Source of the DNA: Octopus bimaculoides
Taxonomy: Eukaryota
Direction: 5' to 3'
NCBI RefSeq assembly: GCF_001194135.2
Contig: NC_068985.1
Location: 71,583,825 to 71,634,486 of the forward strand
DNA: 50,662 nt
The notes below the pieces were generated by a model. That model was not told where the DNA came from and searched no databases. It saw only the letters and a program-made list of their open reading frames with translations. Below are positions 1 through 50,662 of the stretch, in pieces; position 1 is the stretch's first letter, and each line of letters opens with the position of its first letter. Both the position numbers and the translations under genes were made by a program.

Positions 1-376
1 GCCATGTTGGGATACCACCTTGAAGGGTTTTTAGTTGAACAAATCAACACCAAGACTTATATTTTAAGCCTAGTACTTATTCTATTGATCTCTTTTGCCA
101 AACCACTAAGTTATGGGAACATAAGCACACCAACACCAGTTGTCAAGGAGTGATGGTGGGGACAGACACAATGGCACACACGCTCACACACACACACACA
201 CACACACATACATATATACAACGGGCTTCTTTCAGTTTCCATCCAATACATCACAAGGTTTTGGTCAGCCTGAGACTATAGCAGAAGATACTTATCCAAG
301 ATGCCACACGGTGGGACTGAACCTGGAAACATGTGGTTGGGAAGCAAGCGTCTTACCAGACAGCCATGCCTGCACC
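1..376 (-). mobile_element. tRNA-derived composite SINE (family A), 3' end cut by the window edge
   Basis: Reverse complement of the 13892-14299 element: tRNA-like head near 300-376, internal (CA)n/(TA)n, 3' module at 1-165. Confidence 0.85.
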
Positions 377-1682
377 TATTTCTGTTCTTGAATTTTGTAC
401 ACCACTTTGCTAAAACCTGGCACTTTTCAGTAATAGTATATTATGCTTATATTCATGGATAGCTGTAACACTTTTGTTGTAGTAACCCTGTGAGTGACAA
501 CAAGCCAATTTACATTCAGTCCACATGCACAAGTATATAAATCATACTCCATGTTGATACAGTTTAAACATGTTTCATTTTTTGGCGTTTTCTTAGGGGT
601 TTCTTTATTTTTGCTTCTGCCAGAACCCTCACAAATTTTTCTGACAACAAAAACTCTCTCACAGATTTACATGCTATTCAGCTTATTCAATAATTGTAGC
701 TTAAAACCAGTCTCATAATCGATCTTTTGCCTTTCGTGCTGTTCATGTTATAGCTATTTTGTTGACTTTTTTTCCTATCAGAAATGCAATTATATGACTA
801 ATACAAATGTATATATATATATATATGTATGTATGTATGTATGTACATGTGTGTGTGTGTTTTGTCAGAAATGCAGAAAATATATTTGATATTTATATAT
901 CTTTTTATATATATATATATATACATATATNNNNNNNNNNNNNNNNNNNNNNNNNNNNNNNNNNNNNNNNNNNNNNNNNNNNNNNNNNNNNNNNNNNNNN
1001 NNNNNNNNNNNNNNNNNNNNNNNNNNNNNNNNNNNNNNNNNNNNNNNNNNNNNNNNNNNNNNNNNNNNNNNNNNNNNNNNNNNNNNNNNNNNNNNNNNNN
1101 NNNNNNNNNNNNNNNNNNNNNNNNNNNNNNNNNNNNNNNNNNNNNNNNNNNNNNNNNNNNNNNNNNNNNNNNNNNNNNNNNNNNNNNNNNNNNNNNNNNN
1201 NNNNNNNNNNNNNNNNNNNNNNNNNNNNNNNNNNNNNNNNNNNNNNNNNNNNNNNNNNNNNNNNNNNNNNNNNNNNNNNNNNNNNNNNNNNNNNNNNNNN
1301 NNNNNNNNNNNNNNNNNNNNNNNNNNNNNNNNNNTATATATGTTTCAGTGAGTTAATCTCATATCCTCAATACTTCAATACAAATATTTAGTTGTAGTAT
1401 GACTGTTCTATACCTTTAATCATGCAATATACACATAAACAAGACTGTATCATAACTATCTAGATCTTTCACATTCTCTTATTTCATAATCTATATTTTT
1501 TATTCTTTCTATTTTTTTCTTTTCTGTCTTTTGAATGTTTTTTTTATTTTTTTTATCTTTTGATCTCTATTCCATTCTCTGCTCAAACTGACCACCTTAC
1601 CTAGCCAACCTTCCCTCTATCTTTCTATATGTTTGATTGACAGTATGTACAATGATTTGATATTACTACTTTTGTGCATGTT

Positions 1683-1769
<87 letters not shown>

Positions 1770-2424
1770 GTGTTTGCATCTCCTTGTCTTAACATCATGT
1801 GATAGTGTCACTATCACGGAAGCAGTGTTCTTCATTTCCAGTCTACTATGGAAACATGTATAGCCATAGAGGAAATATTAGTTTTCTAGAAAACAGGTGG
1901 GAGAGTGGAACAAGAAATGCATCCTGTGATAGAAAATTTGCCTCAACAAATTCCATCTGACCAACGCAAGCATAGCAAAATGAACTTTAAAATGATGATA
2001 ATGATGATATATGTATATCATAATGATGGTATACATATATTAGCTATATATACATATATATGTGAATAGTAATATAAACTGAATGTGTGTGTGTGTGTGG
2101 ATCTGGTTTATAGTACTATATGTGTATATAGCTATATATATATTGTCCTTTTAGTTTCCTTTATCATGCTTGCATAGACCAGAGAGAATTTGTTGAAGCA
2201 AATTTTCTGTGGCTGTCACCAATTCTCACTTGTTTTAACTATTCTCCATTGTTGGACATATATATGTATACAATATTTACAAATACACACACACACATAT
2301 ATATATATATATACATACATATTTACGTATATACATTGATAATATGTGTGTGTGTATATCATGTATGTGTATATACATGCATACACACATATATACATCT
2401 ATATGTCTATCTCTCCTTTTCTCT

Positions 2425-2465
<41 letters not shown>

Positions 2466-2838
2466 CACGCCTACACAAATATGCATGTGCACATACAAAC
2501 GTATAGTCCACTTTAAAGAAAGACCTTCTCTGTATCCCAGTATGGCTAGAAAAGAGCCTTACATATATCGTAATATACAAACCAATTTTAAACAATTGTA
2601 TTACATGTGTGTGTGTGTGTGTTTATTCTCTATATAAATACACACATGCATATATATATATANNNNNNNNNNNNNNNNNNNNNNNNNNNNNNNNNNNNNN
2701 NNNNNNNNNNNNNNNNNNNNNNNNNNNNNNNNNNNNNNNNNNNNNNNNNNNNNNNNNNNNNNNNNNNNNNNNNNNNNNNNNNNNNNATATATATATGTAT
2801 GTATGTATGTATTTGTGTCTATATATATATATCAACAG

Positions 2839-2878
2839 CACTAATGTGTTTTCTTTCTTTTTTCTTTTGTAGGTAAGT
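2839..2878 (+). promoter_or_regulatory. Candidate recursive splice site (ratchet point): 3' splice site directly followed by a 5' splice site
   Basis: CACTAAT branch point (2839-2845), 20 uninterrupted pyrimidines (2849-2868), no AG between branch point and acceptor, AG at 2871-2872, GTAAGT at 2873-2878. Confidence 0.6.
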
Positions 2879-3564
2879 GTCTTCACATCCTTTATGTCCA
2901 GCATCTCCATCATCATCATTATCTATAACATAATCTCTTTCAACCAAAGGTGCCAAATTTGCACTAAGAATCCAGTAAATATTACACATTTTTTCTGTCA
3001 TTTTCTGCTTTTCTCAATTCCCTTTGACTTTGTAATAATTTAATTATTATTTATTTTTGTTTTGCTTTGATTTTCAATTAACTATACTTTTTTTCCACCC
3101 AGAACAAACACTCATTTCCATATGAAGCAAAGGAAAAGAAAAGCATCCTTTTAACCCCATGGTATTTCAGTTATAAATAACCCGTTTGATACTATTATAT
3201 CTCCTCTATGAAATGAATAGATAAATAAATATAAATAAATACTACGACTAAAAGAAAGATTTTTTAAAAAATACTGAAATAAAGAGGAAGCTACTTTCAT
3301 CTTGTTAAGAAAGGATTTATTCAGTGCAAACCAAAACTATTGAATTTTTAGGTGGATAGCTAAATAGGCAAATGGATTGAAAATAGAGACAAACAGACAC
3401 AAACTAAAAGAATGGGTGCTTCCCCTTTTTTCCTATAGAAAGAAAAGTCTCTTTCATTTATGTTCTGAATTTAATTTTCCTCCTTCTGCAATGAATAAAA
3501 TAAAGTAGAAGTAGCATGCATGGACCTACACACAAATACACATTCATATTTTAATAATAATGGC

Positions 3565-3755
3565 TTTCAATTCGGGCACAAGGCCAGCAATTTTATGAGG
3601 TGCTCGTTTAGTTATTTTATATCAACCACAGCACTAAGCTGTTACTTAACTTCATCAACCCTGAAAGGATGAAATGCAAAGTTGACTTCAGCAGGAATTG
3701 AACTGAAACCATAAAGCTTCAGAACAAATACCATTTGGCCTTTTGTCTGACTCTC

Positions 3756-3814
<59 letters not shown>

Positions 3815-4027
3815 CCTTTCTACTATTGGTACAAGACCTGAAATTTTGCGGGAGGAGCCAGTCGATTAGATCGACCCTGGTATGCAACTAGTACTTAATT
3901 TATTGACCCCAAAAGTATGAAAGGCAAAGTTGACTTCGGCGGAATTTAAACTCGGAATATAAAGGCAGACGAAATACCGCTAAGCATTTCGCCTGGCATG
4001 CTAATGATTCTGCCAGCTCGTCACCTT
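3565..4027 (-). mobile_element. Two tandem family C SINEs (about 3565-3760 and 3815-4027) in (TAA)n
   Basis: Both carry the reverse motif GAAAG..TGAAA.GCAAAGTTGACTTC.GC.GAATT. The 3815-4027 copy has (TAA)n on both sides. Confidence 0.85.
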
Positions 4028-4649
4028 AATAATAATAATAATAATGTTTTCTTTATTAACTCCTAATGGTCTACAAAAAACCATGGGGAACAGTACAAGG
4101 CAATACAATGAGGGTTTAATCTTAGTGGAATTAGAACTCAGAATGTAAAGAGCAAGAAGAAATTAATAATACTTTTATCGATAATCAGGTTTTCTTTGAT
4201 AATATCAATAATCATAAGTTTATTTTGGCATAGCTGATTTTTGTGATTTAAATTTTATATGGTGAAATCATAGAAAACAATTTTCCATTTTATTTATTTC
4301 CTGGGGGAAAAAAAATACTGGCATGATTCCTTTCTGGTTTTCTCCTCTCTTCAAATTCTCAGATTCTTCTTTTAAAAACAGACCACAAACATATATTCCT
4401 TCATTCACACTTTCATTCATACAAACATGATGAGATAATAATTGCTTCTTTGTGTCAGATGTTTGCAATCTCATAAAGAAATATTTGTACATTATTGCGT
4501 AGAGTGACATAAAACTTAAACGACATGTAAGTGATTTCTTTAGTGTCCATAGTGAAATAACTAGTGACAAGTAAAAGCAAAATGACTGATAACTATTTCA
4601 GCAATAACTTTTATATGAGTGCGTGTGTGTCTGTGTGTGTGTGTGTGTG

Positions 4650-4836
4650 TTGTATATATGTTCTCTTACTCTTTCTAATTTTAGAGTAAATTTTGAACAA
4701 CTGTCTACTTTGTAGCAAGGTTGTGTGTGTGTGTGTGTGTGTTGTATATATGTTTTCTTACTCTTTTTATGTTCTCTTACTCTTTTTAATCTTACAGTAA
4801 ATTTTGAGCAATTGTCTACTTGGTAGCAAGGTTGTG
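4650..4836. repeat. Local tandem duplication of an about 75 bp unit separated by (TG)n
   Basis: TTGTATATATGTT..CTTACTCTTT...GTAAATTTTGA.CAA.TGTCTACTT.GTAGCAAGGTTGTG at 4650-4725 and 4742-4836. The second copy has an extra internal duplication of about 19 bp. Confidence 0.85.
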
Positions 4837-5166
4837 AAGGAAAGTATCTTCTTTTAACCATCATCCTTTAAATCTTAAGAAGGTCTTGCAGATTTTTATG
4901 GTCCCAGGTATCATGATCATTTGTAGCATATCAGTTAAGGATTTGCATTCTCTCCTCAAGATGCATGCATGAATGTTTGTGTGTATCTGTATACATGTGT
5001 GTTTTCCCACCATCTATTGTTACATAGGTCATCTTATATAGTGAGAAGGTTGGTGTTAGATGTGGCAGCAACAAAATGGCTGGAAAGACAATCAAGATCT
5101 GCCAGGAAAGTACTGAAAGACCCCATGTAGGAAACGTATTATACATATATCAAACATCACCACCAT

Positions 5167-5394
5167 TTAAATGCTTTAGCATTCAGATTAATCTGTCAAA
5201 TTTAATGCTTATTTATTCCTGTTGTTTCAAATTAATCCTGCAATATCTCATAACTCAGAGATTTCAATGATATGATTGTTTATTTCAGAATAACATTGTA
5301 GGATAGGTATGAGAGGACAGATCTGGCCTGTTTGAACAGGAAACAGGTTGAATAATTAGACCTGATATGGCTGGTTTAAAAACTAAAGGTTTAA
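5167..5394 (+). mobile_element. piggyBac-type MITE (family P1), degraded
   Basis: Homologous to 41685-41905 (CTTTAGCATTCAGATTA.TCTGTCAAAT ... GATATGG.TGGTTTAAA..CTAAAGG), with TTAA at both ends. Confidence 0.65.
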
Positions 5395-5404
5395 TGTCAG
5401 TTGT

Positions 5405-5680
5405 GACATGTCTACACAGATGAATGGGCTTTCTCCAATGCTGTGCATCTCTATTCATCATGATTCTTTGTCAAGTTCAGCTTCTTGAGACTAGTCTTCA
5501 CTACTATGACTCATCTTCCACAGTTTCCATTTTCTTTGAGCACTCAGCATCTGTAAATAGCTGACATTCTCCATGTATATTACATATCCATACTAGTGTG
5601 GTCCTCCTTATTGCAAACTATGTCTGATTCCTGAGTTTTTATTTCAACTCCATCATTATACTCTATCATTCATATGCGTC
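5405..5680 (-). mobile_element. Decayed LINE ORF2 3' fragment (RTE-like)
   Basis: Minus strand gives broken remnants such as ENGNCGR and KKLNLTK that resemble the C-terminus of RTE-type LINE ORF2; stops and frameshifts throughout. Confidence 0.4.
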
Positions 5681-7415
5681 AAGTGAGGAAATTTCATTTT
5701 ATTCTTTTCAAGCCTTCAGAAATCTTATATATATATATATATATACATANNNNNNNNNNNNNNNNNNNNNNNNNNNNNNNNNNNNNNNNNNNNNNNNNNN
5801 NNNNNNNNNNNNNNNNNNNNNNNNNNNNNNNNNNNNNNNNNNNNNNNNNNNNNNNNNNNNNNNNNNNNNNNNNNNNNNNNNNNNNNNNNNNNNNNNNNNN
5901 NNNNNNNNNNNNNNNNNNNNNNNNNNNNNNNNNNNNNNNNNNNNNNNNNNNNNNNNNNNNNNNNNNNNNNNNNNNNNNNNNNNNNNNNNNNNNNNNNNNN
6001 NNNNNNNNNNNNNNNNNNNNNNNNNNNNNNNNNNNNNNNNNNNNNNNNNNNNNNNNNNNNNNNNNNNNNNNNNNNNNNNNNNNNNNNNNNNNNNNNNNNN
6101 NNNNNNNNNNNNNNNNNNNNNNNNNNNNNNNNNNNNNNNNNNNNNNNNNNNNNNNNNNNNNNNNNNNNNNNNNNNNNNNNNNNNNNNNNNNNNNNNNNNN
6201 NNNNNNNNNNNNNNNNNNNNNNNNNNNNNNNNNNNNNNNNNNNNNNNNNNNNNNNNNNNNNNNNNNNNNNNNNNNNNNNNNNNNNNNNNNNNNNNNNNNN
6301 NNNNNNNNNNNNNNNNNNNNNNNNNNNNNNNNNNNNNNNNNNNNNNNNNNNNNNNNNNNNNNNNNNNNNNNNNNNNNNNNNNNNNNNNNNNNNNNNNNNN
6401 NNNNNNNNNNNNNNNNNNNNNNNNNNNNNNNNNNNNNNNNNNNNNNNNNNNNNNNNNNNNNNNNNNNNNNNNNNNNNNNNNNNNNNNNNNNNNNNNNNNN
6501 NNNNNNNNNNNNNNNNNNNNNNNNNNNNNNNNNNNNNNNNNNNNNNNNNNNNNNNNNNNNNNNNNNNNNNNNNNNNNNNNNNNNNNNNNNNNNNNNNNNN
6601 NNNNNNNNNNNNNNNNNNNNNNNNNNNNNNNNNNNNNNNNNNNNNNNNNNNNNNNNNNNNNNNNNNNNNNNNNNNNNNNNNNNNNNNNNNNCACTTGTAT
6701 AGTAGATGTATATAGGATGAATGAAGCAAAGGAGACATAAATTCTGCAAGCTTCTTCATCAAAGGAAATCTGTCTAGTTGAATAGTTATTCTGAATAAAA
6801 ACACTGATACAGGGATGATAGTACCTTTTAGTCTACTGCAGACATCCTCTCTCATGCCACTGGCATGATAAGATGCACCCAATTCACACTGTAAAGTGTT
6901 GGTGGTGGAGAAGGCATTCAGCCATAAAAGACCATGCCAAAAATATACAACATATACGACAAAGATAAGATTGACCAGTCTCTTATTGTGTACATTTGAT
7001 GGTGAAGGACGGCGACAAATGACGAGACCCCGAGACACATCCAACTAAAAACTAGCATAGGAAAACGAGTCACTCTTCATAAAAATTAAGCCTTCACCAC
7101 TTGTTGATTTAATTCAATACATACATACATACATATATTATACGTGTATATGCAGACACACACACACACACACACAATGCACACACTGTTGGCTCATGTA
7201 TCTGTGTATAACAAATGCATGAGAATGAGCAAAATTGATGTGTTCATATTCAATAGTTAAGCGCAGCCAATTTGTGGCAGTATTCCAGCATGATTAGAAC
7301 CACAATGTTTGTTTCCTCTTTTTCTGTTTTTTTTTGGGGGGGGGGGGGGNNNNNNNNNNNNNNNNNNNNNNNNNNNNNNNNNNNNNNNNNNNNNNNNNNN
7401 NNNNNNNNNNNNNNN

Positions 7416-7457
<42 letters not shown>

Positions 7458-9247
7458 TACATACATGTGTGTGCAGGTGTGTATGTATTTGTAAAGAATA
7501 TATACACATCATATCACTTGGTTACGCATGGTGCGTGTCTTGGCTGCTAAAAATCTGCAAATATTTTTCATCTCTTGATTTGAAAAACGATACCATTTCT
7601 TCTGAGAGCTGAGATTATCTTCACCTAAAGCTTAAAATTCCTAAACTGAAGGTAGGTTGATCAGGTAACGAAGGATTAGGCACATACACACACCAGCACA
7701 ACCATCTCTCTCTCTCTCTCTCTTCATTCGTGTCCTTCTTTATCTTCCATCACCAATCTCTAATGCACTCCAGTCTTTCTCATCTCTCTCTCTCTCTATT
7801 TCTCTCTCCTAACCTGATAGGGGGATTACAATGGAAGTTTTATTTGTAGCAATTCCAGTACTATTAAACCGAAGAACTTGGCAGTAGCCTCAAGTAGATG
7901 GAAATGGTGTTGTAGAGGTACAGGTTGATGTTGTCAGCTAGTAGCCAAGCATCGACTTTATATAATGCCAGCAGATTAAGTGGCTAGATGCCATCTTATA
8001 ACTGCCACTAAACTGAATTTTACTAAATTTGGCATACAGCCAAGAATTGGCATGAATTTTTCTATTATTATTAGGCATAATAAGTTTATTCATCTGTATG
8101 TTTCTTTTTTCTGAAATGCATTTGCATTCACAAATAATCATATCTTCCTTGCATTCTTTATTTTCATTGTTTTTTTTTTTTATTTTTGTCATTGTTTGCT
8201 TTTATTTTTCTGACTTTTTTCTTTTAATTTGATTCTTTGCTCCAACTCTTCCCTCTCTTATCTCCTCCTCCTCCTCTAACTCTCCCATAATGATTAATAC
8301 ATGAGTTTTAAGGTCTTTCGGTGTTGCTTATATCAATGTCTGGAATGAGATAACAGTGTTTATTAATCTAATAATTTAAGCCCTAACTCTGTATATCACT
8401 GGCATGTTACCCTCTCCAACCATTTTTCTTTAAATAAGTCTGTAGGAAGATAGAAGAACAGCAAATATAATATCTGCAGGACTATCTCGACTGCTGTATC
8501 AATATCATTGATGCTCTGCTTGAAATTCTACATGTTGTTTTTGTTGTTGTAGTCATTGTATAGTCCCTGATCAACACTGAATGAACAGATGTATAATCAA
8601 TCGCATTCCATTCATGACCAGCCTGTGCCTTTATAACTCAGAGATTACATGTCCTTCTTTTCTTTGACATTGTAGGATGTCATTTCAAGGAGATCTGGTC
8701 ATCATTTCTAGCATGCTGAGTGACCACATGAAGGCTCTTTTATTGTGATATATTCAATATTTTGTTATTAATGATGTTTGTAATGATGTTATTGTTATTT
8801 ATCCTAAGATCAAAACTACCTGAGCAAACCAGTTGAGCGACCATGCAATGAAACCCTTGTTGGTTAATAACATGGACCATTGTTGAAAGAGATAAAAGTG
8901 TCTCCCTACATGCTTAATCTACATTTGAAGTCTCCAAACTGTTTAGAGTTCCTACAAGTTCAAACTGCTAGAAATACCAACCAAAATATCCCATCAAACC
9001 AGGCCTTACCATCTAAAAAAATTTGAAGATATGCTATTTGAAAATTTGATAGGATAATCATTGCTGCAATGTTTTGTGCAGAGCTGACCTGGGGCTAAAC
9101 TTTAATTACAACATTTGAGGTCTTAAGTGAAGCAGGGTTATGTGTATCACACATAACACCCTAGCAAAAGATAACATGCTGCTTGAAACAATGAATTTAC
9201 TAGAGTTCTAAAACCATATTGCATGTCAAGAAATAAAGTTTAGACTA

Positions 9248-9452
9248 TGAGTGGGTGCTAAAAAGATCCTGGCTTTAAACGCATTGTAAAAGGCCTAGTT
9301 GGAGGCCCAAGTTCTTTTCCAGGGCTTAGAAAAACTGAAGGATCGCTGCAATAAGTGTGTAAATCTGAGAAGAGAGTATGTTGAATAAAATCATAACTGA
9401 TCCTCCAGTATTTTCTTTTACCCAAACCCAGTAACTTTTCAGTACCCCCTCA
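9248..9452 (+). mobile_element. Mariner internal-deletion derivative (MITE), 205 bp
   Basis: TA at 9246-9247 and 9453-9454. Ends including TA match at 24 of 30 positions (TATGAGTGGGTGCTAAAAAGATCCTGGCTT vs TATGAGGGGGTACTGAAAAGTTACTGGGTT). Interior encodes GLEKLKDRCNKCVNLRREYVE*, a mariner transposase C-terminus. Confidence 0.85.
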
Positions 9453-9611
9453 TATATTGTACTCTATATTTTTTATCCCCCAACTTGTTTTAAGACATTC
9501 ACATGATGAAAATGAAGTTAAGTTGGCAGAGAAATTCTTCTGGTCATGCTCTTGAAAAACAAAGGCACAATTTCCCAAACTTCTAGTTTCTTGTATTTAT
9601 TCTTCATTCGT

Positions 9612-9765
9612 TTAACCCTTAAGCTTTTAAACTGGCAATATCCAGCCCAAATATCCTACCTGTTTTATATTCAAACCAGCCAGATCTGACTTCTCACACA
9701 TAACCTACAATGTTGTTCTAAAATGAAACAATCGCATCATTGAAATCTCAAAGTTATGAGATAAT
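9612..9765 (-). mobile_element. piggyBac-type MITE (family P1), partial, ending at a SINE
   Basis: Starts TTAACCCTTAAGCTTTTAAACTGGCAATATCCAGCCCAAATATCCTACCTGTTTTATATTCAAAC, the reverse complement of the P1 right end. Confidence 0.55.
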
Positions 9766-9770
9766 ACATA

Positions 9771-10167
9771 CTCTTTGACTCTTTTACTTGTTGCAGTCAT
9801 TTGACTGCGGCCATGCTGGAGCACCGCCTTTAGTCGAGAAAATCGACCCCAGGACTTATTCTTTGTAAGCCTGGTACTTATTCTATTGGTCTCTTTTTGC
9901 TGAACCGCTAAGTTACGGGGACATAAACACACCAGTATCAGTTGTCAAGTGATGGTGGGGGCAACAAATACAGGCACACAAACACACATACATATACATA
10001 TATACACCGGGCTTCTTTCGGTTTCCGTCTACCAAATCCACTCACAAGGCTTTGGTTGGCCCAAGGCTATAGTAGAAGACACTTGCCCAAGGTGCCACGC
10101 AGTGGGACTGAACCCGGAACCATGTGGTTGGTAAGAAAGCTACTTACCACACAGCCACTCCTGTGCC
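9771..10167 (-). mobile_element. Full-length composite SINE (family A)
   Basis: Reverse complement of 13892-14299 with head, internal CA/TA microsatellite, 3' module and (GTAAAAGA)-type tail. Confidence 0.9.
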
Positions 10168-10284
10168 TATATGGTTAATTAAAAACAAGACTCCTGGCAG
10201 TTTGCTGTGCTTGAAAAGACAGGTCAAGCTAAGCAAAAGCATGGCTGTCCTTGCATACAGGCTTGTCCCCTGCAACCTTCCCCA

Positions 10285-10525
10285 GTTGAGCATCCCTAAT
10301 CTTGTGGGCTCATAGTTGCTGGTGTCACATAAACGCACCCATGCCAGTGCTGTGTAAAAGCACCCAGTACACTTTGTAAAGTGGTTGGTGTTAGGAAGGG
10401 CATCCAGCCATAGAACTATGCCAAAACTACATGGATCCTGGACGACTCTTCAGCTGACCAGCTCCTGTCAAAGCCTCCAGCCCATGCCAGCATGGAAAAC
10501 AGACGTTAAATGACAACGATGATGT
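10285..10525 (+). mobile_element. SINE family D ((GAT)n-tailed)
   Basis: GTGGTTGGTGTTAGGAAGGGCATCCAGCC...CCCATGCCAGCATGGAAAACAGACGTTAAATGAC..GATGAT. Confidence 0.8.
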
Positions 10526-10948
10526 TAATAAATAGGCATTACATTTAATAGAATAATCTGAATGCAAAAGAGTTAATGTCTATAAATCTATGCCAGAATG
10601 GATTTGAATCAGGAGTTATTTAAAGGAGTATTTTATGGCTGGATGCACTTCTTGTTGCCAACCCTTACCTGTTTTCAAAAGGGATTTCTTTTTTATTGCA
10701 GAGGTCTTTGTTGATGCAATGCGACAAGTCATAATGACAGTAAAGAATGTCAACATGACAATTGCTTCTTCACTTGGCTAGTGTCAAGCATGAAACATCA
10801 ACATTCATGCATATTCCTGCATGCACACACACAAACACACACGCACACACACACGCACACACACACACACACACACGCACACACGCACACACACACATGT
10901 ATACAACAAGATTCTTGCAGTTTCTGACTACAAAACTACACAAATACA

Positions 10949-10985
<37 letters not shown>

Positions 10986-13159
10986 TTCTATGTGTATACA
11001 TCCACACACATGCACAAAGGCACCCCTTAGGAGTGCTCTGATGATAAAACATATTTCCATATATCTAATTACTTATGATCTATCTAGGCTGTGAATATCA
11101 GAACTTCTTTTAAATGATACAGGTTTAAACAGGACAATTTTAATTAGCATGTCACAATTATTGTTAGTGCTAATAATGCCACATTAAAAAGGAATGTGAC
11201 TAAATTTAAGAACATTTTGAGGAAAAAATTTATTATTTGGTATATGTTCTGATGTAAAAGGCTGGAGCTGGGTGCAGTTCTCTGATTTACCAATTCTGGT
11301 CAAACCATCTAATCTATGCCAGTATGGAAAACAAACACTAAATGTTGATGACGATGATGATGATGATGATGATGATGGTGATGACCACGACAACGATGAT
11401 CTATCTAAGTAAGAGAAGCTATTAATAACTATCTGATTATATCATCCTAAGTCCTCTTGTATTGAATACTACTGAATATTGTATAACTGATTTAGCTGAA
11501 ATGACTTTTTAAGTCATTACCGCTTAAATTGGATACCCAGTAAATGCTATTCATTATGCTCTAAACATTTTCAATGAAATTCTTGGTTATTCTAACTATC
11601 CTTGATCAAAGCTACTGAAAAACTATTGAAAGACTAGATTGATACATTCATAGCTTGTTGGTGAATAACATGAAAATGAACAGTTATTTTGAATGATGCT
11701 CAACAGAAGTAACAGATTAGTCTCATTGCCATCAAACATTGTCTGAAATATTTTAAGTTCATTGGACTTGTTACATGCAAACAGAAAAATAAAAAAACTC
11801 ATTTCACTGAGAAACTTATATGCTTACAATCAGTTTACTTATGACAGCCAAAATTTAGTTGAAAATTAATTTTTCTGGTTCTGACGGCATCATATTGAAG
11901 ACTTTCAGTTAGAGCACTTAGAGCGCTTGTGTCTGACATTTAATCAAAACAATGGCAATATCACAGTTTTGTCTGTATATCCAGAGAACAAGTCAGTCTC
12001 CCATCCTATGCATAAAATCTCAGATATCATGTATGATACAGCCAATGTTCAGTTATTTGCACTGAACAAGGAATTTTCAGCATACTATCAAAATGTAGAA
12101 GTAGCCGTAGTAGTAGTGGCAGCAGTGATGATGGTAGTAGTGGTAGTGGTGACGGCGGCGGTGGTGATGGTAGTAGTAGTAGATGTAGTTGTATGCATCC
12201 ATGTGTATCTATATGAATCCATACGCATTTATATGCATGCAACAAATCTATATATTGGCCACATGATGTCTATGGTGGTAGCGGTGGCGACAGCCGTGGT
12301 TGTTGTTGTTGTTGTTAAGGTAATTATAATGATGATAATGCAGCACGCATCAAGATATCATATGATGTTCACATTATTGGAGCAAGACCAGTTCTCCCAC
12401 CCCCAACATGAAAAGAAGAGCTAGACTGACAGATGAGATGAGCACCTATGTTAGCAGCCTCTTTTCTCTATGAAAGAAGATGCTTTGCAATTTATTTGAT
12501 AGTACCAGTCTCTAGTCTCAATTATATAATAAAACTTGCAACAATTCAGAAATTAAACGCCACAGCCCACCCATTAAGAAGCACACTTTGCCATTTTTAT
12601 ATTTGTTTAGCTTATAATGTTCTTTTTTTTTATTTCCCCACTCTCTCACTGCTCTCCCTCTCTCTCCCTCCTTACTCCCTCTCTCCTTTTTTGTTTACTT
12701 GAAAGTAATTATTTTCTTTCTTTATTTATTTATTGTTTCAGTTATTTTAGTTTTGTTGATGTAATTATTATGTAGGCCAGAGAACACAGCTGGGAGAGGC
12801 CACTTGCCCTTAGCAGCAAGTGTAATTTGAGATGTCTAGTATTCCCTGATAAACCTCAGGTGGCTGTCCCCTTACTGGGATGTTTCATTTCATTTCCTTC
12901 CTTCTATTATAATGTTGTATTCCAGCTGTTTTCTTATATGTGATTCTTTGTAAACACTTGGGTTTTTTTTTTTTGCTTTTTTTTTTTTNNNNNNNNNNNN
13001 NNNNNNNNNGTAATTTGTCCTTGCTACTAATGCTGTTATAGACATCTTTACTGTACAATGAATCTTAGACGCCATTAATAATAATAATAATGATGATGAA
13101 GATGATGATGATGATGAAGATGATGATGATGATGAAGATGATGATGATGATGATAACCA

Positions 13160-13555
13160 TTATTTCAAATTCTGGCACCAGGCCAACAATTTGGATGGAG
13201 GGGATAAGCTGAGCCAATTACATCAACCTCAGTGCTTAACTGGTACTTATTTTATTGACCCCGAAAGGATGAAAGGCAAAGTTGACCTTAGCAAAATTTG
13301 AACTCAGAACATAAAGACAGACAAAATTACCTGGCCTGCTGATGATTTTGCCGGCTCACTGCCTCATAACAACAATAATAATAATCCTTTCACCTGAAGG
13401 TACAAGGCCTCAAATTTGTGGGGTGGGGATTTGTCAATTATATCGACCCCAGTGTTTCACTGATACTTAATTTATCAACCCCCAAAATGATGAAAGGCAA
13501 AGTCAACCTCAGCGGAATTTGAACTCAGAATGTTGTGACAGGAGAAATAACAATG

Positions 13556-13620
<65 letters not shown>

Positions 13621-13760
13621 AATGATGGCTACAGATTTTGGCACAAGGCCAGTAATTTTAGGAAAGGGGATAAGTTGATTACATCAACTCCAGTGCTTAA
13701 TTAGTACTTATTTTATTGACCCCCAAAAAGATGGAAGGACAAAGTCAACCTCAGTGGAAT
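13160..13760 (-). mobile_element. Cluster of three family C SINEs separated by (GAT)n/(TAA)n
   Basis: Copies at about 13160-13367, 13385-13530 and 13632-13760, each with the GGTACTTATTTTATTGACCCC...AAGG core or a close variant. Confidence 0.8.
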
Positions 13761-13891
13761 TTCTCTATCCAAGATCCCAAGTTCAGTTATACTTTGCTGC
13801 AGATGGGTTGGTATGTATCGTGTTGCTCCGATAATGATAAGTATGAAACTGAAAGTGTATGTTGGGTACTGAATTTGCAAAATCCTTATCA

Positions 13892-14299
13892 GGCGCAGGA
13901 GTGGTTGTGTGGTAAGTAGCTTGCTCACCAACCACATGGTTCCGGGTTCAGTCCCACTGCATGGCACCTTGGGTAAGTGTTTTCTACTATAGCCTCGGGT
14001 CGACCAAAACCTTGTGAGTGGATTTGGTAGACGGAAACTGAAAGAAGCCCGTCGTATATATGTATATATATATATGTATGTGTGTGTATGTGTTTGTGTG
14101 TGTTTGCCCTACCACCATCGTTTGACAACCGATGCTGGTTTGTTTACATCCCCGTAACTTATCGGTTCGGCAGAAAGAGACCGATAGAATAAGTACTAGG
14201 CTTACAAAGAATAAGTCCTGGGGTCGATTTGCTCGACTAAAGGCGGTGCTCCAGCATGGCTGCAGTCAAATGACTGAAACAAGTAAAAGAGTAAAAGAG
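13892..14299 (+). mobile_element. Full-length composite SINE (family A), best copy in the window
   Basis: tRNA-like head with A-box-like TGGTTGTGTGG and B-box-like GGTTCAGTCCC, then CCTTGGGTAAGT (resembles the start of the CORE domain), internal (TA)n(TG)n, 3' module and GTAAAAGAGTAAAAGAG tail. Confidence 0.9.
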
Positions 14300-14951
14300 A
14301 ATGGTCCATAGATGTTTGCTTTGTCTTGTATTTTTCTAACTACATTTGTGTCCAGAGAGCAGCTGATATCCACAACAGAACATATTTTTTTATTTGTGGT
14401 CCCACACAACGGTTTAAGTGTTTTAAGTAGGTGGCTGTTTTAATTTTTAAGTTCCATCAATATTCTTTTGACCCATCAGCCTCAATATAGTCAACTTTGT
14501 AGGTATTTTCTTTTTATGTATGACATGGTGTCTAGGCAGCTCCCTGGTTGGCCAGCTTCTGTCAAACCATCCAAGCTATGCCAGTACAGAAAACAGATAT
14601 TAAACAATGGTGTTGTCTGTCTGTATGTAGGTATGTGTGTATGTAGATGCGTAGGTATGTACACACATTATTACACACTATCTTTATTGATCTATACTCC
14701 CTTTCATTTTGACCAGCTTCATTCACCATTTGATAATTATAAGCCTTAATTAAACTATAAACCTTAATTAAAAACTATAAACCTTAATTATATGTTTTGT
14801 TTAACTTACCCACACACTTTAAGCTGCCTCTGATAAAACTTTGAAATCACTGTCAATAAAATGTTATGAATACTAGAATCTATATGTGCATTGAGTCCTT
14901 CAATTAAGGTTTATAGCTTTTATGTATTTAAAAACAGTTATCTTTCTCTCT

Positions 14952-14990
<39 letters not shown>

Positions 14991-15107
14991 NNNNNNNNNN
15001 NNNNNNNNNNNNNNNNNNNNNNNNNNNNNNNNNNNNNNNNNNNNNNNNNNNNNNNNNNNNNNNNNNNNNNNNNNNNNNNNNNNNNNNNNNNNNNNNNNNN
15101 NNNNNNN

Positions 15108-15175
<68 letters not shown>

Positions 15176-15184
15176 CATTCTCAG

Positions 15185-15360
15185 TGAAGATTTGTATTTC
15201 CCTAGAACTTCTCTTGTTGAAACTGCAGACTACAAAGTTCTTCATGTTTCATCCTGCATCCTATTCGTACATGTAAAATAAAATCTTGCACTGCCATATT
15301 TCTGTAAAAATGGTAATCTCATCTGAACAACTCAGCATGTGTGTGTGTGATGGTGAGGGA
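15185..15360. repeat. Unclassified old dispersed repeat, copy 1 (copy 2 at 34417-34590)
   Basis: GAAG.(C/T)TTGTATTTC.CTAGAA.TT.TCTTGTTGAAA.TG.AGACTACAAA...CTTCATGTTTCAT.CTGCATCCTAT.CGTACATGTAA is shared by both copies in the same orientation. Confidence 0.75.
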
Positions 15361-15904
15361 GAGACTTCAAAAGAAGTTCTTTTGCAAAAGACCATCAGCT
15401 GAATATATTAAAAGCTTTATTTTTTTTTCTAACAGTTTTTCTAATCTAGCATTATGTGGGATGGTTTGTAACAAATCTGGATTCCTGCAAATTTGCATAA
15501 TTTTGAAGCAATTGTTTTCGCAGCTGGATGGGTGATCTTCCTACCAGTAATCAGTCAACTGTAAATAATGGAGAGAACCTGTTATTCAATCAGCCTGACT
15601 GTTGCAAACATAATTATGAGATTTGGCCAGGAGTACAACATATCTGTACTCGGATTGGATTTCAAAACCATGTGGTCAGCCATCCAATACTTTAACTTAA
15701 TAATTACTGGTTTATTTTGACTACTGAGGAGTCTGGTTTTTAACAGTTGACAATTCTAACTAATGGTTAAGCAGATTTAGAGTTTAGGAATTTTATTACG
15801 GTGCATTCGTGTATATATGTTGTGTAGGTGTTTGTATGTGTATTTATGAAAAAATGGTTTATTCGCAGTCATGAAGTTGGGGTTTAATCCAACTCTACAG
15901 CACC

Positions 15905-16125
15905 TTACATAAGATAGATACAGAAAAGTTACCTTCTCGAATCATGCTGACTCATAAGGGCCAATTTTCCAGCTTCCATGGCTTATAAATTCCCCACCTG
16001 AATGGACTGGAACAAAGTAAAATGAAGTGTTTTGATCAATAATACAACACATCGCCCACTCCAGGAATTGAAACCACAACCTTACGATCATAAGTTCAAC
16101 ACCCTAACCACTAAGTCATGCACCT
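15905..16125 (-). mobile_element. tRNA-derived SINE family E
   Basis: Minus strand head GGTGCATGACTTAGTGGTTAGGGTGTTGAAC...GGTTTCAATTCC has A- and B-box-like motifs and is homologous to 41330-41490. Confidence 0.7.
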
Positions 16126-16585
16126 CTATGCACCTTACATAAGTGTAATATACAATAGTCTTGAATTGACCCAAGCATTGTGAGACGAAACTAAGTAAAT
16201 TCAATTGTGTGCAAGCTTGTTATATTTCTGTTGATCCTAAAACTAGAATGTCTGTCAGGAAAACTAGAAGAGGACCCATTTATTTCACTTATGGAGAATT
16301 GAATGACTCCCATAATGTTAGATGGTGTCACTTTGCAGGTAATGAAGACATCAATGACTTGGTAGTCTCAAACATCCTCCCGCAACAAATACCTCTATTT
16401 CTTTACTCTCTTACTGTTTTCAGTCATTGAACTGGGGCCATCTTGAGGAACTATTCCTAAAGCTTTTAATCAATTATATTGATTTCATAAATTTGTTTGC
16501 TTCTTATTTTATCGATTTCTAGATATTAAGAGAGTTTCTATCCTTTACAGATGTATATAATACCTATTTACACTAGTTGACACAA

Positions 16586-16631
<46 letters not shown>

Positions 16632-17139
16632 TTACATGCATACACATATACACACAGTCACTTGCATTCATCCATACAGACACATGCACGTTTGTGTATG
16701 TGTGCGCATACATGTTCTACATGGTTTCTGTCAACAAAATTTATTTTACAATCCAAGACATTGATTGAACAGACTTCCCAAAGAAGCCATAACTAAGTGA
16801 TTGCAAAGTGAACTTTCTTGCCTGTTCCCATAGCCACTCCCACACATACTTTGTATGACCTAGAAAAAAAAAAAACATTTTCATAGGTTCTCTGAGAATC
16901 AATGATATTTGATGTCAGTTTGTGGGATCTTACATATAAAATGTGACAGGAATGAGAGACCTGCAATGTAGTTGTATACAACTTGCACTGGGATTAAAAA
17001 CTGAATATTATAAACAAAAACAATGTTTGTAATATTGAAGGCGATTTGTTATATATGCTTAGAGCATATTCAAACTTGTAGAAAGCCATTCACTGCATTT
17101 TGTCATGGAGAAAATTTCTTGCTATAAAAAATGGGGTAA

Positions 17140-17560
17140 CTAACTGGCACTTCGTCAGATACAACAATGAAGGTTGATCCAGTCAATGGAACAGGTTGCT
17201 CATGAAACTAACATGCATGTGGCTGAGCACTCGACAGACAAACCTTTAACCCTTTCGTTACTGTATTTATTTTGAGATACTCTGTGTTTCTTTCAATTAC
17301 TTTAAATATAACAAATAATTTTGTAAAATAACTTAGATATCATTCAGCTAGTGTTAGAAACATAAATTATGATTAAGGTTTGGTGGAAGATTTTAATTCA
17401 AAACTTATGAAAACAAGACATTTTTACTCAGAGCTAGAACCAGTTTCAGCCGGGTTGGTAGCGAAAGGGTTAATGCAGATCTCGAGGAGATTCAACATAA
17501 CACAGAATGCAACAAGGCTGGGAATTGAGCCAAATACACTAACCACCAAAACACGAGCCT
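17140..17560 (-). mobile_element. SINE family E interrupted by a piggyBac-type MITE
   Basis: The flanks join to match the uninterrupted copy at 41200-41330, which has a single TTAA at the equivalent position. Confidence 0.75.
17250..17469. mobile_element. piggyBac-type MITE (family P2), 220 bp
   Basis: TTAA TSD at 17246-17249 and 17470-17473; termini CCCTTTCGTTAC / GTAGCGAAAGGG (11 of 12 match). Confidence 0.85.
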
Positions 17561-19461
17561 TCATTTGAAAAATGGTGTAAATACACCTAAAACCAGCTCA
17601 CAGTGCCACCCACCCAGATTGTGAGATGCAAGCATTCCAGAATAGTTATCTCAGTGTCTGTGACTGAGAGGAGATAACCAATCCAAAATGCATGCATCTC
17701 ACAGTCTGAGCAGGTGGCCCTTCAAGCTGATTTTTTGTGCATTTACACCATTTGTCTACAGCAAGAAATTTTCTCCTTAACAAGACATAGTGAATGGCTT
17801 ATTTACGAGTTCAAACATGCCCCAAGCATATTTGAACTGATAATAACCTTGTACTTATACTCTTCACTGCTTTGCACTGCCATTCTGTGATTTGTTATTG
17901 TTGTAAGCATTTACTTACAAGTCAGATTCGATCCAGCAGAACTATGTTCAAATGTGTTCCAACCATGACTATTGCATTGTAATTGGAGGGAGATTTGGTC
18001 TTGTTACTTTGTAGCAGGCTGAATGGCCACCATGAGTAGCCACCACGTCGAAGTTTCTTTCATTGATTCAATGAAACCGATGATGGAAATGATGGTGAAG
18101 TGCTTGCTGATGAAGATGATGAGTGATGAATATATTTTCCTGCAGTTTTTTTCTTTTACATGTGTGTAGGTGTAGGGGTGGAGTGAGATGGGTGTTTCTA
18201 GAATAAGCCATTATTTCGACTGAGTAAATGCAACAGAAGAGTAAGCATACATATCACTTCTCATTTAAGAAGTTGTCATTTTTGGGCAAGATGTTCAGCA
18301 GAAAATCACATGCTCCAACAATCCAAAATTAAATTTCAGCAATCAAATATTGAAATCTTCAATGGAAGAACAAACATTCAGCCAATGAAATCCACAGATT
18401 TAAATCAAAATAAATATATAAATAAAAAACTGAAAAAAGAAAGAAAAGAAAGCAGAAATAAAGGCAAGCCCCTCCCCTGAAAAAAATCAAAAATGTTAAA
18501 GAAATAATAATAAACAATCCCAAGATACAAAAAGCAAAATGAAAAATAAAAATGTAATTAAGATTTATAACCCATCATTGTCATGCCCACCACCACCATC
18601 AATGCTTACATCATTAATATCACCACCACTCACACCACCAATACCATCACCACCCCCACTCAATACCATCATTACCTCTAGTAATACCATTATCTCGATT
18701 TATCCCACCACGAACAACAGCGACAACAGTACCAACAATACCCCATCATCAGCACAAACATCATATCCACCACCATTCCCAACACCACAACAACTACCAC
18801 TACTATGACCACCACACCTCAAACAACAGCAGCAACAACATTGTTGCGAACCATGATTCGTGGCAGACAACATCTGTTTGACATTTCAGAATCCTATAGG
18901 CAATTCATTCAATTTCTGTTAGAATTTTAGTTGCAAATCATGTGGAGAAATTTCATGGTTTGAGCTTGTTACATTGTGCATTAGACATGGATACAGGATG
19001 CTCTCATTTTGATACAAGTTTAACGTATTGCCTGAAAGAACGACAACAACAACAACAACAATGACGATGATGATGACAATGATGATGATGATGAAGCTGC
19101 TACTGCTGCTGCTGCTGTTGATGATGTTGAGCCCAAGATCAACTTTGAGAAGATTCATGATCAAAAATGACCCAGTCATGACTGTCCAGCTTTTCCCAGA
19201 TATCTAGGGCTATATTATTATCTGTGTCCTTTCTTTCTTTAAATGAACAATTGGGTGTTATGATTTGAGAAAGATTTTTGGTTACTTCTTTCTGGTAGAT
19301 CAAGAGACTACAGAGAGGCTTCACTCAGTGATTAAAATTTGGAGGATGTTCAGGATAGCGTCTAAATAACTACTGCAGTATAGTTTGTTCTAACAGTACA
19401 TCTATATTCAAGTGGGGATAAATATTACCTTTCAGTATTAATACTTCCTTTGTCCCTAATA

Positions 19462-19754
19462 CTCTTTTACTTGTTTCAGTCATTTGACTGTGGCCATGCT
19501 GGAGCACCACCTTTAGTCGAGTAAATCGACCCCAGGACTTATTCTTTGGATGCTTAGTACTTATTCTATCAGTTTCTTTTGCCGAACCGCTAGGTTACGA
19601 GGACGTAAACACGCCACCATCGGTTGTCAAGCGATGTTGGGGGGACAAACACAGACACACATACACACACACACACACANNNNNNNNNNNNNNNNNNNNN
19701 NNNNNNNNNNNNNNNNNNNNNNNNNNNNNNNNNCCACACAGCCACTCCTGCGCC
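19462..19754 (-). mobile_element. Composite SINE family A (part lies in the 19680-19733 gap)
   Basis: 3' module and extreme 5' head are visible on either side of the gap; short TAATA duplication at both flanks. Confidence 0.85.
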
Positions 19755-22164
19755 TAATATATATTTTTTAACAAGCTCACTGATTAGTTGTGACACCAGT
19801 GCCTATTCTGCCAAATCACCACCTTTATAGTCCCTTGAACACCACCATGAATTCCCCCTTGTTTTTCAAAAATCCCCCCTAAATCACCAAATAATGGGGG
19901 GAAATCTGCCCTACTTTTCAAATCCTGGCAGCAACACTGTAGCTGAAAGCAGGATAATCTAATTCTACACTTTATCACATTCAAGAATATAAACATGCTT
20001 TTAAGCACATCACACACGGGGTCGAAAATAAACACTACCTTTTACCAGCACACCAGGGTTGACACTGCATGAACAACAGTGCTCTCTCTCCCTAGAGTGC
20101 AGGTCCTTTTCTCAGACATGTGAGCATGCACACAATAACCAAACACAGTGTCGCTGGAACTGGGAAGGGCACAGTTCTCTACAAGGATTTTTGTATTTTT
20201 TTATAACCTAAGGGGATGGCTACTGATATTAAGCTTAAGGATTATATAATGTACAAGTATAAAGAAAGAATTAAAGAAAGAAGGAGTCATTATATTGAAT
20301 GTTATCAATAATATCAAGTGGAAATAGGGGGTGCTGCTGTCCCACAGTGACTATACATGAGCCACCAATGTGTTAGATACTTTAATAATCACTGGAAAGA
20401 CGAATTCTTGACCAGAATTAATTAGAGATACTGGTCTTTCTCCTCATTAAAATTCCATGGTTTATTACATTAATTAACACTTACTTCACTATTTATCTTT
20501 TATGCAGCAGGCACCCTTGAATGTATATTTTGTCATTCTTATAAGTTATCACACCAATCAGTATTTATTCACTAAAATCCTATATGACTCCCTAATCTTC
20601 TAGAATATGGTAGGAGTAGTTAGGCTATGCTTCACTGATGAGGTCTAATAAGGCTAGAACATGTCTGACATTAACACGATACCACTAAACGTCAGACTTG
20701 ATCCTCACTGTAATCTATTATTAATTAATTTTAATTTTGCAGTTGTCTCTCATTTATTGACAAAATTTAATGAAGATAATCATTATTTCTCCTTACTACA
20801 GGCATAATTATAATTAATAAACACCTCTTGACTCACTACATTAAATATGTCAGCAATGACTTAAGTATGTATTTTTCATACAGCAGACGACTCTGGGTGT
20901 TACTTTCAGTTATTTTTATAAACTAAGCCACAAATTTCAAATGTATGTCAAATATTCTAGCTGAGATGGTGTCATTGCCTTTATATGTATATATATATAC
21001 ATAGACAATAACCAGAGTTGAAAGGGTTGTGATAGATTGATACTAGCCTGGATTGATCTTGATTCTTCCTTAATTGTTCTCCCTTAGTCTCAAAATAAAC
21101 TTCTCTATATATAATAAGGCCATATTCCCATATTCTATAAAACTAACTATTCACTATTTCAGCAAATGTGTCATATACATACAAGCATCTAATAAGTTCT
21201 CTTATCATCAGGTTGTGAACTGATAATCTTTGATGTGAGTTCCACTGGGATGCAGCATCTGCCTGGCCTTATTTTATGTTTATCAGCATCACTACCCAGC
21301 AATCATATTGAGCAACAGTGTTTGTGTGTGTGTGAAAGTGTGGGTATGTGGGAGTGTAAAGGAAGGAGGTGGGGTTAGATAGAAGCTGAGCTGTGAAATT
21401 ACATTTCATTCATCTCACCACTTCTAAGATCAATATCAGCAACATCTACCAAAACAACCATTTACTACTATTACTACTATTACAACTACTACTACTACTA
21501 CTACTACATCTAATACTACATCTATCACAAACACCATCATTTCCTCTGTCTTCCTCATCATCATCCTCCTCCTTATCATCACCATCACTACCACCAGCAT
21601 CAGAAAAGAGCAAAAATCTTTAATGCTGCCAAAATATAAATAAAAACTTCTGGAATTCTATTTACCAAATATGATTTTTAAACAAAATAAATAAATGAAT
21701 CATCTAGCTACTGTTGTTGGCAGTAGCATTTTTTTTAGCCTGTCTTAAGTTAGCCTTTGTTGAGCAAACTTCTAATTAAAGACATTCTAAAAGTGACCAT
21801 CCTGGATATCTGTCCTCACCCCCACCCCAGTTATAGTAAAATCTTAGACCCTATTATCTCATTTATCCATTTTTTCTTCTAATATTGTGAGGTATGATTT
21901 GGCTGCTATTTCAAGAAGGTCAAGTGACTGCGAAAGGACTCTTTAGTTTTATTTATATGTTTTGCTTAATCATTTTGATATTCATGACTGAGACACATCA
22001 CACGTTTTGCTCATATCTTAATTAGGTTTAGCCAATTTCAGTTCCTTACTTATAATCCACCCAACCACAGCTTCTCCATATACAATTTGACTTAAAAGAC
22101 TTCTCAATATTTTAAATTCTTTTTTGATCAAAACACCATCTCAAGTGGCATCCAAATGGTTTAC

Positions 22165-22318
22165 ATCTGCAGGCTCAATTGGTACTTATTATATCAATCT
22201 CTGAAAGGATGAAAGGCAAAGTCAACCTCAATGGTATTTGAACTCAAAACATAAGGAACCAGAAGAATGATGCTAAACATTTTGTCCGGTTTTGTCCGGT
22301 GTGTTAATGATTCTACCT
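22165..22318 (-). mobile_element. Family C SINE, older copy
   Basis: GGTACTTATTATATCAATCTCTGAAAGGATGAAAGGCAAAGTCAACCTCAATGGTATTTGAACTC core. Confidence 0.75.
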
Positions 22319-22371
22319 GTAATGCCTTCTATATTTCAACATCTTGCCTCTCACAATATAGAAACATTTCT

Positions 22372-22585
22372 AAGGTGGTGAGCTGGCAGAAACATTAGCA
22401 TGTCAGACGAAATGCTTAACGGTATTTCATCTGTCTTTATGTTCTGAGTTCAAATTCCACCAAAGTTGACTTCACCTTGCATCCTTTCGGGGTCGATAAA
22501 TTAAGTACCAGTTGCGTACTGGGGTTGATCCAATCAACTGGCCCCTTCCCCAAAAATTTCAGGCCTTGTGCCTAGAGTAGAAAAG
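22372..22585 (+). mobile_element. Full-length family C SINE with 17 bp TSD
   Basis: AATATAGAAACATTTCT at 22355-22371 and 22586-22602; head AAGGTGGTGAGCTGGCAG, B-box-like GAGTTCAAATTCC. Confidence 0.92.
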
Positions 22586-23026
22586 AATATAGAAACATTT
22601 CTCATAGCTGCAGCAGACAAAATGGAAAAGGCATTTCTCTGGAAGATGGTGATGGAGATGCAAGTTATTCTGGAATCCAGTTTGCAAAAGCTGATGAGTC
22701 AAAAACTACAAAAGGTTATCTTGTAATAGTTCTGTTAAGGAATCAGGTTCTATTTATACAACTGACCTTGATATAATGTTTGCTTATGGTGATATCAACT
22801 TTACTGTTTTATGCAAGATAAATTTTGTTGCTGATGTCAAGTAACTCTATACTTTGCCTGTCCTTCATTCAGCATCTCTCAGGTCAGCTCCATCTTTACC
22901 AAAGATTTTTTGCTTCTTGTCTGGATTTTGTGTCTGCCTGAACTAGACTTCCCACCCAAGTTTACTCTATATCACAATCTTAATTGATCTTGTGCTTATG
23001 TAGCTTAAAAAACTTAACCACTAACC

Positions 23027-23317
23027 CTTTAGTATTCACATTACTCTGTCAAATGTAATAATTATTTTATCTTTTTCTTTTTTTCCTTTTGTTTCGGTCA
23101 TAAGGCTGTGGACATGCTGGAGCACCACCTTCAATTTTTAGTTGAAGGAATTGACTCCAGTACTTAATTTTTTTAATCTGGTACATATTTTATCAGTCAC
23201 TTTTGGCAAACTGTTAAGTTACAGGATGTGAACACACCAACACCAGTTGTCAAGTGATGGTGGTGGTGGTGGGACAAACACAGACACAAAGTCATAAACT
23301 CATATATATACACGCAC

Positions 23318-23373
<56 letters not shown>

Positions 23374-23660
23374 AATGGACTTCTTTCAGTTTCTATCTAC
23401 CAAATCCACTCAGAAGGCTTTGGTCAGCCCAAGGCTATAGTAGAAGACACTTGCCCAAGGTACCATGCAGTGGGACTGAACCTGGAACCATGTGGTTGGG
23501 AGGCAAGCTTCTTACTACACAGCCATGATTGGTTTAAAAAGATGTGATTGTTTACTTTTAGAATGACATTGAAAGGTAGGTGCAAGAAGCTAGATGTGGC
23601 CAGTTTGAACATAAAATAGGTAGAATATTTTGGCCAGATATGGCCAGTTTTAGATGTTTA
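23027..23660 (+). mobile_element. piggyBac-type MITE (family P1) split by a family A SINE
   Basis: Left part CCCTTTAGTATTCACATTACTCTGTCAAATGTAA and right part ...TTAGAATGACATT...GGCCAGATATGGCCAGTTT match 41685-41905. Confidence 0.7.
23085..23527 (-). mobile_element. Composite SINE family A
   Basis: Head, internal (TA)n(TG)n and 3' module are all present. Confidence 0.85.
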
Positions 23661-24954
23661 TAGTTTCAATTTAGCCTTTCTTAATCATTGTGATTAAAAT
23701 GTCAGTCTGAATCTTCAGTTCTTTACATGTGAGAAATGAATTTTTGAGGGTAAGTTTACCTACAATAGCTTTTTATTTAGAGAAAACATTTTCCCTTTTA
23801 TCCACTTCACATATTAGAAACCAAAGTTAAACCCCAGCTCAGCAAAAGCCTGTGAAAGGTTTTGAACTTTAGTTCTTTTGAAACAATATTTCAAACACAA
23901 ATAGAAATATATGGATTTCAATTAATTTTCTGAACAATCAAGAACCTGGGTGGAAATTTATTGTTTGTTGACTTAGAACTGTGATATATCAAAGACATGT
24001 TTGCAATTATTCATCTTGTAAACATATGTAACTTTTTTTTATTTATTTAATTAATTATTAATTATTGCTATATTTATTGCTATACTTGTCTTATTTTTGG
24101 AATACAAGACAATTGTAGTATGATGGAAATTTTACTTTGCAAAGTATGTGTGCTATCATTCATGTAATAATGCAATTTGGGATCCTGATTTCAAATTAAA
24201 TATTAACACTTTAAAGCAGCTCATTAAAAGTGGTTTGGTAACTTAGAACCAAATTTCATATCATTTATCATCCATGTAGTAGTAGGGAAGCAGACAAAAT
24301 GCATTACAGTATTCAGTTGTTTTCCTTTATGTTCTTAGTTTGCTTTTCATCATTCCTAGATTGATAAAATAGGTACCGGTCAAAAACTGGTGTTGATTTA
24401 ATCCCTACCCATATGCCAATAATATAAATTCCTTGTAAGTTCTAAATAAATATTAGACAGACAGACAAACGGTAATGAGATTCTATAGGGGTTATTTTTG
24501 TCACCTATTTTTCCAAACCCAGACATAACAAAATGCTTTCTTTTCCTTTCTATGTTTTATTTTTACATCTTTCAAAGAGTGGATATTGATTGCTCGAGTG
24601 TGCAAGAACTTTTACAGTTGGATACCTTGCCAAAATCCAACCGCTCAACCATAAACAACTTGGGCATCTATTTGTCAGCTCGTCAGACTGAGCAAATAAA
24701 ATTTTCGCAACTACCCCACCACCTCATTTTTACTTTATTATTTGGTACAGCACCTGGCAACAAAAATGATTGATAATATAAAAGAATTTCCAACTCATTT
24801 GCTATTTAAAAATAATATCTAAAATTTGAATCTGTTGTCTCGGAGCACTATTTATTGCAGATAAATCTAGAGACAGATGTCCAGAAATAAAAAGAAGGGT
24901 CTTGTTTCTCTAATTTTAATTTTACATCATGTAGAATTGTGAAAACTAGAATAT

Positions 24955-25028
<74 letters not shown>

Positions 25029-25620
25029 GTAGAAACCATAAAAGAGAAAGGATGACAGGAAAGAGATGAAGGGATTATAGGAGTCATCAAGAGAGATGGA
25101 GTAAGAAATATAGCCATGTGAGTAGGAGTGTATGGAGAGAAGGAGGGGGAGAATATGATGACACATACTCAGCAGCCAATCAGGGCCATTTAAGGCATCA
25201 GACCAACTGGGGCAAGAGGAAAACAAAGCACAACATTATGTTTGTTTGTTTGTCTTTTGTTCATGTTTTTGCAGTGTGTCATTTTTGTTAATTTCACTTT
25301 CACCTTAGTAATTTAAGAAAAATATTGGGGAAGAAAAAGAAAATATTGCCAGTCTATTGTTGATAGGGATGTGTAACGACACAATAAATCTAGTGAAATT
25401 TTTAAAAGTCTTGTTGATACAAACGATTTGTTTCATCCTAACCTGTCTTACTTGTGATTAACAAACATCAAGCATCCAGTTTTGGTTTTGTTAATACACA
25501 CATCTGACTGACAACCAATACAGCTGTATTAGCTGTCGGATGATTTGTACTTCGTTTGTTTAAAATAAAATGAAGCAAAAGCTAAAGATGACTCAATATT
25601 TACTTACAGAAGTTAGCATA

Positions 25621-25695
<75 letters not shown>

Positions 25696-25704
<9 letters not shown>

Positions 25705-25909
25705 CTATAAGCTCAAGGCCTGAAATTTTGGTGGAGGGTATGAGTCGATTACATCAACCCCAATGTTTCACTGGTATTTAATTTATTGGCCCCGCAAAAA
25801 TGAGAGCAAAATCGACCTCAGCGGAATTTGAACCCTGAACATGAAGACAGATGAAATACCGCTAAGCATTTCATCCACCATGCTAACAATTCTGCCAGCT
25901 CACCGCCTT
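25696..25909 (-). mobile_element. Family C SINE in a long (TAA)n array
   Basis: (TAA)n at about 25620-25695 and 25910-25945; head ends GCCAGCTCACCGCCTT. Confidence 0.88.
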
Positions 25910-25945
25910 AATAATAATAATAATGATAACAATAATAATAATGAT

Positions 25946-26175
25946 AAGGCGAGCCGGCAGAAAAGGCGGCGAGCCAGGCAAAATGCTTAGTGGTATTTCG
26001 TCTGCCGTTACGTTCTGAGTTCAAATTCTGCCGAGGTCAACTTTGCCTTTCATCCTTTTGGGGTCGATAAATTAAGTACCAGTTATGCACTGGGGTCGAT
26101 GTAATCGACTTAATCCTTTTGTCTGTCCTTGTTTGTCCCCTCCATGTTTAGCCCCTTGTGGGCAATAAAGAAATA
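25946..26175 (+). mobile_element. Family C SINE variant with a different 3' end and (AAT)n tail
   Basis: Shares the 5' ~150 nt with other C copies, then CGACTTAATCCTTTTGTCTGTCCTTGTTTGTCCCC...GGGCAATAAAGAAATA(AAT)n. The head is partly duplicated. Confidence 0.88.
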
Positions 26176-26207
<32 letters not shown>

Positions 26208-26875
26208 CAACAACAGCAATAAAGTTAAAGTGATTTTTAACATTGTTATGAAGGGAAGGATGTGTTTCATTTTATCACCATAACTGCAGTATTTAACTGG
26301 TACCTATTTTTCATCAACTTTGAAAGATGAAAGGCAATGGTGTCAGAATATTTTTGTTGTTGTTGTGATTGGGGGTGTTGGTGACAATGATGATTTTGTT
26401 GGTTTTGTTTTACATGGGTACTAAAAGTGGAACATTATGCAGATGAAAAATATAATCACAAACTTTTCTCTCCATCCTCACATTCTGGAAGAAAACATTG
26501 AGAATTTCCTCCAAAAGGAAAAGATCATTCTAAAATGTTTCAACCTCGTGTATTTAGCTATAAACTGAAAACACAAAAACACTGCTTGACATTTCTTATG
26601 ATAGAGCCAGTGGGTAACTTAATCCTTCCTGCATGATATAACAGTAATTGTTCTATATAAGCCCACAGGTTGATCCATGAATGCATGAGTAGTAAACATA
26701 ATCTGTTGTCCATTTTAGCACTCCTATTTTGTCTTTGTATACTTTTAACTGAAATTATAATGTTACAAGGATAACTTGGTGTGTTGCTTCCTGCTATGGT
26801 ATCCCATGTCATGGTTTTTTTCTCCCTTTCTGTCCACTAGTCTTGGAAGGCCTGCTCAAGGTTGTTACCCTTCCT

Positions 26876-27145
26876 TCATCATCATCATCATCATCATCAT
26901 CATTATCATCCTCATCATTATCATCCTCATCCTTGAACATCCATTTTCCATGGGTTGGACATCTTGACCAGTGCTGGCAAGTAGAGAGCTACACCAGGTT
27001 CCAGTCTGATTTGGCTTGATTTCTACAGTTGGATGCCCTTCCTAATACCAATCACTTTACAGTATGTGCTGGGCACTTTTAACATAGCACTGGCACAAGT
27101 GCTTTACTACATTAAAAGCACCCAGAATACACTGTAAAGTGGTTA
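26876..27145 (-). mobile_element. SINE family D with (CAT)n tail remnant
   Basis: (CAT)n, then CCATTTTCCATGGGTTGGAC...CTACAGTTGGATGCCCTTCCTAATACCAA. Confidence 0.75.
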
Positions 27146-27421
27146 AATCCAGAACAATGTTATCTCCTCTGCAGTGTCTCAAACATACCACATTATTTCC
27201 ATGATTTTACCCCACTGTTTGTACTGTTGTCTTTGTAAAGGTTGCAATGAAATACCACTGCACCTCAGACATTCCCCCTGTAGTTTGCACTGCCATCCTT
27301 GCATAAGTTTTCATAAACTGGTACCACACCTCAGTGGCACTATTAGGCCAAGGGTTTCAAAAACTTATCTCTAATATTAGATCTGAAGAAATGGCACTTC
27401 ATCAATATCTAAGAGGGTGCT

Positions 27422-27634
27422 AAGGCAGCAAGCAGGCAGAATCATTAGCTTGCTGGGCAAAATGCTTAGTGGCATTCCTTCCACCAGCACAGTCTGAGTT
27501 CAAGTTTTGCCAAGGTCGACTTTGTCTTTCATCCTTTCGGGGTCAATAAAATAAGTACCGGTTGAGCACTAGAGCCAATGTAATCAACTAGCCCCCTCCC
27601 CCAAAATTGCTGGCCTTGTGCCAAAATTTGAAAA
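27422..27634 (+). mobile_element. Family C SINE with a 19 bp TSD (2 mismatches)
   Basis: CAATATCTAAGAGGGTGCT (27403-27421) vs CAATATTTAAGAGAGTGCT (27635-27653). Confidence 0.85.
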
Positions 27635-28324
27635 CAATATTTAAGAGAGTGCTGATGAACCTATGACATATCTCAGCTGTGACTTTCCACAAATATTTAG
27701 ATGACATGTGATGGATTGTAAAAAAAATCCTTGCAATATCATGCAATAAAAGCTTAAATTTAAACATTTACATGAAACTAAAATATTAAAATATACGTGA
27801 CGGTCTAATAACAGGGTTATTAAAGGAGTGAAAATCTTGACATGCCAAGCTGAAATGCATCACCATTACTGAGCTAAAGTAGACCCCATGTCACAATCAG
27901 GGCTGATTTTAAGTCAATTAGACCAATTGGTTCAAATTGGGCCCACTCTAAGAGAGGGCCCTGAGCACACACTCAAGTGAAGGATGCTATGATGAATTAT
28001 TGTGGCTTTATAGCTGCGATTGACATACTACATGAAGCATAAAACATCAATGTTCAGCTTCTGTAGAGTAGAGAGCTCCACTGACAATTCTCTAATCGTG
28101 TTCGTACTTCTTTTCTACACAGGCTCTGCATAAAATTTGAAAATCAGTGCTTACTTGTTACAAATCTGTGAATGTATGACAATACTTAAGGTGTCAGATA
28201 CCTATCCTTGAACTACAACCTGATTTACAACCATAGGTGGTTCTGTCAAAGATACAAGCTATAAAAAAAAAAGGCTCAAGAACTTTGCTACAATGTATCT
28301 CTGAAGATGATGTAATCAAGGAAA

Positions 28325-28783
28325 AAAATCCATCTGGATATCTGCAAAGGGTTACAGGTGAAAGTAAGTGAATTTCTAATTAACAGTACATGAACCATTC
28401 ACAAAAAAAGTAAAAGAACAAAATGAACAAGAAATGATTATACTCTTAGTTAAGCAAAGCATAGCCATCTTACTAAAGAATATCAATAAACTATCAAAAT
28501 ATAAGAAGCTGGAAATGGAGATATTCTGAATATGGGAACTAGAAAGAGAAATAATCTCTGTAGTAATGAGTAGAGATGCAGAGAAATGTATAACCAAAAC
28601 CACAAACTTACAGAAAATTACATTATTAAACATGGTACACACACATTTCCAGTACAACGGAATGCTGTATGTGCCTAATACATGAATCTAACAGAGCTGT
28701 ACTTGAGAGTGCAGCGAAAATGTGCAATAAACAAGACTAATGGAATGATAATGGTAAAAGTAAAAACAATGATAATAATAAAG

Positions 28784-28830
<47 letters not shown>
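28325..28830 (+). mobile_element. Decayed 3' end of an R4/Dong-like non-LTR retrotransposon with (TAA)n tail
   Basis: Translates to ...KLSKYKKLEMEIF*IWELEREIISVV...LQKITLLNMVH, similar to the RLE C-terminal pattern (KYxDLxxEIxRxW..IPVVIGALG..QKxxLLGT) of R4/Dong elements; followed by (TAA)n at about 28770-28830. Confidence 0.55.
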
Positions 28831-29081
28831 TTTTAATTTAGGCACGTGGATAGAAATTATGAAGTGAGGGAATTAATCAACTTCAGAACTTGGCTGATAC
28901 TTTATTTTATCAATCCCAGAAGGATGAAATACAAAGCTAACCTCAGTGGGATTTGAACAACGAATGTGAAGGCCACTGTACAACTGAATATTTTCTGCAA
29001 CACAACAGTTTATATCACAGCACAAGCATCATTACTAATGATCTAACACTGGTACAAAACTAAGTTTTAGTGGCAGAAATA

Positions 29082-29400
29082 CAGGGTGGGGTCAAAAGTC
29101 ACGCACCAAGATGAAAACTCATTTCAATTTCACATTTCGGTTTTTCTAAAATTCTATAAAATAAATAAAATGATGATGAATACACACATATTCTACAAGA
29201 TGAATGAAATGAATAATAATGATGATGATGATGATGATGATGATTTCAAATTTTGGAACAAGGCCAGCAGGTTCAAGAGAGGAGCTCAACCGGTTCTTAT
29301 TTTATTGACCTTGAAAGGATGAAAGACAAAGTCCACCTCAAATAATAATAATGTAATTTAAATGGCAAATATTTTGGTGCATGACTTCTGGCCCACCCTG
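29082..29400. mobile_element. Tc1/mariner-type MITE with a nested SINE fragment
   Basis: TA at 29080-29081 and 29401-29402; TIRs CAGGGTGGGGTCAAAAGTCACGCACCAAGAT vs CAGGGTGGGCCAGAAGTCATGCACCAAAAT. A family C fragment sits at about 29225-29340. Confidence 0.85.
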
Positions 29401-29410
29401 TATAGTAGAT

Positions 29411-29607
29411 TCTTTTACTTGTTTCAGTTATTTGATTGTGGCCATGCTGGAGCACCACCTTCAATCAAACAAACCAGCCCTAGGACTTATTCTTTGTAAT
29501 CCTAGAACTTATTCTATCAGAGTCTTTTGCTGAACCGCTAAGTTACGGGGACATAAACACACCAGCATCGGTTGTCAAGTGATGCTGGGGGACAAACACA
29601 GACACAG
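29411..29607 (-). mobile_element. Family A SINE, 3' module only
   Basis: CTTTTACTTGTTTCAG...GCTGAACCGCTAAGTTACGGGGACATAAACACACCAGCATCGG; no head visible. Confidence 0.8.
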
Positions 29608-29670
29608 AATCTACCAGAGCAAACAAGACCAAGCATTCTGAGAAGTAAAACAATAATAATAGTAATAATA

Positions 29671-30490
29671 ATCTTTTCTACTAAAGATACAAGGCCTGAA
29701 ATTTTGGGGAAGAAGACTAGTCGATTACATCAAACTCAGTGTTTCACTGGTACTCAGTTTATTGACCCTGAAAGGATGAAAGGCAAAGTCAACCTCAAGA
29801 GAATTTGAACTCAGAATGTAAAGACAGATGAAATGTTGTTAGCCATTTTGCCCAGCATGCTAACAATTCTGTTGCCACATTACTAATAATCTTTTCTACT
29901 CTAGACACAAGGCCTGAAATTTTGGGGCAGGGAGCCAGTTGATTAGATCGACCCAGTACGCAACTGGTACTTAATTTAACAACCCCAAAAGGATGAAAGG
30001 CAAAGTCAACCTCGGCGGAATTTGAACTCAGAACGTAAAGACAGATGAAATACCACTAGGCATTTCGTCTGGTGTGCTAACGTTTCTACCAGCTCACCAC
30101 TTTTCGCCACCTTAGTAATAATGATAATAATTTTTTCTTATTTTGATGAAGGCTAGCAATTTTGAAGGGAGGGGCAAAGTCGATTACACTGACTTCAGTA
30201 ATTGGCTGGAATTTATTTTCATCTATTTCATTAAAGGATGAAAGGCAAAGTTGACCTCAATGGAATTTGAACTCAGAACATTCAGAAATGGAAGAAATGC
30301 TACTAAGTTTTGTATCTGAATTGCCTGCACAGGCACAAGGCCAGAAACTGTGGGGACAGGCAGCAGCTGATTACATCACCCTCAGTTTCTTACTGGTACT
30401 TTATTTTATTGGACCCTAAAGGATGGAAGCGGAGAAAGTCAGCCTTGGCAAGACATGAACTCATAGTGAAAAAACACGCAATTAAATACT
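29671..30490 (-). mobile_element. Array of four consecutive family C SINEs
   Basis: Copies at about 29671-29875, 29888-30113, 30130-30305 and 30335-30490, same orientation, mostly separated by short TAA/AT-rich spacers. Confidence 0.85.
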
Positions 30491-30658
30491 TTCTCCATGA
30501 GGTAGTTTTTCTGTCACTCTACCAGTCTTCCCAATGACGAGACAAATAAATATAATAATTTATTCCTCAAAATTTAATTATTGCAGTTGTTTATTAATTT
30601 AATAACAACATAAATCATTATCATTTGACTGTTATTGTTGTAATTATTGTTGTTATTA

Positions 30659-30696
<38 letters not shown>

Positions 30697-32641
30697 GTCT
30701 GATCTGATAACAAGGCAACCAGCCTCAAATGTTCTCTGCTGTAGGTGAAGGAGAAATAACTCCAGCAATAACTCCTACCACTGCCAGCACCACCAGCCCC
30801 ACCCCCGCCTTCATCTGATTTTTTTTTCTTAGTCCAGAGCAAGCAAAACCTGTTAAATGACCCTGTCACTAAACTAAACAACCATCATGTCGGCATCATC
30901 ATCATCATCACCACCACCACCACCAATGCTACCAGCACCAACAAGCACCCACCACACAAATCATGTTCTTTGAAATATATAAACAAATATAAAGGCAATA
31001 AAATATCCCGTAATAATATANNNNNNNNNNNNNNNNNNNNNNNNNNNNNNNNNNNNNNNNNNNNNNNNNNNNNNNNNNNNNNNNNNNNNNNNNNNNNNNN
31101 NNNNNNNNNNNNNNNNNNNNNNNNNNNNNNNNNNNNNNNNNNNNNNNNNNNNNNNNNNNNNNNNNNNNNNNNNNNNNNNNNNNNNNNNNNNNNNNNNNNN
31201 NNNNNNNNNNNNNNNNNNNNNNNNNNNNNNNNNNNNNNNNNNNNNNNNNNNNNNNNNNNNNNNNNNNNNNNNNNNNNNNNNNNNNNNNNNNNNNNNNNNN
31301 NNNNNNNNNNNNNNNNNNNNNNNNNNNNNNNNNNNNNNNNNNNNNNNNNNNNNNNNNNNNNNNNNNNNNNNNNNNNNNNNNNNNNNNNNNNNNNNNNNNN
31401 NNNNNNNNNNNNNNNNNNNNNNNNNNNNNNNNNNNNNNNNNNNNNNNNNNNNNNNNNNNNNNNNNNNNNNNNNNNNNNNNNNNNNNNNNNNNNNNNNNNN
31501 NNNNNNNNNNNNNNNNNNNNNNNNNNNNNNNNNNNNNNNNNNNNNNNNNNNNNNNNNNNNNNNNNNNNNNNNNNNNNNNNNNNNNNNNNNNNNNNNNNNN
31601 NNNNNNNNNNNNNNNNNNNNNNNNNNNNNNNNNNNNNNNNNNNNNNNNNNNNNNNNNNNNNNNNNACAGTACTCCGAAATATATTGTTCAGATATTTAGA
31701 GTTGTTCAATAAATAATCAATCAAAACAGAATTTGGAGAGAGAGAGAGAGAGAGAGGGGACTGAGGAGAGAGAAAACTTGGATACAAAAAAAAATATGAC
31801 AAAAATAAAATAAATATGAGAAAGTTTATGAAAGTAGAATAGAGGAAGGTGATTGTGACATTTTAATTTGAATTTATGGACAGACTTGGGAACATTTCTA
31901 GTTGATTGACCACCATAGTCAGAGATCTGATAGTCTTGGAGCCAATGAAAGAGAAGGGGCCTTATGTGGCTGGTTGATCAATTAACCTGATAGAACTGGC
32001 AGCTGAATCTCCTTCAAATCATACCCTACCATCTCAAAAAAAAAAAAAAAAAATGGAAGGGCATATTTGATAGGGGCAACCTCCATTGGTTTCAATGATG
32101 AACATCTAATTGTTCAACTTACTGAATCCTCATTCATGAAATTAATGTGGAAGTGACTGAGTGCTCCACAGATATGTTACCCTTAATGTTTGTTAATTCT
32201 CAGGATGAATCATGATGATACAATGGGTGGCAAGGCTAAATCTTTGAATCACAGGGACAATGCAGAGAGAGGTGGGGGGGGGGGGAATTAACTTTGATAT
32301 TGGACTAGTACTTTATTTATCAACCCCTAAATGACCAAATGTAAAGTTGATATCATTGACATTTGAACCCAGAGTGCAGAGATCCAAAATGATCTTTATC
32401 TGATGGTCTAATTATTCTGTCAATTCACATTTTATAAAGCAGAAGAGAGAACATTGTTAGAATTAAAGACAAGATGGTCACAGATGGAATGTCCTTGACC
32501 TTGGTTTGATGCATCAGATTACCTAGGGCTAAACAATGAGACAAACATCTCTAATTAAAAAAAAAATAGTGTATGCTTTATGTGGTCTGCTTATCTGGTA
32601 GAAACAGCAGCCAAATATCTATCGAATCACAACCTACTTTC

Positions 32642-32730
32642 TTTTATCTTTTACTTGTTTCAGTCATTAGTCTGTGACCATGCTGGGGCACTGCCTTGAG
32701 TGGGGAATGAAACATTGACAGAAACACACA

Positions 32731-32804
<74 letters not shown>

Positions 32805-32950
32805 ATGCGCTTCTTTCAGTTTCCATCTACCAAATCTACTCACTAGGCTTTGGTCGGCCCTAGGCTATAGTAGAAGACACTTACCCAAGGTGCCACACAG
32901 TGGGACTGAACCCATAACCATGTGGTTGGGAAACAACCACACAATCATGC
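32642..32950 (-). mobile_element. Family A SINE with most of the 3' module deleted
   Basis: Tail end and head are present, with (CA)n(TA)n between them. Confidence 0.8.
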
Positions 32951-33589
32951 CTGTGCTTATCTTAATAAAAAGGAAACACATCAAGCACTGTTGGCCAATA
33001 TAAAAATAAATATGGTCGTAGCTGAAGTGCCTCTGATCATTGATTGGTTTGTTGGATCAAGGCTGATCTGAGATTCAGCAACAACCAGTAGCCTATGGGT
33101 TCTTGCGAAGGCATGTAACAACCCACTAGAGTTAGCAACCAAATCCCTTCAAATTACATTCTACCATCTTGATAAAAGGAAAGGACATTTTGAATAATAA
33201 CAGTCCTTAGATATACAGAGAGATGGGATCGTCACATTTGGAATGCCTTTCCTCACAGGTCTACTGGATTATACAGAATTTTGATAAAAAGATTTTTTAG
33301 CCTATTCCTATTGTATTTCTTTTTTTCAAATACACCTAATGTGGCACTTTTTTTTTTTTTTTTTTTTTGCAATAGAGTGGGATTTGATTAAAATATGGTT
33401 GCTGCTTCTATCAGGTCAAGCAACAACAAAAAGCTAGCACTTTTTTCTAGTAGTGAACTTTATGAAATATTGCTCATTATTTAATGGGCCAAATGACTCA
33501 GACAGTAATTTAAGAAACATAACATATAGTACAGATTACATCATGTATTACAAGATAACCTCAGGACATTGGACCTTTTGGAGGACATA

Positions 33590-33920
33590 ACAAACGACTG
33601 AGATATCTGCTGCCTTACTGTACTGGTGCCTTGCTGTCCTCCACAGCAGAGGTGTTAAGGTCATTCTCCCTGCTGAAGAGGATTGGCCTGCAAGAGTTCT
33701 ATGCCAGTGCCATGTAAAAAACACCCATGTTGGTCCCACGTAAAAGTGTTCATGCCAGTGCCACCTTAAAAGGACTGAGCACACACTAAATTGGTTGGCG
33801 TTAGGAAGGGCATCCAGCTGAAGAAACCAAGCCAAATCAGACTGGAACCTGGTGCAGCTCTCTGGCTTGCCAGCATAGAAAACAAATGTTAAAAGATGAT
33901 GATGTTGGTGATGATGATAA
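33590..33920 (+). mobile_element. SINE family D
   Basis: TTGGTTGGCGTTAGGAAGGGCATCCAGCTG...GCCAGCATAGAAAACAAATGTTAAAAGATGATGATG. Confidence 0.8.
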
Positions 33921-34416
33921 TTACACAAAGTAAATTACAAAAGTCTGAAAGAAGTCACTGATAAATGAGAAGCGAAAGAGAAAGAAACAAAATTGTTCTA
34001 ATTAAGAGTTCGACCTAATGACTAGGTTACACAAATTTTGTAAAATGTTATGTTTATATACTTATGATACTACACGATCCATACAAAAAGGCATAAAAGC
34101 TCTGTATGTGACCCAAGTGCTGCAGCCGCCCATGTTCCCTTGTTGGCTTATTTCTAGGGTAGTTGATATGATGGGAGTTGTAAGCAGTAACAAAACAAAG
34201 AATATACCTATTAGTTTCAAGTAATTAAGTAATTTTAGATGACAACATAAGATAATTAGTGTGGATTTCGAGGGGTTCCTGTCCTAAAGTTTAAAGTTAC
34301 TACAAACCACATAGTTTTTACTCAAAACAAAATACTTGCAATACAGTAGAACATAGTTGCATTTCACTGTAAGATAACGTAAAATAACCATTTATTTTCT
34401 ATTTCTGTTTTCTGTA

Positions 34417-34590
34417 TGAAGGCTTGTATTTCACTAGAATTTGTCTTGTTGAAATTGTAGACTACAAAATGCTTCATGTTTCATACTGCATCCTATACGT
34501 ACATGTAAGATATCTTGTACTACTATATTTCTGTAGAAATGGTAACCTCATCTGATCAACTTCATCATTTGGGAGTGATGGTGAGGAGAA
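34417..34590. repeat. Unclassified old dispersed repeat, copy 2
   Basis: Collinear with 15185-15360. Confidence 0.75.
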
Positions 34591-35399
34591 TTCTTAAAGG
34601 TGGAGCTGAATTCTGTTTGTGGTAAAACACCAGCAGCTGAAAGTGTTAAAATATGATTTGTTTTGCAAACCTTATCTTCTTGGTGATTCTCTCTCATCAG
34701 CATTCAGCAATTATAGTGAACATTATACTTTGCTGGAGAGGTCTGATAAAACCAAACTATACTCTGAGTTGTCTCTTGTACATTCCAAAATAGTTAAAGA
34801 AATATTAGCTTCTGTAGCATATTTCTCAACTCATGAATATGAGGGTGTTTCTGGGGGTTTTTTTTAATGCAAATGGTGTATCTTTGCAAGAAAAAGCAGC
34901 TAAATCTACCTCAAATTACACCCTAGTAGTTTTTTAAAAAATGGGAAAACATGGGATAATGTAGTTCTAAATATAGTATATCGAACAAGTGTGAGTAAAT
35001 GACTCAGTGGAATTTGAACTCAGATCGTAAAGGCAGACAAAATGCCATTAAGCATTTTACCCAGCGTGTTAACAATTCTGCCAGTTCACTGTTTTACAAC
35101 ATCAACATCAAAATCTTATGACTGACTGGTCTTAAACTCTGCCGTACCTTTTTTGTAGAGAAGGTGAACTAGATGAATTATCAAGCAAGTGTCCTGATTA
35201 AGAACACAACAAGAGTGGATTCAAGCAACAGCCTTCATGACTGATTTTGATAAGATTTTCCATGTGAAGTTAAAACAAAATCTTGTTGCTTGCTATGGTG
35301 GCACTTGCCACCAACAATTACACCAGGTTTTTCCATTTCTTCAATGTCAGATGAAGAGCAAGGCCTCAAAATATAGTCCATACACCTTGTGAACTTACC

Positions 35400-35688
35400 A
35401 AACTTTTCTGTTGACTGGCTCTTGTGTGGGTGGCACATAAAATACACTATTCTGAGCATGGCCATTGCCAGTATCGCCTGACTGGCCTTCATGCCGGTGA
35501 CACGTAAAAGTACCCACTACACTCTCGGAGTGGTTGACGTTAGGAAGGGCATCCAGCTGTAGAAACTCTGCCAAATCAGATTGGAGCCTGGTGTAGCCAT
35601 CGGGTTTCACTAGTCCTCAGTCAAATAGTCCAACCCATGCTAGCATGGAAAGCGGACGTTAAACGATGATGATGATGATGATGATGAT
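35400..35688 (+). mobile_element. Young SINE family D copy with (GAT)n tail
   Basis: Nearly identical to the reverse complement of 42408-42575; ends AAACGATGATGATGATG. Confidence 0.9.
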
Positions 35689-36274
35689 TGTAAATTATTG
35701 CCAATGCAGACCATCACAAATTTCCTTACTTCCCAAATTTTACCCTTTTTTGACTGATTGCCCTGCTCTGTCCACACATCTGTCTTTGATCCCTGTTTTG
35801 AAAAGAGGCTGTTACAAAAAAAATTTCAGTAAAACCTCATTAACATTTGACAGTTGTTCTGCTGTATTAAAAATGGATTTTGTTCTTATGAAATCCAATA
35901 ATAATAATGATGATATTTTGCAGCTACTGTGAACAATTTCAGAAGACAATGTAGGAGAACTGGGGTTGGTTAAGGGCTCAGCACATTGTTTATTTGCCTA
36001 TAATATCAATTAACTATTCAACAAAGGTGGGTTGTACATTTGATGCAAACCTAGTTGCTATTTCTAGCATGCCTAGTAACTACCCAACAGTGCTCTCTTG
36101 CCCCATTGAATGTACATGTGACCTGATTGCTGGCAAAAATATTTATTTATTCCCTCTCTGACTTTATTTCTCTTCATGAAAATAACTGGAGGTCTTCAAG
36201 TTGATAAGGCAAAATACACAGGTTTTACTACTGGGATATGAAAAAGTAGTCCAAGTTAGATAACCAGTGTGTGT

Positions 36275-36307
<33 letters not shown>

Positions 36308-37003
36308 TATTTGTGTGTGTGTGCATCTGTATATTACGACTAATAGCATTATCATCATTATCACGACCACCACATCATCATCCTCTCACCACTACCAACA
36401 CTATCATCCTCAGCATCCCCATCTTATCATCATTCCCACTACAATGGTGACAACCACCACCATTTATCATTTCTCCACTCTTTGAATGTTTAGATTTTTT
36501 TTATTGCACATGTTTGTCAGATCACAATATCCTTATGTCTGACTTCTTTGGTTTACCTCTGCCACAAACAGGTTCATGCCACTGATAGCAATCTTTCTAT
36601 CATTCATATCACATGTCCATACCAGTGCAGTTCAGGGGCACGCTTCAGCTGATGCCCTTCATGCCAAACTGCTCTCCCCACCTCTCTCTCTCCCTCTCCC
36701 CCTCCCCCTCTCTCTCCTCCCCCCCTCTCTCTCTGATAAACACATCAGTTTACCTACACTTTGCTGCTCATATATAATTTTATATTTATTTCAAATGCAA
36801 CATTTACCATCTTCAAATATTCAAATTTAAATAAGTCAAGCAAGAACCAGCTGCTAAATCTCTCATATCTCAATATACCATCTTNNNNNNNNNNNNNNNN
36901 NNNNNNNNNNNNNNNNNNNNNNNNNNNNNNNNNNNNNNNNNNNNNNNNNNNNNNNNNNNNNNNNNNNNNNNNNNNNNNNNNNNNNNNNNNNNNNNNNNNN
37001 NNN

Positions 37004-38158
37004 CTCAACAAAAAAGTGATGCAGTTAATCAAAGTATGCACCTAAATTATCAACACAATTTTACCATTTTATTGGTAGCTTATTTATGTCAGCAGCAAAG
37101 AATTCTGTAGAGCAAGATGGGATGAAATCACGAAGTGATGTTTTTGCATCTTCTTCAGATTTGAAATTTTTTCCTTGCAAAAAGTTGTCTAAAACCTGAA
37201 AAACATGATAGTCAGTTGGTGCAAGGTCTGGTGAATATGGTGGATGACAGAGTACTTCCAAGTTCAATTCCTGTAACTTCAGTAGCGCTCTTTGTGCAAC
37301 ATGTGGTTGAGCATTGTCTTGCAAGAGAATTGGCCTGTTGATGTATACAGCCACTTACCAGGTCTCATGAAGCTGTAGTTGATGACACCAGCACTGGACC
37401 ACCAAACAGACACCATTAGCCTTTTAGGTGAATATTCCTTTTTGCATTATACTTTGGTACTTCGTTTCTATCCAACCACCATGCAGAATGCCTGCTGTTG
37501 TTGAAAAGAATCCATTTTTCATCACACATAACAATACATTACAAAAATGGTTTGCTTTTATGCCATGATAGCAAAGAACAGGAAGTTTCAAGACGACGTG
37601 TCATTCGATGCTTGTTCAGTTCATGTGGTGCCCACTTGTCCAGCTTCTTTACTTTGCCAATTTATTTCAGATGGTCCAATACAGTTGGAATCAAAACATC
37701 AAACCTTGTTGCTAACTCATGCATAGTTTGAGATGTATCCACTTCCACTACAGTTTCCAGCTCATCATTATCCACCTTGGTCTCAGGTCTACCACGGGGC
37801 TGATTTTCAAGAGTAAAGTCACCAGACTGTAAATTCTCAAACCATCGTGGTACACCGCGCTCATTTGCCACATCTTTACCACACACTTCATTGATATTTC
37901 GAGGTGTCTGGGATGCAGTGGTTCCACGATGGAACTCATATTCATAAACAACATGAATTTTTTATCTATCCATGGGTTCGCAAAAAATGATTACAAGAGA
38001 AAACTCACAATATAATCAGACACCATGAACAGCATTTTGAAAAATGATGATGAAACTCTCCAATGCAGCAAGACAAAGAATTGTTAGGATAATTGTTAGT
38101 TAACGACTGTCAAACTTGGTACATAAGGAAATCGGACATTTCATTCTTAATGACCTGA
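37004..38158 (-). mobile_element. Mariner transposon 1 (Hsmar1/cecropia-like); 3' TIR expected in the 36885-37003 gap
   Basis: Putative 5' TIR TCAGGTCATTAAGAATGAAATGTCCG with TA at 38159-38160, 185 nt upstream of the ATG. Confidence 0.75.
37025..37973 (-). pseudogene. Dead mariner DD34D transposase
   Basis: Fragments: MDR*KIHVVYEYEFHRG (HTH region), RWFENLQSGDFTLENQPRGRP, KLDKWAPHEL, MCDEKW, LLQDNAQPH, HPPYSPDLAPTDYH, W*NCVDNLGAYFD*. Several stops, a frameshift and an internal deletion after SFMRPGK. Confidence 0.92.
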
Positions 38159-38189
38159 TACAATTTGAGAAGAACTATATCTTAAAAGG

Positions 38190-38640
38190 CAATATGCTAA
38201 TGGCTAGAATAGCCAACAGGGCTTCTGCGTATGGCTGGGTTCCAACCCAGATGCAGTAACAAAGTCCACCTGTCACACCTCTTGGTTCAACATCACTGCC
38301 GCCAGGTCCTGAATATATTTCAGGCCGGTGTCTGTGATCAAGCTGCCGATGTAAGTTTGATGACATTTTCCTCTTCTAACATCACCATAAAGCAAGTTCC
38401 ACAAAACTAATTTGGATGCTTCCAGTTCAGGGTGGTGCATGCAGTGATTACACAGTCGCAGCTGTTTTTGCCTGATCTTCCTATTAACTTTCAGCAGGTT
38501 TCCATTAAGGCTGATCTGAAGCTCAACCGCAATAACACAACAAATACAACAGACAAAGCGGAGATTAAAACCTCTGTATAGTTGCATGGGTCGCTTGAAA
38601 TAGCATCTCAAATCACTTTACCAGCTTTGGATAATGGGAT
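38190..38640 (-). mobile_element. RTE-clade LINE ORF2 3' fragment
   Basis: LNGNLLKVNRKIRQKQLRLCNHCMHHPELEASKLVLWNLLYGDVRRGKCHQTYIGSLITDTGL...DLAAVM matches the RTE C-terminal pattern (LYG.L..VS.KIR.RRLRLAGHC.RH...GRP..TY.D.L..DTG). Confidence 0.7.
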
Positions 38641-38804
38641 CCCAAATATACTGTGACTGAACAGAAAACCAGTCTGTAGTTATTCTCATTACAAAGTGTC
38701 CTTAGAAGCACGGAAAGTTGTTGCTGTTTGGTCCCAGGTCAACCTTGGCCAAAGTCATTCTAAATATGACTGTCCCATCTGTCCTGCATGAAAGTGCAGA
38801 CATG

Positions 38805-38942
38805 GCTGTGTAGTAAAAGTTTTGCTTCCTAACTATGTGATTCTAGGTTTAGTCCTCACTGCATAGCACCTTCTAATATAGCCCCAAGCTAACCAAAGCC
38901 TTGTGAGTGGATTTGGCAGATGGAAACTGAAAGAAGCCTGCC

Positions 38943-38994
<52 letters not shown>

Positions 38995-39440
38995 TAAATT
39001 TATGTGTACATGTTTGTCTCTCCTCCAGGCAAAATACTGAGCACCATTTCATCCATCTTCACATTCTGAGTTCATGTTCCACTGAGGCTGACTTTATCAT
39101 TCATCCTTTCAAAGTTGATAAAAGAAGTCTCTGTTGAGAACTGGGGGTCAATGTAATTGACTTCTCTCCTCCACCCAGAATTTCTGGTTTTATGCCAAAA
39201 TTTGAAATGAATATCTAAATGGCATTGAAGTTAGCAACCTGGCAGAATCATTAGCACACCAGGCAAAATGCTTTGTGGCATTTGGTCCATCTTGATGTTC
39301 TGAGTTCAAATTCCACTGAGGTCAACTTTACCTTTTATCCTTCAGGGTTGATAAAATAAGTACCAGCACTGGGGTTGATGTAATCAATTTTTTCCCCTTT
39401 CCCAAACCTTCTGGTCTTGTGCCAAAATTTTAAACCAATA
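38805..39440 (+). mobile_element. Degraded family A 5' module followed by two family C SINEs
   Basis: A head at about 38805-38945 then TA/TG; C copies at about 39030-39210 and 39225-39440. Confidence 0.7.
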
Positions 39441-39479
39441 TTGGCTGAACTTGACCCTTCTCTCTTGCAATTTATTCAG

Positions 39480-40080
39480 AGAGAGAGAGAGAGAGAGATC
39501 CTTTGCACACTCAATGAATTTGTTACAAACAGCAACAAAATGTTTAAATGCCATCCTAATGTGTAAAAAGAGAAAAGACCCATTGCATAATATGGTCTTG
39601 GAGACACACTGCTTTAAAAAAATGGAATGGTTATGACTTGAGCATTATAGATCATAGGTCTGTTGAATCAGGGTTGAGCTGATGGCAAGCCTTTGATCAA
39701 AGAGATTTCAACTATGACCCTCCCATCTTTTTGCCATGTGCCAGGGACCTAGAATCACAATATCCAAGGTATCCTTTTTTAGTAATAGTACAATGTCTTT
39801 TGAAGGTGATTTGGTTGTTATTTCTAGCCAGTCAAGTGAATATATATTGAATATATCGTATTATTGTTGTTAATGTTTAACCCCAGTTAGCCTTTATCAA
39901 ATAAGACCTTTAATCAAGGATATCTTAACCATGACCATCCCATCTTTTTGCCATTTGCCAGGAACTTTGGATCACAAGATCACAATATCCAAGGTATCCT
40001 TTTTCAGTGATAGTACAATGTGTTTTGGAGATGATTTGGTTGTTATTACTAGCCAGTCGAATAACACCATAGAGGCTTTC
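39480..40080. mobile_element. Cluster of family F old retroposon-like repeats, including a tandem duplicate
   Basis: Motifs CC(A)TCCCATCTTTTT and GATTTGGTTGTTATT(T/A)CTAGC occur twice (39680-39840, 39905-40075). Related copies lie at about 8550-8745, 8965-9110, 17890-18040, 21740-21940, 31915-32090, 32440-32640, 33020-33430, 36030-36100, 40935-41145, 43720-43850, 44360-44560 and 45075-45270. Confidence 0.7.
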
Positions 40081-40643
40081 TTTTTGGCCTGATTTGTAGA
40101 AGTACTCAAGTTGTGTATCAGTTGGATAAAGTTTCAACTCAAACAACAGTCAGCTGTTAATCCCCAGCTGCCTACCATGATAAGTTCAACAAATCTATGC
40201 TTTCATGTCAGTTTTTCAATTTCTTTCATCCATCATGTTTCCCCAAGAATGCGTGTGTGTGTGTGCGCGCACACACGTGCACGTGTAATAGAAAGTGTTT
40301 CTGAGTGAATTACTATGTGTGTGTTTATGAGAGAGAAAAAGAGAGGACGTTTGTGTTTTGTGTGTGTGTGTGTTTATATCTACTTGTGTGTGGATTTATC
40401 TGTTGGAGCATTTGTGTTTATTGCCATGTGTCAAGTGTTTACAAGAGAATGAATAATTAGTGTATCTACTCATACAGACACACACACACACAAAGCAAAA
40501 AAAAAAAACACACTTAAGGGTATGATGATATTGCGACTCTCTTTTCACAAGAAAGTATATTCCTGTATGTTATCTTGCTTTACAGCACTGAATGGTATAC
40601 ATTATGAAATATGAAATGTGATACAGCATGATAGGGCATTGTA

Positions 40644-40705
<62 letters not shown>

Positions 40706-41169
40706 NNNNNNNNNNNNNNNNNNNNNNNNNNNNNNNNNNNNNNNNNNNNNNNNNNNNNNNNNNNNNNNNNNNNNNNNNNNNNNNNNNNNNNNNNNNNNNN
40801 NNNNNNNNNNNNNNNNNNNNNNNNNNNNNNNNNNNNNNNNNNNNNNNNNNNNNATATATATATATATATATATATATATAAACACACACATATGAAATGG
40901 TTTAGTGGGTAATATATAATGCAACATAATAATCAAATGTTGTTTGATGTTGTTGGTTCTGTTTGGACCCAGATTAGTCCTAATTGACTGATATTTGTTC
41001 AAAGTCATTTCAGCCATCCATCAGACATCCAGGGACATATAATTTTATTGTATTTCTTCATTGTTAAAGATAGTAAAGTGTGATCTGAGGAGATTTTTGT
41101 TACTATTTTTAGTTGATTAGGTGATCCCATAGAGGTTATCTAGTTAATATTGGATAATGTTTATACTAA

Positions 41170-41490
41170 CTACTAGCACTCTTGGTTACAACAAGGTTTC
41201 CATTTGATCCGATCAGCAGAACAGCCTGCTCGTGAAATTAATGTGCAAGTGGCCAAACACTCCACAGACATGTATACCCTTAACGTAGTTCTCAGGGAGA
41301 TTCGGCATGACACATACTGTGATAAGGCTGGCCTTTTGAAGTATAGGTACTACTCATTTTTGCCAGCTGAGTGGACTGGAGTAATGTGAAATAAAGTGTC
41401 TGACTCTAGGACACAACATGTCGCTGGGTATTGAACTCACGACCTGGCAATCATGAGCTGAATACTCTAACCACTAAGCCATGCACTTTC
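41170..41490 (-). mobile_element. tRNA-derived SINE family E, uninterrupted
   Basis: Minus strand head ATGGCTTAGTGGTTAGAGTATTCAGCTCATGATTGCCAGGTCGTGAGTTCAATACCC. Confidence 0.8.
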
Positions 41491-41684
41491 ACAATGTTTG
41501 CAGTATATGTAGGAAAAAACATTAGACAAAATAATACCATGTGGCTCAAACAAATCCAGAATCTGCCTTTCTTAACACAATTGTACAACTAATAATTATT
41601 AACTCTTTCTTTTTTTGTTTATTCTTCTGTTACTATGGTATCAGTTTCTATGTTCTTCCTCTCTGAATAAGCACATATATTTAA

Positions 41685-41905
41685 CCCTTTAGCATTCAGA
41701 TTACTCTGTCAAATGTAACACTTTTTTGATTCACATTGTTTTAAATTCATCATGCATTATTTCATAGCTTTTAGATTTCAATGATGTGAATGTATGCTAT
41801 TAGAATGACATTATAGGCTAGGTATGAAAGACTGGATCTGTTTAGTTTGAACATAAAACAAATAAAATATTTTAGCCAGATATGGTTGGTTTAAATGTTA
41901 AGGGG
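41685..41905 (+). mobile_element. piggyBac-type MITE (family P1), best copy
   Basis: TTAA|CCCTTTAGCATT ... AATGTTAAGGGG|CTAA; CCC/GGG termini at a TTAA-like site. Confidence 0.75.
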
Positions 41906-42407
41906 CTAAAACTTTGGGCTTTTTCACTCCTCACAATAAAGCAACAGACTTTACTTCTTTTTTTTTCTATGAACTTTCATATAACTTCTGATATAGACCA
42001 TCACCAATTGCCTTGTGTTCTGGATCTTACTTTAATAATGAAAATAGTATAACAGTTGTATTTTATAATATCATATGACATACGTGTCAAGTTTCAAAGT
42101 TGTATATAATTTGGGGATGAGAAGACAGTGTTCTAAGAAATAGGAATAATAATGATTTTTAACCATGGGTCAAGGTCAGAAGTTTTAGGGAAATTTTATT
42201 ATCATTTGAATGTAATTGATGCAGGCAGTGAATTGAAAGAATATATGATAGAGATTTTAACTGTTTTTTCAGATCAACTTCCATCATAAATGACATGACA
42301 TGGAAACTAAACCAGCTCTATCTGTGCATTAGTCTTTCATTCTCTCTCCTTCTCTTTCCCCCTGTAACACTCACACACATATGGACATAGATATACATAT
42401 ATATATA

Positions 42408-42575
42408 TCATCATCATCATCATCATCGTTTAACGTCCGCTTTCCATGCTAGCATGGGTTGGACGATTTGACTGAGGACTGGTGAAACCGGATGGCAACA
42501 CCAGGCTCCAGTCTGATTTGGCAGAGTTTCTACAGCTGGATGCCCTTCCTAACGCCAACCACTCAGAGAGTGTAG
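42408..42575 (-). mobile_element. Young SINE family D copy, 3' part (rest may lie in the gap)
   Basis: (CAT)n then CGTTTAACGTCCGCTTTCCATGCTAGCATGGGTTGGACG...; about 6 mismatches in about 135 nt against the 35400-35688 copy. Confidence 0.9.
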
Positions 42576-43281
42576 TGTGTGTATATATATGTGTGTGTGT
42601 ATATNNNNNNNNNNNNNNNNNNNNNNNNNNNNNNNNNNNNNNNNNNNNNNNNNNNNNNNNNNNNNNNNNNNNNNNNNNNNNNNNNNNNNNNNNNNNNNNN
42701 NNNNNNNNNNNNNNNNNNNNNNNNNNNNNNNNNNNNNNNNNNNNNNNNNNNNNNNNNNNNNNNNNNNNNNNNNNNNNNNNNNNNNNNNNNNNNNNNNNNN
42801 NNNNNNNNNNNNNNNNNNNNNNNNNNNNNNNNNNNNNNNNNNNNNNNNNNNNNNNNNNNNNNNNNNNNNNNNNNNNNNNNNNNNNNNNNNNNNNNNNNNN
42901 NNNNNNNNNNNNNNNNNNNNNNNNNNNNNNNNNNNNNNNNNNNNNNNNNNNNNNNNNNNNNNNNNNNNNNNNNNNNNNNNNNNNNNNNNNNNNNNNNNNN
43001 NNNNNNNNNNNNNNNNNNNNNNNNNNNNNNNNNNNNNNNNNNNNNNNNNNNNNNNNNNNNNNNNNNNNNNNNNNNNNNNNNNNNNNNNNNNNNNNNNNNN
43101 NNNNNNNNNNNNNNNNNNNNNNNNNNNNNNNNNNNNNNNNNNNNNNNNNNNNNNNNNNNNNNNNNNNNNNNNNNNNNNNNNNNNNNNATATATATTTAAA
43201 AGGCTATGCTCCAGCATGGCTGCAGTCAAACGACTGAAACTAGTAAAAGAGTATACGTATGTATGTATGTATGTATGTATG

Positions 43282-43324
<43 letters not shown>

Positions 43325-44039
43325 TTGAGAAGTCTGCCTTCCAGCTGCATATTTTGAATTCAGTCCTATCATATAGCACCAAAGGCAAATGTCTTCTCTT
43401 ATAGACCCCAGGCCAACCAAAGCCTTGTGAGTAGATATGGTAAACAGAAACTTAAAAAAGACTGGCATGTATATATGTATGTGTGTGTATGTGCATGTGT
43501 GCATGTAAGTGTGCCTGTTCACTTCTGCAGTCACTTGCACAAATGTGCTGCACATAATGTTGTTGTCAGTTTTTTTTTCTGTCAATGAATCATGTCGGTA
43601 CTTCATGCCTTTGAAGCCATGTGGAATGACTGATCCCTTATTTGTAAAAACCAGGAAGGGCGAATGTCAGAAAAGGGCATCTGGCTGTGAAACAATCTTC
43701 AAATAACGTATTCATCCAACCCATATTGGCAAAGAAAATCTATGAGATTAAAACAAACCAAAGAAGGAATGGCTATATCAAGGACAACTAAGATCTCTGT
43801 TGGTCCTCATTGAATAAATATGATCAAAGACTTGTGAAAGGGTCTTCCCCATTCCCTTTCCCTAACTCCACAGCATCTTTTTACACACATACACAAATAC
43901 TTTTATTACAGAAGTTTGGTGGGTGTTGGGGGAGGATGGCTTACAAGGAATATGAGATAGGATATTTGGGTGGCAGGTGTGTTAAATGGGAATATATAGT
44001 GATTGTGTAGGAGGTATATAAAAGAATGGTTGTTGTGTG

Positions 44040-44684
44040 ATGGAGTTGCATGGATGAGTGGTGGTGGTGGCAGTGAAGATGATGGCAGCAGCAGCAGCAG
44101 TGGCAGTGACTGTAGAGCTAATGCTGCTGCTGCTGGTTGTAATTACTGGGCATTAATAGAATGTTGTTATTGGTATTGAATGAGGTGTCAGCTATTGTAA
44201 GTGGTTAGTGATGAAATAGATGACAGAGATGGTAGGGGTGGAGGCAGCCATCATAGTTGTGAAGGTTGTCATATAGTAAATAGTTGTGATTGGGATAATG
44301 TTAATAACAGATGTGATACTATTGTGATATTAGTGTCAAGTCATGCTGTTTATATATTAGTAGTAGTTGTTATAATTTAGCTGCAGGTCTCCTATGATCA
44401 AAGGCATTCCAGCCATGACAGTCCCTTTTGCTTTTGTCTCAAATGCCATCTACCAAGAACTATATAATCTAATGTATTGTTCATTTTTTCTTCTAAGATT
44501 AGCCTGTGTTATATGAAGGAGATTTGGCTATAAGTAGCAGGTTGAGTGACTGTAAGACGTCTGGGATTTTGAAGGTGGTGATTAATGGTTGTGTATATAA
44601 TGTTGTTAATATGATAATAGGTGTAAGAATGGAGGTAGTAGTTTTTGTGTTAGCGGTCAAGATAGCAAAAGTGTTCTTAATGCG

Positions 44685-44726
<42 letters not shown>

Positions 44727-45700
44727 ATTTTAGTAGTGGCTGTAGTGGTTGTAGTACTGTTGCTATGGTAATGGTGATAGTCATCATGAGATTTTTGGCG
44801 ACAAAAGTATCTACAATAAGTAGCATGGTGGTGGTGGCAGTGGTTGGGGCAGGGGTGGTGGTGGTGGTGAAGCCAGTGTTGGTGGTGAAGCCAGTGGTGG
44901 TGGTGGTGGCCATGGTGGTGGTGCTGCTGATGATGATGATGGCAGTGGTGGTGATGGCGGCAGCGGCAGTGATGGTGTCCATGGTAGTGGTGGTGGTGGT
45001 GGCGACGGTATCGGTGGTGGTGGTGGTAGCCATGGTGGTGGTGGTGGCCATGGTGGTGGTGATTTGTCATGATTGTTGTTGTCGTTTAACCCTAGATTAG
45101 CCACAAGCAAGCAGGCCTATGATCAATGGCATTCCAGCCATCTTGTCTAGTTAGGAACTCAGACCCACTATAACCAATGTTGTTTATTCTCTTTTTATTT
45201 AAGACAGTAAGGGTGTGATTTGAGATTTGGCTGTTCTTTCTAGTAGCTCAGCGAATAAGTAGAGGCTCCCTGACTGATTTGTTATTAATAGTAGTGATAG
45301 TGCTGGTGATGGTGGTGACGGAGATTTAGTGGCAGTGGGAACGGAATTGAAAGGAAGTAGTGCTATTGGAAATATTGTCATAAATATGAATGGTTTTAGT
45401 TGCTGGTGTGATTGTGTTGGTAGTGGTGGTGGTGGTGGTGGTGATGGATCTCTGAGAAGCAGTAGTATGTTGTTGATGATGATGATGATGGTAGCATTAT
45501 GGACAGTTATAGAGAATGAAGATGATGATGATTGTACAATATGGTAGCATTGCATGGTGGTAGGAGAATTGATAGCCATTGTGGTGTTGTGGCATTGTGG
45601 TGTTCTGGTGCCAGTGGTGCCTCCAGCTCCAGTGGTGTCAATGATGTGGTGTTGTGGGTGCAGGGAGTTATTTTGTGCCACTTTGGCTTGCAGCTGTGTC
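44040..45700. repeat. Extended trinucleotide low-complexity region (GTG/GTA/GAT/GCA) with two family F repeats
   Basis: Mixed (GTA)n, (GTG)n and (GAT)n arrays. Overlapping ORFs on both strands give poly-H, poly-T, poly-P and poly-V. Confidence 0.8.
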
Positions 45701-45806
45701 AGGAACTAATTCTATTCATAGAGAAGAGATAATGCAGTGACATGAAGTTTTAACATGAATTATTCATAGGAACTATCAACTGGCACTCAATAGTTCATTG
45801 CCTCTG

Positions 45807-45858
<52 letters not shown>

Positions 45859-46019
45859 TTTGTCTCTCTCTCTGTTTTTTTTTTCATTTTTGTTTTCTAC
45901 ATACACAACACCCACAAACACATTCAGACATATATATATATACATATATATGCAGACATGTACACATATATCTACACTTACACGCACATGTGTATATATA
46001 TATATATATATACACACAA

Positions 46020-46064
<45 letters not shown>

Positions 46065-46485
46065 NNNNNNNNNNNNNNNNNNNNNNNNNNNNNNNNNNNN
46101 NNNNNNNNNNNNNNNNNNNNNNNNNNNNNNNNNNNNNNNNNNNNNNNNNNNNNNNNNNNNNNNNNNNNNNNNNNNNNNNNNNNNNNNNNNNNNNNNNNNN
46201 NNNNNNNNNNNNNNNNNNNNNNNNNNNNNNNNNNNNNNNNNNNNNNNNNNNNNNNNNNNNNNNNNNNNNNNNNNNNNNNNNNNNNNNNNNNNNNNNNNNN
46301 NNNNNNNNNNNNNNNNNNNNNNNNNNNNNNNNNNNNNNNNNNNNNNNNNNNNNNNNNNNNNNNNNNNNNNNNNNNNNNNNNNNNNNNNNNNNNNNNNNNN
46401 NNNNNNNNNNNNNNNNNNNNNNNNNNNNNNNNNNNNNNNNNNNNNNNNNNNNNNNNNNNNNNNNNNNNNNNNNNNNNNNNNNNNN

Positions 46486-46529
<44 letters not shown>

Positions 46530-47663
46530 CATATATATTGGTAAATATTAACAAATGTTACTGTTGATAAATTTCAGAAGTGCAACTCATAAGCAAGTTG
46601 GCTTAGGCCAGGAAAGCAAGAGTAAACCTATATAAAATCAACCAAGTACCATAGCAACAGGTGGTATCACATTTTTTGAACATGACCTGACATAGACTAA
46701 AGCATTTCTCTGCCTCACGTTGTCTACAGTTTCCCTTGTCTTAGTTTCTGAGAAAGAGCTTTTGCTTGAAACATCAAAGACACTACTTCTTACTCTCCTC
46801 TTATTATGTATAAAACTAATAATTTCACTTTGTTTAAACATTGTTGTCTGTATTGCTTTGAATATTTTTCTTCTTTCTCCCTCACTCTCTCACCCTATCA
46901 AATTCTGTGAATCTTTCAACAATCTATTTATCTAATCTACTTCACTGTATAGTACTTGTTCTTTCTCATTCAAATCTTTCAGCACAGCCACTGCTTTCTC
47001 CTTCCATCATGAGAGACAGAGAAACCAACCAATAAAACTGGCTGACATATTGCTTAGTTTAACATATGTACACACACACACACATACATATATGTGTATG
47101 TAACTCTCTCCCACTCACTCTCTCTCTCTTTCTATATATATANNNNNNNNNNNNNNNNNNNNNNNNNNNNNNNNNNNNNNNNNNNNNNNNNNNNNNNNNN
47201 NNNNNNNNNNNNNNNNNNNNNNNNNNNNNNNNNNNNNNNNNNNNNNNNNNNNNNNNNNNNNNNNNNNNNNNNNNNNNNNNNNNNNNNNNNNNNNNNNNNN
47301 NNNNNNNNNNNNNNNNNNNNNNNNNNNNNNNNNNNNNNNNNNNNNNNNNNNNNNNNNNNNNNNNNNNNNNNNNNNNNNNNNNNNNNNNNNNNNNNNNNNN
47401 NNNNNNNNNNNNNNNNNNNNNNNNNNNNNNNNNNNNNNNNNNNNNNNNNNNNNNNNNNNNNNNNNNNNNNNNNNNNNNNNNNNNNNNNNNNNNNNNNNNN
47501 NNNNNNNNNNNNNNNNNNNNNNNNNNNNNNNNNNNNNNNNNNNNNNNNNNNNNNNNNNNNNNNNNNNNNNNNNNNNNNNNNNNNNNNNNNNNNNNNNNNN
47601 NNNNNNNNNNNNNNNNNNNNNNNNNNNNNNNNNNNNNNNNNNNNNNNNNNNNNNNNNNNNNNN

Positions 47664-47699
<36 letters not shown>

Positions 47700-47708
<9 letters not shown>

Positions 47709-47922
47709 ATATGTTTGTGTGTCTGTGTTTGTCCCCCCAGCTTCGCTTGACAACTGATGCTGGTGTGTTTGCGTCCCCATAACTTGGCGGTTCGGCAAAA
47801 AGAGACCGATAGAATAAGTACTAAAGTACTAGGCTTACAAAGAATAAGTCCTGGGTCGAGTTGCTCGACTAAAGGCGGTACCCCAGTCAAATGACTGAAA
47901 CAAGTAAAAGAGTAAAAAAAGA
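47700..47922 (+). mobile_element. Family A SINE 3' module (head may lie in the 47143-47663 gap)
   Basis: GTTTGTCCCCCC...TTGACAACTGATGCTGGTGTGTTT...GAAACAAGTAAAAGAGTAAAA. Confidence 0.85.
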
Positions 47923-47934
47923 GTATATATACAC

Positions 47935-48856
47935 AAAAAGTCATCAACAGCAGACATGACGTTGTCATATTGGAAACAAATACGAATGATAGACAGATAA
48001 GGCCAAATCAGGAGAATAGAAATGGTTAGAGACCAATTCAAAGCCACAGTCATGCACAGCAGCCATTGAAAACAAGGACTTGTATGCTGGAACAGTGTCC
48101 TGATGAAACAAGACCTCTTTCATCAATTTTCCTGGGTGTTTGGTCTTGATAACCTTTTGTAACTGCCTCAGCAAGTTGGCATAATACTCTCCATTGATGG
48201 CGGTGGCCCTTTTGTAGGTAGTCAATAAACACAATGTCTTTTGAATCCAAAAAACTGAGGCCATTGCCTTTTCTGCAGACGGAATGACCTTGACTTTCTT
48301 TGAAGCAGGTGATAAGGGATGTTTCTGCTGCATGGATTGCTTCTTTGTCTCTGGCTCAAAGTGATGAACCCAACACTTAATCTAGGTTAGGAAACATTCA
48401 AGGGAACCAACTGGATCTGCCTCAAACCATGTCAGATTTGTTTGCGATATTATCAGGCTGATGTGCTTTTGATCTGGTGTCAGAAGACGTGGCACCCACC
48501 AAGCAGAAACATTTGTCATGCCAAGTTCATAGTACAGAATATTCTCCACTATTTCACAGGATGTGCTAATAGCATCCTTGACTATTTGATTTATAGTCAA
48601 TCACCTGTCATCTATCACCATGTGGTGAACACAATCAATGTTTCCTTTGGTGGCGGCAGATGCAAGACATCCAGACCTTGGGTCTTATTCCAGACTCTCC
48701 CTTCTCCTCCTAAATCGAGCTTCCCACTTTTGCACTGTTGTTAAAGCTGGAACATCATCTCCTAGTATAGCAACCATGTCAACATGAGTGTCCTTGGGGG
48801 CTTAAACCCTTTTTCTACGGGTACTTGATAACACCATGATGCAAAATTTGGTCCAT
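47935..48856 (-). pseudogene. Dead mariner DD34D transposase
   Basis: ATG at 48856 (MDQILHHGVIKY), DMVAILGDDVPALTTVQKW, WWVPRLLTPDQK, ASVFW, DIVFIDYLQKG, INGEYYANLL, LFHQDTVPAYK, FYSPDLAL; stops and frameshifts. Confidence 0.92.
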
Positions 48857-49022
48857 TTTCAAGAGAATTCTGTACTAGTTACTTAAGAAGTTAGATTTCA
48901 GTTTACTTGGAAAGAAACAATACAGTTATTAATAAGAAAAGTTGAAATTAATGCATACAAGATTTTACAGCTCTAGTATCACTCCTTCATAGTCAGCCTA
49001 TGAACTTTTCAGCCTACCCTCA
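47935..49022 (-). mobile_element. Mariner transposon 2 (irritans/Himar-Hsmar2-like), 3' end missing
   Basis: 5' TIR TGAGGGTAGGCTGAAAAGTTCATAGGC with TA at 49023-49024; homology stops after SAVDDF near 47935, next to the SINE. Confidence 0.85.
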
Positions 49023-49632
49023 TATGTACATATGCATGTATGTATGTATGTATGTAAATTTATATATGTATACATGTGTGTGTGTGTGTGTGTGTGTGTA
49101 CCTAACTATCTATCTGTCCATACATACATACATACATACATACGGATGAATGGATGGATGGATGGACAGGTGGATAGATAGATAGATAGATATTATTGCT
49201 GTGGAATATATTTAGAGAATGCAAACCCCAAATTTTCACCAAAGCTGCTTCAGTAACAGAAAGGTCAATTTTCTGTTCATTAACCTTTATTAGTTTTCAC
49301 TTAATCATCGGTTTTTGCTGAGAAATAACATCATAGTGCTTATATAATAAATGGTCTTTATATTACACTTGAGTAGGATATTTTATATATTAGTGCTACT
49401 TTGACAGCTGTTGAAAATTTTGTTAACAGAAAATACAAATTGGAAACTAAAAGTTGAGAGTACCTATACATATTCATGTTTAAATCATATATTGACTTCC
49501 TGCAGATTGAGTGTTTAAGAGTATGGTCCATGTAGATGGGAAAATGGCTAAGTACTTGTGGAAGTAATGAAATAATGGAGCTAATAGACATCTACATCTA
49601 TATGCGATAGTGTGTGTGTATGTATATGAATA

Positions 49633-49689
<57 letters not shown>

Positions 49690-49692
<3 letters not shown>

Positions 49693-49918
49693 CGTGTTGT
49701 GGCAGACACCAGTGTCATGCAAATGGCACCTATGCCAGTGGCACATAAAAGCACCCATAACACTCTCAGAGTGGTTGGTGTTAGGAAGGGCATCGAGTTG
49801 TAGAAACCATGCCAAATCAGACTGGAGTCTGGTGCAGCCCCTCAGCTCATCAGACTTGGTCAGACCGTCCAACCCATGCCAGCATGGACAATGGATATTA
49901 AATGATGATGATGATATA
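49690..49918 (+). mobile_element. SINE family D with (GAT)n tail
   Basis: GAGTGGTTGGTGTTAGGAAGGGCATCGAG...CCAACCCATGCCAGCATGGACAATGGATATTAAATGATGATG. Confidence 0.85.
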
Positions 49919-50292
49919 TATATATATATACATATACGTGTGTGTGTGCATGTATATATTTGTATATATGTGCAGATATTTTGAAAATACCTCATGGAGT
50001 GACGACCATCATCTGCATAGTTAGAGTCTAACTTTTGGCAAGGTATAACACCCATTCAGCCACCCTGCCTGGGGTACAGTGAAGACATGGGACTGTGGCA
50101 TTGCAAATAGTGAAGAGGTAGTGAGGAAGAACTCAACTGAGCCAATGATGCTTCTTACATTAAATGTTGAACTGAAGAATCCTAGGTCAATGGTCAGGAT
50201 CACCAAGTTCTGTCAAGAGAGTAACTGCAATGCATTGGTTAATCAACTAATGAGAGATTCACTATGACTTAAGCTCCCAATTCAAATTCATA

Positions 50293-50662
50293 ACGAGAGC
50301 ACTCATAGAGTGCAAATCTCCGCCAAGTCAACACCAACCTCCTCTCAACGATTAGCTAGAGATGATTTTTAAAATGAGAATAACTGAAATAATCTCGAAT
50401 GCTCTCACAAATAAGTATACTAAAAATGAACCCGACCGCTCTCAAAAATTAAGTAAAAAACCAGAAAAATAATCCAGAATTTTTGTCAGGTACCAGATCG
50501 ACCCCAAAATCTAATCAGTTTATGCCAGCCATGTGGCCAAACATCCCTGAAAGTTTCATATAAATCCATCCAGCAGTTCCTGAGATATTTTGTCCATGAA
50601 CAAATAAACTAACAAACAAACAAACATGACTGAAAACAATACGTTCACCTTCACTAAGGCGG
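50293..50662 (+). mobile_element. Probable Helentron-associated non-autonomous element (HINE/DINE-1-like), cut by the window edge
   Basis: Subterminal motif CTCCGCCAAG (50318-50327) has a partial reverse-complement match in CTAAGGCGG at the edge; (AAAC)n microsatellite near the 3' end. Confidence 0.55.

What the first reader, a model, noticed from the sequence alone, without database searches (positions are those of the whole stretch)
2839..2878. Near-ideal recursive splicing (ratchet) site, possibly in a cephalopod giant intron
Seen: CACTAAT branch point with the A 28 nt upstream of the acceptor, 20 uninterrupted pyrimidines, no intervening AG, then TAG|GTAAGT, a consensus acceptor fused to a consensus donor (zero-length exon). 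It is in non-repeat sequence and is the only site of this quality I found on either strand. Established: Drosophila ratchet points and vertebrate recursive sites in very long, often neuronal, introns have this layout. Inference: the window lies in a long + strand intron removed stepwise. I am not aware of recursive splicing being described in cephalopods but cannot check the literature here.
Basis: partly seen in the sequence, partly recalled or inferred. Interest (0 to 1): 0.8.

Follow-up and report, generated by a model that had tools for sequence, protein, structure and literature searches.

The report
Candidate recursive splice site, octopus DNA
A textbook-quality splice acceptor fused to a splice donor sits in non-coding, non-repeat octopus DNA and is much rarer than chance in this window, but nothing available here can show that it is transcribed, spliced or conserved.

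Summary
The motif is exactly as described: CACTAAT (A2844), 20 pyrimidines (2849-2868), TAG|GTAAGT at 2872/2873. It is the only AGGTAAGT on either strand. On an approximate combined acceptor+donor matrix it scores 0.95; the next best site scores 0.84. Three null models give about 0.001-0.005 such sites per window, which means tens to a few hundred per octopus-sized genome by chance.

It meets the sequence-level marks of fly ratchet points, including TT at -5/-6. The only downstream donors that could define a cryptic exon are weak.

The window is octopus DNA: its SINE-like repeats are 90-92% identical to an Octopus bimaculoides chromosome. No reading frame at the site matches any protein, nor do 74 others tested. 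The + strand around the site is T- and C-rich with many more pyrimidine runs, which is the invertebrate sense-strand intron signature.

Transcription, junction reads, host gene and conservation could not be tested.

- Real recursive site in a + strand long intron: about 0.45.
- Chance motif: about 0.35.
- Edge of an ordinary unannotated exon: about 0.12.

No paper in the library links recursive splicing to cephalopods. If real, this is a new member of a known kind; interest is moderate.

The parts
2839..2845 (+). Candidate branch-point motif CACTAAT (contains CTAAT). The putative branch A is at 2844, 28 nt before the acceptor.
   Evidence: Read from the sequence. It lies inside the AG-free zone 2839-2870. 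CTAAT plus CTAAC occur 87 times on the + strand, so one falling in the -18..-40 window has a chance of about 0.04.
2849..2868 (+). Polypyrimidine tract of 20 uninterrupted C/T (17 T, 3 C), with T at -5 and -6 (2868, 2867).
   Evidence: Only 0.34% of strand-positions in the window have >=19/20 pyrimidines. TT at -5/-6 is present in 196 of 197 fly ratchet points.
2870..2872 (+). Acceptor TAG. The splice junction would lie after G2872.
2873..2878 (+). Consensus donor GTAAGT directly abutting the acceptor (zero-length exon layout).
   Evidence: It is the only AGGTAAGT in the window on either strand. Donor log-odds are 10.6 bits of a possible 13.2 on an approximate matrix.
2873..2974 (+). Possible cryptic recursive exon. 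It would be 77 nt if the donor AAG|GTGCCA (G2950) is used, or 102 nt if CCA|GTAAAT (G2975) is used. The frame starting at 2873 is open for 57 codons.
   Evidence: Both donors are weak (4.3 and 3.4 bits), at a level that occurs every few hundred bases by chance. The frame has no protein or Pfam match.

Best explanation
The site is a functional composite splice site on the + strand of an octopus pre-mRNA, that is, a recursive (ratchet-type) site inside a long intron.

Proposed mechanism (inferred, not shown):
1. U2AF and U2 snRNP recognise the 20-nt pyrimidine tract, TAG2872 and the CTAAT branch point at A2844.
2. An upstream exon is spliced to 2873.
3. That places GTAAGT directly after the exon and regenerates a near-perfect U1 site.
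4. This donor is then used to remove the next intron segment, so no sequence from the site reaches the mRNA.

If exon definition is needed, as in flies and vertebrates, the only candidates for the far side of a cryptic exon are weak donors 77 or 102 nt downstream. The much stronger regenerated donor would outcompete them.

What is shown: the motif, its rarity, its non-coding and non-repeat setting, and the octopod origin. What is inferred: sense-strand intronic location and use by the spliceosome.
For: - Motif: every element is present. It has the top composite score in the window by a wide margin, 0.951 against 0.842. TT at -5/-6 matches 196 of 197 fly ratchet points.
- Rarity: about 0.001-0.005 expected per window by three nulls.
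- Published strand bias: such sites occur at about 0.07-0.12 per 100 kb on antisense strands of long introns in all 13 animals tested. They are 4-22 times more frequent on the sense strand in all five invertebrates tested, including sea urchin (PMC2773006). A high-scoring site in invertebrate DNA is therefore more often real than not, if it is in a long intron.
- No exon: neither site-spanning frame has a homologue. Nor does any of 74 other non-repeat ORFs, which include all >=40-aa ORFs that passed the repeat, low-complexity and entropy filters in 1-9600. A positive control retrieved Octopus proteins.
- Strand composition: in 1-15 kb the + strand has T>A by 5.6-8.8%, C>G, and 26 against 3 pyrimidine/purine runs >=12 nt. 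AATAAA occurs 54 times on + and 81 on -. This matches the T- and C-rich coding strand of invertebrate introns (PMC5786239).
Against: - There are no RNA data, no annotation and no cross-species alignment. The three defining properties (sense intronic position, junction or sawtooth reads, conservation) are untested.
- A genome of about 2.7 Gb should hold tens to a few hundred equally good sites by chance.
- The pyrimidine-run excess on the + strand also raises the chance rate on that strand, so it is not independent support.
- The skews are heterogeneous. They reverse in 25-35 kb, and they are larger than fly intron averages, so they may reflect repeats or low complexity rather than transcription.
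- No convincing downstream donor exists for a cryptic recursive exon.
- No second ratchet-grade site occurs on the + strand in the remaining 47 kb.
- The octopus genome is SINE-rich like vertebrate genomes. In vertebrates, sense/antisense enrichment of such sites is only 0.9-1.5 fold, and recursive splicing is rare in mouse brain.
- The matrices used were typed from general metazoan consensus values, not trained on octopus.
Confidence: 0.45

Rival explanations
1. Chance motif with no function. A pyrimidine-rich, low-complexity patch of AT-rich non-coding DNA happens to be followed by TAGGTAAGT. The site is intergenic, antisense, or in a transcript but not meaningfully used.
For: - The expected rate of 0.001-0.005 per 50-kb window scales to roughly 50-250 such sites in a 2.7-Gb genome.
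- The site sits in a stretch where + strand pyrimidine runs are very common: 26 runs >=12 nt in 15 kb. The CT-rich character continues downstream of the site to about 2935.
- It abuts a microsatellite and an assembly gap.
- No exon, RNA family or homologue anchors a gene here.
- The downstream donors are no better than chance.
- There are no further good sites on the + strand.
Against: - The composite is the clear outlier of 268 AG|GT sites in the window.
- It carries extra features not needed for a chance hit: CTAAT at -28 inside the AG-free zone, TT at -5/-6, and a pyrimidine at -3.
- In the invertebrates examined, most high-scoring sites in long introns lie on the sense strand.
- If the + strand is transcribed, a 3' splice site this strong would be hard for the spliceosome to ignore (inference).
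Confidence: 0.35
2. Edge of an ordinary but unannotated exon. One option is the acceptor of a cassette, poison, UTR or lncRNA exon that starts at 2873 and merely begins with GTAAGT (77 or 102 nt long, the latter frame-preserving and open). The other is the donor of an exon that ends at 2872 and starts in or before the gap at 2663-2786.
For: - The frame from 2873 is open for 57 codons, and the 102-nt version is a multiple of three.
- In mouse, 46 of 84 AGGT recursive candidates turned out to be unannotated exons (PMC8797253).
- Flies have a small set of expressed exons with ratchet features.
- The gap upstream hides sequence.
Against: - No protein or Pfam match exists for the frame.
- Its translation is isoleucine- and serine-rich and looks like random AT-rich sequence.
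- Both candidate exon-end donors are weak, and the GTAAGT at the exon start would outcompete them.
- An exon ending in a 20-nt pyrimidine tract preceded by a TA microsatellite is implausible as coding sequence.
- An open frame of this length is common in this window: 228 gap-free stop-to-stop frames of >=55 codons.
Confidence: 0.12
3. A minus-strand coding exon spans the site (ORF 2822-3013, which includes ...LAPLVERDYVIDNDDDGDAGHKGCEDTYLQKKKERK...). On this reading the + strand splice motif is a by-product of coding sequence on the other strand.
For: This ORF ranks fourth in the window on a crude 'protein-like composition' score, level with true transposase fragments. It is open for 64 codons.
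Against: - A word-indexed search of 5.8 billion proteins found only 1 candidate, and it did not score.
- An exhaustive phmmer search of 1.84 billion representatives gave three marginal hits, all to internally repetitive proteins through several weak stretches.
- There is no Pfam family, and the exact ORF is not on record.
- The 'protein-like' score comes from purine-rich codons (K, E, D, G), which simply mirror the + strand pyrimidine tract.
Confidence: 0.03

Closest known systems
Drosophila intronic ratchet points (zero-nucleotide recursive splice sites; Ubx, kuz, Bx; Burnette 2005, Duff 2015, Joseph 2018/2021, Pai 2018)
   Same: Juxtaposed strong acceptor and donor, (Y)n N Y AG|GTAAGT. The pyrimidine tract is very prominent, with TT at -5/-6. 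The 3' splice site signal is stronger than that of ordinary introns. The setting is non-coding.
   Different: - Fly sites are defined by junction, sawtooth and lariat reads and by sharp conservation; none of these is available here.
- Fly sites have a roughly 50-nt cryptic exon with a usable downstream donor. Here only weak donors lie at +77 and +102.
- Position -3 is T here, whereas C is the consensus.
- The host intron is unknown.
Vertebrate recursive splice sites with RS-exons (Sibley 2015; mouse brain set in PMC8797253)
   Same: The AGGTAAGT core complementary to U1, pyrimidine enrichment in the 20 nt upstream, and a high 3' splice site score distinguish real from non-recursive AGGT sites. 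This site has all three.
   Different: - Vertebrate sites lie in the first or second introns >50 kb of very long neuronal genes and are highly conserved. Neither property can be tested here.
- Vertebrate RS-exons have a real downstream donor.
- Vertebrate sites are rare (about 20 in mouse brain), so a motif alone predicts poorly there.
Computationally predicted RP-sites enriched on the sense strand of long introns in sea urchin, bee, beetle and mosquito (Shepard et al. 2009, PMC2773006)
   Same: The status is the same: a sequence-level prediction in a non-model invertebrate. That paper gives the best available prior, a 4-22 fold excess of sense over antisense sites.
   Different: Those predictions rest on genome-wide strand statistics. 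This is a single site with unknown strand relation to any gene, and no mollusc was included.
Zero-length exon / pseudo-exon in rat tropomyosin, and RS-like cryptic or poison exons
   Same: An acceptor is immediately followed by a donor, and the site may act as a decoy or be resplice-competent.
   Different: Those cases are tied to a characterised alternative-splicing decision in a known gene, not to stepwise removal of a long intron.

Membership tests
Fly-type intronic ratchet point (zero-nt recursive splice site) | Juxtaposed AG|GT with strong 3' and 5' splice-site consensus (normalised motif score >0.85 in Pai et al.) | tested here: met
   TAG|GTAAGT scores 0.951 on an approximate matrix. 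It is the only site >=0.85 among 268 AG|GT in the window. The matrix is not octopus-trained.
Fly-type intronic ratchet point (zero-nt recursive splice site) | Prominent pyrimidine tract with TT at -5/-6 (196 of 197 fly sites) | tested here: met
   T2867 and T2868; 20 uninterrupted pyrimidines at 2849-2868.
Fly-type intronic ratchet point (zero-nt recursive splice site) | Lies on the sense strand inside a long (>10-20 kb) intron | tested here: inconclusive
   No annotation is reachable. No coding exon was found in the window. The + strand of 1-15 kb shows the T>A, C>G and pyrimidine-run bias expected of an invertebrate sense-strand intron, but the bias is heterogeneous across the window.
Fly-type intronic ratchet point (zero-nt recursive splice site) | Cryptic RS-exon (about 50 nt) bounded by a downstream donor weaker than the ratchet donor | tested here: inconclusive
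   Donors at G2950 (4.3 bits) and G2975 (3.4 bits) are weaker than the ratchet donor (10.6 bits), as required. They are no better than chance-level GT sites.
Fly-type intronic ratchet point (zero-nt recursive splice site) | Junction reads from the upstream exon, sawtooth coverage, and lariats to and from the site | not testable with these tools
   No RNA-seq or eukaryotic read data are available.
Fly-type intronic ratchet point (zero-nt recursive splice site) | Sharp conservation of the acceptor|donor core in related species | not testable with these tools
   No cephalopod genome collection is available. Indirect attempts through called ORFs found nothing.
Vertebrate RS site with RS-exon | AGGTAAGT core, pyrimidine-rich 20 nt upstream, high 3' splice site score | tested here: met
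Vertebrate RS site with RS-exon | RS-exon with a competent downstream 5' splice site | tested here: inconclusive
   Only weak donors lie within 330 nt.
Vertebrate RS site with RS-exon | First or second intron >50 kb of a long, brain-expressed gene | not testable with these tools
   The host gene is unknown.
Ordinary protein-coding exon at or across the site (either strand) | Open frame with detectable protein homology or a domain | tested here: not met
   Frames are open on both strands, but there are no credible homologues or Pfam hits.
Interspersed repeat / transposon-borne splice motif | Other copies of the surrounding sequence | tested here: not met
   2833-3550 has no other copy in the window, and none was seen in 25 kb of O. 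bimaculoides chromosome. A genome-wide copy number was not testable.

The most novel reading that the evidence does not exclude
Octopus removes giant introns stepwise at conserved, fly-type ratchet points, and this is one of them. That would be the first recursive splice site in a mollusc or lophotrochozoan. Together with flies, the sea-urchin prediction and vertebrates, it would indicate that ratchet-type recursive splicing is ancestral to bilaterians and was kept in a large, SINE-rich, neurally complex invertebrate genome.
Probability: 0.3. Interest if true: 0.55.

Novelty: new member of a known kind. Interest (0 to 1): 0.35.

Why it matters
Recursive splicing is documented experimentally only in Drosophila and a few vertebrates. 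How general it is, and whether it is needed for long introns, remain open questions.

Cephalopods combine an invertebrate lineage with a vertebrate-sized, repeat-rich genome and long neuronal genes. They are therefore a useful test of whether ratchet points track phylogeny or intron architecture.

One candidate motif does not answer that. It does give a concrete, cheaply testable locus, and it motivates the genome-wide sense/antisense count that would settle the question at the class level.

Tried and rejected
- Exact look-up of the site-spanning minus ORF and two long window ORFs in public assemblies, hoping for contigs from other octopus runs or species. None was on record.
- Word-indexed protein search with both site-spanning ORFs. 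No hit.
- Search for host-gene exons with a 4,288-aa concatenation of 74 non-repeat ORFs. No hit at E<=1e-3. A positive control with transposase and SINE ORFs did return Octopus proteins, so the negative result is meaningful. Exons lying in ORFs shorter than 40 aa were not covered.
- Exhaustive phmmer search with the minus ORF. Only spurious hits to repetitive proteins.
- Rfam and tRNA scans, hoping for an oriented RNA gene. Nothing.
- Fetching an O. bimaculoides gene locus to calibrate octopus splice sites. Only the first exon aligned, so it was useless for that purpose, though it confirmed the shared repeats.
- Looking for further ratchet-grade sites on the + strand. None.
- The Sibley 2015 paper is not held in the library.
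- The minus-strand coding-exon idea was rejected. Its 'protein-like' composition mirrors the pyrimidine tract.

Full report
**Observation.**
- CACTAAT occupies 2839-2845, with its second-to-last A at 2844.
- 2849-2868 are 20 uninterrupted pyrimidines (17 T, 3 C).
- G2869 is followed by TAG (2870-2872) and then GTAAGT (2873-2878).
- A2844 is 28 nt before G2872.
- The nearest upstream AG is at 2837-2838. The AG-free zone 2839-2870 therefore contains the candidate branch point, as expected for a working 3' splice site.

**Is it more than chance?** AGGTAAGT occurs once in the window, counting both strands. On an approximate juxtaposed acceptor+donor matrix with a normalised score (matrix values typed from general metazoan consensus, not octopus-trained), the site scores 0.951. 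The next best of 268 AG|GT sites scores 0.842, and no other site reaches 0.85.

Three nulls agree on the chance rate:
- Markov simulations of order 1, 3 and 5 give 0.65-1.6 AGGTAAGT per window but <=0.003 with a strong pyrimidine tract.
- In the real sequence, 311 of 92,458 strand-positions have >=19/20 pyrimidines upstream. This implies about 0.001-0.003 perfect sites.
- In a decoy control, tracts followed by any of the 560 8-mers with the same base composition gave only one hit outside the site itself. This implies about 0.002-0.005 for a given 8-mer.

A CTAAY motif in the -18 to -40 window adds a further factor of about 0.04 (counts), but that feature was noticed after the fact. The motif is therefore a real outlier for one window.

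**Setting.** The window is a draft eukaryotic assembly with 13 N gaps, about 36% G+C, many microsatellites and interspersed repeats. Evidence that it is octopod:
- SINE-like repeats in the window are 90-92% identical over about 415 bp to copies on Octopus bimaculoides chromosome CM046609.1.
- Their translations share a 27-residue identical run with the annotated O. bimaculoides protein LOC106867260.
- One mariner remnant is 58% identical to an Octopus vulgaris Mos1-type transposase.

The site begins 53 nt after the gap at 2663-2786, which is flanked by a TA/TATG microsatellite. From 2833 to 3550 the sequence has no other copy in the window.

**Coding potential.** Both strands have open frames across the site: + from 2873 for 57 codons, and - at 2822-3013 for 64 codons. 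Neither looks like a gene.
- A word-indexed search of 5.8 billion proteins found nothing.
- An exhaustive phmmer search of 1.84 billion representatives with the minus ORF gave three marginal hits. All were to internally repetitive proteins through several weak stretches.
- Pfam finds nothing for either frame.
- The minus ORF's protein-like composition simply mirrors the pyrimidine tract, because purine-rich codons encode K, E, D and G.
- A concatenation of 74 further non-repeat ORFs matched no known protein. It held all >=40-aa ORFs in 1-9600 that passed the repeat, low-complexity and entropy filters, plus the most protein-like ones elsewhere. The same database returned Octopus proteins for the repeat ORFs.
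- Rfam and tRNA scans were empty.

The window therefore shows no detectable exon. That fits a deep intron, but it equally fits intergenic DNA.

**Which strand is transcribed?** Only indirect evidence is available.
- In unique sequence of 1-15 kb, the + strand has T>A by 5.6-8.8% per 5-kb bin (z = 2.6-3.9). C>G holds in all three bins but is negligible in 10-15 kb (z = -0.5).
- Pyrimidine runs >=12 nt outnumber purine runs 26 to 3 in 1-15 kb. The counts are 9:16 in 15-35 kb and 16:4 in 35-50.6 kb. Overall they are 51:23, p = 0.0015.
- T runs >=6 number 59, against 33 A runs.
- AATAAA occurs 54 times on + and 81 on -.
- In invertebrates the coding strand of introns is reported to be T- and C-rich (PMC5786239, citing Touchon 2004). 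The + strand around the site has that signature.

Three caveats apply. The skews are larger than the fly averages and reverse in 25-35 kb. They could come from repeats or low complexity. The same bias also makes a chance pyrimidine tract about five times more likely on the + strand (265 against 46 positions), so it is not independent support.

**Comparison with known recursive sites.** Fly ratchet points are juxtaposed acceptor|donor motifs with very strong pyrimidine tracts. 196 of 197 have TT at -5/-6, and this site has T2867 and T2868. Real sites typically score >0.85 on a normalised motif score. Mouse recursive sites differ from other AGGT sites in the AGGTAAGT core, upstream pyrimidines and 3' splice site score. 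This site meets all these sequence-level marks.

The weak point concerns the cryptic exon. Flies and vertebrates recognise the site through a short cryptic exon bounded by a downstream donor. Here the only candidates within 330 nt are AAG|GTGCCA (G2950, 77-nt exon, 4.3 bits) and CCA|GTAAAT (G2975, 102-nt exon, 3.4 bits). The ratchet donor scores 10.6 bits, and donors >=5 bits occur about every 300 nt by chance. No second ratchet-grade site occurs on the + strand in the other 47 kb.

**Weighing.** Shepard et al. 2009 counted such sites in introns >50 kb. The background on the antisense strand is 0.07-0.12 per 100 kb in nearly all 13 animals. The sense strand carries 4-22 times more in all five invertebrates (fly, mosquito, bee, beetle, sea urchin) but only 0.9-1.5 times more in eight vertebrates. 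Two scenarios follow.
- If octopus behaves like the other invertebrates, a site of this quality is more likely real than chance, even allowing that only a minority of the genome is long intron.
- If octopus behaves like vertebrates, which its SINE-rich large genome might suggest, a motif alone predicts poorly. Recursive splicing is rare in mouse brain, and many AGGT candidates there are unannotated exons.

Averaging over these scenarios, and allowing for error in my chance rate, I estimate:
- about 0.45 for a genuine recursive site in a + strand long intron;
- about 0.35 for a functionless chance motif;
- about 0.12 for the edge of an ordinary unannotated exon;
- about 0.03 for a minus-strand exon.

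**Novelty.** Searches of the held literature found no paper with 'recursive splic*' and octopus. The only paper with 'recursive splicing' and cephalopod is unrelated. A 2026 review lists only Drosophila, mouse and human as documented cases. If confirmed, the site would extend a known mechanism to a new phylum: a new member of a known kind, not a new kind.

**What would decide it.** The cheapest are to map the window onto the annotated genome and to count sense against antisense motifs genome-wide in long octopus introns.

Noticed in passing
window 47950-48860 (-) and 37028-37961 (-): Two decayed mariner/Mos1-type transposon remnants, both on the minus strand. The first aligns to about 300 of about 350 residues of full-length transposases (58-61% identity, one from Octopus vulgaris) but is broken into several frames. 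The second keeps HTH_48 and DDE fragments.
   Followed up: partly
window 13821-14299 (-), 9769-10174 (+), 23070-23525 (+), 32724-32936 (+), 30-390 (+), 19460-19677, 29411-29606, 47680-47917 and others: A SINE-like repeat family with at least eight copies in the window, 90-92% identical to copies on O. bimaculoides chromosome CM046609.1. Part of it is translated inside the annotated protein LOC106867260 (a 27-residue identical run), which suggests an exonised repeat or a doubtful gene model.
   Followed up: partly
window 1-15000 and 35001-50662 versus 15001-35000: Strong regional strand asymmetry. Pyrimidine runs >=12 nt outnumber purine runs 26:3 and 16:4 on the + strand in the outer parts, but 9:16 in the middle. 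T>A skew follows the same pattern. This could mark transcription units, repeat orientation or replication-related skew.
   Followed up: partly
window 44685-45061 and 11927-12424: Imperfect trinucleotide arrays, (GTA)n then (TGG)n with an 18-21-nt higher-order unit. They give a G-rich skew (+0.39 over 44-46 kb) and long spurious ORFs of poly-V, poly-H, poly-T and poly-P in several frames.
   Followed up: partly
all 13 N gaps, e.g. 931-1334, 2663-2786, 5750-6691, 46065-46485, 47143-47663: Most assembly gaps are flanked on both sides by TA, TG/CA or CT microsatellites. The gaps therefore probably hide expanded simple repeats rather than unique sequence. This matters for the gap 53 nt upstream of the finding.
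   Followed up: no
window 17377-17600 and 41410-41590: Two short stretches translate to similar peptides (..RLGIEPNTLTTKTRAF.. and ..GNHELNTLTTKPCTF..) with raised G+C. They are reminiscent of a tRNA-derived SINE head, but ARAGORN and Rfam call nothing there.
   Followed up: no
window 16860 (-): Second-best acceptor|donor composite in the window: aatgttttttttttttctag|GTCATA, score 0.842. It has a good acceptor but a poor donor, so it is probably only an acceptor-like tract.
   Followed up: no
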